Assembly: GCA_964610305.1 (NCBI GenBank)
Contig: CAZSVL010000001.1
Location: 108,781 to 172,780, forward strand
Length of the DNA stretch: 64,000 nucleotides
Origin: an uncultured Gammaproteobacteria bacterium
GTDB lineage: Bacteria; Patescibacteriota; Patescibacteriia; Magasanikbacterales; JBBTXJ01
Direction of reading: 5' to 3'
Part shown: piece after piece, positions 1 to 64,000 of the stretch
Layout: every line of letters begins with the position of its first letter
Position numbering within the stretch: the stretch's first letter is position 1
Made by a program: the position numbers and the translations under genes
The notes under the pieces: generated by a model
Told to the model about the DNA's origin: nothing
What the model saw: only the letters and a program-made list of their open reading frames with translations
Database searches by the model: none

Positions 1-7
1 CTATAAT

Positions 8-1435
8 ATGGCCATGGCAACACTCGCCAGAAATACGGCCTTTATGACGGTAGCGGCAGTTGGGCAAAAGATCCTCTCTTTTGCCTATTTTACTTTTTTA
101 GCCCGTATGCTGGGCGCAGAGCTTACGGGAAAGTATTTTTTAGCATTATCATTTACTACTGTATTTGCTGTCCTTACGGATGCGGGATTAGCGCCCGCGC
201 TCTCAAGAGAGGTGGCTCGCAGCGCGGCAAAAGCACGTAGTTATCTGGCTACCATTTTAGGCCTCAAGGGCTTTTTTATGATTGGGGCATATGTGCTGGT
301 CGTAACTTCAGCTAATCTTTTGGGGTACCAAGCTGACACAAAGCAGCTTATATATCTCTCTGGTCTTACCATGTTGTTTGATTCTATCCATTTAAGCTTT
401 TATGCCACGCTAAGAGGCAAACAGATACTTAAATACGAATCTGTTGGAATGGTAGGAAGCCAACTGCTTACCCTATTAATAGGTACTGCCGCACTACTTA
501 CCGGAGCGCATTTACTGTGGCTCATAGCCGCCTTTACCATTGCAAGCGCCCTCAATGTGCTCTACAGCTTTACTATGCTTCAGAGAGAGGGTGTAGAGGT
601 GTCAGTTCGGTGGGATTGGGAATTAGGAAGAAAGATGTTGCTAATTGCGCTACCCTTTGGCTTGGCCGGAATATTCACACGTGTCTATTCCTTTGCGGAT
701 ACCATAATGCTTTCTAAACTCATGGATGAGGTGGCGGTTGGATGGTATAGCATTCCAAATAAAATTAGTTTTGCGTTTCAATTTTTGCCGCTAGCGCTCG
801 TAGCAGGTCTCTACCCACGCATTTCCGAGGCTTTTATAAAGGAAAAAAAGAAAGTAAGCAAACTTTTTGAGGACGCTGTTAGATATCTTGTTGTTTTAGT
901 TGTTCCTATCTCTGTAGGCATTGGAGTGCTTGCTAACGATATCATATACACGCTCTATACAGCAGAATATGATGCCTCTATTCTTCCACTCCAGATACTT
1001 TTGGCCAGTCTGGTGTTTGCTTTTTTGGGGTATCCTGTTGGAGCTGTGCTCAATGGTTGTAACAAGCAATCAACACAGACAAGTATTATGGGTTTGGCTA
1101 TGATTATTAATGTGTTGGGTAATTTTGTCATGATTCCTCAGTGGGGAGTAACCGGAGCTGCAATAGCTGCCTTTGTTGGAAACGCCGTTTTGTTTTTTGG
1201 TGGGTACTTTTTTTTGCACACAGTCACTACCGTGAGACATGACGTCTTGTGGCTTATAATTGGAAAAGGAGCTATCAGTGGGGCAGTAATGGGCGCTCTT
1301 GTTTGGTATGCACTGCATTATATGTCTTGGCCACTTACCATACCCCTGGGAGCCGTGGTATACTTAGTGTGTATTTTTTCACTTAAATTGGTGCAAAGAG
1401 AGGATCTTGCGCATCTAAAAAACAGATTTGGTTAA
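8..1435 (+). CDS. PST/MOP-family polysaccharide flippase (Wzx-like) polytopic membrane protein
   Basis: 475-aa ORF with many hydrophobic segments; N-terminal region resembles Polysacc_synt/Wzx flippases; first gene of a glycosyltransferase cluster; the ATG at 8 may not be the true start if the gene extends upstream. Confidence 0.75.
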   Translation: MAMATLARNTAFMTVAAVGQKILSFAYFTFLARMLGAELTGKYFLALSFTTVFAVLTDAGLAPALSREVARSAAKARSYLATILGLKGFFMIGAYVLVVTSANLLGYQADTKQLIYLSGLTMLFDSIHLSFYATLRGKQILKYESVGMVGSQLLTLLIGTAALLTGAHLLWLIAAFTIASALNVLYSFTMLQREGVEVSVRWDWELGRKMLLIALPFGLAGIFTRVYSFADTIMLSKLMDEVAVGWYSIPNKISFAFQFLPLALVAGLYPRISEAFIKEKKKVSKLFEDAVRYLVVLVVPISVGIGVLANDIIYTLYTAEYDASILPLQILLASLVFAFLGYPVGAVLNGCNKQSTQTSIMGLAMIINVLGNFVMIPQWGVTGAAIAAFVGNAVLFFGGYFFLHTVTTVRHDVLWLIIGKGAISGAVMGALVWYALHYMSWPLTIPLGAVVYLVCIFSLKLVQREDLAHLKNRFG

Positions 1436-1438
1436 TCT

Positions 1439-2674
1439 ATGCGTTTTTTACTTATAACCGTTGAATATCCACCTGACAAGGGTGGAATCTCTACGTACAT
1501 TAGAAATGAAGTAGAAGAGTTTAGGCGTGCCGGAGAAGAAGTGTGGGTGGTTGGAGAGCCGGTAAATGCAGAAAATTTTAAGAAACCCTCACCGTACGCA
1601 TCGGCCATTGTTCAGAAGCAGCAGAATGCAAAAATTGACGAGCTTAAAAAGATTGAGGAGGATAAGTATCTAAAACGCACACCGTTTTATTATAGATTAA
1701 TGAGGCCACGGTGGCTCAAACTCTTTTTTAAGGTCTATAGAGATGTTAAAAAAGGGGACTATGACTATCTGATAACACACCACGTATTGCCGGTTGGTCA
1801 GGTGTGCTACTTGATGAAGAAATTCAAGAAAGTACCATATGTTTTGCATATTCACGGTCTTGATGTCATGATGGCAAAACAGAGTAGATGGAAGCGTTGG
1901 TGGCTTAAGCGGATAATAAAAGAGGCAGAATTTGTCGTTGCTAACAGTGAGTTTGCCAAATCTGCTTTTGACGGATTCCCTGCAAAGAAAACACTGATTG
2001 TGTATCCATGTCCAAACCGCAACCTCATGGAGGTTCAGGTGAACAAGGATATGATGGACAATTTGCGCAATCAATATGTTTTGGGAAATCGTAAGGTGCT
2101 GCTGTCCGTTGCGCGGCTTGTGGAGCGTAAAGGTCTGCAGGCAATTGCGCAGGCACTTCCGGATATCATTGGCGAGGATCCAGATATTGTATGGTGTATT
2201 GTTGGAGTTGGGGACTACAGCGAGGAACTCGGCAAGATAATTGGTAAACACAGCACGCAATATGCAACACGGTTTATAGGTGGGCAAGATTGGGTAAGCC
2301 TAGCAGCATGGTTTTCCATGTGTGAGGTTTTTGCAATGCCCTCTATTGCCATACCACTGCCAAAGGGTGGAGTTGATGTAGAGGGGTGGGGGATTGTGTT
2401 TACAGAAGCAGCCTTTTTTGGAAAGCCAACTATAGCGGGTAATGCTGGCGGCAGCCCAGAGGCCATAGTGGATGGCAAAACCGGTATTTTGGTAGACGGA
2501 AACAACGTGGAACAGGTGAAGGCGGCAATTCTTAAGCTCATGGGAGATGAGAATTTAAGAAAACAATACGGAGCGGCTGGAAAGCAAAGAGTAGACACAG
2601 AATTTAGGTGGGACGTTCAGATGAAAAAAGTAATTGATGAGGTGCGCGCAAATGCTGCCGCCAGAAAGAAATAA
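1439..2674 (+). CDS. glycosyltransferase family 4 (GT-B fold)
   Basis: C-terminal motif FTEAAFFGKPTIAGNAGGSPEAIVDGKTGILVDG typical of GT4 retaining glycosyltransferases; lies 4 nt after the flippase stop. Confidence 0.85.
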   Translation: MRFLLITVEYPPDKGGISTYIRNEVEEFRRAGEEVWVVGEPVNAENFKKPSPYASAIVQKQQNAKIDELKKIEEDKYLKRTPFYYRLMRPRWLKLFFKVYRDVKKGDYDYLITHHVLPVGQVCYLMKKFKKVPYVLHIHGLDVMMAKQSRWKRWWLKRIIKEAEFVVANSEFAKSAFDGFPAKKTLIVYPCPNRNLMEVQVNKDMMDNLRNQYVLGNRKVLLSVARLVERKGLQAIAQALPDIIGEDPDIVWCIVGVGDYSEELGKIIGKHSTQYATRFIGGQDWVSLAAWFSMCEVFAMPSIAIPLPKGGVDVEGWGIVFTEAAFFGKPTIAGNAGGSPEAIVDGKTGILVDGNNVEQVKAAILKLMGDENLRKQYGAAGKQRVDTEFRWDVQMKKVIDEVRANAAARKK

Positions 2675-3384
2675 TGCTACAAATAGTAATACCAGTTTAC
2701 AATCATAGGGAGGCACTCAATGAGTGTCTTTCTTCTTTGAGTAGGCAAACCCTAGAGCCAGAGAAAATTGTGATAGTAGATGATGGATCTGAAGACGATC
2801 CTTCTGCCATCATTGAGAAATGGAAGGAAAAGTTGCCCATCTTTTTTATACGACAGGAAAATGCGGGAGCATGTGTAGCCAGAAACAGGGGATTTGACGA
2901 GTGCTCTTCGCAAGAGGGGGACTATGTAATGTTTTGCGATGCTGATGTAGTGATGAAAGAAGATTGTCTTGAAAAGATGAAAAAGGCGCTAGATGACAAT
3001 CAGGAGGTGTCGTTCTCCTATAGCTCTTTTATGTTTGGATTCAAAAAATTCAGATGCGGACCCTTTAGGGCTGAGCGCTTGAAAAAAATGCCCTTTATTA
3101 CTACGACTAGCCTCATCCGCGCTCATCATTTTCCTGGTTTTGATGAATCGCTCAACAAGTTTCAGGATTGGGATTTGTGGCTTACTATGCTCTCGCGCGG
3201 GCATCCGGGCATATGGGTAGATGAAGTGCTTTTTAGTGCAACACCAAGAAAAACCGGCATGAGCACGTGGTTACCTTCTTTTCTTTACAAAATTCCGTGG
3301 CCTCTTTTTGGCTATACACCAAAAGAAATAAAAAAATACCGCGCTGGGTTCGAGATAATTGTCGCCAAGCACGCCTTGCATTAA
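2674..3384 (+). CDS. glycosyltransferase family 2
   Basis: N-terminal VIPVYNHREALNECLSSL...IVIVDDGSEDD (GT-A DxD region); start overlaps the GT4 stop (ATGA). Confidence 0.85.
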   Translation: MLQIVIPVYNHREALNECLSSLSRQTLEPEKIVIVDDGSEDDPSAIIEKWKEKLPIFFIRQENAGACVARNRGFDECSSQEGDYVMFCDADVVMKEDCLEKMKKALDDNQEVSFSYSSFMFGFKKFRCGPFRAERLKKMPFITTTSLIRAHHFPGFDESLNKFQDWDLWLTMLSRGHPGIWVDEVLFSATPRKTGMSTWLPSFLYKIPWPLFGYTPKEIKKYRAGFEIIVAKHALH

Positions 3385-3399
3385 AAAACATTCAATTTT

Positions 3400-4782
3400 C
3401 TATCTTTTGTCTAAACGCTTGGACGAAAAAATAGTCGAGATAATAACTACTCCGTAGACGTGAAATAGTGCTGGTGTGGTTAGTGTAACAGAAAAAAGAA
3501 ATACAAGTGACGAGATGGCAAAAGGGCTGTTTTTTACGGACCAGGCGCCTGTGAATAGCAGCGCAAGTAGAGCAATTCCAACCATCAGTCCAAATTCAAC
3601 AAAAATTTCTAGGTATCCCCAATCTAAATGGGGAGTGGTAAGCTTCTTCTCAAAAAAAGGATTGTAGTAGGTGACCGTTGAGCCAAGACCTTCTCCAAGG
3701 ATTGGTCTTGTTTTTATTTTATCTATAAGATGAGGGAGTATGGCACCGCGCGCGCTTGCGCTGGCCTCTGACTGCGGATCAACAATTCCCTGGGCCTGCC
3801 CAAAAAGAAATTCAAATCCGTAGGATTGTCCAAGAGAGGATAAGAGATTTGCTCCAGTGTATATAGCAATAGAAGACAGGCCAATGATAACCAGCGTATT
3901 AACGGCCTTTTTGAGGCCAATTTTTGAGTAAAAAGCAAAAACTAGTGTTGCGGGAATAAGCGCCAGAAAATACATGCGAGAGAAATTTATGGCCGGAACT
4001 ACAAGGATAAGCAATAGCAGAATATAGGCCGCTCTTTTTGTCAGTTTATTACTTTTATAAAGCAAATGATAAACAGCAGCCGGCACCAAAGCAGTCAAAA
4101 GCAAATGAAGCGGGGTAACAATTCTGTAAAAGCCGTTTCCTGTGCTCGTTATTTTGCCCGCCACCACATCACGGAACCATTTGTACAGCGGCTCCTGAAG
4201 CAGTACTGTCTCTGAAGAAAACAAATAAAGCATGGCTGTAGACAAGAGTGCCGCGCCTACAAAAGAAGCAATAATCGCAGAGCTGGCGACAGGAGGTAGC
4301 GACTTCCATTTTTTTAAGAGGGATCTAAAGGGATAAAATGAAAGTAAATAGGCAAAAGGAACAGCATCGGCAATAACGGATTTGTTCTGATGACCTTGCA
4401 TCCAGCCATTGTAGACTGCAAATAAGACAAACAGTAAAACCAAACCTATCCCGCTCTTGAAAGGAGTTTTTAGCTGCTGCTTTAAGCTACCTTCCTTCAG
4501 GGCTCCATAGAGCCAGCCAAGCAGCGCAAGGGCTAGAAGCGATAATCTAAGGGATATATCGTGCCACTCAAACAAATGGCCGCTGGAGTCTAGTAGGAGA
4601 TTCAAAATGAGCGGCAGAGCAGCAAGAGAAGGTTTGTAAAAAACAAAAAAAGCAGAAGCCCCCAGTAGTATAAGGAAAAAAATAGGGGAGAGCGAGGGAT
4701 CAAAATAGGCCCACAGAGAAAAAGTGTGCAGCAAGCCAAAAGCGGCAACAAAAAAAGCGATTATTCGCAGATTAAGATTCAT
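3400..4782 (-). CDS. O-antigen ligase/polymerase-like polytopic membrane protein
   Basis: 460-aa ORF with about 10-12 predicted TM segments and a large loop, convergent with the GT cluster; family assignment tentative. Confidence 0.55.
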   Translation of the reverse strand: MNLNLRIIAFFVAAFGLLHTFSLWAYFDPSLSPIFFLILLGASAFFVFYKPSLAALPLILNLLLDSSGHLFEWHDISLRLSLLALALLGWLYGALKEGSLKQQLKTPFKSGIGLVLLFVLFAVYNGWMQGHQNKSVIADAVPFAYLLSFYPFRSLLKKWKSLPPVASSAIIASFVGAALLSTAMLYLFSSETVLLQEPLYKWFRDVVAGKITSTGNGFYRIVTPLHLLLTALVPAAVYHLLYKSNKLTKRAAYILLLLILVVPAINFSRMYFLALIPATLVFAFYSKIGLKKAVNTLVIIGLSSIAIYTGANLLSSLGQSYGFEFLFGQAQGIVDPQSEASASARGAILPHLIDKIKTRPILGEGLGSTVTYYNPFFEKKLTTPHLDWGYLEIFVEFGLMVGIALLALLFTGAWSVKNSPFAISSLVFLFSVTLTTPALFHVYGVVIISTIFSSKRLDKR

Positions 4783-4786
4783 GATT

Positions 4787-5704
4787 CTATTTTAACACGC
4801 TCCCGACTAAATCAGAATGACCCCTCAAAAAATCAGTGGCAGGCAGATTTTTTTTTCCGGAGAGTTGGAGACGATCAACTAATATGCTGCCATCGCCACA
4901 CGCAACATAGAGATTCTCTGAGCTGTCAACAAATACGGTGCCGGGAGGCTTGTTGGTTTGGTCTGCCTCGCGGATGTCTGATAATTTCAGTAGTTTTTCT
5001 TTAAAATGAGTATAAACGCCAGGCCATTTTGCATAGGCTCGCCACATATTACTAATATTTTTTGCAGGAGACGTCCAGTCAATAAGACCATCTTGCTTAG
5101 CTATTTTAGAACAAAAGGTTGCCTTAGAGTGATCTTGGGCGGTGGCAGAAATGGTACTTTCAAGCCATGGCTTGATATTTTTTGTCAGCAGTTCTGCGCC
5201 AAGTCTGCCCAGCTTGGCTTCTAGCGTAACATAGGTTTCCTCTTCATAAATTGAGAAGCTTGATTGTGCAATGATAGGGCCGTGGTCCAGCTCCTCATCT
5301 AAAAGCATAATAGTGACGCCCGTCACATCTTTGCCATCCAAAAGAGCGGTTTGGATTGGTGTGGCGCCCCTATATTCCGGCAGAAGTGACGGATGGACAT
5401 TGAGTATTCCTCTGTCGGGAGTTTCTAGCACAGAAGGTGGAATGAGTAGGCCGTATTCCGCGACAATATAGAGCACGCTCCCGAAGGATCGTAACTGCTC
5501 TTGCGCTTTGACATCTAGTTTTTCATACTGTAGAACTTTCAGCTCATGCTTTTGCGCCAGCCGCTTGATAGGCGGTGCTTGTAGTTTTTTTCCTCGGCCA
5601 GCGGGCTTGTCCGGCTGCGTTACAATTGCATCAAATGAAAAACCGCTCTCAAGTAATTCTGAGAGCACGGTGCATGCCAGATTGCCGGTACCAAAGAAGA
5701 TCAT
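4787..5704 (-). CDS. fmt: methionyl-tRNA formyltransferase
   Basis: MIFFGTGNLA...HPSLLPEYRGATPIQTALLDG formyltransferase core; overlaps def by 4 nt. Confidence 0.9.
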   Translation of the reverse strand: MIFFGTGNLACTVLSELLESGFSFDAIVTQPDKPAGRGKKLQAPPIKRLAQKHELKVLQYEKLDVKAQEQLRSFGSVLYIVAEYGLLIPPSVLETPDRGILNVHPSLLPEYRGATPIQTALLDGKDVTGVTIMLLDEELDHGPIIAQSSFSIYEEETYVTLEAKLGRLGAELLTKNIKPWLESTISATAQDHSKATFCSKIAKQDGLIDWTSPAKNISNMWRAYAKWPGVYTHFKEKLLKLSDIREADQTNKPPGTVFVDSSENLYVACGDGSILVDRLQLSGKKNLPATDFLRGHSDLVGSVLK

Positions 5705-6237
5705 GTTGTGGGGTAAGAAGGAATTGTTTTAGATTGCTTTATGTCTCTTGCTTTGTCAATAAAAAGTGTTCCATCTAGATGGTCAATTTCGTGTTGAAAA
5801 ACGCGCGCCAAAAAATCTGTCACTACAAAAGCGTGTTTTTTTCCGTCTGGTGTAATAAATCGTACTTGAATAGTAAGGTGCCTATCTACATCTCCCCATT
5901 TGCCCAGCACTGATAAGCAGCCCTCCTGAGCTGTTTCTTTATCGGTGCTCAGAGGTATAAAAGTTGGGTTTATAATTACCAAATCTTTTCTTTTTGGCAA
6001 TGGAAAGGGCTCGCTGGTTTGTTTTAATGCTTGCTTGCCAATGATGGCCATTCTAATGTTTTTTCCAATTTGCGGAGCTGCAATACCTATACCATCATCT
6101 TTATACATAGTGTGGATCATGTTGCGTATCAGTTGCTTAAATTCTTTGCTTTTAAGCTGATCTTCAGATACCTCAACACTACGCTCATGGAGCGATTTAT
6201 TTTTTGGATACGTGGTTATGGGTAGTTGAGTTTTCAT
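5701..6237 (-). CDS. def: peptide deformylase
   Basis: GIGIAAPQIG, EGCLS and HEIDHLDG metal-binding motifs. Confidence 0.9.
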   Translation of the reverse strand: MKTQLPITTYPKNKSLHERSVEVSEDQLKSKEFKQLIRNMIHTMYKDDGIGIAAPQIGKNIRMAIIGKQALKQTSEPFPLPKRKDLVIINPTFIPLSTDKETAQEGCLSVLGKWGDVDRHLTIQVRFITPDGKKHAFVVTDFLARVFQHEIDHLDGTLFIDKARDIKQSKTIPSYPTT

Positions 6238-8036
6238 TAGCTTAGAAGTGCAATAGGGTCTACATCTATTTTGATTCCGCGCGGCAGTGAAAGCTGGTTT
6301 AGGAGATCTGCCAGAATTTCTTTATTCTCTGCTCTAATCAGTAAAACGGCGCCATATTTTCCTCTTTTTATGAGAGGGTGCGATACGTACGGCAGTGTGA
6401 CTATAACGTTTTTTTCTCTAGCCGTCAATTTTGAGGCAGACTCTGCTACAGATCTTAGCTTAGAGAGCGCCATGCCGGTGCTGGCTTCCCAGAGCGACAA
6501 TTTAAGCATGCTTGAGTACGGAGGATAACCCAGTTTTTCTCTGATATGGAGCTCTCTTGAGTACCAAAATTGTGGAGGCTTATCAGTGAGTGATCTAAGA
6601 ATTGCTCTTTGAGGTTCTCTTGTTTGAACAAGAAGGGGACTGCGAGCTGGCATCATGTACTGAATTTCCCTTGCTAGACTGAAAAATTCCTCACTTGCTC
6701 TGTGCTCCGGAATTCCCAACATGCCGTCAGCATCTACTATGCAGACGAAAGCCAAATCTGTCCACGGTGTGCATGCAAGGGCAGCCGACGTACCAATCAG
6801 CACATGAGGGTGCGTTGCTGGTTTGGGGGTATCTGTATCACCATCTACTCGGATAATCGGCAGTATATCCAAAGCACTAACGGCTGAGGCAACATGTTGA
6901 CTGCCTGGACTGTGGAATTTTTGTGCTACTCCACCGCAATTGGGGCAAAGTTCTGGCGGTTTATAGATTCTATTGCATGGGTGGCAGTCAAGCGTCTGCG
7001 TGTCTGCATGATAAATAAGGGGTAGTAGGCATATGGCGCACTGCTCGGCTCTTCCGCATTGCGCGCATTTAACCAGAGAAAAAGAGCCGCGTTTGTGAGT
7101 AATTATAAGACCGCTTTTGCCGTGACTCTTTGCCTGTCTGATGTGCTCAATGAGGTCATCGCTAAGTACGGAGAAATTTTTTCTTTGGTACTCCTGTTTT
7201 TGGTCAATGAGAATTACTGCCTTTTTTGGCGGCAAATGCATGAGCTGGTGATTTTTTAATTTGCGTGCGCTTTTTATGCTCGGCGTGTGGCTGGCGAGGG
7301 TGAGTTGGCAGGGGAGTGAGAGAGCGAGTGACTGAGCTACCTCTGCGCTGTGGTACCGTGGCGCTTGATCCCAATTTTTGTGATGTGCGTTGTGTTCAAA
7401 ATCTACAATTATGCGCTCTAGATTTAGAAATGGCAGAAATACTGCAGCTCTTGTTCCTACTACGGTTTGAGCCTGCCCATTTCTGATTTTAAAGTAGGCT
7501 TCAAATTTTTGTTTTTGTGTGAGGTTGGAGTGAAAGTATAGATCTGCCTTCCACTGCTCTAGATGCCGATGCTCAGGAACAATTATAAGTGTCTGGCCAT
7601 GGCTTGACCTTTTTTCATTCCACGCCTTTTTCTGGTCTTGCCTCTGGTACCAGAGATAGGATCGTTTATATTCATATTTTGAGTCGCAATAGTGTTCCAA
7701 TTCCTGCGAGGCGAGTTTCCTGCGTTGAAGAGGGGGACACATGGATGATAGTATTGGGCCAATGGGAGCGCCATATGTAGCGCTTATCTGCTGCGCAAGC
7801 TTAAGATAAGTATCAGACAAAAGAGGCGTGTCCCAGACCGCCTCCTTAATGCTTGCTAGTTTATCCTCAGGAATATCGGGCTTTCCCCGTATATTAAGAA
7901 CAATTCCAAAAATCTCACTCCGACGGAACGGAATTTTAACAAGCGAACCTGGCTGCACGCTAAAATCAATTTTATAATCCAGGATGGAGAAATTGTTCGG
8001 CAAGCGCCTCAGTGGCGCTACTTTTGCAAATTTCAT
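6237..8036 (-). CDS. priA: primosomal protein N' (PriA) homologue with degenerate helicase motifs
   Basis: PriA-type Cys-rich zinc region CAQCGRAEQCAICL...CHPCN...CPNCG; alignable TLIIVPEHRHLEQW and VVGTRAAVFLPFLNLERIIVDFEHN blocks, but no GxGKT Walker A and DFEH in place of DEEH; conserved priA-def-fmt arrangement. Confidence 0.75.
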   Translation of the reverse strand: MKFAKVAPLRRLPNNFSILDYKIDFSVQPGSLVKIPFRRSEIFGIVLNIRGKPDIPEDKLASIKEAVWDTPLLSDTYLKLAQQISATYGAPIGPILSSMCPPLQRRKLASQELEHYCDSKYEYKRSYLWYQRQDQKKAWNEKRSSHGQTLIIVPEHRHLEQWKADLYFHSNLTQKQKFEAYFKIRNGQAQTVVGTRAAVFLPFLNLERIIVDFEHNAHHKNWDQAPRYHSAEVAQSLALSLPCQLTLASHTPSIKSARKLKNHQLMHLPPKKAVILIDQKQEYQRKNFSVLSDDLIEHIRQAKSHGKSGLIITHKRGSFSLVKCAQCGRAEQCAICLLPLIYHADTQTLDCHPCNRIYKPPELCPNCGGVAQKFHSPGSQHVASAVSALDILPIIRVDGDTDTPKPATHPHVLIGTSAALACTPWTDLAFVCIVDADGMLGIPEHRASEEFFSLAREIQYMMPARSPLLVQTREPQRAILRSLTDKPPQFWYSRELHIREKLGYPPYSSMLKLSLWEASTGMALSKLRSVAESASKLTAREKNVIVTLPYVSHPLIKRGKYGAVLLIRAENKEILADLLNQLSLPRGIKIDVDPIALLS

Positions 8037-9373
8037 TCTATGTTAGGTCCGGTTGGGTGAATCTTTAAGCTTAATCTGTCCACGGTTTGAATATTCTCCC
8101 ATTTCCAGCCAAGATTTTCAAATATTTCAGCCGTGGGTATGGTGCGCTTGGTACCGTCTGAAATTACGTACACGGTATTTTCTTCCGCGGCTTTTACGAG
8201 CGACCCATCTTTGAATTTAAGCGGTGGGACTAATTTGAAGGACTGTAGCTGATCGGCCGCGATGTCTACCACATTTTGTCCTCTAAAACGATTTTCAATT
8301 ATTGAATCGCTCATGATAACAGATTTTTCGCCATTGTGAACGTAGTACCGATCACCGCTAACAGGGCTTCTAACCACAGCGCCAAGAGGGAACAAGTCTA
8401 AATCAGAGATGAATCTGCCGTTATCATACTCTGAGAGTTCGTCATCTGTGGCAGCGATAACCTCGTCTGGGTGATATCCTAATTGCTTGAATGTTTTCTC
8501 CGTTAAAAAGGGACGCTTTACATCGTCAACCAGTAAAAATTTCATCCCATTTTTGGATTGCACTAAGGAGTAGTTAGAAAATTTTATCATCGCACCTTCT
8601 TCAAACTGCTCAAGCTCGTGCGGCGGAACCTCTAGAACATCCTTAAGCTGACTTCTGCTTAAAAACACGCCCATGCTTGAAAATTTGTGCCGCTTATCTC
8701 CCTTGATAAGCCAAAGATTATTGTTGTTAGCAATTTTGAGGACTACGCCGTTGGGATAAGTGCGCGACCACCATTTCTGCCAAATTGACCACAGGTTTTT
8801 ATTGCCGTGGATGTGAGGTGTGTAAATATATTGGTTTGCCGTTGCCTGGTTTGCGGGTTTTACCCGCTGTCCGTCTATCGTAGTGGCTATACCTTTTTTT
8901 ACTGAAAAACGCGACGGGTTTTCAATATAAAATCGGTTGGCGCCAGCTCCGGCGTCTACCTGTTTTCCAAAGCCTTTATATTTTTGTATAGAGGGATCAG
9001 AGAGTGAGCAGTCATCACAGACCGCGTATCCCGTCGCCCAATCTAGTGCCTTGGTAGATGGATTTCCTCGTCTTTCAATAAGGCTCTGTTCCTTTTGCAA
9101 AAGTACTAGCAGATATTGAGGATTAATGGAGTATTCCTTGGCCGCATTATAAATTATTTGCGACGCTTTCATGACAAGGTTATTGTGATCCGCCGTTTTA
9201 TAGGTGGCCAAAAAACTATTCTTAGTCTCTAAAAATGCCTGAATCGCACTTTGCGTCATGCTTCTGTGATTGGTAAGCTGCTGATCTGAAATCAAAAAAT
9301 TAGGGTCAAATTCTGCGGCGTTTACTACTGCGGGTAACATTAAAAGTCCAATCAGGAGGATTATTTTTTTCAT
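8033..9373 (-). CDS. secreted hypothetical protein (N-terminal signal peptide)
   Basis: MKKIILLIGLLMLPAVVNAAEF signal peptide; overlaps the priA stop by 4 nt, so co-operonic; no recognisable catalytic motif. Confidence 0.55.
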   Translation of the reverse strand: MKKIILLIGLLMLPAVVNAAEFDPNFLISDQQLTNHRSMTQSAIQAFLETKNSFLATYKTADHNNLVMKASQIIYNAAKEYSINPQYLLVLLQKEQSLIERRGNPSTKALDWATGYAVCDDCSLSDPSIQKYKGFGKQVDAGAGANRFYIENPSRFSVKKGIATTIDGQRVKPANQATANQYIYTPHIHGNKNLWSIWQKWWSRTYPNGVVLKIANNNNLWLIKGDKRHKFSSMGVFLSRSQLKDVLEVPPHELEQFEEGAMIKFSNYSLVQSKNGMKFLLVDDVKRPFLTEKTFKQLGYHPDEVIAATDDELSEYDNGRFISDLDLFPLGAVVRSPVSGDRYYVHNGEKSVIMSDSIIENRFRGQNVVDIAADQLQSFKLVPPLKFKDGSLVKAAEENTVYVISDGTKRTIPTAEIFENLGWKWENIQTVDRLSLKIHPTGPNIE

Positions 9374-9408
9374 GGGAGTAGTATATCATGAGTATACGCT
9401 AGCATCCA

Positions 9409-9437
9409 TTGACAAAAAGTCAAAATTGTGTTACTCT
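9409..9437 (+). promoter_or_regulatory. sigma70-type promoter (TTGACA-17-TACTCT with TGT extension)
   Basis: ttgaca at 9409-9414, 17-nt spacer, tactct at 9432-9437; followed by SD aggagg (9451-9456) and ATG at 9461. Confidence 0.55.
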
Positions 9438-9460
9438 ATCTGGTTGAAAAAGGAGGATAC

Positions 9461-10195
9461 ATGAACGCTCAAATTGAAGCTCTTGTCGCTCAGTGTGTGG
9501 CAAACGGCAAGATGGATCAGGCTGTTGCCGCCTCTCAGCTTAGAAGCGTACCGGGGCTGCGTCTAAGAGAAATTAGGAAGTTGGCCTTGCGCAGAGCGCG
9601 CAGCGCTTGGGTTGACGGAGTGTTGCAGGTTGCTAAGCTCAGAATAGAGATGGCACAAGGAGTCATTGAAAATCTGCATAAGCAGATGCGAGAGCTAGGC
9701 GGCTTTGATAGCGACTTTGACAAAAAGGACGAGTGGCTTAGAAGCAAGAGGCCCGCTGCATGGGCGGATCTGCAGACGTGTCCAGAGCTGCGGCAAATCA
9801 GAGAAAACTATTTTGCCGTAAAAGATCTTAAGAAACGATTAGAAAAGAATAAGGGCGTGACCCCAGAAGAGGCTGACCAGCTTATTGTTAGTTGCGTGCC
9901 GTTGCAACGCATTGATCAGGCTCTGCGCGCTAGCGCATTGGGCGCCTCTGCACGGGGAAACAGTTTTCTTGTCGTGGAGCTTATCTCAGATAGGCATAAG
10001 CGCTACAACGATGCTGCAGCGGTAGCAAGGCGCGGAGTAGCCAGAGAGGTGCTGGACGCTCTGATTGCTGCGTGCGTAAACGCAGGGGCCGTAGAAGTTG
10101 CCGTGGGTGTGGCGCAGATGCGTTCGGCGAGTGGCTTAACAACCAATGAGCTTGCAGCTCTAACGCAAGCATGCTCGGAGCGGGCACAGCAGTAA
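9461..10195 (+). CDS. hypothetical Ala-rich protein
   Basis: ORF-track 9428 (GTG) to 10195; internal ATG at 9461 sits 5 nt after a strong SD and is the likely start; moderately GC-rich; no recognised domain. Confidence 0.5.
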   Translation: MNAQIEALVAQCVANGKMDQAVAASQLRSVPGLRLREIRKLALRRARSAWVDGVLQVAKLRIEMAQGVIENLHKQMRELGGFDSDFDKKDEWLRSKRPAAWADLQTCPELRQIRENYFAVKDLKKRLEKNKGVTPEEADQLIVSCVPLQRIDQALRASALGASARGNSFLVVELISDRHKRYNDAAAVARRGVAREVLDALIAACVNAGAVEVAVGVAQMRSASGLTTNELAALTQACSERAQQ

Positions 10196-10237
10196 ATAAA
10201 AAACCAGGTCGGTTTGGTGCGACCTGGTCTTTTTTTA
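10196..10237. terminator. bidirectional intrinsic terminator between convergent genes
   Basis: hairpin accaggtcg (10203-10211) / cgacctggt (10220-10228) flanked by an A-run upstream and a T-run (10229-10236) downstream. Confidence 0.65.
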
Positions 10238-12892
10238 TGCGGTTCTATTTTCTGTCTTTGTTTTGATGCTCGTTGCAATTCTGAGTTTATCATCTGCTAC
10301 AGATACAAGTACATTGTCTCCTTCGGAGATGGTGCCCTCAATGAGCTGCAAAGCAAGAGGGTCTAGTAGTTCATGCTGGATTACGCGCTTGAGCGGGCGC
10401 GCTCCATATTTTTCATCATAACCTTTTGCTGCCAGCCATTTCTTGGCAGGAGGTGTAAGTTCAATAATTATTTTTTTCTCCGCAAGCCTTTTTGCCACCA
10501 AATCTAGCTGAAGCTGCGCAATGGAGCCAATGTGCTCTTCTTTAAGAGCGTGGAAGGTAATAATTTCATCAACGCGGTTGAGGAATTCAGGTTTAAAGTG
10601 ATCTCTGAGGGCATCAGTGACTTTTTCCTTGATTCTTTCGTCTGCTGAATCGCCATTATCCTGGCCAAAACCAAGACCGCTTCCAGAGCTCACCAGCGCG
10701 TCTGACCCAATGTTAGACGTCATTATGATAACCGCGTTTTTAAAGTTTACCGTGCGCCCCTTGGCATCGGTAAGACGGCCATCGTCAAGAATTTGCAAAA
10801 GCATGTTAAATACGTCTGGATGGGCCTTTTCAATCTCATCAAACAAAATCACGGCGTAGGGCCTGCGCCTAATTATCTCAGTGAGTTGTCCACCCTCTTC
10901 ATAGCCAATGTATCCGGGAGGGGAGCCTATCATTTTGGAAATGGCGTGTTTCTCCATGTACTCTGACATATCCACGCGTACCAATGATTGTTCATCATTA
11001 AACATAAACTCAGCAAGCGCTTTTGCTAGCTCTGTTTTTCCAACGCCGGTTGGTCCCATAAAAATAAAGGATCCAATGGGTCTGTCTGGTTCTCCTACGC
11101 CCGCGCGCGATCTGCGGATAGCATTTGCGATGGCGGCTATGGGTTCTTTTTGTCCGATTACTCTCTTTTGGAGTTCTTGCTCTAAGCGCGTCAGTTTGTG
11201 TGCCTCGTCTTCAAGCATTCTGCTGATGGGTATTCCGGTCCACCGGCTTACCACTGCGGCAATGTCTTGCTCGGTCACCTCTTCTTTTAGGATTTTTCTG
11301 CCTTTTTGAATCTCTGCAAGTTTTTTTTGCGCTTCTCTGACAGCCTCCTGCGCAGCTGGAATTTTTCCGTATCTAATTTCAGCTACTTTCTGAAGATTTC
11401 CCTGACGCTCTGCAATTTCTGCTCCTTGTTTGTATCCATCTATCTTTTTTTGATATTCACGCAAAGAACCAATAATTTCTTTTTCATTTTTCCAATGGAG
11501 TTCCCACTCTTTTGTGTTTTCGGTGATTTCTGCCAGCTCTTTCTCTAAGTTTGAAAGGCGCTCCTTTGAGTCATCATCCTTTTCTTTTTTTAATGCCTGT
11601 TTCTCGATCTCTAGCTTAATTTGCTTGCGTTTCAGTTTATCTAGCTCTGCTGGCATAGAGTCTATCTCCATTCTTAGAGCTGATGTTGCTTCATCCACAA
11701 GATCTACTGCCTTATCTGGCAAGAAGCGATCAGAGATGTAGCGGTTTGATAGTTCTGCTGCAGCAATGATGGCGTGATCCGTAATGCGTACACCGTGGTG
11801 AACTTCATACTTTTCCTTGATACCGCGCAATATGGCAATAGTGTCATCCAAATCTGGCTCGGACACAAGCACTGGCTGGAAACGGCGCTCTAGCGCTGCG
11901 TCTTTTTCAATGTATTTCTGGTATTCCTTAAGCGTAGTTGCCCCAATAGCGCGCAGCTCTCCACGAGCAAGAGCAGGTTTTAACATATTACTGGCGTCAA
12001 TGGCGCCTTCGCTGCCTCCAGCTCCTACAATAGTATGAAGCTCATCAATAAATAAAACAAAACTGCCTTGCGCCTGTTTAATTTCCTTAATTACGGCTTT
12101 GAGCCGCTCCTCAAATTCACCTCTAAATTTTGTTCCTGCCACAAGTGAGCCAATATCTAGTGAGATCACTTCTTTGTCTTTGAGCGATTCGGGAACATCG
12201 CCATCTGCAATACGCTGGGCAAGCCCTTCAATAATAGCTGTCTTACCAACGCCGGGTTCTCCAATGAGAACGGGGTTGTTTTTTGTTCTGCGAGAGAGTA
12301 CCTGCATGACGCGTCTTATCTCATCATCTCTTCCAATTACAGGGTCTAGCTTTTCCTCTCGTGCTTGCGCGGTTAAATTAACGCTATATTTTTCAAGAGC
12401 GTTGTAGCGTGCCTCTGGTTCAGGGGAGTCTACCGTTTGAGTTCCACGTACCGTAGCTAGTACTTTAAGTACTTCATCAAAGGCAATATTGTGTTGTTTA
12501 AAAATTTGAGCGATGGTGGACTTGGATCTTAAAAGACCCATAAGTAGGTGTTCGGTGCTGATATATTTGTCTCCAAGTCTTTTGCTCTCTTGCGCGGCAA
12601 AGTTAAGAACGTGGGCCATGTCGTGACTCATGTAGATTTGTCCAATGCCGGTTCCGCCGCTCACGCCAGTGTGCTTAGGCAGCTTATCAATAAGCTCCTG
12701 CATATGTGTCTTCAGTAGGGTGGTGTCGGCATTGAGTTTGTTGAGCACAGAAATAACAACGCCATCTTCTTGTTCAAGGAGTGCAAAAAGCAAATGCGGG
12801 GGGTCAATTTGTGGTTGGCCGTTTTCTTGAGCCAATAAGTGCGCTCTCTGGATTGCCTCCTGAGATTTTGTTGTAAAATTATTGGGGTTCAT
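10235..12892 (-). CDS. clpB: ATP-dependent chaperone ClpB (AAA+ disaggregase)
   Basis: 885 aa; Clp N-domain, two Walker A sites ([16 protein letters not shown]), coiled-coil middle domain. Confidence 0.95.
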
Positions 12893-12894
12893 AC

Positions 12895-12921
12895 TTAGCA
12901 GTCTAGCAGTTTGATTGCTAA
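12895..12921. promoter_or_regulatory. CIRCE-like inverted repeat (TTAGCA-N15-TGCTAA) in the clpB leader
   Basis: ttagca (12895-12900) and tgctaa (12916-12921) are perfect inverted hexamers with the 15-nt spacing of the HrcA operator consensus TTAGCACTC-N9-GAGTGCTAA; inner triplets do not match; overlaps a minus-strand TTGACA-18-TAGACT promoter-like sequence. Confidence 0.35.
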
Positions 12922-12957
12922 TTTGTCAAGATGTGTAAAAAAAGGTAAAAATGAGGT

Positions 12958-13701
12958 ATGCAAATAGCCGGAGTACAGCTCAGACCAATGCCCAGGCCGC
13001 AAAGCTGCGAGGCGCTCAGAAGAGCACTTGTAGGCACAGGGCAAAACGTAGTTGTTACCGTGAATCCAGAGATGATAGTTCAGGCATCTAAGGATAGCTT
13101 GTTTAGATCCATCATTCATAGAGCTCATCTTCATCTTGTGGATGGCGCTGGTCTTGTTTTTGTCTCAAGACTAAAGGGTTTCAGAGGAGTTGAGCGATTT
13201 ACCGGTGTGGATGCGGTAGATTATGTATGTTCTGTTGCCAGTGATATGCAAAAGCGGGTATTTCTGTTGGGGACAGGGAGCACGTCAATACTGCTGAGCG
13301 CTGCTAACCATTTGCGTAGTAAATATCCCTCTCTTATTATATGTGGAATGCATGCGGCAACCAAAATGCAGGAATTTCCTGATGGCGTTGTTGTTTCTGA
13401 TGAGGGCAAACATGATGATCTGATCAATACCATAAATAAAGCTCAGCCCGACGTACTATTTGTTGCTTTAGGCCATGGAAAGCAAGAGAAGTGGATACAT
13501 CAATTCAGAGGCAGGATACCAAGCGTGAAATTGTTTATGGGTGTGGGTGGAGCGCTTGATTTTATGGGTGGAGCGGTAAAAAGGGCGCCAGAGCTTATGC
13601 AGAAATGGGGTCTTGAATGGCTTTTTCGTCTTATTGTAGAGCCAAGGCGGTGGCGTCGGATATGGCGCGCCACTATAGTTTTTTTATGGAAAGCAAAGTA
13701 A
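12958..13701 (+). CDS. WecB/TagA/CpsF-family glycosyltransferase
   Basis: VTVNPEMIV, GAGLVF, MGVGGALDF, EWLFRL motifs of the WecG/TagA family. Confidence 0.85.
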   Translation: MQIAGVQLRPMPRPQSCEALRRALVGTGQNVVVTVNPEMIVQASKDSLFRSIIHRAHLHLVDGAGLVFVSRLKGFRGVERFTGVDAVDYVCSVASDMQKRVFLLGTGSTSILLSAANHLRSKYPSLIICGMHAATKMQEFPDGVVVSDEGKHDDLINTINKAQPDVLFVALGHGKQEKWIHQFRGRIPSVKLFMGVGGALDFMGGAVKRAPELMQKWGLEWLFRLIVEPRRWRRIWRATIVFLWKAK

Positions 13702-14276
13702 TTGTTTCTAAAAATGTTAAGGAGAGTTCGCGGTGCGCTTTGCGTCAGAATTGGAGCGCTGCCGTGCCGTCCCAAAATGGTGTGGCTGTCTTTTCATGGT
13801 CTTCTCAAGGGCTGACTGCTCGCGTTGCGATGAGCGACAAGAGCATCTCAAACAACGCTTTGGGTCCCAAGGAAAAAACATGGGAGCTGGGAGATGTGGT
13901 AGAATTTTTTGTAAAACCCTCTGGTGGCAGCCAGTATTATGAATTTCATGTCACCCCGCACAATGTCCTGCTTGATCTGCGTATTGAGTCTGCAGACAAG
14001 GTAGCTGAGGCTTGGGAGAGAAGATATCAGTATCAGAGCTTGGCTAAGTCCAGGACAATGGTGAGCGAAGGGGCATGGCTGGCTCATTTGTTTGTGCCGT
14101 GGTCAGCTATAGGTATTAAGCCAGCGCCTGGCACGGAATTTTCATTTGCCGTCTGCAGGTACAACTATCTAAACTACAATAAGAACTCACACAATATTGA
14201 GTATAGCTCTACAGCATCGCTCACACAGCTCAATTATCACAGACCGTGGGAGTGGCAAGTAGCGGTGTTAAAGTAA
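13686..14276 (+). CDS. hypothetical protein, possible carbohydrate-binding (CBM9/DOMON-like) domain
   Basis: ORF-track 13617; ATG at 13686 is the first plausible start and overlaps the wecB-like stop; aromatic-rich beta-type sequence; assignment weak. Confidence 0.4.
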   Translation: MESKVIVSKNVKESSRCALRQNWSAAVPSQNGVAVFSWSSQGLTARVAMSDKSISNNALGPKEKTWELGDVVEFFVKPSGGSQYYEFHVTPHNVLLDLRIESADKVAEAWERRYQYQSLAKSRTMVSEGAWLAHLFVPWSAIGIKPAPGTEFSFAVCRYNYLNYNKNSHNIEYSSTASLTQLNYHRPWEWQVAVLK

Positions 14277-14299
14277 AAACGGGCATTGCCCGTTTTTTG

Positions 14300-14563
14300 C
14301 TATTTCCTAAATTTATTGTAGAGCCATGCGAACGCCGCGCATCCGATAAATCCGTCTGCAAACGCCCAAACGGCGCCAATGAGGATTCCATCTCCCGTCA
14401 GAGCAAATCCGCGATAAGCGCTTCCTATGAGGTCTAAGAAAGGCTCTCCCCACGACCACTTTATGTTGACGCCGGCCCAAAATACCAGAGCCACCATCCA
14501 TAGAAGTCCTCCTGCTAGCGCAAATCCTTTTATGGAAAGCGCCATTGTTTTAGCTTTTTTCAT
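14300..14563 (-). CDS. small hypothetical membrane protein
   Basis: 87 aa, two hydrophobic segments, Trp/Gly-rich. Confidence 0.45.
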   Translation of the reverse strand: MKKAKTMALSIKGFALAGGLLWMVALVFWAGVNIKWSWGEPFLDLIGSAYRGFALTGDGILIGAVWAFADGFIGCAAFAWLYNKFRK

Positions 14564-14564
14564 A

Positions 14565-14996
14565 TTATTTTTTAAAATGCTTATCCATTGCTCTTCTCAT
14601 TGAGGCAAGCTCTTTGCGTACCATCACAATTTCTCGCTCTGCCTTTCTGTCTATCATGTAGTCATACTCTGTGCGCTGCCTATCTATTTCTGACTGCCTG
14701 TTTTGGCTCATTAATATAATAGGCGCGGTGTATGCTGCCTGAAAAGAAAGCATAAGGTTCAGTAATATAAACGGGTAGGGGTCCCAATTGCGGATCCAGC
14801 CAATAATGTTGAGATACACCCAACACATGAGGACAATGGATTGTATTCCTAAGAACCACCAGCTTCCTACAATTTTTGTAACCCTATCTGCCGCTTTGGC
14901 AGATGCAGACCCGGCCTTTGCGCTGGGCATGATAGGTTGACCATCTTTGTTAACTCTCTGCTTGGGCTTGTCTTTCTCCTTTTTCATGCGTTGCAT
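14565..14996 (-). CDS. DUF1003-family membrane protein
   Basis: WWFLGIQSIVLMCW...LMSQNRQ motif arrangement typical of DUF1003; basic N-terminus. Confidence 0.6.
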   Translation of the reverse strand: MQRMKKEKDKPKQRVNKDGQPIMPSAKAGSASAKAADRVTKIVGSWWFLGIQSIVLMCWVYLNIIGWIRNWDPYPFILLNLMLSFQAAYTAPIILMSQNRQSEIDRQRTEYDYMIDRKAEREIVMVRKELASMRRAMDKHFKK

Positions 14997-15068
14997 TATA
15001 CCACAGATTTTAGTACTGTAACTAGTAATCAGTAACTAGTAACCTGAAATCAGTAACTTGAATATTGT

Positions 15069-16463
15069 ATGATCAAAACCAGATTTGCACCAAGCCCAAC
15101 AGGGCATTTACATATTGGAGGGTTGCGCGCAGCGCTTTATGCTTACATGACGGCCAAACATAGTAATGGCTCTTTTTTGATTAGGATAGAGGATACGGAT
15201 CAGAGTAGAACACAAGAAGGCGCGCAAGAGGAAATTGTTAGAATTCTTGCTACATTGGGTCTTAAATCTGATGAGGAAATACTGCAGCAGTCAGCAAGAT
15301 TAGATATCTACAAGCAACATGCGCAGGAGCTTTTTTCAAATGACAAAGCATACTTTTGTCAATGCAGCCCAGAGAGGCTTTTAGAGCTTAGAGAAGCGAA
15401 AAAAAAAGACGGAGGACGCCTTGGTTACGATAGGCAGTGTGCCGATAAAAAATTAGAGAGCGGCGTGCTTAGATTGCGTGTACCACAAGGCAGACAGATT
15501 GTGGTGGATGATGTAATCAGAGGGAAGGTAAGCTTTAATTCTGAGGATATTGATGACCAAGTATTAATGAAGTCTGACGGATTTCCAACGTACCATTTGG
15601 CCCATGTTGTAGATGATCACGCCAGCGGGATTACGCATGTGATCAGGGGAGAGGAGTGGCTATCTTCTACGCCAAAACACATTCTTATATATGAAGCTCT
15701 TGGTTGGGAATTGCCCACGTATGCTCATCTGCCCTTGATTTTGGGTGAAGGTGGAGGAAAACTCTCTAAACGTCACGGAGCCCGATCAGCAGAAGAGTAT
15801 TTAAATGAAGGCTATCTTCCAGCGGCGTTGATAAATTTTTTGGTACTTTTAGGATGGAATCCTAGAGGAGATCAGGAAGTGTATAGTTTTAAAGAGCTTA
15901 TAGAGTCTTTTGACTTAAAAAAAGTAAATAAAGGCGGAGCTGTTTTTTCAGAGGAAAAATTAGAGTGGATAGGGCAGCAGCACATGCAAAGTGCGGATCC
16001 AAAAGAGCTTGCCGCAATGGCTATGCCGTTTTTAGGAAAGAATCAACAAGTGGCAAAGAAAAGAGGAGGAGAGTGGCTTGAAAAAGTAATCACCATAGAG
16101 CAACAACGTATTTCAAGACTCTCTCAAATAGGGGAGGACACTGATTTTGCTTTTACTGATAGCATTGAGTACGATCCCGCGCTTCTTGTTGGCAAAAAAT
16201 CAGATAAAACCGAAGCAAAAGATAGACTAGAGAAGGTAAAAGATTATTTGAGTGACGTGGATAGTTTTGAAGACAGAGAAGCTCTAGAGGAGGATATGCT
16301 TGGATGGATCAAAAAAGAGGATCTGGGAAATGGACCAACGCTCTGGCCATTGCGCGTAGCGCTCACCGGAAAAGCAAAGTCTCCTAGTCCGTTTGATGCA
16401 TTGTGGCTTCTGGGAAAGGAAGAGGCTCAAGAGAGAATACAAGACGCAATCGCAAGTTTGTAA
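15069..16463 (+). CDS. gltX: glutamate--tRNA ligase
   Basis: RFAPSPTGHLHIGGLRAALYAY (HIGH) and KLSKRHG (KMSKS) class I motifs. Confidence 0.95.
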   Translation: MIKTRFAPSPTGHLHIGGLRAALYAYMTAKHSNGSFLIRIEDTDQSRTQEGAQEEIVRILATLGLKSDEEILQQSARLDIYKQHAQELFSNDKAYFCQCSPERLLELREAKKKDGGRLGYDRQCADKKLESGVLRLRVPQGRQIVVDDVIRGKVSFNSEDIDDQVLMKSDGFPTYHLAHVVDDHASGITHVIRGEEWLSSTPKHILIYEALGWELPTYAHLPLILGEGGGKLSKRHGARSAEEYLNEGYLPAALINFLVLLGWNPRGDQEVYSFKELIESFDLKKVNKGGAVFSEEKLEWIGQQHMQSADPKELAAMAMPFLGKNQQVAKKRGGEWLEKVITIEQQRISRLSQIGEDTDFAFTDSIEYDPALLVGKKSDKTEAKDRLEKVKDYLSDVDSFEDREALEEDMLGWIKKEDLGNGPTLWPLRVALTGKAKSPSPFDALWLLGKEEAQERIQDAIASL

Positions 16464-16496
16464 AAAAAAGACCGCTCGGATTACCGGCGGTTTTTG
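16464..16496 (+). terminator. intrinsic terminator after gltX
   Basis: A-run, hairpin accgc...gcggt (16471-16491), then TTTTT. Confidence 0.5.
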
Positions 16497-16505
16497 CTAT
16501 GGCAG

Positions 16506-16784
16506 CTATGATCTAGAAAGCTCAGCGACTGCAGCAAAGCCAAAAGTCAAACAGATTATTCCAGTGAATAACCCTACTAGTGAGTGATAATGACTGTTTT
16601 GATAGAGGGGAATCAACAGCACGCCAATTATTCCAGATACGAACATAAGGGCGAGCATGAGTAGTGCCATGACAGGCCGTACAGCCGGTTTTGTCTCGCT
16701 TGATATGACGCCTTTTGGCTGTGGATTGTCTGTGGAGTTCATCCTACGCTGCCTTAGAAGAAGCTTTTGCCTGGTCGCTCGCAC
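16506..16784 (-). CDS. small hypothetical membrane protein
   Basis: 92-aa ORF with two TM-like segments; real start may be the internal Met. Confidence 0.4.
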   Translation of the reverse strand: MRATRQKLLLRQRRMNSTDNPQPKGVISSETKPAVRPVMALLMLALMFVSGIIGVLLIPLYQNSHYHSLVGLFTGIICLTFGFAAVAELSRS

Positions 16785-17067
16785 GGTTAGCTACCTTGCT
16801 TTTGCCTTGTGCCTCCCATCGCGCCTTTTCTGCTTCATGTTGCGCGATTTTGGCTTTGTGTGGTGCAAGGAATATATCTCTAATTGCTGAGATCATATAG
16901 GAATGATGGAAAAAACTGTTACGCCAATGAGGTAATCTTCGTTACCCGACCCAAACAGAAATTGAGTAGCAGGGAGAAGAAGAATCAAGAATAGTAAAAG
17001 TAGACCCTCCATGGAGTACTCCTTTTGTTATTGGTGATGTAATTGTTCTATTTCCACACTAGCACCT

Positions 17068-17096
17068 GTCATCGTTATAGTCAAATGTGCTATACT
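17068..17096 (+). promoter_or_regulatory. extended -10 promoter (TGTGCTATACT) for the M23 peptidase gene
   Basis: tgtgctatact at 17086-17096 matches the recurrent TGTGCTATAnT element seen at five other promoters in this window; weak -35. Confidence 0.5.
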
Positions 17097-17104
17097 ATAT
17101 CTGG

Positions 17105-18337
17105 ATGGAAAAAGTCCGCTTGTCATTATTAAAATTGACCGCAGTCCTCCTGGTGGTGGGTTCTTTTGGTTATGTTTCGCCAGCTACTGCGCTGGATTCA
17201 AATACTAAAGATGATATTTTGCGCCTGCAAGATGAGATAAAGGCAAAGAAGAGTGATGTCGCAAAGCTGGAGAAGAAGATATCCACGGCAAAAAGTAGTA
17301 TTTCCAGAAAACGTACGGAAGTGCTCTCGCTCAACAATCAAATTGGAATTATTGATGGAAGGTTAGACAGTGTTGAGCTAGATATTAGATCCACTGGGCT
17401 AGAGATAGAAACGGTGGAGCTAGAGCTTCAAGAAATACAGCTTCAGATAGATTTAAAAAACGCGCAGATTGATCAGCATAAGGCGCTCCTCTCTGAGCTT
17501 ATTAGATCCATGCATAGGGAAGGAGAGCGCGATTACATAGAGATGCTTCTTTCAGAAGAGAGTTTCTCGGAATTTTTCTCATCGCTTCAGTATTTAGAGG
17601 ATATATATTCTGATGTAGGAGCGCAGGCAAAAGCTTTGCGTGGCGCAAAGGAGTTGCTTTCTGAGCAGGAGCAGAGAATAGAGGAGAAGCAGGATTCTCT
17701 TGCAGAGCTTAAAATTGCGCTTCAGGCAAAGGCAGAAGAGCTCTCTGGTCAGCGTGTCTATAAAGAGGAGCTTTTGGATAAAACAAGAAAGAGCGAGCGG
17801 CTCTTTCAGCAGATGCTCTCTGATCTGAGAGTAGAGTATCAGCAGATAGAGAGTGAGATACAATCCATAGAGCGATCCATCAGAAATAGGCTAGAGGACA
17901 GCGATGAGCTTAATGTAGATGGAGACGTCATATTGTCCTGGCCTACCTCTGGCAGGTACATTACTTCTTATTTTCATGATCCGGATTATCCCTACCGGCA
18001 TGTATTTGAGCACAGTGGAATAGACTTGAGGGCTGGTCATGGTACGCCATTGCGTGCTTCTGCTCCTGGTTATGTGGCGCGGGCAAAAAGATGTAGTTCT
18101 TCTTGGTGTTATAGTTACGTAATGATTATTCATGGAGAAGGTATCTCTACGCTTTATGGGCACATGAGCTCTATTGCAATACAAGAGGATCAGTTTGTGG
18201 GCAGGGGAGACATAATTGGGTATACAGGCGGCACACCCGGAACGGTTGGTGCTGGGCCGTTTGTGACAGGGCCTCACCTTCATTTTGAGACAAGATTGAA
18301 TGGTATTCCGGTTAATCCGTTAAATTACTTGCTATAG
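17105..18337 (+). CDS. M23-family peptidase with N-terminal coiled-coil (EnvC/murein-hydrolase-activator-like)
   Basis: C-terminal HSGIDLRAGHGTPLRA...GHMSSI...GPHLHFE M23 zinc motifs; long coiled-coil; ORF-track GTG at 17087 lies inside the -10 element, so ATG at 17105 (MEKVRL) is the likely start, implying a leaderless or very short leader. Confidence 0.85.
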   Translation: MEKVRLSLLKLTAVLLVVGSFGYVSPATALDSNTKDDILRLQDEIKAKKSDVAKLEKKISTAKSSISRKRTEVLSLNNQIGIIDGRLDSVELDIRSTGLEIETVELELQEIQLQIDLKNAQIDQHKALLSELIRSMHREGERDYIEMLLSEESFSEFFSSLQYLEDIYSDVGAQAKALRGAKELLSEQEQRIEEKQDSLAELKIALQAKAEELSGQRVYKEELLDKTRKSERLFQQMLSDLRVEYQQIESEIQSIERSIRNRLEDSDELNVDGDVILSWPTSGRYITSYFHDPDYPYRHVFEHSGIDLRAGHGTPLRASAPGYVARAKRCSSSWCYSYVMIIHGEGISTLYGHMSSIAIQEDQFVGRGDIIGYTGGTPGTVGAGPFVTGPHLHFETRLNGIPVNPLNYLL

Positions 18338-18401
18338 TAAGTAGTAATTCTTAAATAGTGCTTAAAAATGGCTAAATTAAGCTATTTTTTTAGTTTATGA
18401 C

Positions 18402-18430
18402 TTGACAAAATGGGCAAAATGTGCTATAGT
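18402..18430 (+). promoter_or_regulatory. sigma70 promoter TTGACA-17-TATAGT with TGTGC extension
   Basis: ttgaca 18402-18407, 17-nt spacer, tatagt 18425-18430 preceded by tgtgc. Confidence 0.65.
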
Positions 18431-18517
18431 AGTATAGTCCTCAAAATGGGATAGCCGTACCTGGCACCGTTTTGAGGGTGACGTATCTAACAAAACACAC
18501 ACACCTTAGGGGATTCA

Positions 18518-19570
18518 GTGACCACTAACCTTCGTGAAGAGTTTGACGCCCTCACGGGTACCGATGAAATGAGCGTTGAGGGTGCACTGGAGCACCTTCG
18601 CACTCAGGTGCGGGAAGAGGCCTGCGTTTTTGACGCTCCGGCCATGCTAGAGCAGCTTGACATGATCGCTTTGGTGGAGGAGGGGACTATTGTTCCGGCC
18701 GAGCTGGAGCTTGAAGTCTGCGAGCCTTCTTTGGACGAGCTGGTGGAAGCTGCTCTGGACCGAGAGGATCCAGAAGTGGACCGCGAGCTGGTAGAGAGTC
18801 TGCTCGGAGAGGATGATGGCTTTGAGGGCGGAGCGGTCTTCTATGCCCAGGACATGGCAGACGCTGGCTGGGAGCTCTCTGATCTGGATCACCTTCGTGG
18901 TCTGGAGGCGCTCTCTGACTCTCCGGAGCTAGAAGCGCTTGACGTGGACTACTGGGATCGGATGGACGTCTTGGACGCCCAGGAGAGGGCCCGACGCGCC
19001 AAGGCGTGGAAGTCCTTTTCAACCGACCCGGAGCCCCGCTTGCGTAGGCTGACGGTCATTTCCACTACCGTAGCTCGTGAGGAAGAGACGTACGTGGACA
19101 TCACCGTCTCTGACGGCGAGCACGCGGTGGCCACTTCTGAGCATTCGGTCTACATTCATCAGGATGTCCGTGGTGTTGCTGTGGTGAAGGCCACGGCTTG
19201 GGACATCTCTGACGATCAGATCGTTTACATCAGCGGCTGGGATGCCGTCTTGCGGGGAATCGCTCGTACGGGTATCTTCTTTGCGGTGCACATGGAGCAG
19301 ATCATCAGTCGCGCAAAGCCTAGCGCCTCTAGTGACCCTGCGATCGGCAAGATCGTGGTGGCCAAGGTCGTCAAGCACCTGCGCTCCGGCGTTTTGGTGC
19401 GAAACGAGCACGGTCAGAAGGGTCTGATCGGTGTGGAGACGATCAAGGGAGTTGGCTCAGCAGCCAACGCCATGTCGTTCCTTCGCTCCAAGTGTCCTGT
19501 GGGTCGTGAAGTGACCGTAGAGATCGTGGCTCGCCGCGATCAGGGCGATTTCGTCCTGAAGCTCTCCTAG
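18518..19570 (+). CDS. hypothetical acidic protein with C-terminal S1/OB-like domain; GC-anomalous gene
   Basis: 350-aa ORF with GTG start; about 58-60% GC against about 45% in flanking genes; no stop for 350 codons is highly non-random at this GC; D/E/L-rich N-terminal half; C-terminus GKIVVAKVVKHLRSGVLV...GLIGVETIKG...VTVEIVARRDQGDFVLKLS resembles an S1 domain. Confidence 0.6.
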   Translation: MTTNLREEFDALTGTDEMSVEGALEHLRTQVREEACVFDAPAMLEQLDMIALVEEGTIVPAELELEVCEPSLDELVEAALDREDPEVDRELVESLLGEDDGFEGGAVFYAQDMADAGWELSDLDHLRGLEALSDSPELEALDVDYWDRMDVLDAQERARRAKAWKSFSTDPEPRLRRLTVISTTVAREEETYVDITVSDGEHAVATSEHSVYIHQDVRGVAVVKATAWDISDDQIVYISGWDAVLRGIARTGIFFAVHMEQIISRAKPSASSDPAIGKIVVAKVVKHLRSGVLVRNEHGQKGLIGVETIKGVGSAANAMSFLRSKCPVGREVTVEIVARRDQGDFVLKLS

Positions 19571-19592
19571 GTCTTTAGTAACAGTTAGTTAA

Positions 19593-19629
19593 CCCCCCTT
19601 GTGGTCAACATGATCACGAGGGGTTTTTA
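19593..19629 (+). terminator. intrinsic terminator after the GC-rich ORF
   Basis: hairpin ccccttgtg...cacgagggg (19593-19624) followed by TTTTT. Confidence 0.6.
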
Positions 19630-19635
19630 TTTAGG

Positions 19636-19664
19636 TTGACTTTCGGGGCTTAAAATGGTACGAT
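19636..19664 (+). promoter_or_regulatory. promoter-like TTGACT-17-TACGAT
   Basis: ttgact 19636-19641, 17-nt spacer, tacgat 19659-19664; located directly after the preceding terminator. Confidence 0.45.
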
Positions 19665-19669
19665 CTGCT

Positions 19670-19870
19670 CTCACCATGAGGGAGGACATGTGAGGCTACG
19701 CTTAGAATTCTGGCGACACAGACAGGTTTTGCTAAGCCGACAAATTGGCGAGCCTGAGGTAAGGCGTAGGGGAGTTAGGCCAAGGATTGTATATCTGCGG
19801 CGCATGAGTATGAGAAGAATTGGACGTAGGTAAAGTCAAGTCAGGCTAAGTAGGCAAGCCTGACTTTTTT
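19670..19870 (+). ncRNA. candidate small RNA (about 200 nt, promoter-to-terminator, no ORF)
   Basis: bounded by the promoter-like element above and a perfect 8-bp hairpin gtcaggct (19840-19847) / agcctgac (19857-19864) plus T6 (19865-19870); GC-rich; contains only tiny ORFs. Confidence 0.4.
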
Positions 19871-20840
19871 AATCTGCCTTTTTGAGAGGATGAAAGTCTG
19901 TATGTGTCTTTTCTGCAAAGCGGTCAGATGCATGCACGTAACGCGTTGTGGTATCTAGAGATTCGTGGCCTAAAAGCACCTGAATGGCGGCCGGGTTCGC
20001 TCCGGATTCTGCCAAGTACGTAGCAAAACCATGTCTGAGGGTGTGCGCAGAGATGGGTACATTAATACCAAGAAGCTCTCGGTATTTTTTTATTTTTGAC
20101 TGAAGATAGTTAGGCGATATTCTTCGCTTTTTACTGCCATCTTTTGATCCTGAGCCGCGGTACGGAATAAAAACTGCCGGTGCTTCATCATCTCTGAGTT
20201 TTAGATATGCTTGCAGGTGTCTATACGCACGTGGCGTTAAATACACAAATCTCTCTTTTCGGCCTTTGCCTTTTATAAAAATGCGACCAGAGGAGTCAAT
20301 TTGATCTCGGTTAAGGTTCAGCAACTCTGAAATGCGCATGCCAGTGGAGAAGAGTACTTCAAGCATGGCACGGTTACGCTGGGCGAGGAGGGGATTTTTC
20401 TCAAGCTCTGATGGGGACTCAATAAGCGCCACAAGTTCATTGAGCTCACCAACGCGCGCATGTTTCTTATCGGTTTTAACTAATCTAATGGCACCCGCAG
20501 CAAGAGGGTAGGGGAGGTCCATTTCTACCAAATATTTGAGGTAGGCGCGCAGTGAGCTCAAGTGGCGGTTAACAGAGAACGGTGTAAGCTTTTGCTTTGA
20601 TTTTGATTTTGTTGGGGTAACTCTGTCGGTAGAGTAGAGGTAGGCCTTGTATTGCTCAATGACCTTTTTATCAATGCTTTTAAACGCAAGGCCATGCTCT
20701 GTCATAAAGTGTGAAAAGACCAGCAAGTCTCGCTCGTAATTATAAAGCGTTTCTTTGGAATAGTTATTAGTTTGCAGTGACAATAAGAAGTCATCTAAGT
20801 GATGAAGAGATTGGTTACCTGTGGATAACTTTTTGCTCAT
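19869..20840 (-). CDS. xerC: tyrosine recombinase XerC/XerD family
   Basis: C-terminal catalytic region ...HTLRHGFATYLAESGANPAAIQVLLGHESLDTTTRYVH (R..H..R..Y tetrad context); N-terminal core-binding domain. Confidence 0.9.
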   Translation of the reverse strand: MSKKLSTGNQSLHHLDDFLLSLQTNNYSKETLYNYERDLLVFSHFMTEHGLAFKSIDKKVIEQYKAYLYSTDRVTPTKSKSKQKLTPFSVNRHLSSLRAYLKYLVEMDLPYPLAAGAIRLVKTDKKHARVGELNELVALIESPSELEKNPLLAQRNRAMLEVLFSTGMRISELLNLNRDQIDSSGRIFIKGKGRKERFVYLTPRAYRHLQAYLKLRDDEAPAVFIPYRGSGSKDGSKKRRISPNYLQSKIKKYRELLGINVPISAHTLRHGFATYLAESGANPAAIQVLLGHESLDTTTRYVHASDRFAEKTHTDFHPLKKAD

Positions 20841-21096
20841 AACTGAGTGTTAGAGATATTATACTCACTTTATTATAACACATTTTTGACCCTTCAATCT
20901 GTGTTATACACACCTTACTTTAAGGTATATATAGCCCTCTGCTACTTTCTATTATTTTGTGCTTACTTGGGATAGTGGCCGCTATATCTTTCGTCAATAT
21001 GCAGATTTTGCGACACTACCAAAACCCCCTTTGAAAAGTATAGGTATGATGATATCACTTATTTATGTTGTGGAGCCTGACGTAAATTCTATGACC

Positions 21097-22053
21097 TTAC
21101 AAATCCTCAATGTATACCCTTCCTGGGTACCGTGCGTTTATGAGAATGCCGTATGAGGTGTTTATCCTGAGCTCTTTCTGCCAAGCTTCTTTAAAAGTGG
21201 AGAGTTGCTCAGAGAGATTTTCATGCGGATTAAATGATACGCGCACGCCGTCCTTGTGTTCAACAAGAAGCGTTTTAAGCTCTTTTGGTATTATAAAATG
21301 ATGTGTCGCAAAATTTGTATTTTCTTTTAGGTAGGTTGCCACCTCTAAAATGGCGCTTCCCATTGTTTTGTTTATAAGCCCACTCCCCTCTTGTGTATTG
21401 TTATCATCAACGATCACCGTTGGATAATCTCCAAATTGTTGTTTTAGGGCTACAATATCTGGATAATGCGCGGTACTGGTAGGAATTCCTTCCTCCTCTC
21501 CCCCACGGGTAAGGGTCTCATGTATGGCAACGCTTCTTAGGGTGCGTATTGGGGTGCCTGTTTTATCAATCAAGGTGTACTGCTCGCCGTTGTCATGAAT
21601 GATAAATGACAGGCGTTCTGTAACGGTTACACTGATAGTGCTGGGAAAGTATTTTTCTATCGTGATAGAGTCTACAGGAAAATTTGCCGTGACGGCAGAG
21701 CTTATTTTGTCATGATTTAGGAAGAAGTATGAGTTGCCGGGAAACACTAAATATCTCTTTTTTTGTATAACATCTTTTACTTTTTGCGATAGTTGCTGCT
21801 CGTCAATGTTGACGGCATTTCTTACCAACACGTGCTCTACAAAAAAGAACGGATGGTAGATGAGTAGCAGCGCCCAGGCAATCAGCGTCAAAATAAATAT
21901 CACCCCTGCTGCTTTTGTTCTAAGAGTTCCGTTTTCCGCTCGTGGCTTTCGATACGGATTTTCACGACGCACAGACTCTTGTTTGTAGCTTCTTTTCTCA
22001 AACTTTTTTGGGCGTGTTTGCCGAGCGCTCTGGCTATAACCTCTATATTTCAT
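21097..22053 (-). CDS. cell division protein FtsQ/DivIB-like (single TM plus POTRA-like region)
   Basis: basic N-terminus, one TM segment (VIFILTLIAWALLLI), then a beta-rich periplasmic domain; assignment by architecture only. Confidence 0.5.
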   Translation of the reverse strand: MKYRGYSQSARQTRPKKFEKRSYKQESVRRENPYRKPRAENGTLRTKAAGVIFILTLIAWALLLIYHPFFFVEHVLVRNAVNIDEQQLSQKVKDVIQKKRYLVFPGNSYFFLNHDKISSAVTANFPVDSITIEKYFPSTISVTVTERLSFIIHDNGEQYTLIDKTGTPIRTLRSVAIHETLTRGGEEEGIPTSTAHYPDIVALKQQFGDYPTVIVDDNNTQEGSGLINKTMGSAILEVATYLKENTNFATHHFIIPKELKTLLVEHKDGVRVSFNPHENLSEQLSTFKEAWQKELRINTSYGILINARYPGRVYIEDL

Positions 22054-22107
22054 GGGTGTATTGTATCGCAGGCTTGTTTAATTACAAAGCCGGCATGTTG
22101 CCGGCTC

Positions 22108-23334
22108 CTACGTCTTTTTGATTTTTTTGAATCCTGCGTATTTTTGCAGTGCTTTGGGGATGTCTACCGATCCGTCTTCATTTTGATAGTTTTCCAGAAC
22201 GGCCAGGAGTGTTCTGTCTGATACTACCGTATTGTTGAGGGTGTGTACAAATTTTTTTTCTTTGTTTTTTATTTTGAGCCTTCTGGTTTGAAAATCTGTG
22301 GTGTTGCTGGCGCTGCCCAACTCTCTGTATTTTTTTTGTCCGGGGAACCATGCTTCTATGTCTATTGTTTTTGCGGCCTGGAATCCTAGATCTCCTGTGC
22401 AGAGTTGCATTACTTGATATGGGATCTCAAGCGATTGATAGAATTTTTCAGAGAGGGCAATAATTTCATCAAGCATTTGCCATGATTTTTCTGGCTCGCA
22501 AAAGACCATCATCTCTACTTTGTTAAATTGATGAACGCGTAGAACGCCCCGCGTGTCTTTTCCATAACTTCCCGCTTCTCTTCTAAAACAGGGACTTTGC
22601 GCGGCGTATTTTACCGGAAGCTCATCAAGCACTTCCCCACCGTGAAAGGCAGTGATGGCCTGTTCTGAGGTGCCAATTAAAAACAGATCATCTTTTCCTG
22701 GATTTACATTGTAGACCTCGCTTCTTCCGTTTGGAAAGTATCCTGTTCCCTCCAGTGCGCTCTCCCCCACTAAAATAGGCGTTACTAAAAGTTCGTACCC
22801 TTCTTTTGTAATAAAATCTACCGCATAGCGCATGAGTGCGTGCTCTAGTTTTGCAATAGGCCCTCTTAGATAATAAAACCGCGAACCGCTAACGCGTGCT
22901 CCTCTATCCAGATCAAAATACTGAGCTATAGAATCTATTTCAAAATGCTCTTTTGCGTTTTTAATTTTTGGTTTTTTGCCAAATGATCTAAGTTTTTTGT
23001 TTTCTGTGTCGTCTACGCCAACACCGACAGATTTATGAGGAATGTTTGGCAGGGATAACAGGATTTGTTTGTGTTCCCACTCTAAAACTGAGAGCTTCTC
23101 TTCTTCTTTTTTTATGTTTTCTGAGAGTTTTTTTAGCTGAGTCCTCTGCTTTTCTGTTGGTTTTCCTTTTGAGCCGCTATTACGTTTGGCTCTGAGTGTT
23201 TCTACCTTTTGCAGCAGCTTTTTTCTTTTTTCGTCTAATTTCAAAAAGGCAGGCATGTCTATAACCATGCCACGGTCTTTTATTGCTTTTGAGACCTTGT
23301 CTGGGTTGTCTTTGACAAACTGCGGATCTAACAT
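22108..23334 (-). CDS. serS: serine--tRNA ligase
   Basis: N-terminal coiled-coil arm plus class II core motifs (FRREAGS..G, GDLGF, ENYQNEDGS). Confidence 0.95.
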   Translation of the reverse strand: MLDPQFVKDNPDKVSKAIKDRGMVIDMPAFLKLDEKRKKLLQKVETLRAKRNSGSKGKPTEKQRTQLKKLSENIKKEEEKLSVLEWEHKQILLSLPNIPHKSVGVGVDDTENKKLRSFGKKPKIKNAKEHFEIDSIAQYFDLDRGARVSGSRFYYLRGPIAKLEHALMRYAVDFITKEGYELLVTPILVGESALEGTGYFPNGRSEVYNVNPGKDDLFLIGTSEQAITAFHGGEVLDELPVKYAAQSPCFRREAGSYGKDTRGVLRVHQFNKVEMMVFCEPEKSWQMLDEIIALSEKFYQSLEIPYQVMQLCTGDLGFQAAKTIDIEAWFPGQKKYRELGSASNTTDFQTRRLKIKNKEKKFVHTLNNTVVSDRTLLAVLENYQNEDGSVDIPKALQKYAGFKKIKKT

Positions 23335-24189
23335 TTATATCAAGGGTAGTGCTGCTTTGATTATTTTTTGATTGCCTGGCAACATTTTATATTTTTTGGC
23401 GTCCTTAGGCTCTATCCATCGGCATTCCAAGACTTCTTGGTCATGTGGCGCCAGTCTTCCACCAATAGGCTTACAAAGATAGGTTATCACATAGAGCTGA
23501 CCTATGCCAGATCTGCCATTGTACGTGCCCATATATATCATGGGTACTGGCTTGCCTATTTCTATTTTTAGGCCTGTTTCTTCCTTTACTTCTCTACGCA
23601 AAGACTGATGTATGGTCTCTCCGTGCTCTACTCCCCCACCCGGAAATTCCCATTTTCTGTGAAATTTTTTGTTGGCGGGATCGTTTCTTTTTGAGATGAG
23701 GATTTTTCCGTTTTTTACGATGAGAGCAACAATGGCTACAAATTGGCGCGGCGTGATGGAGTCGCTGCTTATGGCAGCTTTATATTTACTGCTTTTAATT
23801 CTCTTTGGCGCGTATGGCTTTAGCTGAACCACTTTGGTTTTCATTCCTTGTCTACCTAATTCTTCTTTTAGTTCCAAAGCAAAAGTATGCTGCTGATCAT
23901 AGCCAAGGCAAATGACGTCTGGCTTTACGGCACGTATTACTTTATAGGGGTCTTTTTGATCGCCCAAGATAGCTTTGTCCACTACCCCAATGCTTTCTAG
24001 AATACTTTTGCGTTCTTTTTCTGTGTGAAGCGGCTTGCGCCCCTTTATTTTCTCTACCGTTTTATCACGAGCCAAAACAACGACCAATCGGTCGCCATAT
24101 TTTTTTGCGTTTTTGAGCAGATACAGATGGCCCGCATGAAAAAAATCAAACGTGCCGGTAACCAGAACGGTTTTTGTTTTTTTATGCAT
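23335..24189 (-). CDS. bifunctional nucleotidyltransferase (HxGH cytidylyl/adenylyltransferase) - NUDIX hydrolase fusion, NadM-Nudix-like
   Basis: N-terminus VLVTGTFDFFHAGHLYLL (HxGH nucleotidyltransferase fold); C-terminus GGGVEHGETIHQSLRREVKEETGL Nudix box; directly abuts serS (ATG-TAA junction). Confidence 0.7.
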   Translation of the reverse strand: MHKKTKTVLVTGTFDFFHAGHLYLLKNAKKYGDRLVVVLARDKTVEKIKGRKPLHTEKERKSILESIGVVDKAILGDQKDPYKVIRAVKPDVICLGYDQQHTFALELKEELGRQGMKTKVVQLKPYAPKRIKSSKYKAAISSDSITPRQFVAIVALIVKNGKILISKRNDPANKKFHRKWEFPGGGVEHGETIHQSLRREVKEETGLKIEIGKPVPMIYMGTYNGRSGIGQLYVITYLCKPIGGRLAPHDQEVLECRWIEPKDAKKYKMLPGNQKIIKAALPLI

Positions 24190-24394
24190 GAAAAAAGATT
24201 ACTTCAACTGCGACTGTTGCTACTATTAATATTACAGCAATTACCGATCCAATGATAATATTTCTATTTTCAATACGTAAAGATTTGATCTCGTCTCTTA
24301 GGTGTACAACATCTTTTGAAAGCGATCGTAATGACGCTTCTTCAAGTGTAATGAGTGTGCTGGCTTGCGGCTTCTCTTTTTCTGCATTTTCCAT
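24182..24394 (-). CDS. small tail-anchored membrane protein (hypothetical)
   Basis: 70 aa, coiled-coil then one C-terminal TM; overlaps the neighbouring start by 8 nt. Confidence 0.4.
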   Translation of the reverse strand: MENAEKEKPQASTLITLEEASLRSLSKDVVHLRDEIKSLRIENRNIIIGSVIAVILIVATVAVEVIFFHA

Positions 24395-24396
24395 AC

Positions 24397-24618
24397 TTAT
24401 GGTTGGTAGAAGCCGCGTATGACAAAAACACCATTGAGCTCGTCACCCGCAATGTCCATATTTCTGAAGTCCTGAAAGTTTATTCCTCCTAGGGCCACAC
24501 CTGATCCCAGCGAAACACCTGGGCTAAATACAATGCCATTAACATTTATTTTTCTAATAGGACTAAGAGTACCATCTGGATTGTCGGTAAATACATCTCT
24601 AAAACGAAGGCGCTGCAT
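24397..24618 (-). CDS. small hypothetical protein
   Basis: 73-aa Gly-rich ORF between lysS and the small membrane ORF with tight spacing; no recognised motif. Confidence 0.35.
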   Translation of the reverse strand: MQRLRFRDVFTDNPDGTLSPIRKINVNGIVFSPGVSLGSGVALGGINFQDFRNMDIAGDELNGVFVIRGFYQP

Positions 24619-24622
24619 GTGT

Positions 24623-26107
24623 CTATTTTTTTGGTTTTAGAACGGGAAATGGTATTACATCTCTGATGGTTTGTGCGTTAGTAAATAGCATGGCCATGCG
24701 GTCTATTCCTATGGCCGCGCCCGTGGTTGGCGGCATGCCGTGCTTCATAGCCTCTACAAAGTCGTGGTCGGGCTCATGGATGTCCTCTACCGTGCTTCCG
24801 GCTTTTGCCTTTTTGCTCTCTTCTATGAATCGCTCTTCTAGTTCTAGCGGATCATTAAGTTCCGAATAATTGTTTCCGTGCTCAGATCCCAATATGAAAT
24901 GCTCAAATCTTTCTACAAATTCTGGTTTGCCGGGAACTCGTTTTGCTAGAGGTGATGTTTCTACGGGATATTCGTAAACAATAGTTGGCTGAATGAGCTT
25001 CTCCTCTACTTTCTCTTCAAATAGTAATGCGATAGAAAGCCCAACATTGTGCGCCGTTTTAATTTTATCTGCCGGAATCTTTGTTTTTTTCAGCGCCGCA
25101 TGAGCTTCTTTTACACTTTTCCATGAGCTCACATCTATACCAGTGTGCTCAGAGATTGCATCTACCATTGTTATACGTTTCCATGGTCTTGCAACGCTTA
25201 TGGTTTGGTCATCCCAAACAATGTCCGTGCCGCCAAGTAGTTTTTGAGCGCAGAATTCATAACATTGCTCAATTAAATCCATGTTGTAGGTGTAGTCATG
25301 ATACGCGGCCATAGTCTCAAGCATGGTAAATTCTGGATTATGCGTTTTATCCACACCTTCATTGCGAAACATCCTTGCAATCTCATACACCTTTTCTAGT
25401 CCACCGACTACAAATCTTTTTAAGTAGAGCTCTGTTGAGATGCGCAGATACATGTCTATGCCTAGAGCGTTATGTTTGGTAGAAAATGGACGCGCAAATC
25501 CGCCACCGTATAATGGCTGCAAGATGGGCGTTTCAACTTCAATATATCCTTGGTCATCTAAAAATTCTCTGACGGTGTTGATCAGCTTGCTTTTCATTTT
25601 AAAGCGTTCCAAAACTTCCGGATTGCTCAGCATATCCAGATAGCGCTTTCTTAGTTGCGTTTGCCTATCTTTTAGTCCTGCACGCTTTTCTGCCAGCGGC
25701 ATGATGGTTTTGGTGAGCAATTCAAGAGATGACACCATAAGGGATTTTTCTCCCTTTTTGGTTGTCATGGGCGACCCATGTCCCACAATAATGTCTCCAC
25801 GGTCTATGTTGTTTTTAAGCAGATCGTACTGCTCCTCCCCTACCTCATTTTTCTTTATAAAAAATTGTACGATACCGGTTTCATCTTGCACATGGGCAAA
25901 CGTTGTGCCACCTTGTCTGCGGATGCTCATCACGCGTCCGGCCACCGTTACAGAGCTGTCCCCTATCATCTCAAAGTTATCCAAAAAGTCGCCGATCGCT
26001 CTGCGCTTTTTATTCCAAGACGGAAACGGATCTATGCCCGCGTCCCTCAGTGATTGAATTTTACCAATCCTCTCCTCTTGTTCTGATTGATGCGCTTTTT
26101 TTGTCAT
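24623..26107 (-). CDS. lysS: lysine--tRNA ligase (class II)
   Basis: OB-fold anticodon-binding N-terminus and class II motifs (FRNEG, GGGFARPF..., GIGIDR). Confidence 0.95.
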   Translation of the reverse strand: MTKKAHQSEQEERIGKIQSLRDAGIDPFPSWNKKRRAIGDFLDNFEMIGDSSVTVAGRVMSIRRQGGTTFAHVQDETGIVQFFIKKNEVGEEQYDLLKNNIDRGDIIVGHGSPMTTKKGEKSLMVSSLELLTKTIMPLAEKRAGLKDRQTQLRKRYLDMLSNPEVLERFKMKSKLINTVREFLDDQGYIEVETPILQPLYGGGFARPFSTKHNALGIDMYLRISTELYLKRFVVGGLEKVYEIARMFRNEGVDKTHNPEFTMLETMAAYHDYTYNMDLIEQCYEFCAQKLLGGTDIVWDDQTISVARPWKRITMVDAISEHTGIDVSSWKSVKEAHAALKKTKIPADKIKTAHNVGLSIALLFEEKVEEKLIQPTIVYEYPVETSPLAKRVPGKPEFVERFEHFILGSEHGNNYSELNDPLELEERFIEESKKAKAGSTVEDIHEPDHDFVEAMKHGMPPTTGAAIGIDRMAMLFTNAQTIRDVIPFPVLKPKK

Positions 26108-26211
26108 GCAAGCAGTATAGTTTTTTAGCTGAATTTAGTCAATAAGAAAACCGACCGTGTGTGGCTGGTTGGTGCTTTTTTGCATCTTTGGCGCGAAGTT
26201 GTTTGAATAAT

Positions 26212-26379
26212 GCTGTAGGCTGTAGGCTTTATGCTGTATGCCCTTTTAGCGTCATGCTGAATTTAATTCAGCATCCAGTTAGGAAACTAAGACTTACTCA
26301 ATTTTTACCCTAGATTCTGAATCAAGTTCAGGATGACATGTCGATACCTTACAGTATAAAGCCTACAGCCTACAGCATC
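26212..26379. repeat. composite palindromic element: 29-31-nt outer inverted repeats flanking an 87-nt GTCATGCTGAA...TTCAGGATGAC hairpin unit (MITE/REP-like)
   Basis: left arm gctgtaggctgtaggctttatgctgtatgcc (26212-26242) is the reverse complement of acagtataaagcctacagcctacagcatc (26351-26379); inner unit 26251-26337 with internal palindromes gctgaatttaattcagc and ctgaatcaagttcag; a related copy lies at 40169-40340. Confidence 0.7.
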
Positions 26380-26417
26380 TTGCATATAGCCAAACACTCA
26401 TGGCGCGGTACGGCCGG

Positions 26418-26882
26418 TCAAGATATAGATTTTATCGTATATGACTTTTTTCCGCCTGGCGTGTCCACTTCAACCTCATCTCCCATATTGTGATCTAGGA
26501 ATGCTGCTCCAAGAGGTGATTCGTTGGAAATTTTGCCAGAAGCTGGATCAGCCTCTGAGGCTCCCACTATAGTAAGCACGCGCTCGTTCCCATCTGACTC
26601 TACCGTGATGGTGCATCCTATGTGAACGGTATCACTTCCACTGCTTTGGTCTATTACTTTAACTTTATGCAGTTTGTTTTCCAGTTCTGCTAGTTTGCTT
26701 TGTAGCCAGACCATTTCATCCTTTGCTTCTTGGTAATCTGCGTTTTCGGAGAGGTCTCCCAGTTGCTTTGCATCGTCAATTCTGACGGCCATGGCGGGAA
26801 TGGTTACCTCTTTGAGCTCTTTGTACTCTGCCTCCAGCTTTTGCAGCCCGGCCGGAGTTACATATGTTGGTTGTTCATCCAT
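26418..26882 (-). CDS. greA: transcription elongation factor GreA
   Basis: N-terminal coiled-coil with conserved acidic tip residues, C-terminal FKBP-like domain. Confidence 0.9.
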   Translation of the reverse strand: MDEQPTYVTPAGLQKLEAEYKELKEVTIPAMAVRIDDAKQLGDLSENADYQEAKDEMVWLQSKLAELENKLHKVKVIDQSSGSDTVHIGCTITVESDGNERVLTIVGASEADPASGKISNESPLGAAFLDHNMGDEVEVDTPGGKKSYTIKSIS

Positions 26883-26918
26883 AGATCAAATTAATACCTG
26901 CGTATTCTAGCATATTAC

Positions 26919-28829
26919 CTATTGTGTTGACCACCACCGCAGAAATTCTCTGGCAATGGGCAGCGCTGTTTTTGTTCCTCCTTCCCCCTCTTCTACTACA
27001 ACAGCTATTACTAGCTCTGGATCATCGTAAGGTGCAAAACCAGCAAACCAGCTATGAGGTGCTTTTTTGGATGACCATTGTGCTGTTCCGGTTTTTCCGC
27101 CGCTGGAAACCGGCAGCGTACTCATAGAAACGCAACTGCCGTATTCCACACATGCTTGCATCCCTTGTTTAACCGTTTGAAGGTGGGTTTTTTCTATGGG
27201 AAGCGTGGTAATTATCTGAGGATCAATAGGCTGAACCTCTGCGCTGCTTGGGTCAACAACTCTTATGGCTAAGTGTGGTCGATAGACTGTGCCACCGTTT
27301 AGCAGCGCTGCAGTAGCTGTGCCCATTTGCAGCGGTGTCACTAGTACATCTCCTTGACCAATAGACAAGTTATAGGTGTCTCCTATGTACCAACGCTCCC
27401 CTTTTGCCTCTTGTTTCCACTCTGGCGAGGGAATGTGACCACTTGCTTCTGCGGGTATATCAATACCAAGTTTTTGAGTGAGGCCAAAGTGCACAAGGTA
27501 CTGTTTAATACGATCCACACCCAAACCTTCTATCTGTTCATATCCACCACCAATTATGTAAAAAAAGGTGTTCACAGATTCTGCTATGGCTTTTATAACG
27601 CCGGTGATTCCATGGCCCCCTGCCTTCCAGTCAGGAAAAAACCATCTGCTCACTTGCAACCCTCCTTCACTTTTGAATCTTGAGTTCTGGCTTATAATGT
27701 TCTCTTGCAAAGCGGCGGCTGCAAGAAGCGGTTTAATGGTGGAGCCTGATGGGTAAGTTCCCGCCACCGCTCGGTTAAAGAGAGGGTTGTCTGGATCATC
27801 GGCATATTGTCTGTATGTGGCAGTGTCTATTCCGCCGGTAAAATCATTATTATTGTAGGTGGGGATGCTTACCATGGCGTTAATAACACCCGAGTTTGGA
27901 TTTAAAATAATAGCGGCTGCGCGCGTGACTCCTTTTGCTTTTAAAACGTCTTTTGTTATTCTTTCTAGATTTTGCTGCCACGATTTATCAATACCAAGAA
28001 CTACGTGCCTGCCTGGCGTGGGAGGATCTTGTGCCAATGTGAGTTTCTTGCGACCCGCGGCGTCTACTTCTACGCGTTGCTTGCCATAATGACCACGCAA
28101 GAAATCTTCATAGTTTTTTTCTATCCCTGTTTTCCCTAGCGTATCGGTGGGAAGATAGCCAAGGTCATATTTATCTTTGAGCTCTTCTGGAGAGAGTTTT
28201 CCAACATATCCTAGAATGTGCGAGAGGCTGCTGGGCGTGCTACTTACCGCCGGGTCAAGTGGGCTGTAGAGCCTTTGTGTTGTGTTTTCCACTCTGATGC
28301 CGGGCAAATCTGCACTTTCAATTATTAGATTAAGAGCTTTTTGATAATCAATACCGGTTGCAACGTGGAGCGCCTCATATGAGTAGTTACGGTATTCTTC
28401 CAAGATGTCTATAATATTCTCTGTTGGTATCCCTGCTAGTCCGGCCGCCTTCTGAATGACCTCGTCTCTTGTTTCGGGTTTTTTTGGCAGATCCTGTGGA
28501 AGTATAGTAAGAGAAAAACTAGTGGTGTTGCCTACAAGCGGCTGGTTATTGCGATCATATATAATGCCGCGGTTTGAAGGAATAGGAATGATGCGTACCC
28601 GATTATGTTCTGCCGCCTGCAAATGTTTTGCGCCCATAAATCCTTGAATATAAATGAGCCTGGTAACAACTGCCACGGCAAAAATGCCAAACAAAATTGA
28701 TATCATTTTTACATTTCCAGATAACTGCGTGTTGCTTACAAATCTTTTTCTGTTGTGACTGCTAGAGAGAGCTCCGCTGTACGTATGTTCAACCCACTGC
28801 TTTTTTTTGTTGACGGCGTCGCGCTTCAT
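26919..28829 (-). CDS. mrdA: penicillin-binding protein 2 (elongasome transpeptidase)
   Basis: SGSTIKP, SNN-region and KTGTAQ transpeptidase motifs with one N-terminal TM; the ORF-track N-terminal extension to 29003 overlaps mreD; ATG at 28827-28829 (MKRDAVNKKKQ) gives the usual 4-nt overlap with the mreD stop. Confidence 0.85.
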   Translation of the reverse strand: MKRDAVNKKKQWVEHTYSGALSSSHNRKRFVSNTQLSGNVKMISILFGIFAVAVVTRLIYIQGFMGAKHLQAAEHNRVRIIPIPSNRGIIYDRNNQPLVGNTTSFSLTILPQDLPKKPETRDEVIQKAAGLAGIPTENIIDILEEYRNYSYEALHVATGIDYQKALNLIIESADLPGIRVENTTQRLYSPLDPAVSSTPSSLSHILGYVGKLSPEELKDKYDLGYLPTDTLGKTGIEKNYEDFLRGHYGKQRVEVDAAGRKKLTLAQDPPTPGRHVVLGIDKSWQQNLERITKDVLKAKGVTRAAAIILNPNSGVINAMVSIPTYNNNDFTGGIDTATYRQYADDPDNPLFNRAVAGTYPSGSTIKPLLAAAALQENIISQNSRFKSEGGLQVSRWFFPDWKAGGHGITGVIKAIAESVNTFFYIIGGGYEQIEGLGVDRIKQYLVHFGLTQKLGIDIPAEASGHIPSPEWKQEAKGERWYIGDTYNLSIGQGDVLVTPLQMGTATAALLNGGTVYRPHLAIRVVDPSSAEVQPIDPQIITTLPIEKTHLQTVKQGMQACVEYGSCVSMSTLPVSSGGKTGTAQWSSKKAPHSWFAGFAPYDDPELVIAVVVEEGEGGTKTALPIAREFLRWWSTQ

Positions 28830-29356
28830 ATATCGCTTAAGTCTAGACTGAGTCGGGCGTGACGCGTTTTTCTGCTCCACAGGGCATAGAGGAAAACAAT
28901 AAGCGCTCCCGCAATGGATGTTGCAACAATTTCTGTAATAGAATGACGAAAAACTACCCGAGCGCTCGGCAGGGCGGTGGTTGTCCATGCGGATGCGATC
29001 CACAGCATGAGCGCAAAACTTGCTCTGAAGAGCGCGGTCATAGAAGCAATTAAGAGTACACCGCCAGATAATTGAAGCGTGCTGAGCAGCGTGGTTGCTA
29101 TAATCATTCCACCACTTACACTGATAACCATAGAGCTTAGCACCAGGCCAAAGGGGGTGATGGCGTACAGTTCCATAAGCACCCCCATAAGCATGGTGGT
29201 AAAAAGAGCAAGTCGGTAGCGGGTGGATATAACCATAAGCGCAATAAGAAGAAGACTTACGTTGATGGCATTTAGCGGATAAGGTGCTGTGCTGCTAAAT
29301 CCCATATGCAGCGCGCCTACACCCAGAAACGTGAATAAATATAAAAAAGCGGTCAT
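28826..29356 (-). CDS. mreD: rod shape-determining protein MreD
   Basis: 176-aa polytopic membrane protein between mreC and PBP2 with overlapping stops and starts. Confidence 0.7.
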   Translation of the reverse strand: MTAFLYLFTFLGVGALHMGFSSTAPYPLNAINVSLLLIALMVISTRYRLALFTTMLMGVLMELYAITPFGLVLSSMVISVSGGMIIATTLLSTLQLSGGVLLIASMTALFRASFALMLWIASAWTTTALPSARVVFRHSITEIVATSIAGALIVFLYALWSRKTRHARLSLDLSDI

Positions 29357-30162
29357 AAATCTGTATTGAGAACAGCTACGGTTGAGAGGCGCGATAGATC
29401 TGCGCTCGGATTAAGCGTTGCCTCTTGAAAGGGCGCGTAATCCTCTTTTTTAACACTTGAAATCACACCAATAAGCAAGCCACGGGGAATATGTGTTTGC
29501 AATCCAGAAGCAATAATAAGATCTCCTCCATTGAGTTGCTCTTCTTGCAAGACGGTTGTTAATTTTATGCCTATACCAAATCCACCTTGTACAATGCCGA
29601 TTGATTTATCTGCACTGAGAACAGACGCTGCAATGGAACTTTGGGAGTCGTTTATAAGGCGTACCACTGAGCTTCTCTTGTCTACTTTTGCCACGGTACC
29701 TACAAGGACTCCTTCTGAGACAATTACTGCGGCTCCTTGTTTTATTCCATCTTGCTCTCCCCTATTTATTATGAGCGCAGAGCTGGTGTTATCTATCGTT
29801 TTTCCTACCACCGTTGCTATGACGGTTTCATAGTTTGTTTTATTTTGAAATCTGAGCTGCTCACGGAGTTCTTGGTTTTCTTCTTGCAGGAGTGCCGTGT
29901 TTGCGGCTTTTTGTTGCAGCAGCATTATTCTTTCCTTGGCATCTTCAATTTCTTGTAGCAACTCTTTTTTGTTCCTAAAATAGGCGCTCGCCCCGCCAAC
30001 GGAATGTGCTGCCTTAGATATGGTTCCAATGAGTGGATTGGTTACCCGTTGCAGCCCTCTTTCCACAGGGGCCAGTATTCCAGAGTAGTGAAGTGCAAGA
30101 AGCAGCATGGTTAGTGCTGCTATAAATCCTATGTGACGGCTTGAGACAGGGTTATTTTTCAT
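29353..30162 (-). CDS. mreC: rod shape-determining protein MreC
   Basis: N-terminal TM, coiled-coil, C-terminal beta domains; position in the mreBCD operon. Confidence 0.85.
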   Translation of the reverse strand: MKNNPVSSRHIGFIAALTMLLLALHYSGILAPVERGLQRVTNPLIGTISKAAHSVGGASAYFRNKKELLQEIEDAKERIMLLQQKAANTALLQEENQELREQLRFQNKTNYETVIATVVGKTIDNTSSALIINRGEQDGIKQGAAVIVSEGVLVGTVAKVDKRSSVVRLINDSQSSIAASVLSADKSIGIVQGGFGIGIKLTTVLQEEQLNGGDLIIASGLQTHIPRGLLIGVISSVKKEDYAPFQEATLNPSADLSRLSTVAVLNTDL

Positions 30163-31195
30163 GCGTGTTGTCTAAGGTGACTTCTTTGAGCATGCGTAGA
30201 TCCTCTAAGAGTACTCCCGTGCCGCGGACAACACAGGTGAGCGGATCGTCGGCAAGACGAACGGGAATGCCGGTTGCTTTTGCAATGACGCGCGGCAAGC
30301 CGCGTAGCAGCGCTCCCCCGCCGGTCATAAGCATACCGCGCTCGTGTATATCTGCAACTAATTCTGGTGGCGTGTTTTCCAGCCCCGCTTTTACGCTTTC
30401 TATAATAGTAGCGATGGATCTTTTAAGAGCCTCTCTTACTTGGCCAGAGCTGATGGTTACTTCTTTTGGCAGTCCAGTGATAAGATCTCTTCCGCGCATG
30501 GGATAATTAATTTCTTCTCTGAGGGCTGTGGCGCTGCCGGCTTTTATTTTGATATTTTCTGCATGACGCTCACCTATAAGCAGGTTAAAAACTTCCTGTG
30601 CGTATTGAACAATATTTTTGTTCATTTCTTGGCCTGCGATGGTAATTGATTTCCATGTCACCACACCACCAAGAGAGATGGTGGCAATTTCGGTGTTTCC
30701 GGCGCCTACGTCTACAATAAAGTTTCCAACAGGCTCTTCTATGGGCATACGTGCTCCAATGGCGGCCGCCATTGGCTCCTCTACTATATACACCTCTCTA
30801 GCGCCGGCTGCTAGTGTTGCGTCTTCAATAGCCTTTCTTTCAACTTCTGTAATTTCCAGAGGTGCGCCTATGACCACGCGCGGTCTTGGAACAAACGTAA
30901 AGCTTTTTTCATGCACTTTATCTATGAAATACTTAAGCATTTTCTCCGTTACTTCATAATCGGCAATGATGCCAGCGGCAAGCGGTCTGCTTGTTTGAAT
31001 ATGACCTGGCGTCTTGCCCACCATCTCTAGCGCCTCCTTTCCAACGGCCAAAATGTGCTCTGTACGCACGTTTATGGCCACCACACTTGGTTCTTGTATC
31101 ACAATACCCTTGTCTGCTGCGTAGACAAGGGTATTGGCCGTTCCAAGATCTATGCCAATATCTCTGCTAAATTTTCCGAAGAATTTACCCAGCAT
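30152..31195 (-). CDS. mreB: rod shape-determining protein MreB (actin homologue)
   Basis: IGIDLGTANTLVY phosphate-1 and further actin-fold motifs. Confidence 0.95.
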   Translation of the reverse strand: MLGKFFGKFSRDIGIDLGTANTLVYAADKGIVIQEPSVVAINVRTEHILAVGKEALEMVGKTPGHIQTSRPLAAGIIADYEVTEKMLKYFIDKVHEKSFTFVPRPRVVIGAPLEITEVERKAIEDATLAAGAREVYIVEEPMAAAIGARMPIEEPVGNFIVDVGAGNTEIATISLGGVVTWKSITIAGQEMNKNIVQYAQEVFNLLIGERHAENIKIKAGSATALREEINYPMRGRDLITGLPKEVTISSGQVREALKRSIATIIESVKAGLENTPPELVADIHERGMLMTGGGALLRGLPRVIAKATGIPVRLADDPLTCVVRGTGVLLEDLRMLKEVTLDNTHEK

Positions 31196-32411
31196 GGGAG
31201 CATTTTTTGATTGCCCCCTCCGTTGTTAATAGGTGTGTTTTGCTGCTGCTGCGTTTTTTGTATTCTACTTTTGTACCTGTTTTTTTACTGACCACCAGCC
31301 GATGCGGTATTCCTATCAGATCACTGTCAGCAAACTTTGCGCCAGGGCTTACGTCTCTGTCATCATAGAGTACCTCTATTCCCATTTTTTGTAGTTTTTT
31401 GTAGAGCTTCTCGGCTTTGCCAATTACGGATTTGTCATCTCCAAGTGCAATAAGATGAACGCCAAAAGGAGCTACTGCCCCTGGCCATATCATGCCACGC
31501 TCGTCATGGCTTACCTCTATGATGGATCCTAAAATGCGGCTTGGGCCAATGCCGTAGCAGCCCATAATTATATCCTGCTTTTTTCCGTTCTTTGTGGAAA
31601 CTGAAAAGTTAAAGTCTTTTGAGAAGCGGCATTTTAGCGGAAAAATGTTTCCCACTTCAATGGCTTTAATGATGGAATATTTTTTCTCATTTTTGAGATC
31701 TTTTTTACTGACGATTTCTTTGTTAAAGGCCTCTTTTGTTTTTTTGTCTATGTAAATATGATCCTCGCCAGCTTCCGTTGCCACCTGAAATTCGTGGGAG
31801 AATTTGGAAAAGACACCGCCGTCTGCAGCTACTACCATGGCCTGCAGGCCGCAGCGTTTGTAAATTTTTAAGTAAGCCTTTTTTGATTTTTCATAAAATC
31901 TATCAAAATCAGCCTGCGTTAGATGAAAGCTGTAGAGATCTTTCATAGAAAATTCCCTGCCGCGCAGCAGGCCAGATTTGGCGCGTGGTTCATCCCTAAA
32001 CTTATCTTGTATCTGGTAGACAGCCACCGGAAGATCTTTATAGGAGGTGACAAATTTTTTAACCAGTGGCGTGATTACTTCCTCATGGGTAGAGCCCAGT
32101 GCATACTCTTTATCTCCGCTTCCCTTGAGCTTAAAGTTTACCTCAATTTTGTCCCAACGGTCTGTGGTGTCCCACAACTCTTTGGGAACAAGCGCTGGCA
32201 TGAGTACTTCTTGAGCTCCCAGGGCGTTCATTTCTTCCCTGACGATATTTTTAATTTTTTCCAATACACGCAGCCCAAGCGGTAGATAAGAATATACACC
32301 TGCGGCCACTTTATCAATAAAACCTGCTCGCTGAAGAAGTATGGCATTTACGCTCACCTCTCCCTTTGGAGTTTCTTTAGATGTTTTGGTAAATAGATGA
32401 GATTGACGCAT
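31185..32411 (-). CDS. proS: proline--tRNA ligase (short bacterial-type without editing insertion)
   Basis: class II motifs; likely start at MRQSHLF (cat at 32409-32411); ORF-track start 32471 would overlap the upstream gene. Confidence 0.9.
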   Translation of the reverse strand: MRQSHLFTKTSKETPKGEVSVNAILLQRAGFIDKVAAGVYSYLPLGLRVLEKIKNIVREEMNALGAQEVLMPALVPKELWDTTDRWDKIEVNFKLKGSGDKEYALGSTHEEVITPLVKKFVTSYKDLPVAVYQIQDKFRDEPRAKSGLLRGREFSMKDLYSFHLTQADFDRFYEKSKKAYLKIYKRCGLQAMVVAADGGVFSKFSHEFQVATEAGEDHIYIDKKTKEAFNKEIVSKKDLKNEKKYSIIKAIEVGNIFPLKCRFSKDFNFSVSTKNGKKQDIIMGCYGIGPSRILGSIIEVSHDERGMIWPGAVAPFGVHLIALGDDKSVIGKAEKLYKKLQKMGIEVLYDDRDVSPGAKFADSDLIGIPHRLVVSKKTGTKVEYKKRSSSKTHLLTTEGAIKKCSHAG

Positions 32412-32412
32412 A

Positions 32413-32928
32413 TTATTTAGATCTGGCTTTGCCACCAAAAGCTTGTGATAGAAAGACTGATTCAAAAACAAGGAGTGAGAATATAAGTAGTAGCGCGCTC
32501 CACCAGGTTAGCATATCGGCCGCTTTCATGTACAGAGATGCTACCACTATCATGGCAAGCAGGATTCCTTGTCTAAAACTTTTTTTTACATGGGCGAATA
32601 ATACTGATGGTTGTTTGTGTTTAATATGACTTGCGGTAAAACCAATGACAGAAAAACTGCCGACAAGAGCCAGAAATAAGCTGGCATAAAAAAAGAAAAA
32701 AATGTACCAGGGAGAATGCGTAGGATCAGTTGAACCAGCCACCAGCGCCCACGCTACCCAGCAGATTATAGTACCCAGCAGCATGAAGCCAATATAATGC
32801 TTAAGTGACATAGCTACGCAAAATATCTTATGCGGTCTACTAATTTTTCTCCGAGCGCCTCTTCTAGTTTGCCCAAAATTTGCGGCTCGTTTAATTTGAG
32901 CTCTTGAGCTACCGTAGAGCTTGAGCAA
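32413..32928 (-). CDS. hypothetical membrane protein
   Basis: four hydrophobic segments; real start probably internal (MSLKHYIGF) because the 5' part overlaps the upstream ORF. Confidence 0.4.
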   Translation of the reverse strand: MLKLYGSSRAQIKRAANFGQTRRGARRKISRPHKIFCVAMSLKHYIGFMLLGTIICWVAWALVAGSTDPTHSPWYIFFFFYASLFLALVGSFSVIGFTASHIKHKQPSVLFAHVKKSFRQGILLAMIVVASLYMKAADMLTWWSALLLIFSLLVFESVFLSQAFGGKARSK

Positions 32929-33107
32929 CTAATGGTGAGTGTTCTGTTTTTAATATACAGCGGTTTCATCATAGACTTTACCTCATCATCAAAAACCTCT
33001 CCCAGTACTTTGTCTGCCGTCTCCACTATATTTGCAGCCTCTACACCTTTGGCCACATCTCCCTTTTGTTGAACGGTTTGCTTTACAATTTTTCCAAGTG
33101 GTTGCAT
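32814..33107 (-). CDS. hypothetical protein (DUF721/DciA-like small protein)
   Basis: about 97 aa from MQPLGKIVKQ; abuts the helicase-nuclease stop (TGA 33109-33111). Confidence 0.35.
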   Translation of the reverse strand: MQPLGKIVKQTVQQKGDVAKGVEAANIVETADKVLGEVFDDEVKSMMKPLYIKNRTLTISCSSSTVAQELKLNEPQILGKLEEALGEKLVDRIRYFA

Positions 33108-33108
33108 A

Positions 33109-36054
33109 TCATGCTCTAAATTCGCATATGTCTTTAAATTCACAGTAGTTGCAGGTCACCGGATTTGGCTTTGGAGAGAATTCTCTCTTTTGGATTCCAG
33201 CGATCAAGGTTAGAATGGTTTCTTTGTATGTCTGCAAGTCCTGCTCTGTACCGCTAAAAGATTTTTCGCTGCCGTCGCTTAGATAATAATACGTAAGCTG
33301 CATGGGGCCGCTTGCGTGCAGCTCTGGCATCTCTTTTGCTGCCATTTGATACAAAAGCAGCTGCTGCTTATCCGTAGGAGAGAGTCTCTCTTTGGGCCGA
33401 CCCGTTTTGTAATCTATAATGGTTAGCTGATTGCCTTCTTTATCAATGCGATCAATAAACCCGCGTAGCGTATGAGATTCAACTTTTAGCTTAAATCCTT
33501 TCTCTAGCAGCAGTGGTATTGTCCACCCTTTTTCTGACTGTTGTTTATAAAACAATTGTAGCATGTTTTGGCCTTCCTCAAAATATGCAGCGCGTTGCGT
33601 GTCATCAATAAACCAGTCATCTCTCCAGAGTTCTTTGTAGATTGTAAGCAGCTCTGGCAGAGCTGGCACGAACACGCCTTCACCCTTTGGTGTGGGCTCA
33701 GAGAATAAATCTGCTTGCTTTGTTGCGTTAAGTTCAGCGACGCGCTGATAAAAACGCTGTAATGTTGCGTGAATAGTGTTACCAAAAACCATGGCAGCTG
33801 ATTGCCTACTTTTAATACCTAAGACGTGCGCATATTTATACTGCAAAGGACAATCGGCATAAGATTTAAGTTGGCTGTGTGAATAACTCTTTGGCAACGG
33901 CAGCAGTGGATTCTGGCTTTTTGGTTGTAGATCTGTTTTTGCTACTTTGAGAATATCAAACGTAGATTCTGGCAACGTGTTTTCAATCCCAGCTTCTTTG
34001 ATAAAGCGTGAAATCTTGCGCTGAGTTTTTCCTCCGTAGGATTGCGCGCTGGTGAGCGTTACTGATAGCCGTGCTCTGGTTAGGGCAACATAAAAGAGCC
34101 TTCTCTCTTCTTGCAAATGGTGATCACCTTCTGGAACATTCTCCTTTATAAGCGCCTCAGGGATCTGAATTTTCTCCCTGCGTCCTCTGCTAGGAAATCG
34201 CTGCTCAACCATGTTTACTATAAACACATGGTCAAATTCTAGTCCTTTAGCGCTGTGCGCCGTTAAGAGCGCAACAGCATCTTGTCCAAAACCTGCATCT
34301 GTTGGGCTGCTCCCCTGCTCTCCACTTGCAAGTAAATCTTGCGTAAACAGTACAAATTCTTTTGCAGACATTTCTGCTGCCTGCGTCTCTATCATCTCAA
34401 AAAATGCTTTAAGCTGGAGCAGATCATCTATTGCCGATGGCTCTCCAGATTGTTCAGCGAGCGTCAAAGATTTCAAATAACCGGTTTCCTCCAAAAAAAT
34501 TAGCAGTACATTAGTAATGCTACTCTTTTTCTCTGCCCGCGCGCCATTACTTACAGAAGACAGAAGCTTTTTTATTTTTGAATGACCATCTTGCGACAGC
34601 ATGATCAGCCCTTGAGAGACAAGTTTGAGGACATCAGATAATGTCTTGCCTTTTCTCTCGCTTGAATTCCACAGTATGCTCTGATCCTCGTGGCTGAGTG
34701 TAAAGGGTGGCAGGCGCAAAAGTCTAAACCATGCGTTTTGATCATGAGTATTGTTTACAGCGCGCAGCACGGCAATACAATCTAAAACTACTCTTGTTTT
34801 AAGCAGGCCAGTCGCGGCGCCATAGTGGCAAGGAATGTGAGCATTTTGTAGTCCGCGTAAAAAAGGTTGAATATGCGTATTGGCTCTGGCGAGTATTGCT
34901 ATGTTTTGTGCCGGAGTACCATCTTCAAGAAGCTCCTGAATTTTTTTGACCACGGTTTGTACCTCAGTGTCACTGGTGTCTACATGTAGGTGAGATACCG
35001 CGCCCTTTGACGGGTTGTTTGCTGTTAGTTTTTTATCAATGTTTTGACGAACTTCAAGACGATCAGGATTATTATTTTGTATAAGAGTATATGCAGCGTC
35101 TAGTATACCCTGACCGCTTCTGTAGTTTTCTTTTAGGATAATGGTCTTTGCGCCGTCAAAATCTTTAGCGAAAGACAAGACATTGCTGACCGAAGCGCCG
35201 CGCCACTTATAAATGCTCTGATCGTCGTCTGCCACAACGGTTAAATGCTCGCCATTGCCAGATAACTTTTTGATTAGTTCGTACTGTGCGTAATTAGTAT
35301 CCTGAAATTCATCAACCAGTATATACTGGTATTTTTTTTGAAGAGCTTCTTTTATGTTTGGTCTTTGCTCAAGCAAGGTGTTGCTGTAGCTGATTAAATC
35401 CCCAAAATCAAGAAGGTTTTCTTTTAGCTTGAGTTGTTCAAAAGTGTGATATGCACGCGCCACCTCATCAATGCGCGCATATTCAAGCATGTCAGAGTCT
35501 TCTTTTTCAATCTGTTTTTTTGACATTGACCTTCTATACTCGGCTATATCAGTGTCGCCTCTGAGCTCTGTTGCGTATTGCAAGTAGTGTTCTGGCGTAA
35601 TAAGCTCATCTTTGCAACGCGAGAAATGTTGGAGGAGTGCAGAAATAAGTGACGTAGGATTTTGAAATGGTCGGTAGTAATGCAGATCAAATTGATCCAA
35701 GTTGTTTTTAAAAAGTTGCCAGCTTTGGGGTGGCGTAATGAGTTTAAAAGGGGTTGGCAATCCTAAATCTAAACCGTATCCCTCTAGTATGTTTTGACAA
35801 AATCTGTGAAAAGTTCCCGCAAAGATGTCAACGGGTTTTTGAAGAAGAGAATCCACACGTTCAGAAAGCTCGGTTGCTGCTTTTTCAGTAAAAGAGAGGG
35901 CAACAATGCTTTGTGGGTTAGCACCATTGCTTAGCAGCTCCGCAACGCGCCTCGTGATAACCGTTGTTTTCCCTGTCCCGGCGCCAGCAATAATTAAAAG
36001 AGGACTTTTTGTGTGAGACACGGCCGCTTGCTGTTGGCTGTTGAGGCTATCCAT
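33109..36054 (-). CDS. ATP-dependent helicase-nuclease: UvrD/PcrA-family SF1 helicase fused to a C-terminal Cas4/AddB-like PD-(D/E)XK nuclease with Cys cluster
   Basis: N-terminus AGAGTGKTTVITRR (Walker A) and UvrD motifs; C-terminus GFIDRID...IIDYKTG (PD-(D/E)XK) and YADCP...CNYCEFKDIC four-Cys motif; likely start MDSLNSQ (cat 36052-36054). Confidence 0.85.
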   Translation of the reverse strand: MDSLNSQQQAAVSHTKSPLLIIAGAGTGKTTVITRRVAELLSNGANPQSIVALSFTEKAATELSERVDSLLQKPVDIFAGTFHRFCQNILEGYGLDLGLPTPFKLITPPQSWQLFKNNLDQFDLHYYRPFQNPTSLISALLQHFSRCKDELITPEHYLQYATELRGDTDIAEYRRSMSKKQIEKEDSDMLEYARIDEVARAYHTFEQLKLKENLLDFGDLISYSNTLLEQRPNIKEALQKKYQYILVDEFQDTNYAQYELIKKLSGNGEHLTVVADDDQSIYKWRGASVSNVLSFAKDFDGAKTIILKENYRSGQGILDAAYTLIQNNNPDRLEVRQNIDKKLTANNPSKGAVSHLHVDTSDTEVQTVVKKIQELLEDGTPAQNIAILARANTHIQPFLRGLQNAHIPCHYGAATGLLKTRVVLDCIAVLRAVNNTHDQNAWFRLLRLPPFTLSHEDQSILWNSSERKGKTLSDVLKLVSQGLIMLSQDGHSKIKKLLSSVSNGARAEKKSSITNVLLIFLEETGYLKSLTLAEQSGEPSAIDDLLQLKAFFEMIETQAAEMSAKEFVLFTQDLLASGEQGSSPTDAGFGQDAVALLTAHSAKGLEFDHVFIVNMVEQRFPSRGRREKIQIPEALIKENVPEGDHHLQEERRLFYVALTRARLSVTLTSAQSYGGKTQRKISRFIKEAGIENTLPESTFDILKVAKTDLQPKSQNPLLPLPKSYSHSQLKSYADCPLQYKYAHVLGIKSRQSAAMVFGNTIHATLQRFYQRVAELNATKQADLFSEPTPKGEGVFVPALPELLTIYKELWRDDWFIDDTQRAAYFEEGQNMLQLFYKQQSEKGWTIPLLLEKGFKLKVESHTLRGFIDRIDKEGNQLTIIDYKTGRPKERLSPTDKQQLLLYQMAAKEMPELHASGPMQLTYYYLSDGSEKSFSGTEQDLQTYKETILTLIAGIQKREFSPKPNPVTCNYCEFKDICEFRA

Positions 36055-36080
36055 GGTGGTCAGTTTAACACAGCGTATGA

Positions 36081-36123
36081 AAATTAAAAAAGGCACACAA
36101 TGTCCGGCAGGATAGAGTGTGCC
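36081..36123 (-). terminator. intrinsic terminator (minus strand) in the alr 3' region
   Basis: hairpin ggcacac (36092-36098) / gtgtgcc (36117-36123); plus-strand A-run 36084-36091 gives a T-run on the minus strand. Confidence 0.45.
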
Positions 36124-36260
36124 CCGTGAGGCGGCTAACGCACCTCGGTGACAGTTCTTGAACTTTCACGATGACGTGCAATCAAAGCAAGAAAGCGAAG
36201 GGGTTAGCCTCTTGCGAGCCCTTCTTAACAGGAGGAGTATAACGCACGCGCCTTTTTTTG

Positions 36261-37367
36261 TCAAGAAACAAAGCGTCTTTGGACTCTGTTGCCAAAGCTG
36301 CAGATGACGTCATACGGATGCGTGCCTTTTTTACGCGCCCATTGTGCTACACGCAGCTCATTGTCTAGTAGCACTACTTCATCACCTACCTCAGCCTGTG
36401 GTACATCATCAAGCAGAACCGTTGTGTAATCCATGCTAATGCGTCCTATCATGGGGCATTTTATTCCGTGCACTGTAGCCTGCCCGTTGTTGGTTAGCGC
36501 AAAGGGTATTCCATCTGCATAACCGGCGGCTATGGTGCCTACGGTGCATGGTTTTTGCAGTGTGTACATTTTTCCGTAGCCAATACTGCTTCCCGCGGGC
36601 AGTTTTCTTACGGCAACAAGTTTTGATTTTAGTGTCATGGCCGGAAGCAGATTGTAGGCTCGGTTTCCTTCTATGTCAAAAATGCCGTATAGGTTTATTC
36701 CTGTACGGACTCCGGTAAATGGGTGACTATAGCTCTCCGGGATATTATTTATAGCGTCAGAGCTGCCTATGTGGATATTTTTAAAAGTTATTCCCCTACT
36801 CCTAAGCTTTGACAGAAGATTTGTAAAAGTTTCTATCTGAGAGATGGTAAATTCTCTATCTCCGTAAGCGTGGGGAAAATGAGAATATATGCCGGCTATA
36901 TTTAATTTTGGAAGCGAGCAGATTTCTTCAATTACCGATACAATATGGCCACCCGTCATTCCTAACCTTCCCATGCCAGTGTCTATAAGTAAGTGACAGG
37001 TAGCAGTTTTGCCTTGTTTGCGAGCCTCTAGACTCAAGCGGTATGCTGTGCGGCGATCCCCAATAGGCGCTACAATATCATGTTGTATTACTGCAGGGAT
37101 TTCCTCTTCTAAAAGTGTGCCTACAATATGGGGCTTTAGACCAGCTTTTTTTATCCACAAGGCTTCCCGAAGATCCGCAAGTCCCACCGATGTTGCTCCT
37201 GCATGAGCAAGTGTCTTGGCTATCATTTGGGGCTCACCAAGGCCGTAGGCATTAGCTTTAAGAACTGGCATTACCTCTAGTGGACTTACTTTTTCTTTGA
37301 TTGTCCTAAAATTGTGAGCTATGGCGCTCAGTTTTATTTCTAGCCATACGCGCGCATAATTTTGCAT
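36261..37367 (-). CDS. alr: alanine racemase
   Basis: PLP-lysine motif VLKANAYGLG, GRISMDY and the second catalytic-Tyr region. Confidence 0.9.
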   Translation of the reverse strand: MQNYARVWLEIKLSAIAHNFRTIKEKVSPLEVMPVLKANAYGLGEPQMIAKTLAHAGATSVGLADLREALWIKKAGLKPHIVGTLLEEEIPAVIQHDIVAPIGDRRTAYRLSLEARKQGKTATCHLLIDTGMGRLGMTGGHIVSVIEEICSLPKLNIAGIYSHFPHAYGDREFTISQIETFTNLLSKLRSRGITFKNIHIGSSDAINNIPESYSHPFTGVRTGINLYGIFDIEGNRAYNLLPAMTLKSKLVAVRKLPAGSSIGYGKMYTLQKPCTVGTIAAGYADGIPFALTNNGQATVHGIKCPMIGRISMDYTTVLLDDVPQAEVGDEVVLLDNELRVAQWARKKGTHPYDVICSFGNRVQRRFVS

Positions 37368-37392
37368 AGATTGGATGGTATCACTTTCTACA

Positions 37393-37792
37393 AATAAAAA
37401 AAATGCCCCCGCTGCGTTACAAGAAGGCAGCGAGGGCGGTGTAGGTGCGCGTTTACGCCTTTGTTGGGGATAAGGCTCCCCTTGGCCGTAGTGATTGGGT
37501 GGATCAGGCGCGCTGTGAGCGCATTATCCTCCGCTTTCGCGCTATGAGGAACCCTTTGGGGTGATCAGCCCAGACTAATACCGCAAGGCGGTGTTTTCTC
37601 ATTAGTCCTCAATACCTTTTGATCAGTCTCTCCTTGCCTCTCGGCTTTCCCTATTATATGGGTGCTGGCGTCCCAGCTGTGGTCTATCCCCTGCGTTCGT
37701 TTTTTTTGGCGTTAGGCCTGCAAGTGGAGCTCCCGGGGATAAAAGGAAGCATGCCGCCTGCCTCGCGAAAAGAGCAGCCATGGCTCATTCCG
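37393..37792 (-). ncRNA. candidate structured RNA, unit B (about 400 nt, GC-rich), own promoter and terminator, immediately upstream of alr
   Basis: minus-strand promoter 37800-37828, intrinsic terminator hairpin gcccccgctgc/gcagcgagggc with T-run (plus coordinates 37393-37437), no long ORF, about 57% GC; shares a conserved core with unit A, with compensatory changes. Confidence 0.5.
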
Positions 37793-37799
37793 TTAACAC

Positions 37800-37828
37800 A
37801 GTATAGCACAAAATACGCATTTTGTCAA
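37800..37828 (-). promoter_or_regulatory. minus-strand sigma70 promoter TTGACA-17-TATACT with TGTGC extension
   Basis: the plus-strand motifs tgtcaa (37823-37828) and agtata (37800-37805), 17 nt apart, give TTGACA-N17-TATACT on the minus strand. Confidence 0.6.
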
Positions 37829-37884
37829 GGGGTAGATTGACAAAATACGCTTATTTTAGCCAATTTTAGGGTCTTATTTTGAGT

Positions 37885-38164
37885 AAAAAAAGGACCCCGC
37901 GAGCATCTACCGTTAAGTAGTGCCACGGGGTCGAGGAAGCTATGAGCAGGTTGGGAGCGCCAGGCGCGTTATTCCTCCACAGCATTTTCAGCCGTATTAG
38001 AGGAGTCCCTTTAGGGGGATCAGCCCAGAGCACAGCCACAAAGTGGTGTTTTTCAGTGCTCTCCTTACTCACGATTACGGTCTCTCCTTGTTGCCCCTAA
38101 GAATTTATCGGGGTCGTGGATGGTGGTCCTGCCAGGGCAGACGTTGAATGGTATTAAAGAATCG
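37885..38164 (-). ncRNA. candidate structured RNA, unit A (about 280 nt), paralogue of unit B
   Basis: minus-strand promoter 38171-38199; terminator hairpin gaccccgtg...cgcggggtc plus T-run (plus coordinates 37885-37932); conserved blocks ...GAAAAACACC-hairpin-CUGGGCUGAUC.CCC.AAAGGG...GGAGGAUAAYGCGC-loop-GCGC shared with unit B. Confidence 0.5.
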
Positions 38165-38170
38165 GATTAA

Positions 38171-38199
38171 AGTATAGCAGAAAAAACGTATTTTGTCAA
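38171..38199 (-). promoter_or_regulatory. minus-strand sigma70 promoter TTGACA-17-TATACT with TGC extension
   Basis: plus-strand agtata 38171-38176 and tgtcaa 38194-38199, spacer 17. Confidence 0.6.
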
Positions 38200-38226
38200 G
38201 TGGTCTTTGACACGTGTTCTTTTTTT

Positions 38227-38299
38227 GTCATCCTGAACCGAAGGTGAAGGATCTCCTGCCGCGCGATGGTATGAGATCCTTCACTGCGTTCAGGATGAC
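38227..38299. repeat. MITE/REP-like hairpin element GTCATCCTGAAC...GTTCAGGATGAC
   Basis: 12-nt perfect terminal inverted repeats (38227-38238 and 38288-38299) enclosing a second inverted repeat gtgaaggatctc/gagatccttcac; same termini as the elements at 26251-26337 and 40212-40296. Confidence 0.65.
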
Positions 38300-38351
38300 G
38301 CTTATGGGTTTTGTCAATTAAAAAACCCAGATGGTTAGTCCGGGAGAATTT

Positions 38352-39113
38352 TTACAGGGGCTCAATCTTGCCGTTGAGCCTGATAATTCCCATATCAATA
38401 ACGGGAATATTTTGATTTTCTGCTTGCTCCACAAAGGCGCGTGCATCGCGCTGGTGGATCTGCAGCTCCTGCTGAGGATCTGCATGAAGCCCCGGCTCGT
38501 AAGCATCACAGTCTTCATGTTGAAACAGTCTTACACCCAAGCCGCGCTCCGCAGCCCAAGCAAAGAACTGCCGACCAGCCTCTGTTCCAACAAGCGCCTT
38601 TGCAGCGCCCGGGACAACAAAGCTGTATGAGTCTGGGTTACGGTACTCAGTTCTGATCATTTCAAAAGGCGTGCGGTAGTCGCAGCAGCATACCGTCACG
38701 GTATTCCAATCATCAGGTGGGCTGCTCTCTGGGTTTCCTTCTCTTACAAAAAGGTTATGAGACAAGCTGGTACGGCGATCATCCTTTCTAAGCAAATCAA
38801 TAATGACAGATGCTGCTTCAATACATGCCAGGCCATCATCGTCAATGAGCGTAACGTGCGTGGGATTATGCAAGGTAAGAAGTGTGGTAATAAAACCAAG
38901 CATTTCTTTGGTGAGCGCATCATTTTCCGCACCGTTGATCACCGCAATAGGTCGCGGGATCCGCAGCACATCGGCCTTTCCTTCTTCTAGATACCTTTCA
39001 ATCACCCGGTTTGCCTGCGGATGAGATGGAGCAATGATTAAACGAGCAATGGACGTTTCTGTCACGCTTCCCTCCTCTGGTGAGCGGCGCGGCGTAGTAT
39101 ACGCATTTGTCAT
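38352..39113 (-). CDS. hypothetical protein (weak LmbE/PIG-L-like resemblance)
   Basis: 253-aa ORF; SHPQAN and HNPTH segments faintly recall the HPDDE/HxDH motifs of LmbE-like deacetylases but are not conserved; CCCDYR and HEDCD cysteine-containing segments. Confidence 0.45.
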   Translation of the reverse strand: MTNAYTTPRRSPEEGSVTETSIARLIIAPSHPQANRVIERYLEEGKADVLRIPRPIAVINGAENDALTKEMLGFITTLLTLHNPTHVTLIDDDGLACIEAASVIIDLLRKDDRRTSLSHNLFVREGNPESSPPDDWNTVTVCCCDYRTPFEMIRTEYRNPDSYSFVVPGAAKALVGTEAGRQFFAWAAERGLGVRLFQHEDCDAYEPGLHADPQQELQIHQRDARAFVEQAENQNIPVIDMGIIRLNGKIEPL

Positions 39114-39174
39114 CCATTTGTCAAGCTATCTTTACTAATCTTTTTGAGATTGAAGCGGCGTTTCCTTTTTAGAC

Positions 39175-39203
39175 TTGACAAAAAGGCTTTTTTGTGCTAT
39201 AGT
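39175..39203 (+). promoter_or_regulatory. sigma70 promoter TTGACA-17-TATAGT with TGTGC extension
   Basis: ttgaca 39175-39180, spacer 17, tatagt 39198-39203; SD aaaggagg 39211-39218; ATG 39225. Confidence 0.65.
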
Positions 39204-39224
39204 TTTCTTAAAAGGAGGCACATA

Positions 39225-39677
39225 ATGCCACAAAAAAAAGGATCCGAGGCTTTTCGTAGGCACGTATCTCTGGTGGTGGTTGCTGTTGCGGCAACGATAG
39301 CAAGCATTGCAAGCGCTCTTTCTGCCAATACTGACGCTTTGAACAGCAGCGAGATTCTGCTGGCTCACTTTAGTGCTGGAGCCTTTGGAATCTTGGCGGC
39401 TATCGCGTTTGTGTTGCTTTGGGCAAAGGTGTATCAGCACAAGGGAAGAGATTTTAGCGCCAATATGATCATAGCTCTTTTGGGCTCGCCGCTGCTTGCC
39501 TTTCTGAGTTGGTTTTCTTTGCAGACGAGTCTCAATTCTGTGGGAGTAGCATCTTCCTGGGTTGGTTTGATCTGCGCTGCTTTCGGCTTTTTTACTGCCC
39601 TGATCGTCATGATTGGCTACAACTTTTCACCAAAGTTTCGCCTTGAAGTTGAGGGCATCCTCAAGCTAAAAGAGTAA
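39225..39677 (+). CDS. hypothetical membrane protein (150 aa)
   Basis: ORF-track 39144, but the promoter and SD position the start at ATG 39225 (MPQKKGSEAF...); four hydrophobic segments. Confidence 0.55.
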   Translation: MPQKKGSEAFRRHVSLVVVAVAATIASIASALSANTDALNSSEILLAHFSAGAFGILAAIAFVLLWAKVYQHKGRDFSANMIIALLGSPLLAFLSWFSLQTSLNSVGVASSWVGLICAAFGFFTALIVMIGYNFSPKFRLEVEGILKLKE

Positions 39678-39695
39678 AAGGAATAATATTCAAAT

Positions 39696-39754
39696 CTGTC
39701 GACTTGATCGGCAGTTTTTTTATCAAAAAAGCCCCTTGGAAGGGCTTTTATTTT
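39696..39754. terminator. two adjacent intrinsic terminators; the second is bidirectional and also serves atpC
   Basis: hairpin ctgtcg...cggcag (39696-39714) plus T7; then A6, hairpin gcccc-ttggaa-gggc (39731-39745) and TTTTATTTT. Confidence 0.6.
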
Positions 39755-40173
39755 CTATATTTTTTTGCGATTCTGATTCTGGACATGGCGCGTTCTAGTT
39801 GTGCTTGGAGTGCAGCGAATTCTACATCGTCCTCAAACTTCTTTTCTTTTATGTATTCTTCTGCTCGTTTGCGGGCTTCTTCTGCTCGCTCAAGATCAAT
39901 ATCTTCTGCTCGTTCTGCAGCATCTGCTAAAATCTGAACTTTACTCCCTTGCTGCACCTCTAAAAAGCCGCCGGTTACTATCATGGGAAATTCTGCGCCG
40001 TCCTTTTTTACGCGCATTTCTCCTGGTTGCAAGACAGATACCAATGGAATGTGGTTTTGAAGAATGGAAATTTCTCCTGATTGCGTCATCAGGGTGATCT
40101 CTTCTACTTCTGAGTCGTAAACAACGCGCTCAGGGGTTACCATTTTTAGTTGAATCATATGTTTTGTAGGCAT
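39748..40173 (-). CDS. atpC: F1Fo ATP synthase epsilon subunit
   Basis: beta-sandwich N-terminal domain (VTPERVVYDSEV...ISILQNHIPL) plus C-terminal helical hairpin. Confidence 0.9.
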   Translation of the reverse strand: MPTKHMIQLKMVTPERVVYDSEVEEITLMTQSGEISILQNHIPLVSVLQPGEMRVKKDGAEFPMIVTGGFLEVQQGSKVQILADAAERAEDIDLERAEEARKRAEEYIKEKKFEDDVEFAALQAQLERAMSRIRIAKKYRK

Positions 40174-40340
40174 TAGGCATCAGGCCTCAGGCATTAGTGA
40201 GGTGTCCACTTGTCATACTGAACTTGATTCAGAAACTATGAAGAAACAAAGTACGTCTTGCTGTTATAGTGGATCCTGAATCAAGTTCAGGATGACGCTA
40301 ACTGGGTACTAGTGCCTACTGCCTGATGCCTAATGCCTAT
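40169..40340. repeat. composite palindromic element filling the atpD-atpC intergenic region (outer inverted repeats plus 85-nt GTCATACTGAAC...GTTCAGGATGAC unit)
   Basis: outer arms ggcattaggcatcaggcctcaggcattag (40169-40197) and ctagtgcctactgcctgatgcctaatgcc (about 40309-40338); inner unit 40212-40296 shares the 21-nt ctgaatcaagttcaggatgac with 26317-26337. Confidence 0.7.
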
Positions 40341-40343
40341 AAC

Positions 40344-41805
<1,462 letters not shown>

Positions 41806-41813
41806 GGTGTTAT

Positions 41814-42716
41814 TTACGCCAATGCTGCGGCTCCGCCTGCGATCTCTGCAATTTCTTGCGTTATGGCGGCTTGACGCGCTTGGTTATAGGTTAAGGTTAA
41901 CTCATCTACGATATCATCGGCCGCATCGCTGGCGGATCTCATGGCCATCATGCGTGCGCTGTGCTCAGAGGCAATTGCCTCTAGTATGGCCTGAAAGACC
42001 GTAGTTTCAAAAAATCGTGGGAGCAATTGGGTGTATACCTGCTCTGGACTGGGTTCAAATAGGTACTCGCTGTCCTGATCTTGTCGGGGTCCTTCGTCGC
42101 TGCGCTCCTCAGGATGACGGGTTGGAAGCAGATTGGAAAATGGTAGAACTGTTTTGAGGATGGGCTTTTGAACGAGCGGTGACTGAAATTCTGTATAGAG
42201 CAGAGTTACTTTGTCTACTTTTTCGTTCTTAAATTCGTCCAGACATATTTGCCCCACGGGTTGGATCTGCAAATAGTCAATTACTTCTGTGATGTCCTCA
42301 AAGTTTGCGATGAGATCTAGCCCTTGTTTTGCCAGCGGACCTCTCCCTTTTTTTCCGACGGCTACAATTTTAACATCAACTCCGGCATCTTTGCGTTCTT
42401 TTGTATATCTAAGAGCTTCCCGAACAATGTTTGCATTCAAACCTCCACAAAGTCCTCTGTCCGAAGTCACTACTACTAATAGTTCTGTTTTATCTTGCAA
42501 AGGTTCACGCAGCAGCGGGTGCAGTGAACTCTCTGCCTTTTTAGCCAAACGAGCCAAAATACTCTGAGCGCTATCGCTGTAGCTTCTAGAATTCACAGCA
42601 GCCTCTGTGGCCTTTCGCATTTTACTGGCAGCAACAAGCTCCATCGCTTTGGTAATTTTTCGCGTGGATGCCACGGATTTGATCCGAGTACGTATAATTT
42701 TGGTTGAAGCTGGCAT
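41814..42716 (-). CDS. atpG: F1Fo ATP synthase gamma subunit
   Basis: 300 aa; gamma-subunit N- and C-terminal helices (MPASTKIIRTRIKSV...; ...QEIAEIAGGAAAL). Confidence 0.9.
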   Translation of the reverse strand: MPASTKIIRTRIKSVASTRKITKAMELVAASKMRKATEAAVNSRSYSDSAQSILARLAKKAESSLHPLLREPLQDKTELLVVVTSDRGLCGGLNANIVREALRYTKERKDAGVDVKIVAVGKKGRGPLAKQGLDLIANFEDITEVIDYLQIQPVGQICLDEFKNEKVDKVTLLYTEFQSPLVQKPILKTVLPFSNLLPTRHPEERSDEGPRQDQDSEYLFEPSPEQVYTQLLPRFFETTVFQAILEAIASEHSARMMAMRSASDAADDIVDELTLTYNQARQAAITQEIAEIAGGAAALA

Positions 42717-42759
42717 GTTTGTCTATTTACTATGTTTTGTTTTAACAGCCTATTCGGGC

Positions 42760-42788
42760 TTGACAGTAGAGTTGCTTTTTGCTATTGT
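42760..42788 (+). promoter_or_regulatory. sigma70 promoter TTGACA-17-TATTGT with TGC extension (opposite to the atp operon)
   Basis: ttgaca 42760-42765, spacer 17, tattgt 42783-42788; SD aaggagga 42801-42808; ATG 42813. Confidence 0.55.
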
Positions 42789-42812
42789 TTTTTTATAGCC
42801 AAGGAGGAGTGT

Positions 42813-43046
42813 ATGGATGCTGCACAGCAAGCTCACCATGCTCGTGTAATTGAGCCACGCAAGCGTGCTGGTACTAAGCGCAGACGCGAGATTTTCTATG
42901 CTACATTTAGGTTTCTGCTGGGCGTTATCTGCTTTGTTTTAGCTCTTACGCTTGTGACAAGAGAAAACACTCTACAAGAGGTCAGCACTTTTTCGGGAGT
43001 TTCGCTCCTGATTCTGTTTTATCTTACTGCAACTAAGAGAGCCTGA
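42813..43046 (+). CDS. small membrane protein (77 aa) with basic N-terminus
   Basis: strong SD plus ATG; MDAAQQAHHARVIEPRKRAGTKRRREIF then two hydrophobic segments; followed by a terminator. Confidence 0.5.
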   Translation: MDAAQQAHHARVIEPRKRAGTKRRREIFYATFRFLLGVICFVLALTLVTRENTLQEVSTFSGVSLLILFYLTATKRA

Positions 43047-43052
43047 TCTGTG

Positions 43053-43084
43053 ACCGCTTTTGATTAAAAGCGGTTTTTATTTTG
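43053..43084 (+). terminator. intrinsic terminator
   Basis: hairpin accgctttt-gatt-aaaagcggt (43053-43074) plus TTTTTATTTT. Confidence 0.65.
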
Positions 43085-43125
43085 GCAGACTAGCTAACGG
43101 GCTAATCAAGTTGATGATTCGCACA

Positions 43126-43154
43126 TTGACAAGTTGACCAAATACTGCTATGCT
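43126..43154 (+). promoter_or_regulatory. sigma70 promoter TTGACA-17-TATGCT with TGC extension
   Basis: ttgaca 43126-43131, spacer 17, tatgct 43149-43154; SD aaaggag 43169-43175; ATG 43182. Confidence 0.55.
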
Positions 43155-43181
43155 CGGTTTAGATCGTCAAAGGAGAAGATC

Positions 43182-43406
43182 ATGAAAGTAAGTAAGCTGC
43201 CTATTGTACTGCTGCTGTTTGGTTTCACGGCCTATCTTGTAGACATGCTCTACGCGCATATTCCCGCCAACGTTAGTGATTTTATTCTTTCTACCTTCCC
43301 GGTGACCGCCTTTGTGCTAACTATGCTGTGCATTGCTACGCTGCTGTCGGTGTTTGTTAAAGGAACAAAACCGTGGAGAGAGAATTCAGACCGTAACTCT
43401 GTTTAA
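43182..43406 (+). CDS. small membrane protein (74 aa)
   Basis: MKVSKLPIVLLLFGFTAYLV... two TM segments; own promoter and SD; T-run hairpin downstream. Confidence 0.5.
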   Translation: MKVSKLPIVLLLFGFTAYLVDMLYAHIPANVSDFILSTFPVTAFVLTMLCIATLLSVFVKGTKPWRENSDRNSV

Positions 43407-43425
43407 CGAGTGCGGTTTTTTTATT

Positions 43426-43496
43426 GTCATCGCGAGGAGTGAAGCAACGTGGCGATCCCGTCGGGATTGCTTCGCAGTTTCACTGCTCGCAATGAC
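43426..43496. repeat. 71-nt hairpin repeat, copy 2 (GTCATCGCGAGGAGTGAAGC...CACTGCTCGCAATGAC)
   Basis: see 41735-41805; lies between the small ORFs and the atpA stop. Confidence 0.7.
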
Positions 43497-43504
43497 GTCT
43501 TGTT

Positions 43505-44998
43505 TTATAGCTTCTTGAAATCTTCAACCGCCTGTTTGATACTACTTTCCACATCATCAGTGAGCTCACTTTTTTCTAAGATGGTATCCAGCAGTGTCTT
43601 GTGTGAGCTCTCTAAATACGCGTGGAACTTTTCTTCCCACTCCCCCACCTCTTTTACATCAACCTCATCCAAAAATCCGTTGGTCACTGCATACAAAATA
43701 CAGACCTGGTGCGCAACGTCCATGGTGTCGTACTGTTTTTGCTTGAGCACTTCTACGGTTCTTCTTCCGCGCTCAATTTGCTGTTTGGTGTCTGCGTCTA
43801 GATCTGATGCAAACTGGGCGAATGCTTCTAGTTCTCTGAATTGTGCGAGTTGCAAGCGTAATTTTCCAGCAACCTTTTTCATTATTTTGGTTTGTGCAGA
43901 TCCTCCCACACGAGAAACAGAAAGGCCCACGTTTAGTGCGGGTCTGATTCCACGGTAGAACAGATCTGTCTCCAGATAGATCTGACCGTCCGTAATAGAG
44001 ATAACGTTTGTTGGGATGTATGCGCTTACGTCTCCGGCTTGCGTTTCAATAATAGGAAGCGCGGTGATAGATCCTCCGCCGGCTTTTTCGTTGAGTTTTG
44101 CTGATCGCTCTAGAAGGCGTGAGTGGAGATAGAAAACATCACCTGGATATGCCTCTCGTCCCGGTGGGCGTTTCAAGAGCAATGAAATTTCTCTGTATGC
44201 CCATGCTTGTTTGCTCAGGTCATCATACACAATCAAAACGTCTTTTCCTTGATCCATGAAGTACTCTGCCATGGCAACACCAGAATATGGCGCTATAAAA
44301 CTCATAGCAGCCGGATCAGAAGCGCCGGCTACCACCACGGTGGTGTATTCCATGGCGCCCTCTTCTTCTAGCTTTGCCACAATGCGCGCTACTTTAGATT
44401 CCTTTTGACCAATAGCAACATAAACGCAGAGCATGTCCTGCCCTTTTTGGTTTATGATGGTATCAATGGCAACGGCGGTTTTACCGGTTTGTCGGTCTCC
44501 AATAATAAGCTCACGCTGCCCTCTTCCAATAGGGATCATGGCATCAATAGCTTTGATTCCGGTTTGCACGGGCTGGTTCACGCTTTTTCTTTTCATCACA
44601 CCTGGCGCAATTTTTTCTACGGGGTAAAATTTTGTTTCCTTAATTTTTGCTTTTCCATCAATGGCTTCTCCCAATGGATTAACCACACGTCCAATAAGAT
44701 CCTCTCCCACAGGTACGGACAAAATGCGACCGGTTCTCTTGGCGGTGTCCCCTTCTTTAATACCAGAGGTATCTCCAAAGAGCACCACACCAACGGTTTC
44801 TTCCTCCAGGTTAAGCGCAACGCCATACTCCCCTCCCGGGAATTCAATCATCTCTGACATTTGCGCTTTAGTAAGACCATTACACGTTGCAATACCGTCT
44901 CCAACGCTAACAACCGTGCCAATTTCTGCCACTTCTATCTCTTTTTTGTAACCTTCAATTTGTTTTTGGAGATGCTCCAGGATTGCTTGCGTTTGCAT
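43505..44998 (-). CDS. atpA: F1Fo ATP synthase alpha subunit
   Basis: GDRQTGKTA Walker A; 497 aa. Confidence 0.97.
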
Positions 44999-45000
44999 AT

Positions 45001-45396
45001 TTATAGGGTGCTAAGCTGCTTTTCTAGTTTGTTTAATTGTGTTTTTAAGCTGATATCGTAAATGGTGTCTTCTGTCTTTGCCACTACTCCGCCAATAAGC
45101 TTTTTGCTTATGGTGCTGGTAACAACAGGCTTTTTGATATCTAATTTTTCTAAAATGCTCCTTACTACTTCATCGTCAAGATCAAAAGCAGACTCTACGG
45201 TTACTCTTTGTTTTCCTTCCTTTTGGAGCTCTACGTCTAGCAGTGCCTGCTCAATTTTTTTTGCGCGATGAATGAGCGAGTTTTGCCCCAGATAATTTAC
45301 AAAGACCGCAATTCTTTCCTCAAGCTCATTTCCCTTTTGCGCGCCCTGGCAGAGTTGCCAAAGAACGCTTGCTAGTTGTTTATCGGAAACCTTCAT
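45001..45396 (-). CDS. atpH: F1Fo ATP synthase delta (OSCP) subunit
   Basis: 131-aa helical protein positioned between atpF and atpA; short delta-like. Confidence 0.8.
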
Positions 45397-45980
45397 TTTT
45401 CAAGGACATCTTTAACCGCCTTTTCACTCTTGCTGGCGTCCATTTCTTGTTCCAGAAGCTTTGCTGTTGCGGTTGCTACAAGCTGCGCTGCATGGCTTGC
45501 GATATCTTGCTGAGCTTCTGCTTTTTGCGTCTCTATCTGTTTTTTTGCGCCTGCTACAAGCGCTGCAATTTCTTGCTGCGTTTTCTCTCTTTGCAGTGCC
45601 GCTTGTTTTTCTGCTTGCTGCGATGATTCTGCCATAAGAGCTGCGGCTTGCTGCTTTGCTTCTGTCATTTTTTTATCATAATCCTGCTCTGCTGCTGCAA
45701 GGCGTGTTTGCATTTCCTGGGCATTGTCTATCCCCTCTTGGATTTTTGCCTGACGCTCATTCATTATTTTTAGAAGCGGCTTGTAAGCCATCTTCCATAG
45801 AATTAGCAGGATCAGAGAAAAATTAAAAAGCTGCGCTAAAAACAGCTTTTTGTTTATACCAAGAGAACCGAGTGGTCCCGCTGTGGGCTCGGCGGTGTGC
45901 GCTACTTCTGCTGCGCCTACGGCAGCGTCGGCAACTACGTGCGCAGCCTCCGTGGCTGCATGTGCGATTTCTATAAACAT
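45393..45980 (-). CDS. atpF: F1Fo ATP synthase b subunit
   Basis: single N-terminal TM then a long Ala/Gln/Glu-rich helix; the ORF-track N-terminal extension (to 46079) is translation of the 14-mer tandem repeat, and the true start is MFIEIA (cat 45978-45980). Confidence 0.8.
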   Translation of the reverse strand: MFIEIAHAATEAAHVVADAAVGAAEVAHTAEPTAGPLGSLGINKKLFLAQLFNFSLILLILWKMAYKPLLKIMNERQAKIQEGIDNAQEMQTRLAAAEQDYDKKMTEAKQQAAALMAESSQQAEKQAALQREKTQQEIAALVAGAKKQIETQKAEAQQDIASHAAQLVATATAKLLEQEMDASKSEKAVKDVLEK

Positions 45981-45986
45981 TTGGCA

Positions 45987-46118
45987 ATAAGTAACAAGTA
46001 GCAAGTCAATAAGTAACAAGTAGCAAGTAACAAGTAGCAAGTAACAAGTAGCAAGTAACAAACTTGTTAATACGCACACTGCGAAATTGCTACTTGTTCC
46101 TTGTTACTTGCTACTTTC
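45987..46118. repeat. tandem 14-nt repeats (GTAACAAGTAGCAA, about 5 copies) followed by their inverted copy, forming a long imperfect hairpin in the atpE-atpF spacer
   Basis: gtaacaagtagcaa repeated 45991-46060; inverted ttgctacttgttccttgttacttgctac at 46088-46115. Confidence 0.7.
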
Positions 46119-46206
46119 TAAGGACAGCCGCAAAATCCAGCTCGTTAACAAGTGTCAGCGGACCCCTTGCACAAACTGGATACTGCGGCCATCCGCAGCT
46201 TTATCT

Positions 46207-46425
46207 TTAGAGGGTGAAAACAACCACCAAAGCGTAAATGGCGATAGCCTCAGCAAATGCTGCGCCCAAAAGCATGGGTACAAACAATTTTCCGGCCGCC
46301 TCTGGGTTTCGCCCAATGGCTTCCATAGCTTTTGCTACAAGCCATCCAATGGCAAGAGCTGGCGCTAGACCTCCAATGGCCATAGTAAGACCCTTGGTAA
46401 GAACTTTAATTGATTCTGCGTCCAT
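46207..46425 (-). CDS. atpE: F1Fo ATP synthase c subunit
   Basis: 72-aa two-helix hairpin with GRNPE loop and the carboxylate-helix motif [13 protein letters not shown]. Confidence 0.95.
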
Positions 46426-46437
46426 ATATTCTTATTA

Positions 46438-46510
46438 AGTAACAAGTAGCAAGGAACAAGTAACAATTTTTCGCGCTTTTTTTGTTACTTGCTGCTTGTT
46501 ACTTGCTGCT
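46438..46510. repeat. second copy of the GTAACAAGTAGCAA-based hairpin (atpB-atpE spacer)
   Basis: gtaacaagtagcaaggaacaagtaac ... gttacttgctgcttgttacttgctgc inverted arms around a T-rich loop. Confidence 0.65.
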
Positions 46511-46514
46511 TAAC

Positions 46515-47306
46515 CTAATGTGGCTCGCTGGTGGCCACTTGCAAATAAACCAGCGTTAACATAGCAAATACTGTAGCTTGAATCAAGCCAACAATTATCT
46601 CTAGCAGCATAAACGGCGTTGGCACCAGCACTGCAATGAGGCCGGCCATCACGGTCAAAAGCACTTCTCCGGCAAAGATATTGCCAAAGAGACGCAATGA
46701 AAGTGACACCATTTTAGCAATTTCAGAGATAATTTCCAAGAGTCCAACAAAAAACTCAATTATGGCAGTCATAATTGCCATGGGACCTTTTTTTATACTC
46801 TTAAACACACTGCCCAGCTGAATAAATTTGCCAACATGTTTAAAGAACCCAATGGCAACTATCCCAAACACGTGCGATCCTATCACAGCTAGTATGGCCA
46901 TGGCAAGGGTCATGTTTAAATCTGAGTTTGCCGGCCTAAAAAGCGGGATGAGCTCTACACTTCCGTGATGCATTTGCCATTGGCCGATTGAGCCAATGCC
47001 CGGCAGGATTCCCATCCAGTTTGAAACGGCAATAAAAAGGAAAAGCGTTCCTACCAACGGCAAAAAACGCTCAGATTTTGCTCTATCATGCGTAACTTGA
47101 TCAAAAAAGCCTAGCATAAACTCTAAAATTGCTTCTGCAACGTTCTGAAGACCTTCTGGTACCATTTGTACACGCCTCTTTATCATAAAGGCAACAACAG
47201 CAAAGAAAACAAGAGCCACCCATGTGTTGATGATGGCATTGGTCACGGTGAATGATCCAATATTAAAGATTGGTTCTGCTGCTAGGGGTGGAAGTAATAA
47301 TAACAT
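46515..47306 (-). CDS. atpB: F1Fo ATP synthase a subunit
   Basis: 263-aa polytopic protein with the conserved Arg-containing helix (LSLRLFGNIFAGE). Confidence 0.9.
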   Translation of the reverse strand: MLLLLPPLAAEPIFNIGSFTVTNAIINTWVALVFFAVVAFMIKRRVQMVPEGLQNVAEAILEFMLGFFDQVTHDRAKSERFLPLVGTLFLFIAVSNWMGILPGIGSIGQWQMHHGSVELIPLFRPANSDLNMTLAMAILAVIGSHVFGIVAIGFFKHVGKFIQLGSVFKSIKKGPMAIMTAIIEFFVGLLEIISEIAKMVSLSLRLFGNIFAGEVLLTVMAGLIAVLVPTPFMLLEIIVGLIQATVFAMLTLVYLQVATSEPH

Positions 47307-47307
47307 G

Positions 47308-47568
47308 CTATAAATCTTGGTACTCTTTTCCGTATTTTACCGATTTTTTGTAGATAATTTTGGCCGAAATAAGCGCCGCCAGTACAAAACCAGCCACTGT
47401 TAGCTTATACCCGCTCTGAAAATATAAGTCAAGCCTTTTTCCAGCGTAGGCAAGTATTACAACGGGCGCCGCAATGGTAAAAAGATAGTCCCCGGTGATC
47501 CTCAGAGCAAAAAGCCAGTAGCGGCTATCAGATTTTTTCTCTTTATTAAGCTGTTTTTGCTCTTCCAT
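47308..47568 (-). CDS. ATP synthase protein I / AtpZ-like small membrane protein
   Basis: 86 aa, two TM segments, first gene of the atp operon. Confidence 0.65.
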   Translation of the reverse strand: MEEQKQLNKEKKSDSRYWLFALRITGDYLFTIAAPVVILAYAGKRLDLYFQSGYKLTVAGFVLAALISAKIIYKKSVKYGKEYQDL

Positions 47569-47627
47569 ATTAAAAAGACGCAGCTATTATAGCTGGCATC
47601 TCTTAATTTATCAAGGGGATAAAAAAC

Positions 47628-49910
47628 TCAGGAATTATTATTTCCGTTACCACCGTTTTTGCCTCTTCTCGTCTTTTTGGGTGGCTCTTTGGGGCCTTCT
47701 GCATCAAGTCTGTCGCGCAGTTCTCTTCCTATTTCTGCGTACTTCGCGTCAATTTTATCTCTTTGTTTTCTACTACCCCGAACATAGCCGCTTGCTTCTT
47801 TGAGCATTTCTACGGTTATCCATTTTTTGTTGTCTTGCCCTCTTAATCTTTGATACCTGGTGTTTCCACGATCTGCATCGGCTTGAAAACGCGCCTCTTG
47901 CTTTTGCAGCTCATCAATAACAGACTTTTTGACCGCTTCCTTATCATCATCACTGTCTACGCCCGGGTAATGATAAATATGGTAGAGCGTCTGCACTGAT
48001 GCTCCTCTTGGATCTCTGTCTGCATAGCTAAAGACATCAGATCTGTTGCGCTGAGGCCTTGCCTCTAGGAGTCTGAGCATCTCATTAAACTCCATCGTAA
48101 AGTCTAGCTTTTGGTTTTCTTTTGTGAGCTGTTTTTTATATATGGCAAGGTGTCCTCTAATTATATCTCCTTGTGGAAGATCAAAATCTATTTCTTGAGA
48201 GTTTCCGTGCTCGTCTTTGCCAATGGCTAAAAAGAATGAGTGTTTGCGGGGCTGCCATACTAGCACATTGTTAACGCCAAAAGCCTTTGCCGTTTGCTGT
48301 GGTGGCATATTCCTACCCTCAGCATCTATCATGATATACGTGGGGCCAAATTTGGTATCTACCACGTACCCGCGCGATTGCCAGTAACCAAACATTCTTA
48401 TGTTGTGGGCAATTTGCTTTTCTTTTGCTTCAACTACTTCCCTGAGCGTGCCGGTTTTGGTGCCGCGCCTATCGGTATATTCAAATGATCTGTCTAAATC
48501 TTCCTGGGAGATATGATCTTCTGGTTTGTATTTTTTAAGCAGCTGATAAACCAGCTCTCTGGGTACCTTAAAGTCATTAGCTATGCCCCAGAGCGTATCA
48601 GCAGACTCTCCATAAAAACCGTATGAGCTCTCTGGCGAGCCCTCCACAGGCATCTCTCCGTTATCATGTGCCGTAACAAATGCCATGAGTTTTTCTAGCG
48701 CTGGGTCTTTTTCAATGAGGCCGGCATCAGAAAAATATTCATATATGAGCTGAGCGCCAGAGGTTTCTCTTTCTGACTGGTCTGCGGTGTGATGGTCTAC
48801 CGTGATTCTAAACTCTCCCTCTCCCATGTCATCGTAATCAGGGAATTCAAAATGCATGCCGTTGTCGCCTGGTTTTGCCGTTAGCTCATGCTCTAGCCGC
48901 TTGGCAGAATCCATGGTGTCAAATTGCAGCACGATTGGATCAGCTGTTCCCTCTGTGCCGGGAGCTACCATTTCTACATTCTTTTCCTTGCCTTTTACTT
49001 TGACATTAAAGCCGGCTTTACCCAAAAGCCATATGCCAAATTTTACATCTAAGTTTGCCTGATCATAAGCATGTGGCTTCCACGCCTCTTGGCTTTGATC
49101 CCACTGCATTCTTCCGCGCGTTGCCAGCTTGAGATATTTTTTTATGAGCTCTGGCCCACGCTCTGCTATGGCTTTATCTATTTCTTCTTGTGGTAGGTCC
49201 TTAAATTCTTCAAATTTATGCGGTTGCTTTTGTATCGCGGCAAGTACCGCCATTAGGAGCACCATAACTTTTGCCTCTCTCTTGCGTTCATGTGGCTTTA
49301 GCGGCACTTCTTTGGCTGTCTCCGTAACTTCAATTTCCGTCGTGGCTGGCGGCTCTGCTTCAGTCATGAAGGTGTCCATTACGTCTAGGGCATCGGTTAC
49401 TTTTTCTTCATGCTCAGTTGGCTCTGGATCGTCTTTTTCTTTTTTAGCCATTGCCAAAAGAGCAGCTCTTTCTTTTTCTACTCTGATTTCTTCTTCTTTC
49501 TGTCTCTTTTGCGCCAATGCCCTCAGGAGTTCAGATTTTCTCTCTAGTTTTGATTGTGTTTTTTCAAGCGCATTGCGTTGCATTGACAACGCGCTACTCA
49601 CCACCGCATAAGCGCTCTGGTTTTTTCCAATAAGCAGTGGGTTGATAAGATCAGCAAATTCTCCAAGACGTTCTCTGTAATTCTCCGACGTAACAGAATC
49701 ATGCATTATGGCTTCCCAATCTTCTAGGCTGCCGCCTTCTTCTATCCATTCGCTGAGTTCCTCTGCCTGATCAGCTGAGGGAACCTCTGTTTGCGCCTGC
49801 AGCAAAATCAAAGATTGCGCCTTAGTAAGTTCACTAATGGCGCTCTTAATTTTTTCTACATCCGCGGAGCTTACCTCCAGCAGGCTATCCACCCTGCTTT
49901 TCATGGGCAT
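47628..49910 (-). CDS. large hypothetical protein (760 aa) with N-terminal coiled-coil, internal DHH-like motif and basic Gly/Asn-rich C-terminus
   Basis: long ORF in AT-normal context; ITVDHHTAD segment; C-terminus KKTRRGKNGGNGNNNS; no confident family. Confidence 0.55.
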   Translation of the reverse strand: MPMKSRVDSLLEVSSADVEKIKSAISELTKAQSLILLQAQTEVPSADQAEELSEWIEEGGSLEDWEAIMHDSVTSENYRERLGEFADLINPLLIGKNQSAYAVVSSALSMQRNALEKTQSKLERKSELLRALAQKRQKEEEIRVEKERAALLAMAKKEKDDPEPTEHEEKVTDALDVMDTFMTEAEPPATTEIEVTETAKEVPLKPHERKREAKVMVLLMAVLAAIQKQPHKFEEFKDLPQEEIDKAIAERGPELIKKYLKLATRGRMQWDQSQEAWKPHAYDQANLDVKFGIWLLGKAGFNVKVKGKEKNVEMVAPGTEGTADPIVLQFDTMDSAKRLEHELTAKPGDNGMHFEFPDYDDMGEGEFRITVDHHTADQSERETSGAQLIYEYFSDAGLIEKDPALEKLMAFVTAHDNGEMPVEGSPESSYGFYGESADTLWGIANDFKVPRELVYQLLKKYKPEDHISQEDLDRSFEYTDRRGTKTGTLREVVEAKEKQIAHNIRMFGYWQSRGYVVDTKFGPTYIMIDAEGRNMPPQQTAKAFGVNNVLVWQPRKHSFFLAIGKDEHGNSQEIDFDLPQGDIIRGHLAIYKKQLTKENQKLDFTMEFNEMLRLLEARPQRNRSDVFSYADRDPRGASVQTLYHIYHYPGVDSDDDKEAVKKSVIDELQKQEARFQADADRGNTRYQRLRGQDNKKWITVEMLKEASGYVRGSRKQRDKIDAKYAEIGRELRDRLDAEGPKEPPKKTRRGKNGGNGNNNS

Positions 49911-49957
49911 ATTATAACATAAAACGGGCTGGAAAACCCGATTTTAATAAGCTGGTT

Positions 49958-50803
49958 TTAGAGTGAAGCGTCAAATCTAATATTAGTGTACCCTGCATTG
50001 CAGACAGAATCTCTGAGTTCTTCTTGGTATTGATACATGACTATTTTCCCTCCGACGTACAGGTCAGCAGGAATGCTTTTTGCACGAACACTCTTCAAAA
50101 TCAAGTGTTTTCCAATATGTTTTGGCAGCTCAGCTAGAGATGTGATTTTATTATTACTTAAGTCTAAACTCCAATCTACCCGTCTGGGAGCATGTTTTAA
50201 TGAAGTGATTGCGTTGTTTCTTAGCAGTAAGTCTCCTTGGACATGATCTGGCAGACCTTGCAAAGAGCTTATTTTGTTACCCTCAAGGTCTATGCCGGCC
50301 CCTAAATATGTGGGCATGCCTTCAAGTGATTCAATCTTGTTATAACTCACATCAAAATGGCCTGAAACAGATTTTGGGAAACCGACTAAAGAAGTGATAC
50401 CGGATTCAGTAATAACAAGGTCTCCTTCAACAGCAACTAAATTGGGAGGCAATTCAGTTACTCCTGCATCTAAAAAATGAAGACTTTGTTTTGCGTGTAC
50501 ACCATCTGTTTTGAATTCAAACGTATCTTCTATCCACTCTGCGGGGTTTTCCTTGCCCAGACCAAATTTTACGGCCCATTGTATGTATGTTTCTCTTAAG
50601 ATCTTTATTCTCTCTTTTGCCTCTAGGAATTGCGTCATCTCATTTGCCGCGTCCAAACCAGTTGGAATAGTAGTCTTTTTTTCTGCGAGAGTCATCCTCC
50701 GCATCATCTCCCCTACTTTAGGATCATCAAAAACAGAAGAGAGCGCTTCCTCTGTGGAAAGCTTCTTGTCTCTTCCTTTTTTAAACGGGTTGGTGGGGTT
50801 CAT
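49958..50803 (-). CDS. leucine-rich-repeat protein with conserved basic N-terminal module (paralogue 1)
   Basis: C-terminal LxxLxLxxNxIxSL-type repeats (LEGNKISSLQGLP..., LSNNKITSLAELP...); N-terminal 37 aa nearly identical to the ORF at 53640-54290. Confidence 0.6.
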   Translation of the reverse strand: MNPTNPFKKGRDKKLSTEEALSSVFDDPKVGEMMRRMTLAEKKTTIPTGLDAANEMTQFLEAKERIKILRETYIQWAVKFGLGKENPAEWIEDTFEFKTDGVHAKQSLHFLDAGVTELPPNLVAVEGDLVITESGITSLVGFPKSVSGHFDVSYNKIESLEGMPTYLGAGIDLEGNKISSLQGLPDHVQGDLLLRNNAITSLKHAPRRVDWSLDLSNNKITSLAELPKHIGKHLILKSVRAKSIPADLYVGGKIVMYQYQEELRDSVCNAGYTNIRFDASL

Positions 50804-51640
50804 TTATACGTTGAAGAGGGTGGAGGCGTTTTTTTCTGTTTCTTCTATGACCTGATCTGCAGACATGTTCTTTAGTTCTGCCACTTTTGCAGCTACTTCT
50901 TCTACCATCCACGGTTCATTGCGTTTTCCGCGATGTTTTCCGGGTGCAAGGTATGGCGCGTCTGTTTCTATGAGGAGCTGCTCCATTGGTACGCGCCTTA
51001 CGGCTTCTAAAAGGCGCTCCTGAGCCTGCGGATCGCTCTTGCGGGGTGGAAAGGTGATAATTCCCGTAAAGCCAATGTAGAGCCCAAGAGAGGCCAGTTT
51101 TTCTGCCTCTGATTCATTTCCTGTAAAGCAATGGACCGTTGCTTGTATGCTAGGTTTTCTCTCTTTCCACACATCATAAAGATCATCATAAGCATCTCTG
51201 CAGTGAATAACCATGGGTTTGTTTAGCTTTTCTGCCAACTTTATGTGTTGCAAAAAAACCTCTCTTTGCTTCTTTCTTATTTCATCCTCAGTTACATGAT
51301 CTGGCATGCGGTAATAATCCAGGCCGGCTTCTCCAATGGCAACAACCGAAGACTCTTGCGCCAACGTTTTGTAATAATCATAATCGAAATCTTCCTCTCT
51401 GCTTTTAAATGCCCCTTCTTTCTCATCCACATATCTGCTGTGCAGATGCGTGGGGTGCAAACCAATGCTGGCGAAAAATTGATCTGGATATTGTGCTGCT
51501 AGCTCTGCTGCCGCGGCGCTCGTGTCCTTTTGCGTGCCAACAATAAGGCATTTAGTGTTGGATTTTAAAATGCGCGCAATAACATCTGTGCGATCTTGTT
51601 CATACGCTTTAAACTGCAAGTGGCAGTGAGAATCAAACAT
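50804..51640 (-). CDS. tatD: TatD-family metal-dependent DNase/hydrolase
   Basis: MFDSHCHLQF start plus further His/Asp/Glu metal-binding positions. Confidence 0.9.
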   Translation of the reverse strand: MFDSHCHLQFKAYEQDRTDVIARILKSNTKCLIVGTQKDTSAAAAELAAQYPDQFFASIGLHPTHLHSRYVDEKEGAFKSREEDFDYDYYKTLAQESSVVAIGEAGLDYYRMPDHVTEDEIRKKQREVFLQHIKLAEKLNKPMVIHCRDAYDDLYDVWKERKPSIQATVHCFTGNESEAEKLASLGLYIGFTGIITFPPRKSDPQAQERLLEAVRRVPMEQLLIETDAPYLAPGKHRGKRNEPWMVEEVAAKVAELKNMSADQVIEETEKNASTLFNV

Positions 51641-51649
51641 GAGATTGTA

Positions 51650-52159
51650 TTACAAAAACCTTATGAATTTTGAGATTAAGTATGGCGCGTGGTCTACGGT
51701 TTTTTCTATGATAGGGCTTACTACGTCTATTACTTTAGATGCCTCTATGGATCCAGCAAGCCTACCTGAGAGCGGGAATTTTTCTACGAGGTATACAAAG
51801 ATTCCCAGCACCACGGTTCCCTCCAAAAAACCAAAGAGTCCACCTAAAAGACGGTTCATGCTTCTGCCAAAGGGTATGGGCAGTATATGCAAAAGTCTCT
51901 CTGCGAGCCATACGGATACACCCACTAAACGAGAGATGGTAGTAAACAAAAGTAAGAACATTACCACTTTTGCAGTGTTTATGTTCCAGTCTACTCTGGT
52001 AACCGCCCACGCTGCCACCTGCTCAAAATAGGTGTTGGCTACGTATGCTCCAAAAATGGTTCCCACTAGGGATCCCACAGCATGAAGCAACCCCGTAAAG
52101 ATACCAAAAAAAGCAAAGCCGGATAAGAGGATCAGGATTACTACGTCAAAATATGACAT
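51650..52159 (-). CDS. cvpA: CvpA-family membrane protein
   Basis: 169 aa, four TM segments, CvpA-like N-terminus MSYFDVVILILLSGFAFFG. Confidence 0.7.
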   Translation of the reverse strand: MSYFDVVILILLSGFAFFGIFTGLLHAVGSLVGTIFGAYVANTYFEQVAAWAVTRVDWNINTAKVVMFLLLFTTISRLVGVSVWLAERLLHILPIPFGRSMNRLLGGLFGFLEGTVVLGIFVYLVEKFPLSGRLAGSIEASKVIDVVSPIIEKTVDHAPYLISKFIRFL

Positions 52160-52168
52160 GAAATTTTT

Positions 52169-53635
52169 TTATGCAAGCCTAGGAAAAAGCGGCTCGCCCT
52201 TCTTTGCTTCTATTGTAGCATGATCTCCGCTTGCCTTTACAGTAATTTGCTGCCTGATTTTCTCTGAGGTCTCTGGAAGAAATGGAGAGAGTAAAAAAAC
52301 CACATGATGTAAATCTGCAAGTATGTCTAAGACAAGCTTTTTGTTTTTAGTAGTGTCTAGATCCTCCCATGGTTTTTTGTCCGTAAGTTCCACATTTGCT
52401 CTTCGGATAATCTTCCAGATAGAATCTAAGGCCTGGTGAAAAGCTAGTTTTTCAAGAGAATCATTAACCTCCTTGTGCGCATCTTCTATGTGATCTGGTG
52501 GAGATTTTGGCACTGCATATTCTTGCGGCTTCTTAAACGCTTTCTCAAAAAGCGTAGTGGCACGCATCACCAAATTGCCCAGTTCATTGGCCAGCTCTGC
52601 GCTGTATCGCTGTTTGAGCCGCTCAATAGAAAAATCTCCGTCCTCGCCAAAGGTAATTTCTTTAAGAAGATAATAACGTAGAACATCATTTCCATATTTA
52701 TCTGCTATTTCTATGGGGTCTACCACATTACCTATTGTTTTAGACATTTTTTGTCCTTCCACCGTAAAAAAGCCATGCGCGTAGACGGTTTTTGGGAGTG
52801 GCACGCCAGCACTCAGCAGCATTGCCGGCCAATACGCGCAGTGAAATTTTATAATGTCTTTCCCTACCAAATGAAGACTAGCGGGCCAGAATTTTTCAAA
52901 AAGCCCTTGATCCTTTGCACCGTAGCCTAGCGCGCTAATATAATTTATAAGCGCATCAAACCAAACATAAATGGTTTGGCTGTCATCTCCCGGAACCGGT
53001 ATCCCCCACTCTGAGTTTTTTCTGGATATAGAAAAATCTTTTGCGTGATCCTTAACAAAGGCAATAACTTCATTCCTCCTGCTTTTTGGCTGAATAAAAT
53101 CAGGGTGTTTTTTAAAATATTCTAAAAGCTGATCCTGGTATTTTGAGAATCTAAAAAAGTAGTTTTCTTCTGAGAGTTTTTCTGGCTCACGTTTGTGATC
53201 GGGGCATAATCCATCAATTAAATCTTGCTCTGTTTTATAGCCCTCACATCCGGTGCAGTAAAGACCCTCATACGTGTCTTTGTAAATATCTCCATTTTCT
53301 AAACAATCATTCCAAAATTTCTCTACCGTTTTTTTGTGCCGATCCTCTGATGTTCTTATAAAGTCATCATGTGTAATGTCCAAATGCTCCCATGTTTTTT
53401 TCCACGCGGCTGACATATCATCAACATATTTTTGAACAGACGCTCTGTCTGGCGCTGGGGCGCTCTCTACATTCTTTTGGGCATTTTCATCGGTTCCAAT
53501 CAAAAAATGAACGCTTTTTGAAGATAAGCGGTGATATCTAGCCAACACATCTGCGGCAATAGTAGTATAAGCGTGCCCGATATGTGGCTTGTCATTTACA
53601 TAGTAGATGGGCGTTGTAATGTAGTAGTTTTTCAT
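52169..53635 (-). CDS. metG: methionine--tRNA ligase (short form)
   Basis: TPIYYVNDKPHIGHAYT (HIGH) and KMSKTIGN (KMSKS) motifs. Confidence 0.95.
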   Translation of the reverse strand: MKNYYITTPIYYVNDKPHIGHAYTTIAADVLARYHRLSSKSVHFLIGTDENAQKNVESAPAPDRASVQKYVDDMSAAWKKTWEHLDITHDDFIRTSEDRHKKTVEKFWNDCLENGDIYKDTYEGLYCTGCEGYKTEQDLIDGLCPDHKREPEKLSEENYFFRFSKYQDQLLEYFKKHPDFIQPKSRRNEVIAFVKDHAKDFSISRKNSEWGIPVPGDDSQTIYVWFDALINYISALGYGAKDQGLFEKFWPASLHLVGKDIIKFHCAYWPAMLLSAGVPLPKTVYAHGFFTVEGQKMSKTIGNVVDPIEIADKYGNDVLRYYLLKEITFGEDGDFSIERLKQRYSAELANELGNLVMRATTLFEKAFKKPQEYAVPKSPPDHIEDAHKEVNDSLEKLAFHQALDSIWKIIRRANVELTDKKPWEDLDTTKNKKLVLDILADLHHVVFLLSPFLPETSEKIRQQITVKASGDHATIEAKKGEPLFPRLA

Positions 53636-53639
53636 GGTG

Positions 53640-54290
53640 CTATCCTAGCGTATATCCAACGACTTGTATAGATTGCCTTAGAGCGGTGTTGTCTTCTGAC
53701 GTATAAACCTTGCCGCCGATAGATAACCCTGCGGGGATACTGCTAACCGATAGGTCGGAAAGGTATAAATTGCCGCCAATTTCCACGGGCAGGTCTTCTA
53801 GAGAAGTAATATTCTGACAATTTACAAGATACAGGTGGTATTCAATATGTCTGGGCAGGGCGTCTAATTTTGAGATAAGTGTTCTGGAGAGATCTAGGCT
53901 GCCCCCTAGAGCATTGAATTTTGGAGGGAATTTTGGATCATCGCCTTCACGAAATATCAAGCCAGCATTAAGCGTTACTCCTGAGGAATCAATGTGTATT
54001 CTATCTTCTAGCCACCTCTTAGGATCTAGTTTTCCAAAGCCAAATTTTGTCACAAACCGCAGGTATAATTCTTTTAGCTCTTGCTTATTACCTTCTTTCT
54101 CGTACTTAGATATCTCTTCTGATATTGCCTCAGAGATGCCAAACGGTTGACTAGTGGTCAGCTTGTTGTCCGTGGTTGTCATCCGCCTCATCATCTCCCC
54201 TACTTTAGGATCATCAAAAACAGAAGAGAGGGCGTCTTCTGCTGAGACTTTTTTTGGTCTACCTTTTTTGAAGGGATTTGTTGCGCGCAT
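53640..54290 (-). CDS. leucine-rich-repeat protein with conserved basic N-terminal module (paralogue 2)
   Basis: N-terminus MRATNPFKKGRPKKVSAEDALSSVFDDPKVGEMMRRMT matches paralogue 1; the DNA is about 50 nt near-identical (about 54180-54235 vs 50690-50745); LRR-like C-terminus. Confidence 0.6.
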   Translation of the reverse strand: MRATNPFKKGRPKKVSAEDALSSVFDDPKVGEMMRRMTTTDNKLTTSQPFGISEAISEEISKYEKEGNKQELKELYLRFVTKFGFGKLDPKRWLEDRIHIDSSGVTLNAGLIFREGDDPKFPPKFNALGGSLDLSRTLISKLDALPRHIEYHLYLVNCQNITSLEDLPVEIGGNLYLSDLSVSSIPAGLSIGGKVYTSEDNTALRQSIQVVGYTLG

Positions 54291-54301
54291 GGTTTTGCTC
54301 T

Positions 54302-54952
54302 CTAGCTTGAGATTACTATGGTAAACTCGCCTCTTTTTTCTGTCATTGCCTCTTTTACTTCTTTGATGGTGCCGCGGTAGAAGGTCTCATGTAGTTTTGT
54401 TAACTCTCGTGCTACTACAATTTGTCTTTTTGGATCCAGTTGCTCTGACAGCTCATTAAGAAGTTTTTCAATACGATGAGTTGATTCAAAAAAAACCGTG
54501 GTTATTGGTTGGCTTGTTGCATGTTTGATAAATTTTGTGCGTCCCTTTTTTTGTGGTATGAAACCAAAGAAGCAGTATTTGTCGGTAGGAAAGCCGCTTG
54601 CTTGCAAAGCTGTTGTTACGGCAGATGCTCCTGGAATAGGAATCACTGTTCCTCCAGAATTCCATATGGCATCCACAAGTTTTCCTCCCGGGTCTGAAAT
54701 TCCCGGTGTTCCGGCGTCGCTGACCAGAGCCACTGTTTTATCTTTAATTGTTTTTAACGTCTTTGTGGTGTCACTATGCGCGTCAAATCTTTTTAGGGGT
54801 GTATGTATACCAAAATGAGACGAGAGTTTTTTGGTAACTCTGGTGTCCTCAGCTAGGATTACATCTACTGTTTTGAGCGTTTCTAGGGCTCTACTAGATA
54901 TGTCTCCTAGGTTTCCTATGGGGGTGGCTACAATGTAGAGGGTGGTTTTCAT
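54302..54952 (-). CDS. rsmI: 16S rRNA (cytidine1402-2'-O)-methyltransferase RsmI
   Basis: tetrapyrrole-methylase fold N-terminus MKTTLYIVATPIGNLGDISSRALETL. Confidence 0.9.
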   Translation of the reverse strand: MKTTLYIVATPIGNLGDISSRALETLKTVDVILAEDTRVTKKLSSHFGIHTPLKRFDAHSDTTKTLKTIKDKTVALVSDAGTPGISDPGGKLVDAIWNSGGTVIPIPGASAVTTALQASGFPTDKYCFFGFIPQKKGRTKFIKHATSQPITTVFFESTHRIEKLLNELSEQLDPKRQIVVARELTKLHETFYRGTIKEVKEAMTEKRGEFTIVISS

Positions 54953-54975
54953 TTTTGCAGTTGCGGTGCCTTTTT

Positions 54976-55020
54976 CTTGAGATCCCGGATATTTTGCTAC
55001 GCAAAATTCCGGGATGACAG
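54976..55020. repeat. partial GAGATCCCGGAT...TTCCGGGATGACAG hairpin element
   Basis: shares both arms with the elements at 56486-56615. Confidence 0.6.
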
Positions 55021-55050
55021 GGGGTAGTTTTAGAATGACATGGGTATGAT

Positions 55051-55338
55051 CTACTCCTCTGGCCAGATTTGATTGCCCTTTGCGTCATAAACAATGATAG
55101 CGTTGGTGGGGCAGCTTTGGGCTGCAAGCAGGAGTGTCTCGTCGTCATGAGCATCTGGGTCAACCAAAAAAGCTAGATTTTCATCGTCTAGTTGGAAGGT
55201 TCCCGGCGCTACGGCAATACAAGAGGCCGCACCTATGCAGGCATCTCTATCTATTACCACCTTTCTATATTCCTTATCCTCAGAGCGTGTGCCCGTTTCA
55301 ATATCTCCCTCCCTTTCTACATTTTTTTGTTCAGACAT
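55051..55338 (-). CDS. ferredoxin (single Cys-cluster, 3Fe-4S/4Fe-4S type)
   Basis: CIGAASC...CP cluster-binding motif in a 95-aa acidic protein. Confidence 0.8.
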   Translation of the reverse strand: MSEQKNVEREGDIETGTRSEDKEYRKVVIDRDACIGAASCIAVAPGTFQLDDENLAFLVDPDAHDDETLLLAAQSCPTNAIIVYDAKGNQIWPEE

Positions 55339-55443
55339 AGTGCCATTTTAGCATTGTAGTATAAAAAGAGCCACAGCAGCTTTTTTCATTTTTTTTGGTT
55401 TCTGAAATGTGGCTAATTTAAGCCAATTTTGTCAAGTTACCTC

Positions 55444-55472
55444 TTGACAAAATTGACAAAGTGTGCTATACT
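55444..55472 (+). promoter_or_regulatory. sigma70 promoter TTGACA-17-TATACT with TGTGC extension; 38-nt sequence duplicated at 57377-57414
   Basis: ttgaca 55444-55449, spacer 17, tatact 55467-55472; ctcttgacaaaattgacaaagtgtgctatactgctttt is identical at both sites. Confidence 0.65.
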
Positions 55473-55479
55473 GCTTTTG

Positions 55480-56162
55480 TTGCGTTAAGACAGTTCTGCG
55501 CCCACTTCTGTTTCTGTCTTTTGGGTAGTACGGAGCTTGTGCCGAAAAAGGCCCTTAGCGTAACGCTCTTTTTGAAAAGTGTTGGTTTTCCTGCCAGCGC
55601 GCAATGGAGGATGTAGTATGTCTGAAAGGCCCGATCTGCCGCCCGCCTTGTGGAGGCCCGCAGTATTGGAGTCCGTCAGGCCCAGGATCTCAATGGTGAT
55701 TGAGTGAACGGAGCACGGTTGTGGCTAGCGCCTGGCGCTAGGGTTGCTTGCCTCCACAAGCAGCACTTTCCATGTCTGTGGGAGGTTCAACTAGCTAGAA
55801 AGCTTGCAGGAATTCACCGTTTTCTGTGTATGGCCGGCATACTTGCTGACGCGGGGTGCGAGAGATCGCAGCCGAACCAAACCGCTCAGTTAGCGTGGCC
55901 ACGTAGTGGTCGGCTTGTAAAGCTTGTGAGGAGCTACTGATCCTCTGTGGTGATCCCATGGAGGAGCCCACAAGCTGGTATCCTATGAGAGGCTGAAGTG
56001 ATGCAGACCTCTACTCGCCTAACAGTGAGAGCCTTTGCAAGGGCCAGTACGACGCTCCCGCGGGGAGAGTACGTGCAAGGATATTACACAGAAACGTCAC
56101 AAGCGTGGTACTGCGCAGGTTCCACGTGGCCCTCGTCGACAACCGTTGACGAGGGCTTTTTT
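55480..56162 (+). ncRNA. candidate long GC-rich noncoding transcript (about 680 nt), promoter to terminator, no long ORF
   Basis: starts about 8 nt after the -10; ends at hairpin gccctcgtcgac/gttgacgagggc (56129-56156) plus T6; about 57% GC; long-range helix gccttgtggaggc (55645-55657) / gcctccacaagc (55750-55761); contains a 29-codon ORF with perfect SD at 55618-55707. Confidence 0.4.
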
Positions 56163-56164
56163 AA

Positions 56165-56746
56165 TTATAGTCCTAAAAAAAGATCGTCTCCCAATTCTAA
56201 ATCTTCAAATTCCCCTTTTGTGTAATCCCCTTCTGGGAGTTTGCGCGCCGCTTCTACTTTTGAAGCTGCCTCCGGGGGGATGACCTCTGAGATTATGTTT
56301 CCGTTAACGGCTATATTGTTTGCTACTTCACAATAGCCCAGGCAGCCTCTGTATTGCAGAGAGACTTCCTCACTTTCTTGCCCTTCTTTGATTCCAAAGT
56401 GATTTTCTAGCTCTTGCATAATATAGCGCGCATGCTTGGGGCCGCAGGTTTTGGAATCGCAGACTTCAATTCGATCTACCTTTTTGTCATCCCGGACTAG
56501 ATCCGGGATCTCAAGTGATGCGTCTACCGACGATTTTTTACTTGAGATCCCGGATAATTCACTATGTGAATTTCCGGGATGACAGGTGGAGGGTTGTGAA
56601 TTTCCGGGATGACAGATTGGTTTGTTTTGTCCGCATGTGCAGTTTTCGCATTTTGACGGGATCCCTCGGCTCTCCTGCGGATCGCTCGGGGTGACGGGTG
56701 GGTTACCCATAGTATTTTTCGCTATAAAATCTAATGAGTTGCTCAA
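56165..56746 (-). CDS. thioredoxin-like [2Fe-2S] ferredoxin (NuoE-like); N-terminal region of uncertain reality
   Basis: C-terminal CDSKTCG ... GCLGYCE (C-x4-C ... C-x3-C); the N-terminal about 90 codons translate the CCGGGATGACAG repeat elements and overlap the upstream NifU gene by 44 nt, so the true start is probably internal. Confidence 0.65.
   Translation of the reverse strand: MSNSLDFIAKNTMGNPPVTPSDPQESRGIPSKCENCTCGQNKPICHPGNSQPSTCHPGNSHSELSGISSKKSSVDASLEIPDLVRDDKKVDRIEVCDSKTCGPKHARYIMQELENHFGIKEGQESEEVSLQYRGCLGYCEVANNIAVNGNIISEVIPPEAASKVEAARKLPEGDYTKGEFEDLELGDDLFLGL
56486..56615. repeat. GTCATCCCGGAC...TTCCGGGATGACAG hairpin element with tandemly duplicated right end, embedded in the 5' part of the 2Fe-2S ferredoxin ORF
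   Basis: termini gtcatcccgga (56486-56496) and tccgggatgac (56573-56583); inner inverted repeat ccgggatctcaagt/acttgagatcccgg; second copy of gtgaatttccgggatgacag at 56596-56615. Confidence 0.65.
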
Positions 56747-57362
56747 TTTCCGGAATGCTCTCTGGCGAGCCCACTCCTACTTTTAGTTTTTTTTGTACCT
56801 CTTCTATGGTTTGAGCCCCTTCAAGCACTGCTTCTTCTATATCTTTGTCTGTAATATTTAAAACGGGATCAATTATTTTTGCCGCAACCACTTTTATTCT
56901 GTCATGTTGGCCAGTGTTTCTAAAATATTGATTGATGGCTTTTCTGAAGGCCTTGTCTACCAAAACACTGCAGTGGATTTTTCTGTTTGGTAGTCCTCCT
57001 AGGCGTTCCATTATGTGTTGAGGTTTTACGTTTAGTGCTTCCTCTATAAGCATTCCACCGTTTTCTGTGATCATAACAGAGAACATGCTGGTGGCAGCAA
57101 TGGCAGATCCGCATCCAAAGGTTTTCCATTTCAATTCAGTAATGTTTTCAGTGTCTGAAACGTTAATCCATACATCCATAACGTCTCCGCACGCAGGTGA
57201 TCCTACGGTGCCGCGTGCATCAAAGCTGTTTTCATCAGGTTCTTCTAGGAGTAAATTCTTTGGATTAAAAAAATGGTCTTTTACGATGTCTGAATATACC
57301 CAGGATTCTCCTGTGTGATCATTGACTACGTCTTTCCCCTTTTTTTGTGTAATTTTAGCCAT
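56703..57362 (-). CDS. NifU/IscU-type Fe-S cluster scaffold protein with C-terminal extra domain
   Basis: GSPACGD, FGCGSAIA and HCS cluster-ligand motifs; likely start MAKITQ (cat 57360-57362); ORF-track start 57395 overlaps the divergent promoter. Confidence 0.85.
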   Translation of the reverse strand: MAKITQKKGKDVVNDHTGESWVYSDIVKDHFFNPKNLLLEEPDENSFDARGTVGSPACGDVMDVWINVSDTENITELKWKTFGCGSAIAATSMFSVMITENGGMLIEEALNVKPQHIMERLGGLPNRKIHCSVLVDKAFRKAINQYFRNTGQHDRIKVVAAKIIDPVLNITDKDIEEAVLEGAQTIEEVQKKLKVGVGSPESIPEIEQLIRFYSEKYYG

Positions 57363-57379
57363 TTTTGTGTGTTTAGCTC

Positions 57380-57408
57380 TTGACAAAATTGACAAAGTGT
57401 GCTATACT
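57380..57408 (+). promoter_or_regulatory. second copy of the TTGACA-17-TATACT (TGTGC) promoter
   Basis: ttgaca 57380-57385, tatact 57403-57408; fires into the iscU-iscS intergenic region; T7 at 57521-57527 after a structured 100-nt segment. Confidence 0.6.
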
Positions 57409-57741
57409 GCTTTTAGATGGTAATGCTGGTGCTGGATGAGGGATGCGATGTGTTGCAAAGGCCTTGTGACATGTTGTAGACCGCTTGAGTTCAGGCCGAC
57501 ACCAGTCGGAAATTAAGGCGTTTTTTTCTCGAAGCCAGCGGAATATGCGCAGTTATGTATTGCCAAAGGATACGGCTCCTGAGGGCGGGCGGCGCGTACT
57601 GCTTCAAAAACATTACCATCTAACCTCTCTTCTTCACCCTGCAGCTTGCGTCTTTGACGTGGCGGCTGTAGCCTCTGCCTAAGGGCACGACTGTAACAGT
57701 CGTTGGTGAAAACAGACACACCGGTCTGAAGAGGGGATTTT

Positions 57742-59049
57742 TTATTTCATCCAATGCGGCTTTCCTTCCCCGACAAATGCCTTTTGCATGGTCGGTTTTT
57801 TGTTATCCTCTGTTGGTTTGCCCGCATCATCCAGCTTAAGATTCACCGGAGAGATATCGCGCAGTCTCTGAACAATCTCTGGCAGCAAATTCAGTACATA
57901 ATCTAAGTCTTCTTTTGTGGTGCTTCTTCCTAGCGTAAATCTCATACTTCCGTGTGCGTATTCGTATGGTTTTCCGATAGCAAGAATAACATGTGACGGA
58001 TCTAAAGACTCAGACGTGCAGGCGCTTCCGGTAGACATGGCTATTCCGTACTCATCAAGGTACAACAAGAGTGCCTCGCCTTCAATATCTAAAATACTGA
58101 CGTTTACATTGTTGGGCAAACGCTCTGTCACGTGTCCATTGATTACTATTTTTGGAATTCTCTTTATTATTTCCTGAGTAAAGTAATCGCGAAGTTTTGT
58201 TAGTCTTTCAGATTCGCTTTGTGCATCAGCTCGTACAATTTCTACGGCTTTTGCGAGTCCCACAATGCCAGCAACATTTTCCGTACCAGCACGCATACGC
58301 ATTTCTTGTCCTCCGCCGTGGATGAGTGGCTTTATTTTTACGTGATCAGCTTTATACAAAACACCAACTCCCTTTGGGCCGTAAATTTTGCTTCCGTTAA
58401 AGGTAAGTAAGTCTGCATGTAATTTTTTTACATCAATGTCTAGGTAATTTATTGCTTGGCATGCATCGGTATGGAGATAGGGAGCCTTGTTGGGCTTTAT
58501 ATCATTATCTTTTTTCCATCGCAGGAGAGCCCTGCCGATATCGGCAATAGGATTAATGCTGCCTATTTCATTATTGGCGTACATGACGGAGATTAAAATA
58601 GTATCATCTTTGAGCGCAGCAATAACATCCTTTGGACTTACCATTCCAAATTCGTCAGTATCCAAATACGTAACCTCAAAGCCTTCTTTCTCTAGCGCCT
58701 GGCAGCTGTGCAGCACGGCGTGATGTTCAACTTTGGTGGTTATAATGTGACCGCTCCCCTGCTTTTTGGCAACGCCATAGATGGCCATATTGTCACTCTC
58801 TGTTCCAGAGCCGGTGAAAATTATATTACGTGGATTTGCTCCCAGTGCCTGTGATACGGTTTTGCGCGCCCGATCCACAGCGAGTTTTCCGTTTCTTGCT
58901 TTTTTATACAAGCCTCCCGGATTTCCAAATTCCTCTTTTAAAAAGGGTGTCATAATTTCAAAAACCGCTTGCTCAAGCGGTGTTGCTGCGGCGTGATCAA
59001 GGTATACCCGCCGTCTATTCTCTACTTTTGGAAATGGTTTAAAATCCAT
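57742..59049 (-). CDS. iscS: cysteine desulfurase (IscS/NifS class V aminotransferase) with C-terminal extension
   Basis: PLP-lysine context ...FNGSKIYGPKGVGVL... and catalytic-Cys loop STGSACTSESLDPSHV. Confidence 0.95.
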   Translation of the reverse strand: MDFKPFPKVENRRRVYLDHAAATPLEQAVFEIMTPFLKEEFGNPGGLYKKARNGKLAVDRARKTVSQALGANPRNIIFTGSGTESDNMAIYGVAKKQGSGHIITTKVEHHAVLHSCQALEKEGFEVTYLDTDEFGMVSPKDVIAALKDDTILISVMYANNEIGSINPIADIGRALLRWKKDNDIKPNKAPYLHTDACQAINYLDIDVKKLHADLLTFNGSKIYGPKGVGVLYKADHVKIKPLIHGGGQEMRMRAGTENVAGIVGLAKAVEIVRADAQSESERLTKLRDYFTQEIIKRIPKIVINGHVTERLPNNVNVSILDIEGEALLLYLDEYGIAMSTGSACTSESLDPSHVILAIGKPYEYAHGSMRFTLGRSTTKEDLDYVLNLLPEIVQRLRDISPVNLKLDDAGKPTEDNKKPTMQKAFVGEGKPHWMK

Positions 59050-59096
59050 CTGTACACAATAGTTAATGCGTGGTATGATACCTATTCTTTTGGCCT

Positions 59097-59780
59097 ATGT
59101 CAACCCCAAAAAAATACAATTCTACCCTTGTTGAGCGCGAATGGCTAACAGATGATATTCTTTTGGTTACGCTGGAACTTGAGAGCTCCATGGATTATGT
59201 AGCCGGGCAATTTGTTATGCTTGATATTCCATCAGACAAGCGTCCACGAGCGTTTTCTATAGTCAACCCGCCTGCTGATGGAGATGAGAAAAAGGTGGTG
59301 CTCTGTATTAAGGAATACGAAAAGAGTGTAACGGCGCCTTACCTTGAAAGTCTTGATGTTGGAGCGCCTGTGAATTTTAAGGGGCCTTTTGGTAGCTTTG
59401 TTGTTGATAAGGGAGATCGTCCTCTCTATTTTGTGGCAACCGGTGTTGGAATAGCGCCTATTTTAGCTCAACTAGAGCAACTAAAAGCAGATGGCGACAA
59501 GCGAAAAAGGGATTTGATATTTGGTGTTCGGCATTATGAAGATACCATTTTTTACGACGCACTTCTTACTAAAACAGGTAATTGCACCGTGTGTGTTAGT
59601 CAGCCGGATGAGGAGTGGGACGGACCCTCTGGCAGAGTGACGGATATTTTAAAAGAGCAAAGGGATTTGCATGAGTATGATTTTTATCTGTGTGGAAATC
59701 CGGAGATGATTAAAGATGTAAAAGCCTTGCTGAAAGAGCGCGGGGTGCCGGACAAGAGCGTCCACTTTGAAATATTTTAA
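59097..59780 (+). CDS. ferredoxin-NADP+ reductase-like FAD/NAD(P)-binding oxidoreductase
   Basis: RAFSIVN (FAD-binding RxYS-like), GTGVGIAPI NAD(P)-binding glycine motif, YLCGNPEMI C-terminal motif. Confidence 0.8.
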   Translation: MSTPKKYNSTLVEREWLTDDILLVTLELESSMDYVAGQFVMLDIPSDKRPRAFSIVNPPADGDEKKVVLCIKEYEKSVTAPYLESLDVGAPVNFKGPFGSFVVDKGDRPLYFVATGVGIAPILAQLEQLKADGDKRKRDLIFGVRHYEDTIFYDALLTKTGNCTVCVSQPDEEWDGPSGRVTDILKEQRDLHEYDFYLCGNPEMIKDVKALLKERGVPDKSVHFEIF

Positions 59781-59804
59781 AAGAGCCCACGGGCTCTTTT
59801 TGGT

Positions 59805-60407
59805 TTAAAACGGCAGCGTGAGATTCATGCTAGAGGCCGTGGCTGGTCCTGCTTGAGAGGATACTGGCGCTGCGGGAGGCTCAAAGTTAACAGCAAATGG
59901 CACTATCTCTCCTTGCAAATTGGGGTAGAAGAGTTGTTTGTTTTTTCTTCCAAAATCATAGAGCCCTCTGGTTACTTTAACATCTTGAATACAGTAATCT
60001 TTAATTTCCTGTATTTTTCCCTCTGCCCACCAGCGTACCGCTTGCAAGCCGTCTGCAGACTTTTCTTTTTTGAGTGTTGCTTTTGCTAAATCATCCAACT
60101 TTAATCTGAAACCAAGCGAGTTTTTTACATTCACTATCATATCTAGATGTGGGATAGCAGAGAGATCTCCTGCATAATAGTTTTGCATGACTGGTATATC
60201 AAAATGAATTCCGTTGTAGCTGATAATTCTGTCTGCCTGTTCAAATATTTTCCAGACTTCTGAAAGCTCATGTTCTTCATACGCATGATAGGTGTCAGTA
60301 TCAGATCTATGCAGGCCAACAACCGATATTTTTACTTGCTTGAGGCCCGCAGCATCCCAAGAAGTTGGCGCTGTTTGGCTTTCTATATCAAAGGCAATTT
60401 CTAGCAT
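59805..60407 (-). CDS. RNase H-like/DEDD-type 3'-5' exonuclease family protein
   Basis: FDIES..., YNGIHFDIP and C-terminal Y..D motifs arranged as in the DnaQ-like exonuclease fold; assignment moderate. Confidence 0.55.
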   Translation of the reverse strand: MLEIAFDIESQTAPTSWDAAGLKQVKISVVGLHRSDTDTYHAYEEHELSEVWKIFEQADRIISYNGIHFDIPVMQNYYAGDLSAIPHLDMIVNVKNSLGFRLKLDDLAKATLKKEKSADGLQAVRWWAEGKIQEIKDYCIQDVKVTRGLYDFGRKNKQLFYPNLQGEIVPFAVNFEPPAAPVSSQAGPATASSMNLTLPF

Positions 60408-60409
60408 AT

Positions 60410-60655
60410 TTATTTCAGCTCGCCAGCTTCTTTCAACGCTGATTCTAGTGCAGATTTATCAAAACCGACAAGAATTTTGCCGCTAATGTCAATAACGGGA
60501 ACACCAAGCTGTCCGGATTTTTCCTGCATTTCTGTTGCCTTAGCGCTATCCTCTGCCACGTTATGATCAGTAAAGTCAACACCTTTTTCTTTAAAAAACT
60601 CTTTTGCCTGCTTACAATACGGGCATGTGGGTGTGGAATATATAGTTACTGCCAT
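60410..60655 (-). CDS. glutaredoxin/NrdH-like redoxin
   Basis: 81 aa, TCPYC active site, GVP cis-Pro motif. Confidence 0.85.
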   Translation of the reverse strand: MAVTIYSTPTCPYCKQAKEFFKEKGVDFTDHNVAEDSAKATEMQEKSGQLGVPVIDISGKILVGFDKSALESALKEAGELK

Positions 60656-60664
60656 ATAAATAGT

Positions 60665-61762
60665 TTAAGATTGATTTTTTCTTTGTTTTTTTCTTCTGCG
60701 AGACTCGTAGATAAAGAGTACCAAAAGGAAGAGGAGAAGATCAAGCACTATTATGTAAATGATTTGCTGCCAGAGCGGTAGGGCTAGGAAATTTCTCCAC
60801 AGACCAGGAGCCTTTCCTTCTGGCGCTTCTATTTCCTGTTCTACTCTTTCACCCAAAACCTGCACTCCCTCTCCGATGTCTGCTACCCCCCCACCAAAAC
60901 CAAAACCAGGATCATCTATAAGGTCTACCGTTTGCTCTTCAGAGGAATCTTCTGCTTCTGGCGTAATGGCGGTAGGCTGTTGTCCTCTCTTAGATCTCGT
61001 TGGATCAAGCGGGAAATCATCATCTTTATCCCCTACCCCATCATTATCCGTATCAAATTTAAGCGGATCGGTTCCAAATGCCTCTTCCTCAAAATCAAAA
61101 AGTCCATCGTTGTCGTCATCTGAATCTTGAGGGTCTCTGATGCCATCACCATCAGTATCTGGAGGCGTGAATACATCTGAGTTGGTTGGCGCTGGGTCAG
61201 TGCCATCAGGATCGCCGTCATTGTCTGTGTCTACCGTTGTTGGTCCCGGATCGGCGCTGTCTATGAGGCCGTCGCCGTCCGTATCTGGATTGGTAGGATT
61301 AGTACCTTGGCTTTGTTCGGTGCTATCTGAAAGACCGTCTGAGTCCGTATCTTGATCAACAGGGATTACTTCTGTGTCTTGATACGCAATTTCTGTGGCA
61401 ATAAAAACAGTAGCATTATCTTCTCCAATGTAGTGAACGTCTGTGAGTGTTGCGCCAAGCTGAAGATCTATAATTTCTGTGGGTGTCCACGCTATGCCCA
61501 CAACCTTGTTGCCAGTGTTTGGTGGCACGGATATAGCTATTGCGTTGCCAAGGGGCTGTCCGGTCTTAGTGTTACTAAATTGAAGTGTGGCAAATACTGT
61601 CTCTTCTCTGGTGTTGAGAATTAGGGTGAAGATATCTATGCTTTGCCCCACAATAATGTTATTGCTAGATGTCCAAATTCCTTTACTTACAAAACTAACA
61701 TCACCCTGAGCCGCGGCCATTCCCGGCAAAAAAATGAAGAGTAGTAAGAGAAACTTTTTCAT
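60665..61762 (-). CDS. cell-surface protein with thrombospondin type-3 Ca-binding repeats and C-terminal membrane anchor
   Basis: signal peptide; at least 6 DxDxDGxxDxxD repeats (DTDGDGLIDSAD, DTDNDGDPDGTD, DTDGDGIRDPQD, ...); C-terminal TM plus basic tail. Confidence 0.7.
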   Translation of the reverse strand: MKKFLLLLFIFLPGMAAAQGDVSFVSKGIWTSSNNIIVGQSIDIFTLILNTREETVFATLQFSNTKTGQPLGNAIAISVPPNTGNKVVGIAWTPTEIIDLQLGATLTDVHYIGEDNATVFIATEIAYQDTEVIPVDQDTDSDGLSDSTEQSQGTNPTNPDTDGDGLIDSADPGPTTVDTDNDGDPDGTDPAPTNSDVFTPPDTDGDGIRDPQDSDDDNDGLFDFEEEAFGTDPLKFDTDNDGVGDKDDDFPLDPTRSKRGQQPTAITPEAEDSSEEQTVDLIDDPGFGFGGGVADIGEGVQVLGERVEQEIEAPEGKAPGLWRNFLALPLWQQIIYIIVLDLLLFLLVLFIYESRRRKKQRKNQS

Positions 61763-62871
61763 ATAAGCATAAGTGTGCTCAGCAATAGTATCACAAAAAA
61801 GGAGAGGCCAATACTATGATATCTTTTGTGTTTAAACTCGTGAGCGATTGATATCATAAGAACAAAAACAAACAGACTTATGAAGAGTAAATATACGGTA
61901 TTGGACAGACTAAATAATGGCGTTAGCACGTGCCTTAAAACGGATTTATTACGCACATAGTATTGCAGGGGCGTAAGTTCAAAAGAGGTGACGTTGCTCC
62001 ACGGTATGGTGGATAGTTGTGAACTACCGTCTGTTGCAGCAATGAGCAGTGAGGGCTCTATGGTTGTATTTAGAAAAGCAGACGCATCCTGATTTGAAGA
62101 GGCACTCCCCTCATACAGTAGAGGATTCTCTTTGTCTTGCGCCATAGGAATAGTTACTCCGCCAATGCTGGCTTGCATGTAAGAGATGGGGCCATCGGCA
62201 AAGGCGCGCGCAAAAAAGGTAGTCTGATCTCCGCGAGAGTTCCATGTGATTTCTGATTTTGCAATGTCGTAGTCTATAAAAGGAGTGGTGCTGGGCGTTC
62301 TGAGGAATTCATCGGTGGCCGTACCAAAGTGATGCGTAACATAGTATGTGGGATTCTGATCCTGCGTTGATTGCACGCTTACACCCGTCTCTCTAAAATC
62401 TTTATTTAAAAGATTTGCATTGTGAGTGGGGCTTTTTTTCCACGCTTCCATAATATCTATTGGCCCCTTTTTTCCCAGCGCAAGATTTTCTCCCGCACTT
62501 TGAAATTCGTATCCTACTTTGCTTAGGAGTTCTTGTACCGAGAAGCCAGTTCCATCGTTGTGAGAAAAAGAGCCTGTTGTCTGCATGTGGCGAGATTTTA
62601 AGTATGCAGACTCATAGAGCCTTCTATTGTGACGCAACAGTGGTAGATTATGCTCAGCGCGATAGTCATTGGTAAGCTCCACAATGCTTCTTTGCATTTG
62701 AATCCGCGTCTGAGGGCTTGAGAGTACGGTAGCGGGTATGGCAATTACCGTTGCTACGGTAAGAGCTTTAATGCCTACAAAAAAAAGACTATACAAAAAA
62801 ACCCGCTTTGGCCGCAGCAGGTGTGGCCTGAAATTATTGCCCTCATGAGGGATAAAAATGTCCTTGGGCAT
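61759..62871 (-). CDS. membrane-anchored CAP/SCP (PR-1-like) domain protein
   Basis: N-terminal TM; SCP-like core (ELTNDYRAEHNLPLL...HNDG...GENLALG...HFGTA); C-terminal TM segment. Confidence 0.55.
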   Translation of the reverse strand: MPKDIFIPHEGNNFRPHLLRPKRVFLYSLFFVGIKALTVATVIAIPATVLSSPQTRIQMQRSIVELTNDYRAEHNLPLLRHNRRLYESAYLKSRHMQTTGSFSHNDGTGFSVQELLSKVGYEFQSAGENLALGKKGPIDIMEAWKKSPTHNANLLNKDFRETGVSVQSTQDQNPTYYVTHHFGTATDEFLRTPSTTPFIDYDIAKSEITWNSRGDQTTFFARAFADGPISYMQASIGGVTIPMAQDKENPLLYEGSASSNQDASAFLNTTIEPSLLIAATDGSSQLSTIPWSNVTSFELTPLQYYVRNKSVLRHVLTPLFSLSNTVYLLFISLFVFVLMISIAHEFKHKRYHSIGLSFFVILLLSTLMLI

Positions 62872-62888
62872 GTGGTTATTATAGCATA

Positions 62889-62917
62889 TTGACCTGAGCA
62901 GGCCGCTTTAGTACACT
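62889..62917 (+). promoter_or_regulatory. promoter-like TTGACC-17-TACACT upstream of prs
   Basis: ttgacc 62889-62894, 17-nt spacer, tacact 62912-62917; SD aaggagg 62924-62930; ATG 62936. Confidence 0.45.
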
Positions 62918-62935
62918 TGTGGCAAGGAGGTGAAG

Positions 62936-64000
62936 ATGGCGAAATGCAGCTGTGGTCACAGCGTTAATCTCAACGGTGATCTTACTCTCATTCCCATGCC
63001 CGGCTTTGAAGATGTTGCGAAATACGTTAAGGATCGTATTGAAAATGATCTAAGTTTAAGAGATGGTGGCCACAGGACTGATGTGCATATTGAAGTACCT
63101 GTCTTTGGTGAACATCCTTCCGGCGAGCCCTACGAAGAACTTGGTAAGGATAATATTGGCGGCAACGATGTTGTGCTCATTACTAGCGGTCCGGGAACCT
63201 ATAAGATGCTCTGTCAGTTGTGGGTGGCGCTTTGTTACCTTAAGGGACGCCGCGCAAGAAGAATTGCAGTCGTTTCCGGCTATTATCCGCTTTCAAGGTC
63301 TGAAAAGGACGAAGGTAGGCTTATTTTGTCGCTTGTTAGATTTATTACAGACATGACGGTAGCTGCCTCCTACGGGAAGCTTGATAGAATTATTGCGGTT
63401 GATCTTCATAGCGATGGCGCAGTCAATGCGGGTGTTCCAGGTCTTGTAACACAAGTCTCTGCCGTGAGACGACTCTTAACGGCAGCAGTGAAAGATGCTA
63501 CGCAGAAGGGTAGACAGTTAACACTCTGCTTTCCCGATGACAGCGCAAGAAAGCGCATTGAGAATGCAGCAGCAGCTGTGGAGCAGCAGTTTGATATTGT
63601 TCTTCCGCAAGTTTTTGGCTCCAAAAGACGTGATTCCAGCTCATCTTCAGACTTAAAGGGTCTTCACGGTGATATGGATTGTTTGTCTGGTGCGACAGTC
63701 CTAGTGATTGACGACGAAATTGCTGGCGGCGGAACCATGATTCAGACCGCCAAGAAGCTGATATCGGAATTTGATGTGATTGAGGTGTGGGGCGCAGTCA
63801 CACATCCCGTCTTTACGGCTTCTGCATATGATCGTTTTATGCATCCTGAGTGTCCTGTGGAGCGGGTATACACGGCTGACACCATTCCGCTAGTGACTCG
63901 ACCTCAGGTAATGGAAATGGTGGATGCAGGAAAGATTATAGAGGTGAGTTGGAAAAATGATCTCTCGTGGATTGTATACATGCATCACGAGGACAGAACT
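62936..64000 (+). CDS. prs: ribose-phosphate pyrophosphokinase (PRPP synthetase family), 3'-truncated by the window end
   Basis: in-frame to the window edge (355 codons, no stop); PRPP-binding loop VLVIDDEIAGGGTM and N-terminal Prs-like region; not in the ORF track because no stop is reached. Confidence 0.7.
   Translation, partial: MAKCSCGHSVNLNGDLTLIPMPGFEDVAKYVKDRIENDLSLRDGGHRTDVHIEVPVFGEHPSGEPYEELGKDNIGGNDVVLITSGPGTYKMLCQLWVALCYLKGRRARRIAVVSGYYPLSRSEKDEGRLILSLVRFITDMTVAASYGKLDRIIAVDLHSDGAVNAGVPGLVTQVSAVRRLLTAAVKDATQKGRQLTLCFPDDSARKRIENAAAAVEQQFDIVLPQVFGSKRRDSSSSSDLKGLHGDMDCLSGATVLVIDDEIAGGGTMIQTAKKLISEFDVIEVWGAVTHPVFTASAYDRFMHPECPVERVYTADTIPLVTRPQVMEMVDAGKIIEVSWKNDLSWIVYMHHEDRT

What the first reader, a model, noticed from the sequence alone, without database searches (positions are those of the whole stretch)
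49958..54290. Two paralogous LRR proteins sharing a near-identical basic N-terminal module, bracketing tatD-cvpA-metG
ORFs 49958-50803 and 53640-54290 both begin M(R/N)(A/P)TNPFKKGR.KK(L/V)S.E.ALSSVFDDPKVGEMMRRMT. The underlying DNA is about 50 nt near-identical (about 50690-50745 vs 54180-54235). Both continue into divergent leucine-rich-repeat regions (LxxLxLxxNxIxSL-like) and a similar C-terminal SIPA(D/G)L..GGK(I/V) segment. Neither has a classical signal peptide. LRR proteins are typical host- or partner-interaction modules, and a conserved non-signal-peptide N-terminus could be a secretion or localisation tag for a non-Sec pathway. The pair probably arose by duplication with C-terminal diversification.
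Basis: partly seen in the sequence, partly recalled or inferred. Interest (0 to 1): 0.6.

Follow-up and report, generated by a model that had tools for sequence, protein, structure and literature searches.

The report
Tagged leucine-rich-repeat gene family
Two genes wedged into a housekeeping operon of an uncultured bacterium belong to a tiny, fast-changing family of leucine-rich-repeat binding proteins that all start with the same 38-residue tag, which may be a delivery or docking label but has not been tested.

Summary
ORF A (49958-50803, minus strand, 281 aa) and ORF B (53640-54290, minus strand, 216 aa) are paralogues (BLASTP E 1e-44). Their first 38 residues are 84% identical and include a 53-nt stretch that is 96% identical at the DNA level. 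They bracket tatD, cvpA and metG.

An exhaustive search of 1.84 billion representative proteins, plus neighbouring loci, found the N-terminal module in only 11 genes from four assemblies. It is always at the N-terminus and always followed by a variable linker and repeats of this kind. A syntenic relative carries five such genes at the same operon junctions. Housekeeping neighbours are 62-96% identical between the two genomes. Family members reach at most about 43%, yet the tag is retained (51% versus 27% mean identity).

No member has a Sec or Tat signal or a transmembrane segment. The DNA identity is specific to A, B and one relative, so it looks like a short gene-conversion tract rather than an RNA element.

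The tag's function is untested. A delivery or docking tag is the leading inference.

The parts
49958..50803 (-). ORF A, 281 aa: N-module, linker, helical cap, 7 repeats of about 22 residues, C-terminal cap
50690..50803 (-). N-module of A (codons 1-38): a basic tail MNPTNPFKKGRDKK, then two short helices (EEALSSVF, then GEMMRRMT)
   Evidence: Family alignments. HMM hits are always N-terminal. Low to moderate pLDDT of 44-72, with helices at residues 17-25 and 28-39.
50657..50689 (-). Variable polar linker of A (about codons 39-49)
   Evidence: pLDDT below 50 at residues 40-46. Sequence and length are not conserved across the family.
50450..50656 (-). Helical N-cap and first beta strands of A (codons 50-118), with the motif Y..W....G.G..P..W
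   Evidence: pLDDT above 90, helices at 49-79 and 87-94. This region aligns to residues 15-148 of YopM, including YopM's helical cap.
49961..50449 (-). LRR solenoid of A (codons 119-281): 6 units of the form P..V.G.L.L..N.I.SL.G plus a C-terminal cap unit (IPADLYVGGKI...GYT)
   Evidence: Beta strands recur every 22 residues in the model. Profile hits to YopM, FlrP, SspH and IpaH.
53640..54290 (-). ORF B, 216 aa: same architecture with 3 repeat units plus the C-terminal cap unit
   Evidence: ORF list. BLASTP against A, E 1e-44. Family alignment. There are 11 nt after the rsmI stop and 4 nt before the metG start.
54177..54290 (-). N-module of B (codons 1-38)
   Evidence: 103 bits against the N-module profile. 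84% identical to the N-module of A.
50691..50743 (-). Near-identical DNA block, copy in A (perfect 42-nt core at 50702-50743)
   Evidence: blastn 96.2% over 53 nt. Codon table. Synonymous-site test p 4.6e-6.
54178..54230 (-). Near-identical DNA block, copy in B (perfect 42-nt core at 54189-54230)
   Evidence: Same evidence as the copy in A. The Logan contig L029 breaks inside both copies.
50804..53635 (-). Context: tatD (50804-51640), cvpA (51650-52159) and metG (52169-53635), the housekeeping genes between the two family members
   Evidence: Pfam hits. Same order in the relative L003, which has two extra family genes between cvpA and tatD.
54302..54952 (-). Context: RsmI-type methyltransferase gene immediately upstream of B
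   Evidence: Pfam TP_methylase 1.4e-30. Syntenic in L003.
49925..49940 (-). Terminator-like hairpin with a T-run in the 47-nt spacer after A. This suggests A is the last gene of the rsmI-B-metG-cvpA-tatD-A transcription unit.
   Evidence: Consensus scan and sequence. This is a pattern match only.

Best explanation
A and B are members of a small, lineage-restricted multigene family of soluble proteins without signal peptides. Each member has three parts: (i) a conserved 38-residue N-terminal tag, (ii) a variable flexible linker, and (iii) a YopM/IpaH-like capped LRR solenoid.

The LRR part changes quickly, both by substitution and by gain or loss of 22-residue units. Gene copies are gained and lost at the junctions of housekeeping operons, where they are expressed by translational coupling. 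These points are shown.

The inferred mechanism is as follows. The LRR solenoids are variable binders. The invariant tag is a shared address that hands every paralogue to one common partner, most probably a non-Sec export or delivery route into or onto a partner cell. The tag sits in the same position as the N-terminal secretion signals of the related YopM, IpaH and SspH effectors. The basic NPFKK tail and the two short amphipathic helices (hydrophobic faces A20/L21/V24/F25 and M33/M34/M37) would form the recognition surface.

The near-identical DNA between A and B is a short gene-conversion tract that keeps the two tags alike in this genome.
For: Family and position:
- The tag occurs in only 11 genes. 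It is always at residue 1 and always precedes this linker-cap-repeat body.
- Mean pairwise identity is 51% for the tag and 27% for the rest.

Fast turnover:
- Housekeeping neighbours are 62-96% identical between the window and relative L003. Family members are at most about 43% identical, with no clear orthologues and different copy numbers at the same junctions: 1, 0 and 1 in the window against 2, 2 and 1 in L003.

Fold and relatives:
- The fold is an LRR solenoid.
- The nearest sequence relatives are secreted effectors: YopM 1e-13, SspH1/2, IpaH and SlrP. The alignment reaches into the YopM helical cap, so the tag occupies the place of their N-terminal secretion signal.

Tag properties:
- No hydrophobic segment in any member (maximum 19-residue Kyte-Doolittle mean 1.3 or less). 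The first 15 residues carry a net charge of +2 to +6.
- The tag and linker are predicted to be flexible (pLDDT 44-72), i.e. not part of the folded body.

Gene conversion:
- 12 of 12 identical codons in codons 21-34 against 24 of 78 elsewhere. The effect is absent in L003 paralogues.
Against: No secretion or delivery machinery was found in the 64-kb window or in the gene lists of the relative loci. The rest of the genome could not be read.

The tag was found on no cargo other than this repeat family. General secretion signals usually mark diverse cargo.

No localisation data exist.

The organism's identity and lifestyle are not established. Two scans of species-representative genomes found no relative.

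LRR similarity to effectors can partly reflect repeat convergence.
Confidence: 0.38

Rival explanations
1. Intracellular docking or assembly motif. The proteins stay in the cytoplasm, and the tag tethers the variable LRR binders to a common cytoplasmic partner or to each other by hetero-oligomerisation. The family would then act as adaptors or sensors, for example of invading phage or of host proteins.
For: No export signal of any known type. The tag is exclusive to this one family. The genes sit in cytoplasmic housekeeping operons: rsmI/metG/tatD, htpX/clpB and trmD. The two short helices with hydrophobic faces could form a small docking hairpin. Rapid diversification also fits sensor proteins.
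Against: No effector or signalling domain is attached. No hit to known defence-system models. Most characterised bacterial LRR proteins of this type are extracytoplasmic or secreted.
Confidence: 0.3
2. Cleavable leader. The tag is a pro-peptide removed at the conserved small-residue/acidic junction ([GA]31 followed by [ED]32) during export, in the manner of double-glycine leaders processed by C39-type peptidases.
For: Position 31 is G or A and position 32 is E or D in all 11 members. A Peptidase_C39_2 protein is encoded about 5 kb from one family member in L005.
Against: The spacing of hydrophobic residues upstream does not fit the double-glycine consensus (judged by inspection, from memory of that consensus). 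Conservation continues well past the putative site (MMxRMT). No C39-ABC exporter is seen next to any member. In the model the G/A-E/D junction lies inside predicted helix 28-39, just after its DP N-cap.
Confidence: 0.08
3. The conserved feature acts at the nucleic-acid level. The identical 42-53 nt would be an RNA hairpin or attenuator, or a recombination site, rather than a peptide tag.
For: Synonymous sites are frozen in codons 21-34 of A, B and L001g. Two alternative hairpins can be drawn, one of them followed by a U-run.
Against: The eight other family members vary freely at these synonymous sites while keeping the amino acids. Both hairpins pair in only 66-69% of cells against 62-65% in shuffles, with no convincing covariation. 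Folding z-scores are -0.4, +1.1 and -0.5. No Rfam hit.
Confidence: 0.05
4. No special function. The shared N-terminus only reflects a recent duplication or conversion, and the genes are decaying passengers.
For: One relative copy (L003, 168 aa) is frameshifted. The family is tiny and patchy.
Against: The tag is retained in 11 members whose remaining sequence has diverged to about 27% identity, across at least three genomes. The ORFs are intact and the folds are predicted with high confidence.
Confidence: 0.05

Closest known systems
YopM (Yersinia) and the LRR domains of IpaH, SspH1, SspH2 and SlrP: the 'LPX' subfamily of type III secreted effectors
   Different: There is no NEL E3-ligase domain. 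The repeat has one proline and a conserved Gly (L.G.P..V.G.L.L..N.I.SL) rather than LPxLP. The N-terminal segment is strongly conserved in sequence, unlike typical type III signals. No type III system is known or seen here. The genes sit in housekeeping operons, not in pathogenicity islands.
Salmonella SPI-2 effectors that share a conserved N-terminal translocation domain (SspH1, SspH2, SlrP, SseI, SseJ, SifA, SifB). This comparison is recalled from the literature and was not checked here.
   Same: The principle is the same: several paralogous or unrelated effectors carry one conserved N-terminal address in front of variable bodies, some of which are LPX-type LRRs.
   Different: That domain is about 140 residues with a WEK(I/M)xxFF motif. 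It has no sequence relation to the 38-residue NPFKK...ALSxVF...GEMMxRMT tag, and it marks diverse cargo rather than one family.
FlrP, a small LRR protein of the Vibrio polar flagellar motor (PDB 8z5u chain 0)
   Different: FlrP has a Sec signal peptide and acts in the periplasm on the flagellar rod. The present family has no signal peptide but has the N-terminal tag. No flagellar genes are in the window.
Listeria internalins
   Different: Internalins have Sec signals plus wall or membrane anchors and an inter-repeat Ig-like domain. There is no sequence-level relation in the profile search.

Membership tests
Leucine-rich-repeat fold | A solenoid of tandem 20-30 residue units, each contributing a beta strand to a parallel sheet, with an LxxLxLxxN-like core | tested here: met
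Leucine-rich-repeat fold | A Pfam LRR model scoring above its gathering threshold | tested here: not met
   LRR_4 scores 23.3 bits against a cut-off of 27 for A and 12.4 bits for B. No other member matches any LRR model at E 0.1 or better.
LPX subfamily (YopM, IpaH, SspH, SlrP) | Short 20/22-residue repeats with a conserved proline segment, significantly similar to family members | tested here: met
   The family profile scores YopM at 1.1e-13 and 3e-8, SspH1/2 at about 2.5e-6, IpaH7.8 at 3e-5 and SlrP at 5e-5. NCBIfam SspH2 model, LRR region, 1.9e-6. The repeat has one Pro per unit, not the LPxLP pair.
LPX subfamily (YopM, IpaH, SspH, SlrP) | An alpha-helical N-terminal cap preceding the first repeat | tested here: inconclusive
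   The model has helices at 49-79 and 87-94 with pLDDT above 90. Profile positions 48-183 align to YopM 15-148, but that single domain has an i-Evalue of only 0.011.
IpaH/SspH NEL E3 ligases | A C-terminal novel E3 ligase (NEL) domain | tested here: not met
   All members end 20-30 residues after the last repeat, and no Pfam or NCBIfam hit lies outside the LRR.
Type III secreted effectors | A type III secretion system in the same genome, and secretion that depends on the N-terminus | not testable with these tools
   Only 64 kb of a 232-kb contig and partial relative contigs could be read, and none encodes secretion-system components.
Sec, Tat or lipoprotein signal peptides | A hydrophobic h-region of about 10-20 residues after a basic n-region; a twin-arginine motif ahead of it for Tat; a lipobox Cys for lipoproteins | tested here: not met
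   The maximum 19-residue Kyte-Doolittle mean is 1.3 or less in all 11 members. The RR in 'MMRRMT' is followed by polar, charged residues. There is no N-terminal Cys.
Double-glycine (C39-processed) leader peptides | A GG/GA/GS site preceded by hydrophobic residues at conserved spacings, and an adjacent C39-ABC exporter | tested here: inconclusive
   Position 31 is G or A in all members, but positions 30-31 read VG, AG, DA or SA, and the upstream spacing does not fit by inspection. No C39-ABC exporter is next to any member; only a Peptidase_C39_2 protein about 5 kb away in L005.
Known anti-phage defence systems (PADLOC) | A match to a defence-system protein model | tested here: not met
   No hit for A, B, ORF760 or three relatives. 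One relative gives a chance-level hit at E 0.007.

The most novel reading that the evidence does not exclude
The 38-residue NPFKK...ALSxVF...GEMMxRMT module is the address label of a protein-delivery route that has not yet been recognised and does not use Sec. It would operate in an uncultured small-genome bacterium (possibly an episymbiont). Its cargo would be a rapidly diversifying set of YopM-like LRR binders aimed at a partner cell. That would make this an effector system analogous to type III LPX effectors in a lineage with no known injectisome.
Probability: 0.15. Interest if true: 0.75.

Novelty: new variant of a known kind. Interest (0 to 1): 0.4.

Why it matters
Little is known about how uncultured small-genome bacteria interact with partner cells at the molecular level. 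Here a family of variable binders carries one invariant, non-classical N-terminal tag. That gives a concrete handle: the tag can be used to fish for its receptor, whether an export machine or a cytoplasmic hub, and the LRR bodies can be used to fish for their targets. If the tag proves to be a delivery signal, it would define both a new signal and a set of candidate effectors. If it proves to be a cytoplasmic docking motif, the family is a new kind of modular adaptor. In either case the family is currently invisible to Pfam and NCBIfam.

Tried and rejected
1. RNA or DNA element behind the identical nucleotides. Single-sequence folds were not better than shuffles. Two candidate hairpins were tested on an 11-member codon alignment and showed no convincing pairing excess or covariation. 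Rfam found nothing. Other paralogues vary at these synonymous sites. Rejected as a property of the family. Short gene conversion is preferred for A, B and L001g.

2. Wider family search.
- Genome contigs with the family alignment found nothing.
- Genome contigs with the neighbouring ORF760 alignment found nothing.
- Metagenome contigs with the alignment found nothing.
- A hand-made degenerate DNA pattern for the tag gave only chance hits in metagenome contigs and viral contigs, as checked.
- The search for homologous proteins with the 45-column tag alignment returned nothing at all, not even the query proteins, so that result is uninformative.

3. Taxonomy and habitat. Cluster look-up gave no names. 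Searches for the sample accessions in the paper library gave nothing. Its gene content (MreB, MreC, PBP2, F-type ATPase, many tRNA ligases, palindromic repeats) suggests a small-genome, wall-bearing bacterium, possibly of the candidate phyla radiation. This is inference only.

4. Defence-system models gave no hit.

5. A Tat signal suggested by 'RR' was rejected because there is no hydrophobic region.

6. P0010, an 857-aa repeat protein that hit the tag profile in six stretches, is a spurious low-complexity match to 'SSFDD'-like repeats.

7. The afdb50 fold library was unavailable.

8. A literature search for LRR proteins in this group of bacteria found nothing relevant.
Full report
**What is in the sequence**

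Two minus-strand ORFs sit at the stated coordinates: A (49958-50803, 281 aa) and B (53640-54290, 216 aa). They are clear paralogues, with BLASTP 34% identity and E 1e-44.

The first 38 residues are 84% identical. Beneath them lies a 53-nt stretch with 51 identical bases, 50691-50743 against 54178-54230 (blastn E 1.8e-20). Its core is a perfect 42 nt. No third copy exists in the window.

Between the two ORFs lie tatD, cvpA and metG, and an rsmI-type methylase gene precedes B. All six genes are co-directional and tightly packed. A's ATG follows the tatD stop codon with no spacer. B lies 11 nt after rsmI and 4 nt before metG. A terminator-like hairpin follows A. An independent Logan contig is 100% identical to 50714-54218 and ends inside the repeated block at both ends.

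**The body of the proteins**

Pfam LRR models stay below their cut-offs (LRR_4 scores 23.3 against 27 bits). Three other lines of evidence show an LRR fold:
- AlphaFold gives a confident solenoid for residues 50-275 (mean pLDDT 85.7 with 6 sequences, 88.6 with 11). Strands recur every 22 residues, preceded by two long helices.
- A profile of 11 family members, searched against all PDB sequences, scores YopM at 1.1e-13, FlrP at 1.2e-12, a second YopM at 3e-8, and SspH1/2, IpaH7.8 and SlrP at 1e-5 to 1e-6.

The alignment to YopM begins in YopM's helical N-cap (residues 15-148), where 'YYNAWSEWERNAPPGNGEQ' lies opposite the family's 'Y..W......G.....W'.

A has six units of the form P..V.G.L.L..N.I.SL.G plus a C-terminal cap unit. 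B has three plus the cap. This accounts for the 65-residue difference in length.

**The N-terminal module**

Pfam, NCBIfam and PDB sequences give nothing for it. An exhaustive HMMER search of 1.84 billion cluster representatives with a three-sequence profile found eight proteins at E 1e-3 or better:
- A and B.
- Five others in which the module is N-terminal. In one, P0012, it starts at residue 19, probably because the start codon was called too early.
- One spurious repeat protein.

Reading the DNA around these hits raised the count to 11 genes in four assemblies. In every case the module is at the N-terminus. It is followed by a variable polar or acidic linker, the helical cap and repeats.

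Two members (248 aa each, in L003 and L005) carry a different repeat flavour ('LP.L..VGG..YA.SA') behind the same tag.

The conserved features of the tag are:
- A basic tail with an invariant PFK inside (T)NPFK(K).
- A first helix, E(E/D)(A/S)L(S/A)xV(F).
- A turn.
- A second helix, (G/A)(E/D)(M/L)MxRMT.

AlphaFold predicts the two short helices at residues 17-25 and 28-39, at low to moderate confidence, and a disordered linker at 40-46. No member has a hydrophobic stretch; the maximum 19-residue Kyte-Doolittle mean is 1.3 or less. The first 15 residues carry a net charge of +2 to +6, while the whole proteins are acidic. Sec, Tat and lipoprotein signals are therefore excluded.

**Evolutionary behaviour**

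Contig L003 comes from a related organism. Its gene order is fdx, rsmI, [191 aa], [211 aa], metG, cvpA, [248 aa], [193 aa], tatD, [168 aa], ORF746, atp operon. All five bracketed genes carry the tag, and most overlap their neighbour by ATGA. The window has one, none and one gene at the same three junctions.

Other members sit between an M48 peptidase gene and clpB (L005), and as a tandem pair after trmD (L007).

Housekeeping proteins of the window and L003 are 62-96% identical: metG 80%, cvpA 90%, tatD 76%. No family member of one genome is more than about 43% identical to any member of the other. Mean pairwise identity is 51% in the tag and 27% in the rest. The family therefore turns over and diverges quickly while the tag is kept. 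Both junctions occupied in the window were already occupied in the common ancestor, so A and B are old paralogues.

**The identical nucleotides**

Among codons where A and B encode the same residue, 12 of 12 are identical in codons 21-34, against 24 of 78 elsewhere (p 4.6e-6). L001g, from another metagenome, shows the same effect. The L003 paralogues do not, and they vary freely at these synonymous sites.

Two hairpins can be drawn over the block, but neither is supported:
- Single-sequence folding z-scores are not significant.
- On the 11-member alignment they pair in 66-69% of cells against 62-65% in shuffles, without convincing covariation.

I conclude that the block is a short gene-conversion tract, or very recent shared ancestry of that segment, within the lineage that holds A, B and L001g. 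It is not an RNA or DNA element of the family. Why L001g shares it cannot be resolved from a 967-bp contig.

**How it probably works**

Shown:
- A modular architecture of tag, linker and capped LRR.
- The tag occurs only with this family and only at the N-terminus.
- No classical export signal.
- Fast diversification of the binder part and of copy number.
- Embedding in housekeeping operons.

Inferred:
- The LRR bodies are variable binders.
- The tag is a common address.

I rank an export or delivery address first (0.38), for four reasons:
- The nearest relatives of the body are secreted effectors whose N-terminal secretion signal occupies exactly this position.
- Bacterial LRR proteins of this kind are overwhelmingly extracytoplasmic.
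- The tag is flexible and sits on a linker.
- The evolutionary pattern is that of interaction proteins.

A cytoplasmic docking or oligomerisation motif is nearly as likely (0.30). No export apparatus was seen, and the tag marks no other cargo. A cleaved leader (0.08), a nucleic-acid element (0.05) and a functionless relic (0.05) are minor alternatives.

**Comparison with what is known**

The body is a new, Pfam-invisible member of the short-repeat bacterial LRR group nearest to the YopM, IpaH and SspH 'LPX' proteins and to FlrP. It is not an IpaH-type ligase, because it has no NEL domain. It cannot be called a type III effector, because no such system is known or seen here.

The tag has no known relative. 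The principle of one conserved N-terminal address on several effectors has precedents, such as the Salmonella SPI-2 translocation domain. That comparison is recalled from the literature and was not checked here.

I rate the finding as a new variant of a known kind, with interest 0.4. It would be useful to people who study uncultured small-genome bacteria, but nothing functional has been demonstrated.

**Limits**

Two scans of species-representative genomes, two metagenome scans and one viral scan found no further relatives. The final protein search, with the tag alignment, returned nothing at all and is uninformative.

Noticed in passing
window 55478-56160 (+); relative L003:118-1047 (-): A stretch of about 680 nt with no ORF and 54.5% GC (background about 44%). 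It lies between a near-consensus promoter (TTGACA-17-TATACT, 55444-55472) and a strong intrinsic terminator (56128-56157). It is conserved at 73-79% in the relative, including the promoter and terminator. The fold z-score is -4.4 on the plus strand against -2.2 on the minus strand. A two-sequence consensus fold has 193 pairs, 22 of them with compensatory changes. Rfam gives no hit even at E of 1 or better. This is a candidate large structured non-coding RNA of unknown family.
   Followed up: partly
window 18372-18436, 55414-55478, 57350-57414 (+): A family of three 65-nt repeats that carry the same strong promoter. One copy drives the candidate RNA described above. One points antisense into the cysteine desulfurase gene (57742-59049, minus strand). 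One precedes a GC-rich (52%) 350-codon ORF at 18518-19570 that has no Pfam or Rfam hit and lies next to a tyrosine integrase gene at 19869-20840.
   Followed up: partly
window 47628-49910 (-); L003:8381-10621: A 760-aa protein gene always found just downstream of the last family member and upstream of the atp operon. It is 70% identical between the two genomes. It has no Pfam hit above threshold and no PDB sequence hit, and no relative was found in species-representative genomes. It contains a 'DHH'-like motif (ITVDHHTAD) and a very basic C-terminus. It is a possible partner of the family, but this was not tested.
   Followed up: partly
window 41719-41806 and 43410-43497; 54971-55036 and 56536-56601: Two pairs of GC-rich palindromic intergenic repeats, 88 nt at 90% identity and 66 nt at 79% identity. 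They flank ATP synthase genes and lie between fdx and rsmI. They resemble REP-like elements.
   Followed up: no
window 45974-46116 and 46436-46466: Tandem 14-nt repeats (AAGTAGCAAGTAAC) with inverted copies. They are located around the start of the ATP synthase b-subunit gene and in the spacer before the a-subunit gene.
   Followed up: no
L003:1344-1996 and L003:7683-8319: In the relative, rsmI is split into two ORFs (72 and 123 aa). The family member after tatD (168 aa) is truncated, and the rest of its LRR lies in another frame at 8149-8319. It also has a duplicated start of the tag (MNPTNPFKSKGERNQPNMKPNPFK). These are either pseudogenes or assembly errors.
   Followed up: partly
L003:5524-6270 and L005:8673-9419: Two 248-aa members carry the same N-terminal tag and cap but a different C-terminal repeat flavour ('LP.L..VGG..YA.SA', about 22-23 residues). 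The tag is therefore not tied to a single repeat subtype.
   Followed up: no
P0004-P0006, P0015; L028: The nearest proteins without the tag are short 'G.F.CS.N.LTSL.G.P..V' repeat proteins on small contigs full of short unannotated ORFs, which may be viral. They share the repeat and a different N-terminal cap.
   Followed up: no

Follow-up and report, generated by a model that had tools for sequence, protein, structure and literature searches.

A thioredoxin-like [2Fe-2S] ferredoxin gene of a Patescibacteria-like genome contains two in-frame insertions derived from small hairpin repeats. The explanation that we regard as likely is that hairpins carrying a CGTC or TGTC tag inserted twice into the N-terminal tail of the ferredoxin, where they would be translated, their spread presumably being of the Ssn type. 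The case is a clear but ordinary one of selfish DNA inside a protein-coding gene. Indeed, both the tagged-hairpin class and in-frame intragenic CGTC repeats (Rickettsia RPE-4/-6) are already known, and the elements are of no new kind.

The interest of the locus is threefold. It provides a well-controlled, truly intragenic N-terminal hairpin of the CGTC/Ssn type, a point left unsettled for N-terminal copies in the 2013 survey (PMC3733652), it adds a Patescibacteria-like lineage to the range of this repeat class, and it leads to a corrected annotation, with a ferredoxin of 181 aa starting at ATG 56710 and containing two repeat-derived inserts. Coordinates are those of the window, that is, the whole 64-kb stretch of DNA analysed.

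Hairpin units of the window

The repeats at the ferredoxin locus belong to a family of tagged hairpins, the CCCGGA type, built of (C/T)GTC, AT-CCCGGA, a variable and covarying inner stem, TCCGGG-AT and a C. The palindrome has the arms ATCCCGGA and TCCGGGAT, starts with AT and closes with AT, contains one bulged A in its 3' arm and is directly followed by the C. In all units the tag is (c/t)TGTCAT and is unpaired, and every unit ends in ...GGGAT-CTCAAG. In the two long units, 15 positions are paired: 8 bp form the outer stem and 7 bp the variable inner stem, with the bulged A and a loop of 3 nt.

One of these long units stands alone at 54976-55020 (minus strand), between the rsmI start (54952) and the stop of a 4Fe-4S ferredoxin gene (55051). 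It reads cTGTC-ATCCCGGA-ATTTTGC-GTA-GCAAAAT-A-TCCGGGAT-CTCAAG and folds as single-stranded DNA (ssDNA) with -13.6 kcal/mol (z = -6.0). Next to it, at 55027-55041 (minus strand), sequence inspection reveals the left half of a further tagged hairpin, ATGTCATTCTAAAAC, as a remnant, in an alignment that is only partly clean; at the equivalent place, the related locus L002 has a full hairpin, aTCATTCTA-loop-TAGAATCcc.

The other units lie within the ferredoxin coding sequence. A short unit in the opposite orientation (56485-56516, plus strand), TGTC-ATCCCGGA-CTAGA-TCCGGGAT-CTCAAGT, forms a stem of 8 bp with a loop of 5 nt (ssDNA fold -9.3 kcal/mol, z = -4.05); its GATGAC end corresponds to two Asp codons that the uninserted orthologue L002 shares. 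It is followed, after a 23-nt spacer (56517-56539) forming the loop of a large composite hairpin, by a full unit at 56540-56585 (minus strand), cTGTC-ATCCCGGA-AATTCAC-ATA-GTGAATT-A-TCCGGGAT-CTCAAGT (-13.1 kcal/mol, z = -6.7). Compensatory changes distinguish the inner stem of this unit from that of the 54976-55020 copy. A tag-side half unit, CTGTCATCCCGGAAATTCACA, at 56595-56615 (minus strand) is an exact 21-nt copy of 56565-56585 and arose by a 30-nt (10-codon) tandem duplication, visible in the peptide as CHPGNSQPST/CHPGNSHSEL. As ssDNA, the whole cluster folds with z = -9.5, against -4 to -6.7 for single units.

An earlier sequence-only reading had described an element at 56486-56583, with a partial copy at 54976-55020. 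The features on which it relied are present: the termini TGTCATCCCGGA (56485-56496) and TCCGGGATGACA (56573-56584) are 100% complementary, as are the two 16-nt halves of the inner inverted repeat (56501-56516 and 56540-56555), and the 21-nt right end is exactly duplicated with a period of 30 nt. The element itself resolves into the opposed pair of units and the half-unit duplication described above, and the supposed partial copy, although indeed a copy, is a complete single hairpin.

Chance does not account for this recurrence. The motif TTCCGGGATGACAG occurs exactly three times on the plus strand (55007-55020, 56572-56585, 56602-56615) and once on the other strand as an inverted copy with two mismatches (56484-56497), that is, four matches for 0.24 expected by chance, a number of at least four being reached in none of 100 shuffles. 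Furthermore, 54971-55036 and 56536-56601 match at 79%. Repeats of the CGTC/SRM class are present in many copies per genome, beyond chance expectation; in its 64 kb, the window contains 3.5 CCCGGA units and at least five further loci of other GTCAT-tagged families, among which those at 26251, 40296 and 43496 have a CGTCAT tag. A generic scan for GTCA(T/C) with an 8-nt inverted match within 160 nt had a high background, with 24 cases in the window and 10 in shuffles, and only its short perfect matches were used. GNA triloops are not taken as a general property: they make up 20 of 26 triloops in simple copies from elsewhere, but a single window unit (GTA) has one.

Searches for known RNA features were negative. 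Rfam, used at gathering threshold on the whole window and in E-value scans of 54900-56800 and 57300-57800, returned chance hairpin matches only, such as mir-392, and ARAGORN predicted neither tRNA nor tmRNA. An adjacent GC-rich unit of 690 nt, considered as possible phage DNA, had no blastn match in a phage collection. An in-frame repeat in atpG (about 42080-42116) was also considered; an insertion is not demonstrable there, because the stretch is a loop of hypervariable length in all orthologues.

The ferredoxin gene and its two insertions

With its corrected start, the ferredoxin gene occupies 56165-56710 (minus strand) and encodes 181 aa. The protein matches PF01257 (E = 1.3e-08; 35.2 bits for a gathering cut-off of 24.8), and its four Cys ligands, C96, C101, C135 and C139 (CxxxxC ... 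CxxxC), are invariant in the orthologue alignment. Directly upstream in the operon lies a gene for a NifU-like scaffold (56703-57362, minus strand; PF01592, E = 5.4e-34), the probable start of which is MAKITQ..., the listed ORF extending to 57395. The ferredoxin start is placed at the ATG at 56708-56710 and not at the annotated TTG, because the start context is conserved across six orthologous loci. This ATG and the nifU stop codon (56703-56705) overlap in ATGGGTAA, which suggests translational coupling. The overlap of the two genes is 8 nt; the 44 nt reported by the sequence-only reading were an artefact of the TTG start.

Downstream of this start, alignments with orthologues delimit two insertions. 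Insertion 1 (56654-56704, minus strand; 51 nt, 17 codons, NPPVTPSDPQESRGIPS) follows codon 2 and separates the conserved MG from KCENC. It represents a tagged unit from a different family, now decayed, with the repeat signature GTCACCCCGAGCGATCC...GCCGAGGGATCCC, and folds no better than shuffles (z = -0.47); its family recurs at the right end of the insert in the related locus L001. This decayed insert comes in addition to the elements listed by the sequence-only reading.

Insertion 2 (56492-56629, minus strand), delimited by protein and DNA alignments, is the cluster of 2.5 CCCGGA units, namely the opposed pair around the spacer together with the in-frame 30-nt duplication that repeats the tag-side half in tandem. 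Its length is about 132-138 nt (44-46 codons), the edges being ambiguous by a few codons, and it separates the conserved CENCTCG from DDKKVDRIEVC, that is, the CxxCxC motif from the first cluster ligand. It is open in one of six frames only, with the translation QNKPICHPGNSQPSTCHPGNSHSELSGISSKKSSVDASLEIPDLVR.

The ORF at 56165-56746 (minus strand) reads across the repeat as ...CHPGNSQPSTCHPGNSH..., so that the frame is uninterrupted, as had been proposed. Over the 231 nt of the N-terminal region, the coding frame alone is open, and 4% of shuffles are stop-free. Together, the two inserts are predicted to add about 60-63 residues, and translation of the insert would be marked by GIPSKCENCTCGQNKPICHPGNSQPSTCHPGNSHSELSGISSK. 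The sequence-only reading had offered a repeat-derived N-terminal extension as one of two possibilities; repeat-derived coding sequence is what the alignments support, in the form of two internal in-frame insertions downstream of a conserved start.

An AlphaFold model of the 193-aa form, computed from a 6-sequence alignment and of low confidence (mean pLDDT 46.9), gives pLDDT < 50 for residues 1-87. An assembly artefact is ruled out: an independent Logan assembly (L123, run SRR8146441) is 100% identical to the window over 55449-57406, and the insert is therefore no artefact of one assembler. Removal of the insert as an intein or intron was considered on account of a LAGLIDADG segment in the NifU of L001, and no such features were found.

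Orthologues with and without insertions

The overlap between the start ATG and the nifU stop (ATGGGTAA or ATGGGTAG) is kept in six of six orthologous loci, including L001, L002, L119, L120 and L121, and the nifU-fdx gene order is preserved in relatives. The protein P0001 is 100% identical, with 181 aa. The orthologues P0003-P0005, L119, L120 and L121 have 108-124 aa and lack the inserted region. Their N-terminus reads MGKC(E/N)NCxC, 4-8 aa and I(Q/E)VC(E/D)SKTCGPK, which agrees with the conserved pattern MGKCENCxC-(4-8 aa)-IxVC(D/E)SKTCGPK. Orthologues sharing the long N-terminal region without the repeat signature would have indicated genuine coding sequence and not a repeat insertion; the opposite is observed. 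In most of 38 homologue clusters, the domain begins at residue 2-12, and none of the 38 has a match to query residues 1-56.

The closest comparison is with L001, the domain of which is 85% identical. There, different repeat units occupy the same two sites, and all their lengths are multiples of 3. The N-terminal region of L001 is open through 222 nt in the coding frame only, 11% of shuffles being stop-free. Between the window and L001, conservation does not extend to the insert peptide, although L001 keeps an 'SCH' at the equivalent place, the rest of its insert having been replaced. Different units at the same two sites in two relatives point to site-specific turnover of these hairpins, and such turnover could help explain how the units spread.

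Distribution of the CCCGGA hairpin and link with GIY-YIG genes

The pattern GAGATCCCGGAT-N8-35-TCCGGGATGAC is found in at least 115 stretches of GTDB genomes from many phyla, including a Patescibacteria MAG, for about 0.5 expected by chance according to our own estimate. Among the copies of other genomes, the inner stems covary, and of 114 distinct copies, 65 have a C and 41 a T directly before GTCAT.

In two loci, the hairpin neighbours a small gene with a GIY-YIG domain. In L038 (Gracilimonas mengyeensis), a 109-aa GIY-YIG ORF (PF01541, E = 1e-14) has the CCCGGA hairpin on both sides, and in L020 a 102-aa GIY-YIG ORF is directly followed by the hairpin. Both ORFs are assigned at the level of Pfam PF01541. 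Within the 64-kb window, no GIY-YIG/Ssn ORF was detected with a motif search, with phmmer using E. coli YhbQ, or with an HMM built from the two ORFs of these loci.

Proposed history and alternative explanations

In the history that we favor, tagged units entered the short Cys-rich N-terminal tail of the ferredoxin at two points in the lineage of this Patescibacteria-like genome. Translation would begin at the ATG overlapping the nifU stop and continue through both inserts. Only insertions and later indels keeping a single open frame would have survived, so that the protein would carry about 63 extra residues, predicted to be disordered, ahead of an intact 2Fe-2S domain. By analogy with the published systems, the units may act as ssDNA hairpins on the tagged strand (candidate Ssn substrate, CTGTCATCCCGGAAATTCACATAGTGAATTATCCGGGATCTCAAG), and an Ssn-family nuclease (cd10448), a small GIY-YIG enzyme, may bind these hairpins and cut a few nucleotides 5' of the tag. 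Spread and turnover are most likely due to the Ssn enzyme, or to repair and recombination where it cuts. To our knowledge, the copying mechanism of CGTC/SRM repeats has been demonstrated by nobody, cleavage by Ssn being the only step shown.

This history has to be weighed against readings in which the insert is not a translated part of a working gene. If the repeat were non-coding, the ferredoxin would start downstream, an option also raised by the sequence-only reading, and the hairpins would lie in the 5' UTR or between nifU and fdx, where they would control translation or the stability of the RNA. Such an arrangement would agree with the warning of Di Nocera et al. that most REPs in annotated N-terminal regions are extragenic (PMC3733652), and with the marked structure of the mRNA at 56470-56725 (-90.5 kcal/mol, z = -6.5). 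Moreover, the gene call for L001 is a 108-aa protein from an ATG that belongs to the repeat terminus (GGGATGAC), and in the window an ATT codon preceded by AAGG stands three codons before the first ligand Cys, where a non-canonical start is formally conceivable. However, the window offers no canonical start codon (ATG, GTG or TTG) in frame from the repeat to the first ligand Cys, and both the ATGGGTAA start and the KCENCxC motif are conserved upstream of the repeat. We read the repeat as coding and not as 5' UTR, because the conserved start lies upstream, no start codon lies downstream, a single frame out of six is open (231 nt here, 222 nt in L001) and the inserts of L001 are also in frame; a non-coding repeat is very unlikely. 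It is likewise very unlikely that the repeats disabled the gene, leaving a decaying pseudogene or non-functional variant with an accidentally open frame. Two repeat insertions and a duplication in 70 codons, a peptide that differs between the window and L001 and a predicted disordered N-terminus would fit such decay. Against it, the four Cys ligands are intact, orthologues share 63 invariant columns, of which 60 fall in the 2Fe-2S domain, the operon has kept its context, and the chance of a stop-free region is 4% in the window and 11% in L001, before requiring that every indel be a multiple of 3.

Other readings concern the agent of movement and the role of the insert. The units share with classical REP/REPIN or MITE elements an unpaired tag with a palindrome, inverted pairs and ssDNA hairpins, and might have been moved by a RAYT (IS200/IS605-type Y1 transposase) or another transposase unconnected to Ssn. 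The lack of an Ssn gene in the window is in line with this, and Di Nocera et al. left open the movement of CGTC repeats by unrelated transposases (PMC3733652). We hold it to be highly improbable: the tag is (C/T)GTC and not GTAG, neither target-site duplications nor long MITE-type TIRs are present, and the same authors found no RAYT flanked by CGTC repeats (PMC3733652). In addition, L038 and L020 have GIY-YIG genes flanked by the CCCGGA hairpin, and 71% of ssnA homologues have an SRM nearby (Chenal et al.; PMC11893778). As for the insert itself, in the coding frame each tag (TGTCAT) encodes Cys-His, and the insert therefore adds two Cys-His pairs right after the conserved CxxCxC motif. The repeats could have been co-opted as additional ligands for metals or clusters, or their very stable mRNA hairpins could regulate fdx translation relative to nifU; either would be very unlikely, and if true would mean that Ssn-type selfish repeats create new protein function in a minimal-genome Patescibacteria bacterium. 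Compared with exaptation, a tolerated passenger is most likely what the inserted peptide is.

Comparison with known repeat families

By their anatomy, the repeats are CGTC/TGTC-tagged REP-like hairpins, of the class of Neisseria dRS3/NTS, Rickettsia RPE-4/-6 and the Ssn-related motifs (SRM). The sequence-only reading had suggested that the GTCAT...ATGAC families form one superfamily mobilized by a common mechanism; this idea is supported and already published (CGTC-tagged REPs, PMC3733652; SRM, PMC11893778).

As presented through PMC11893778 and PMC3733652, GTAG REP/REPIN sequences with their RAYT (Nunvar 2010; Ton-Hoang 2012) likewise combine a tagged hairpin recognized as ssDNA, inverted doublets and one domesticated enzyme gene with copies of its own repeat on either side. 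In these accounts, both the tag (GTAG) and the enzyme (an HUH Y1 transposase vs. GIY-YIG) are different; every window unit has (C/T)GTC at the foot of the hairpin. MITE fusions, such as Coxiella QMITE2 in enhC (PMC5896051), also add amino acids to a host protein by means of a non-autonomous repeat. MITEs, however, have IS-derived TIRs, a length of 100-400 bp and usually target-site duplications, none of which is seen in the window elements.

Among the closest known systems are the CGTC REPs (Di Nocera, De Gregorio & Rocco 2013, BMC Genomics 14:522; PMC3733652), in which dRS3 is CGTC-1 and RPE-4 and RPE-6 are CGTC-4 and CGTC-1. Their tag is often TGTC, with TGTC and CCTC as variants, and their stems open with A-T, T-A. 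Common features are the unpaired CGTC/TGTC tag, the A-T, T-A stem start, a short unpaired tail, several families per genome, opposed unit pairs and in-frame intragenic copies or clusters, clusters encoding 43-82 aa being documented, as well as copies that are mostly intergenic in co-oriented operons. In contrast to the described stems of 8-9 bp with loops of 4-5 nt, two of the three window units have longer stems and a 3-nt loop, and the tail is CTCAAG instead of CCA or the CYRG consensus. CGTC REPs were reported from five phyla, Patescibacteria not among them.

With NTS and SRM (Chenal et al. 2025, Nat Commun 16:2388; PMC11893778), the window units share GTCAT, the palindrome and ATC, all the positions critical for Ssn and a spread across phyla. 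In NTS (CGTCATTCCCGCGMAVGCGGGAATCYRG), the critical positions are the three nucleotides preceding the palindrome and the C that follows, this C right 3' of the palindrome being the most critical base for binding. Ssn binds ssDNA, on one strand only, and modulates natural transformation in Neisseria; the genes for it are small, with GIY-YIG as their single domain, and frequently have the motif on their flanks. Differences are the absence of an ssn gene from the 64-kb window and the fact that the published pattern (tag HGTCWY, loop 0-5 nt) has no match in the window as written, because of the loop length and of the last position. When the last position is relaxed, one match is obtained, and with a loop of 0-25 nt all three units match; the short unit at 56485-56516 satisfies the degenerate pattern everywhere except at the last position. 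Intragenic or in-frame copies are not discussed in PMC11893778.

Finally, the Rickettsia palindromic elements (RPE; Ogata et al.) are the precedent for palindromic repeats that are in frame, translated and tolerated in loops or termini of unrelated housekeeping genes. The ferredoxin shows the same hallmarks, with in-frame insertions in a conserved gene that are absent from orthologues and leave the host domain intact. RPE-1-type elements are about 100-150 bp long and encode a conserved peptide, whereas the window units, of 45 nt, are much shorter, and the RPE host is an alphaproteobacterial intracellular parasite. The likeness of the CCCGGA units to RPE is one of kind, through the CGTC tag, and not of sequence.

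Anatomy of the Repeat Units

Exact copies of the motif TTCCGGGATGACAG are found on the forward strand of the window at 55007, 56572 and 56602, and a copy with two mismatches lies on the opposite strand at 56484-56497. These four matches compare with 0.24 expected, and no shuffled sequence reached four. Complementarity is perfect both between the outer termini (56485-56496 and 56573-56584) and between the inner 16-nt arms (56501-56516 and 56540-56555), the right end is exactly duplicated with a period of 30 nt (56565-56585 and 56595-56615), and 54971-55036 matches 56536-56601 at 79%. Hence, the copies, complementary termini and arms, and right-end duplication described at 54976-56615 by an earlier sequence-only reading are present. 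The structure is not an assembler artefact, since over 55449-57406 the window agrees at 100% identity with a separate Logan assembly of run SRR8146441.

Read along the strand bearing GTCAT, the unit has the layout cTGTC-ATCCCGGA-[7-nt inner arm]-[3-nt loop]-[7-nt inner arm]-A-TCCGGGAT-CTCAAG. Two full units are found on the minus strand, one intergenic at 54976-55020 (inner arms ATTTTGC/GCAAAAT; ssDNA fold -13.6 kcal/mol, z = -6.0) and one at 56540-56585 (AATTCAC/GTGAATT; -13.1 kcal/mol, z = -6.7). Because their inner arms differ, the stem has been kept by compensatory changes. A short unit, at 56485-56516, is devoid of inner stem and oppositely oriented, and a tag-side half unit is found at 56595-56615. 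Thus, what had been taken for a single element is a genuine repeat made up of two oppositely oriented units, separated by a 23-nt spacer, plus a half-unit duplication, and the supposed partial copy at 54976-55020 is one complete unit. Beside the latter, a remnant, ATGTCATTCTAAAAC, is found at 55027-55041; by inspection, its intact counterpart occupies the same place in the related locus L002.

Start Codon and Probable Translation Through the Repeat

The ferredoxin gene (fdx, minus strand) lies downstream of nifU. Its thioredoxin-like [2Fe-2S] domain corresponds to residues 91-162 of the 193-aa form. In six orthologous loci (L001, L002/L003, L119, L120, L121), the ATG start overlaps the nifU stop as ATGGGTAA (ATGGGTAG in L001), and the same ATG is present in the window at 56708-56710. 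The annotated TTG start (NCBI record P0164, 193 aa) is not supported by these sequence comparisons, and the 44-nt overlap with nifU noted earlier goes with it; the Logan gene call starts at the ATG and gives 181 aa. In all orthologues but L001, the N-terminus reads MGKC(E/N)NCxC, 4-8 residues, then I(Q/E)VC(E/D)SKTCGPK. That of the window reads MG-[NPPVTPSDPQESRGIPS]-KCENCTCG-[QNKP...DLVR]-DDKKVDRIEVCDSKTCGPK, so both the conserved start and the CxxCxC motif lie upstream of the repeat.

The repeat might belong to a 5' untranslated region, with the true start downstream, as the sequence-only reading proposed as one option. Against this, no in-frame ATG, GTG or TTG is found from the repeat to the first ligand cysteine, and only one of the six frames of the ~138-nt insert is open, which is the frame in use. 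The 231-nt N-terminal region as a whole is stop-free in the coding frame alone, and just 4% of shuffles lack a stop. The other option of that reading, a repeat-derived coding addition, holds in that the repeat appears to be translated in frame; it has to be amended in that there are two inserts and the conserved ATG precedes both. The smaller one (51 nt, 56654-56704) derives from another tagged family (GTCACCCCGAGCGATCC...GCCGAGGGATCCC); this unit has decayed and now folds no better than chance.

The relative L001, whose domain is 85% identical, has inserts at the same two positions, made mostly of different units: one is bounded by TGTCAT...GGGATGAC and another holds GTCATCTCGACCGAGCGAAGCGAGTGGAGAGATCCC. 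All have lengths that are multiples of three, and the coding frame alone is open. At the sequence level, this frame-keeping in both the window and L001 is expected of a translated gene under purifying selection, and it argues against the untranslated-region reading as well as against fdx being a pseudogene. A long N-terminal region shared with relatives as ordinary coding sequence is not what the orthologues display: the close ones have 108-124 aa, with only the short N-terminus described here. Most members of the wider family, 38 homologue clusters among 1.84 billion representatives, have a domain that begins at residue 2-12, and none matches the first 56 residues of the query.

The insert peptide is not conserved between relatives and is predicted to be disordered; an AlphaFold model from a shallow alignment has pLDDT <50 over residues 1-87 and a recognisable fold in the domain core alone. 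Most simply, the peptide would be a passenger that the flexible tail tolerates. Strong structure in the mRNA over the insert (-90.5 kcal/mol, z = -6.5) may affect fdx translation.

Two further features of L001 were observed. The ATG chosen there for the ferredoxin by the gene caller (10001-10003; MTDTVDRIEVC...) belongs to the repeat terminus GGGATGAC, so a tagged hairpin can provide an alternative start codon in frame; the window has this terminus in another phase, where it cannot do so. The product of the L001 NifU-like gene (8023-9798) has 591 aa, vs. 218-230 aa elsewhere, and gives a faint LAGLIDADG hit, suggesting an intein in the Fe-S scaffold protein.

Other Tagged Hairpins and Candidate RNAs

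Other GTCAT/CGTC-tagged hairpins, all intergenic, are found at 26251-26337, 38227-38299, 40212-40296, 41735-41805 and 43426-43496, several of them in spacers of the ATP synthase operon. Their families include GTCATCCTGAAC... and a 68-nt palindrome, GTCATCGCGAGGAGTGAAAC...GCAATGAC; long ones are tagged at both ends (fold z = -6.6 to -9.0). In atpG (minus strand, ~42080-42116), the residues RHPEERSDEGP, in an F1 gamma subunit loop, are encoded by what looks like a decayed tagged unit, GTCATCCTGAGGAGCGCAGCGACGAAGGAC. An insertion is not demonstrable there, the loop being hypervariable in length among orthologues. At the same loop, the relatives P0046 and P0047 have KEGTGEV and KERAGEV, which we take to resemble peptides encoded by other hairpin repeats.

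Between the repeat copies, 55444-56163 (plus strand) resembles a self-contained transcription unit. A near-consensus extended -10 promoter (TTGACA-17-TG-TATACT, 55444-55472) is followed by ~685 GC-rich nucleotides (52-57%) devoid of a convincing ORF and closed by a 13-bp terminator with a T-run (56128-56163). This candidate large non-coding RNA folds better than shuffles (z = -4.2), has no Rfam or phage match, and is missing in L002, where 37 nt separate fdx from the 4Fe-4S ferredoxin gene. The same promoter (65 nt, 89% identical to 55414-55478) recurs at 57380-57745 (plus strand), between iscS and nifU and opposite to the operon, followed by a ~330-nt GC-rich RNA-like region ending in a T-run. 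This region, a candidate conserved structured RNA, is 75% identical to the equivalent L002/L003 spacer, keeps 18 predicted base pairs via two-sided changes (z = -4.5) and matches nothing in Rfam at E <= 10. Around 37400-38350 (~950 nt), where no long ORF is found, another promoter-motif copy (37869-37799, minus strand), a 46-nt terminator-like repeat present twice (37552-37597 and 38007-38052) and the tagged palindrome 38227-38299 may mark further small RNA genes. Finally, arrays of the 14-nt tandem repeat GTAACAAGTAGCAA (45974-46116 and 46436-46511, in opposite orientations) flank a small atpE-like ORF (46207-46425) and overlap the listed N-terminus of an atpF-like ORF (MCVLTSLLLATCYLLLVTCYLLL...).

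Relationship to Published Repeat Systems

CGTC-tagged REPs, with a CGTC or often TGTC tag, stems opening with A-T and T-A and a short tail, were defined in several phyla, frequently as pairs in opposite orientation (Di Nocera et al., 2013; PMC3733652). They include dRS3 (CGTC-1) and Rickettsia RPE-6/RPE-4 (CGTC-1/-4), and in-frame intragenic copies are documented, including clusters coding for 43-82 aa; the same survey identified no transposase dedicated to them. The Neisseria NTS, CGTCATTCCCGCGMAVGCGGGAATCYRG, contains dRS3 and belongs to a wider set named Ssn-related motifs (SRM), hairpins bound solely as single-stranded DNA, on a single strand, by small GIY-YIG nucleases (Ssn, cd10448), which cut a few nucleotides 5' of the motif; its critical positions are the three bases preceding the palindrome and the C directly after it (Chenal et al., 2025; PMC11893778).

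The tag, a palindrome starting with AT and the C 3' of it are likewise found in the window units. The SRM pattern as published has no match in the window; relaxing its last position brings in the short unit, and allowing a longer loop brings in all three units, plus one chance hit. By sequence, the units therefore fit the CGTC-tagged REP/SRM architecture, from which they differ by unusually long stems.

A scan of GTDB species representatives matched the hairpin GAGATCCCGGAT-N(8-35)-TCCGGGATGAC in at least 115 stretches, vs. ~0.5 expected by chance on our own estimate. Among the matches listed are Bradyrhizobium, Thioalkalivibrio, Alteromonas, Vibrio, Balneolaceae, Caulobacteraceae, Fibrobacter, Chloroflexota, Neomarinimicrobiota, Elusimicrobia and one Patescibacteria MAG. 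Inner stems vary and covary across copies, about half of the 114 distinct copies listed having an extra one. Six-frame translations of these loci revealed GIY-YIG proteins at two of those listed, both directly adjoining the hairpin: a 109-aa ORF (PF01541, E = 1e-14) with a hairpin on either side in Gracilimonas mengyeensis (L038), and a 102-aa ORF immediately followed by one in a Flavobacteriales MAG (L020). The published repeat-ssn-repeat arrangement is thus reproduced for the CCCGGA type; within the 64-kb window, no GIY-YIG ORF was found.

The anatomy, class, in-frame position and frame conservation of the units are established, as is the GIY-YIG association of the same hairpin elsewhere. 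Judging from the literature, an Ssn-family nuclease would bind and cut the units in their ssDNA hairpin form, and cutting, or repair at the cuts, could drive their spread and turnover at fixed sites.

As for the host, the window AtpG is 63% identical to a "Patescibacteria group bacterium" protein and ~48% to Candidatus Uhrbacteria proteins, and related loci originate from groundwater metagenomes; by these similarities, the host would belong to Patescibacteria. No account of CGTC/SRM repeats in Patescibacteria emerged from a limited literature search. The repeat class, its partner enzyme and in-frame intragenic placement are already published; new are the host lineage, the long-stem CCCGGA variant, and a well-controlled case of a truly intragenic N-terminal copy, with the same two sites holding different units in two relatives.

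Follow-up and report, generated by a model that had tools for sequence, protein, structure and literature searches.

In phages, morons are autonomous cassettes of promoter, gene and terminator that lie between two genes found side by side in related genomes. Few bacterial noncoding RNAs exceed 500 nt, and most of these have proved to be biologically remarkable. Known large RNA classes, including OLE, GOLLD, ROOL, HEARO and raiA, were established on conservation and covariation. To our knowledge, the CPR/Patescibacteria are nearly unexplored for RNAs. Here we describe a unit, named u55, in a 64,000-nt stretch of DNA (hereafter the window) from an uncultivated CPR bacterium, which shares features with both morons and large RNAs. 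Like a moron, u55 has its own promoter and terminator, a deviant base composition, and intact flanking genes that are adjacent in relatives. Unlike a moron, it is located in a core chromosomal operon among housekeeping genes instead of a prophage, carries a cargo devoid of coding signal, and is directed against the host operon. Like the large RNA classes, u55 is longer than 500 nt, GC-rich relative to the genome, and intergenic and stand-alone, and it has a palindromic segment and numerous predicted hairpins. None of their covariance models matches it, however, and it occurs once in one genome, with neither the conservation nor the covariation on which these classes rest.

u55 is a plus-strand promoter-to-terminator unit in the gap 55339-56164, between the minus-strand genes fdx (55051-55338), encoding a 4Fe-4S ferredoxin (Fer4_13/15), and a thioredoxin-like 2Fe-2S ferredoxin (56165-56746; hereafter 2Fe-2S). 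Both the coordinates and the gene calls agree with the gap described in the first-pass annotation, which had been made from the sequence alone. The genes nifS, nifU, 2Fe-2S, fdx and rsmI form a minus-strand operon behind a promoter at 59103-59075 (P_nifS), and the direction of u55 is antisense to this nifS-nifU-ferredoxin operon. Housekeeping genes in the neighbourhood encode MetRS, RsmI, NifS, NifU, GluRS, Alr, an AddA-like helicase, ClpB, MreB and ATP synthase epsilon. The GC3 of native genes in the window is 0.35-0.45, and TGA is among their stop codons. Searches with NifU led to Patescibacteria (CPR), and the nearest species representatives are Candidatus Magasanikbacteria, with 77% NifU identity. 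The G+C content of u55 is 0.54-0.575 in 200-nt windows, compared with ~0.43 in the surroundings and 43-44% in the genome, an excess of 11-14 points over the background. The longest ORF in the gap is at most 82 codons. The GC-richness and the lack of any longer ORF, both pointed out earlier, were thus borne out by the windowed GC values and the ORF list.

The u55 promoter (55444-55472, plus strand) consists of a -35 box TTGACA, a 17-nt spacer with a TG extension, and a -10 box TATACT. It matches the consensus at 11/12 positions and is the sole such site in the surrounding 2 kb in a consensus scan. A perfect 13-nt inverted repeat, CAATTTTGTCAAG / CTTGACAAAATTG (55424-55455, plus strand), overlaps the -35 box. 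From the position of the -10 box and the promoter/terminator geometry, we infer a plus-strand transcript of ~685 nt (55479-56163) starting at G55479. The intrinsic terminator (56128-56163, plus strand) has a stem at 56128-56157 with 13 pairs, 8 of them G-C, and a 4-nt loop, followed by T6. Its stem has a pair probability of 1.00 in the thermodynamic ensemble, in line with the strong terminator that had been noted. This terminator is expected to work one way, because the minus strand carries no T-run after the stem. No gene that u55 could regulate lies 3' of it on the plus strand, where the terminator faces the 3' end of a convergent gene. A cis-regulatory leader or riboswitch is not supported, since the unit ends in a terminator and is followed by no downstream gene on the same strand. 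The proposal of a self-contained promoter-to-terminator unit without coding signal, opposite the Fe-S/ferredoxin operon, is supported.

Compared with relatives in which 2Fe-2S and fdx are adjacent, the window carries an inserted segment of ~800 bp (55362-56160, plus strand). For example, in the relative L083, whose proteins share 81% (2Fe-2S) and 85% (NifU) identity with those of the window, 36 nt separate the 2Fe-2S stop from the fdx start, and blastn aligns L083 positions 1509->1538 to window positions 56178->55359. The two genes are likewise adjacent in the more distant relatives L087 and L012. Adjacency in three relatives indicates that this arrangement is ancestral and that the ~800 bp were gained in the lineage of the window. 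On the basis of gene order, u55 is a derived insertion that arose later than the split from the nearest sampled relatives, and selection may have yet to act on such a young insertion. Among the relatives at 85%, 81%, 70% and 67% identity, retrieved via the 2Fe-2S protein, u55 is absent or the contig ends at the site. The contig of the 85% relative L082 stops 170 nt beyond the 2Fe-2S gene, within a fragment that is most similar to genes annotated as IS200/IS605 tnpA, in the same spacer and the same orientation, which indicates that the spacer has been hit independently. An independent Logan assembly (L085) joins the body of u55 to the 2Fe-2S and nifU genes on one contig. The 38-nt promoter core is repeated in the window and could have led to a misassembly, but this was rejected, because the Logan contig has the same join and joining the repeats the other way would produce a circle of 1.9 kb.

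Homologues of u55 were searched for at the RNA and DNA levels. In Rfam 15, no family matched u55 at the gathering score and E<=1 over the whole window, and none matched at E<=10 in sub-regions of 951 nt and 431 nt. An Rfam/Infernal search of the plus strand had been suggested earlier as a check, and it returned only junk matches, namely PyrR and SpF51 on the terminator, and SNORD38. No covariance-model match in u55 was obtained for OLE, GOLLD, ROOL, HEARO, raiA, tmRNA, 6S, SRP, riboswitches or introns, and ARAGORN predicted no tRNA or tmRNA in it. Using blastn, no homologue was detected in 80 species-representative genomes and 80 metagenome contigs fetched via NifU (best NifU identity 77%). 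Across 286 loci totalling 2.5 Mb, the sole blastn match was the identical Logan contig. Phage and plasmid collections gave no blastn match, and none of three exact 20-21-mers of u55 was found in IMG/VR. Each of six flanking proteins, including those of the adjacent genes, is alone in its 90% cluster among 15 billion sequences. Smith-Waterman alignment showed no similarity of u55 to u57, u37a, u37b, u18 or u19, other units in the window. No homologue of u55 was therefore found in the searches made, and this lack of conservation is among the observations that the first-pass annotation had listed as speaking against its own proposal. If u55 encodes a noncoding RNA, this RNA is probably new and lineage-specific.

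With the terminator included, the predicted minimum free energy (MFE) of u55 is -279 kcal/mol on the plus strand (z=-2.85) and -237 kcal/mol on the minus strand (z=-2.35). Without the terminator, the MFE z-scores are -2.0 and -1.4, respectively (100 shuffles), and the strand preference by z-score is small. Coding controls gave z-scores of -2.7 (u18 ORF) and -2.1 (metRS). Thermodynamic support for a u55 structure is weak, because its z-scores are within the range of these coding controls. The predicted 5' domain (55479-55573, plus strand) is closed by an 11-bp helix, 55479-89 / 55554-64, with a pair probability of 0.91, and is followed by a U-run that could possibly act as an early stop. Hairpins with a probability of at least 0.9 are predicted at 55579-600, 55620-81, 55743-64, 55766-85 and 55942-64. 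The 3' segment 56086-56114 (plus strand) is predicted to pair with 55613-18, 55714-17, 55719-23 and 55824-29, each with a probability of at least 0.90, and would close the RNA body. Long complementary arms are also present at 55522-44 / 56095-117. The 11-nt arms CUUGUGGAGGC / GCCUCCACAAG (55647-55760, plus strand) are complementary and compete with local hairpins. They belong to the long-range complementarity noted earlier between gccttgtggaggc and gcctccacaagc, which amounts to 11 contiguous pairs (55647-57 with 55750-60) or 14/16. This complementarity exists in the sequence, but the pairing 55647-57/55750-60 is disfavoured in the thermodynamic ensemble, with a probability of ~1e-4 and a forcing cost of 4.4 kcal/mol.

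A self-search of the window indicated that the promoter region of u55 (55402-55478) recurs at 57350-57414 (89% identity across 65 nt and the same spacer), at 37869-37799 on the minus strand, and at 18361-18428. The core TTGACAAAAT-N8-TGTGCTATA, allowing 0-1 mismatch, is located at 18402, 37828, 38199, 39175, 55444 and 57380. In a promoter census of the 64 kb, 11 sites matched at least 11/12 consensus positions, and the six that are TG-extended are exactly these six core positions. The u55 promoter is thus real, as had been claimed, but it is not exceptional, since sites of this quality are common in the window. Five of the six TG-extended sites drive GC-rich units. The core pattern also matches >120 phage contigs in IMG/VR, indicating that the pattern is generic and uninformative. 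The shared module is largely the general consensus promoter of the organism. Upstream of it, the palindrome TGGCTAATTTAAGCCA, TGGCT-N6-AGCCA (5-N6-5; 55410-55425, plus strand), is centred ~62 nt before the inferred start. With at most 2 mismatches it occurs only at 18369, 37847 and 55410, while the copy at 57346 has 3. Each copy is located 33-34 nt before a -35 box. A centre near -62 is the geometry typical of class I activator sites, and the palindrome is a candidate activator site that the sister units may have in common, where a protein could possibly bind.

The closest sister unit, u57 (57346-57745, plus strand; RNA 57412-57745), is located between nifU and nifS, antisense to the same operon, and carries the same promoter module. 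Like u55, it has an elevated G+C content and a terminator that adjoins the stop codon of the upstream gene. The transcribed parts of the two units, however, share no sequence similarity, and u57 is found in three genomes (it is conserved in L083, L084 and L082) while u55 is found in one. RNAalifold predicted 87 pairs for u57, of which 31 have compensatory changes on both sides, including the 12-bp closing helix, and the MFE z-score is -3.9 for the plus strand, compared with -0.95 for the minus strand. u57 is a conserved, previously undescribed structured RNA that is specific to this clade. It has no Rfam match, and a covariance model of its 3' domain retrieved only the training sequences among ~95 CPR loci. 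The nifS-nifU gap is 5-50 nt in most outgroups, which makes u57 a clade-specific insertion as well, older than u55. In other CPR lineages, the nifS|nifU junction carries unrelated opposite-strand cassettes with a promoter beside nifU and a small orphan ORF.

Two further units, u37a and u37b (37395-38199, minus strand), are tandem paralogous promoter-to-terminator units with an RNA-like character. They are related to each other with a Smith-Waterman z of 18.9, and compensatory stems distinguish them: GAGAGCAC/GUGCUCU vs GGACUAAU/AUUAGUCU, and CCAC/GUGG vs CCGC/GCGG. The unit u18 (18369-19625, plus strand) has the same promoter module and contains an ORF (18518-19570; GC3 0.68) encoding a 350-aa acidic orphan protein. 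An exhaustive HMMER search with this protein yielded three remote C-terminal matches only, and no viral relative was found. Its AlphaFold pLDDT of 42 is too low for use. The general pattern appears to be that autonomous cassettes with variable cargo enter operon spacers, a moron-like architecture in a core chromosome.

With a probability of about one half, we consider u55 to be an autonomous, strongly expressed noncoding RNA gene that was gained as a moron-like cassette and is possibly co-regulated with its sister units. A cassette with a noncoding RNA as its cargo would have entered the 2Fe-2S/fdx spacer after the split from the nearest sampled relatives. The housekeeping RNA polymerase would start ~7 nt past the TG-extended TATACT, near G55479, and transcribe ~685 nt counter to the nifS-nifU-ferredoxin operon, stopping at the 13-bp hairpin and U-run right before the 2Fe-2S stop codon. 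The predicted fold of this GC-rich RNA comprises several hairpin domains joined by the 3' strand 56086-56114. Its role may be that of a stable structured RNA working in trans, e.g., a protein-binding scaffold, and it may be co-regulated with three other units via the common palindrome at ~-62. If u55 is functional, it would represent a class of large RNAs whose origin can be dated, since a relative with 81% (2Fe-2S) to 85% (NifU) protein identity lacks it, and would provide a rare view of the birth or acquisition of an RNA gene in minimal genomes.

The wider pattern, several unrelated GC-rich units behind one promoter module, two of them antisense within the Fe-S cluster operon, may outweigh u55 itself. 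It suggests that highly expressed RNAs and small orphan proteins are added to operon spacers in a cassette-like manner. More speculatively, and with considerable doubt, this small symbiont-type genome might hold a co-regulated, lineage-specific set of strongly expressed GC-rich RNAs (u55, u57 and u37a/u37b, together with the orphan protein of u18) under one promoter module with the ~-62 palindrome. Such a genome would keep gaining autonomous cassettes, u57 in the ancestor of the clade and u55 in the species, and the ~685-nt u55 would be a new large noncoding RNA class shortly after its birth or acquisition.

The alternative that survives best, although we regard it as unlikely, is a recent neutral or selfish insertion, in which DNA entered an insertion-prone spacer with, or beside, a local copy of the consensus promoter, and the transcript has no selected function. 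u55 is a singleton found in one genome only, and its folding z-score is unexceptional. The IS200/IS605 element in the same spacer of L082 and the unrelated opposite-strand cassettes at the nifS|nifU junction of other CPR lineages are also in keeping with such an origin. Against this reading speak the completeness and exact placement of the promoter, together with a possible operator and a strong terminator, and the great compactness of the genome. Moreover, no traces of a transposase or of another gene are present in u55, and all other testable noncoding units with the module are structured RNAs. If u55 is neutral after all, then a promoter, a terminator and GC-richness together over-predict RNA genes where near-consensus promoters are common.

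The position of u55 could also point to cis-acting transcriptional interference. The strong convergent promoter would collide with operon transcription from P_nifS, pairing with antisense read-through transcripts would uncouple fdx-rsmI from nifU-2Fe-2S, and the RNA body would be irrelevant. u55 and u57 both lie within one and the same minus-strand operon and are oriented opposite to it, with promoters adjoining the start of the downstream gene and terminators adjoining the stop of the upstream gene. The u55 terminator does not halt minus-strand transcription, and the promoter census found no separate strong promoter for fdx. Interference of this kind, however, makes 650 nt of GC-rich sequence unnecessary and does not account for the RNA-level covariation in u57. 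Furthermore, u37a, u37b and u18 have the same promoter type and are not so placed within operons. We consider this reading improbable as the role of u55.

The coding potential of u55 was assessed by base composition, periodicity and protein searches. The GC values at the three codon positions are flat in u55 (0.57/0.53/0.54), compared with 0.69/0.40/0.68 in the coding unit u18. No 150-nt sub-window of u55 shows codon periodicity: the maximum is 0.13, while the 95th percentile of the null is 0.18 and u18 gives 0.16-0.42. The six-frame pseudo-protein of u55 matched nothing at E<=0.01 among 5.8 billion proteins, which makes it unlikely that u55 is a pseudogene or a piece of coding DNA sequenced so far. 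A leader peptide or dual-function RNA had been suggested on the basis of a GGAGGA motif and a 29-codon ORF (55606-55707, plus strand). The motif (55606-55611) is indeed present, 6 nt before the ATG at 55618, but a coding role did not hold up, and we judge the ORF to be noncoding. It has no periodicity and no homologue in the six-frame search, and only one of four GGAGG motifs in u55 has a start codon at the right distance, as expected by chance. One frame lacks TAA and TAG over ~200 codons; an alternative genetic code was rejected for it, since native genes use TGA stops and the frame is aperiodic.

That u55 is the mRNA of a small protein, encoded by the ORF 55618-55707 or another short ORF and flanked by long untranslated regions, is accordingly very unlikely. 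The GGAGGA motif would suit such an mRNA, and u18 shows that the promoter module can drive a protein gene. The ORF, however, covers only 13% of the transcript, the unit shows no periodicity, the peptide has no homologue, and one start codon among four GGAGG motifs is as many as chance would give. A decayed IS200/IS605 element or another pseudogene is largely refuted. The size of u55 is close to that of IS200, and the tnpA of L082 is at the same spacer in the same orientation. However, tblastn with TnpA found nothing in u55 or in the window, the six-frame search was empty, periodicity is absent, and u55 shows no similarity to the L082 end, the sole end available for comparing subterminal hairpins.

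A resemblance to RNase P RNA had been proposed from AGUCCG (55670-55675, plus strand) and CGGCUU (55911-55916, plus strand) as the 5' and 3' strands of P4. Both hexamers are present and, 240 nt apart, could mimic the P4 helix of type A RNase P RNA, bulged U included, and a hairpin with a GNRA cap recalls P12. The P4-like pairing, however, has zero ensemble probability and a forcing cost of 7.7 kcal/mol, so that neither strand is supported, and the topology is at odds with stronger helices. The conserved regions CR-I and CR-V of RNase P read GAGGAAAGUCC and ACAGAAnnCGGCUUA. At the corresponding places u55 reads UUGGAGUCCG and GUAGUGGUCGGCUUG, where the hexamers alone match; their contexts are UUGGAGUCCG instead of GAGGAAAGUCC and GUAGUGGUCGGCUU instead of ACAGAAnnCGGCUU. 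The universal A-rich motifs are missing, as both GAGGAAAG and ACAGAA are absent from u55. No RNase P model matched u55, either at the gathering score or, with lax filters, at E<=10 in the regions of 951 nt and 431 nt; these searches covered scores of ~15 bits and above. CPR RNase P RNAs are diverged, with helices sometimes extended, and can score under the Rfam thresholds, so that thresholds down to 5 bits can be needed (PMC8172020). u55 is also ~300 nt too long. It is absent at the syntenic site of L083, and no similar sequence occurs in the 2.5 Mb of loci, which counts against RNase P because an essential RNA would be expected in such a relative (81-85% identity). A diverged RNase P RNA with expanded helices, as in some CPR bacteria, can hardly be reconciled with a lineage-specific insertion that is not kept in close relatives, and we consider it highly improbable.

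The palindrome CTAGCGCCTGGCGCTAG that had been noted (55725-55741, plus strand) is likewise in place, as is every other motif quoted in the first-pass annotation. It is a 17-nt perfect palindrome, CUAGCGCCUGGCGCUAG, and its core GCGCCUGGCGC recurs in u37a (~37956-37967).

A structured RNA of ~330 nt, u57, was predicted in the nifU/nifS spacer on the strand opposite to the operon (window 57346-57745, +). Corresponding sequences are located at 125-465 (-) of L083, the locus of the 81% relative, and at 7612-7954 (-) of L082, that of the 85% relative (protein identities). The RNA is kept in three genomes, with compensatory changes at 31 of the 87 predicted pairs and a folding z of -3.9, and has no match in Rfam. 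The outgroups lack u57, and their nifS-nifU spacing is 5-50 nt. Judged from sequence, u57 is a structured RNA not described before.

Enlarged nifS|nifU junctions of 400-900 nt were also identified in other CPR lineages (L089, 715-1608; L099, 216-870; L101, 4309-4971; L013, 5157-5971; L128, 4347-4742). A promoter adjoins nifU in these junctions and is directed away from it, and the opposite strand encodes unrelated small orphan ORFs of 62-165 aa. This pattern suggests that autonomous cassettes have repeatedly been inserted at the junction.

In L082, NifU (8023-9798) is 591 aa long and may contain an intein, with a faint LAGLIDADG_3 match in precomputed Pfam results. The 2Fe-2S|fdx spacer of this relative holds the 3' end of an IS200/IS605 tnpA (10328-10498), where the contig stops.

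Two tandem, paralogous promoter-to-terminator units, u37a and u37b, are located at window 37395-37800 (-) and 37885-38171 (-). They share the core CAAGGAGAGAC ... GAAAACACC ... CUGGGCUGAUC.CCC.AAAGGG and their stems differ by compensatory changes; neither unit matches Rfam.

The u18 unit (window 18369-19625, +) encodes an acidic orphan protein of 350 aa, and the gene of this protein (GC 0.59, GC3 0.68) is preceded by the same promoter module and palindrome as u55, the unit inserted between the 2Fe-2S ferredoxin and fdx genes. No Pfam domain was found in this protein, and its AlphaFold model is not usable. Apart from three distant matches to its C-terminal part, of which two fall in very large proteins, it has no relatives. 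A small unit of ~200 nt (19630-19870, +), with promoter TTGACT-17-TACGAT followed by a hairpin and T-run, adjoins a XerC/D-type tyrosine recombinase gene (19869-20840, -).

Proteins of 255 aa (9409-10195, +) and 253 aa (38352-39124, -), in which no Pfam domains were found, are encoded by genes with raised GC (0.53 and 0.50, respectively). The 253-aa gene lies downstream of a promoter matching 11 of 12 consensus positions (39124-39096), and the 255-aa gene is preceded by a poorer core match with four mismatches at 9409. Both may be lineage-specific cassettes of the kind described above.

At window 36100-36264 (-), another 11/12 promoter within the alr 3' end precedes a GC-rich leader of ~140 nt upstream of an AddA-like helicase-nuclease gene (33109-36096). 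The intergenic region 26108-26417 contains long inverted repeats, gctgtaggctgtaggc and gcctacagcctacagc, on either side of the palindrome tgctgaattaaattcagca; within it, positions 26126-26141 weakly match the TGGCT-N6-AGCCA motif.
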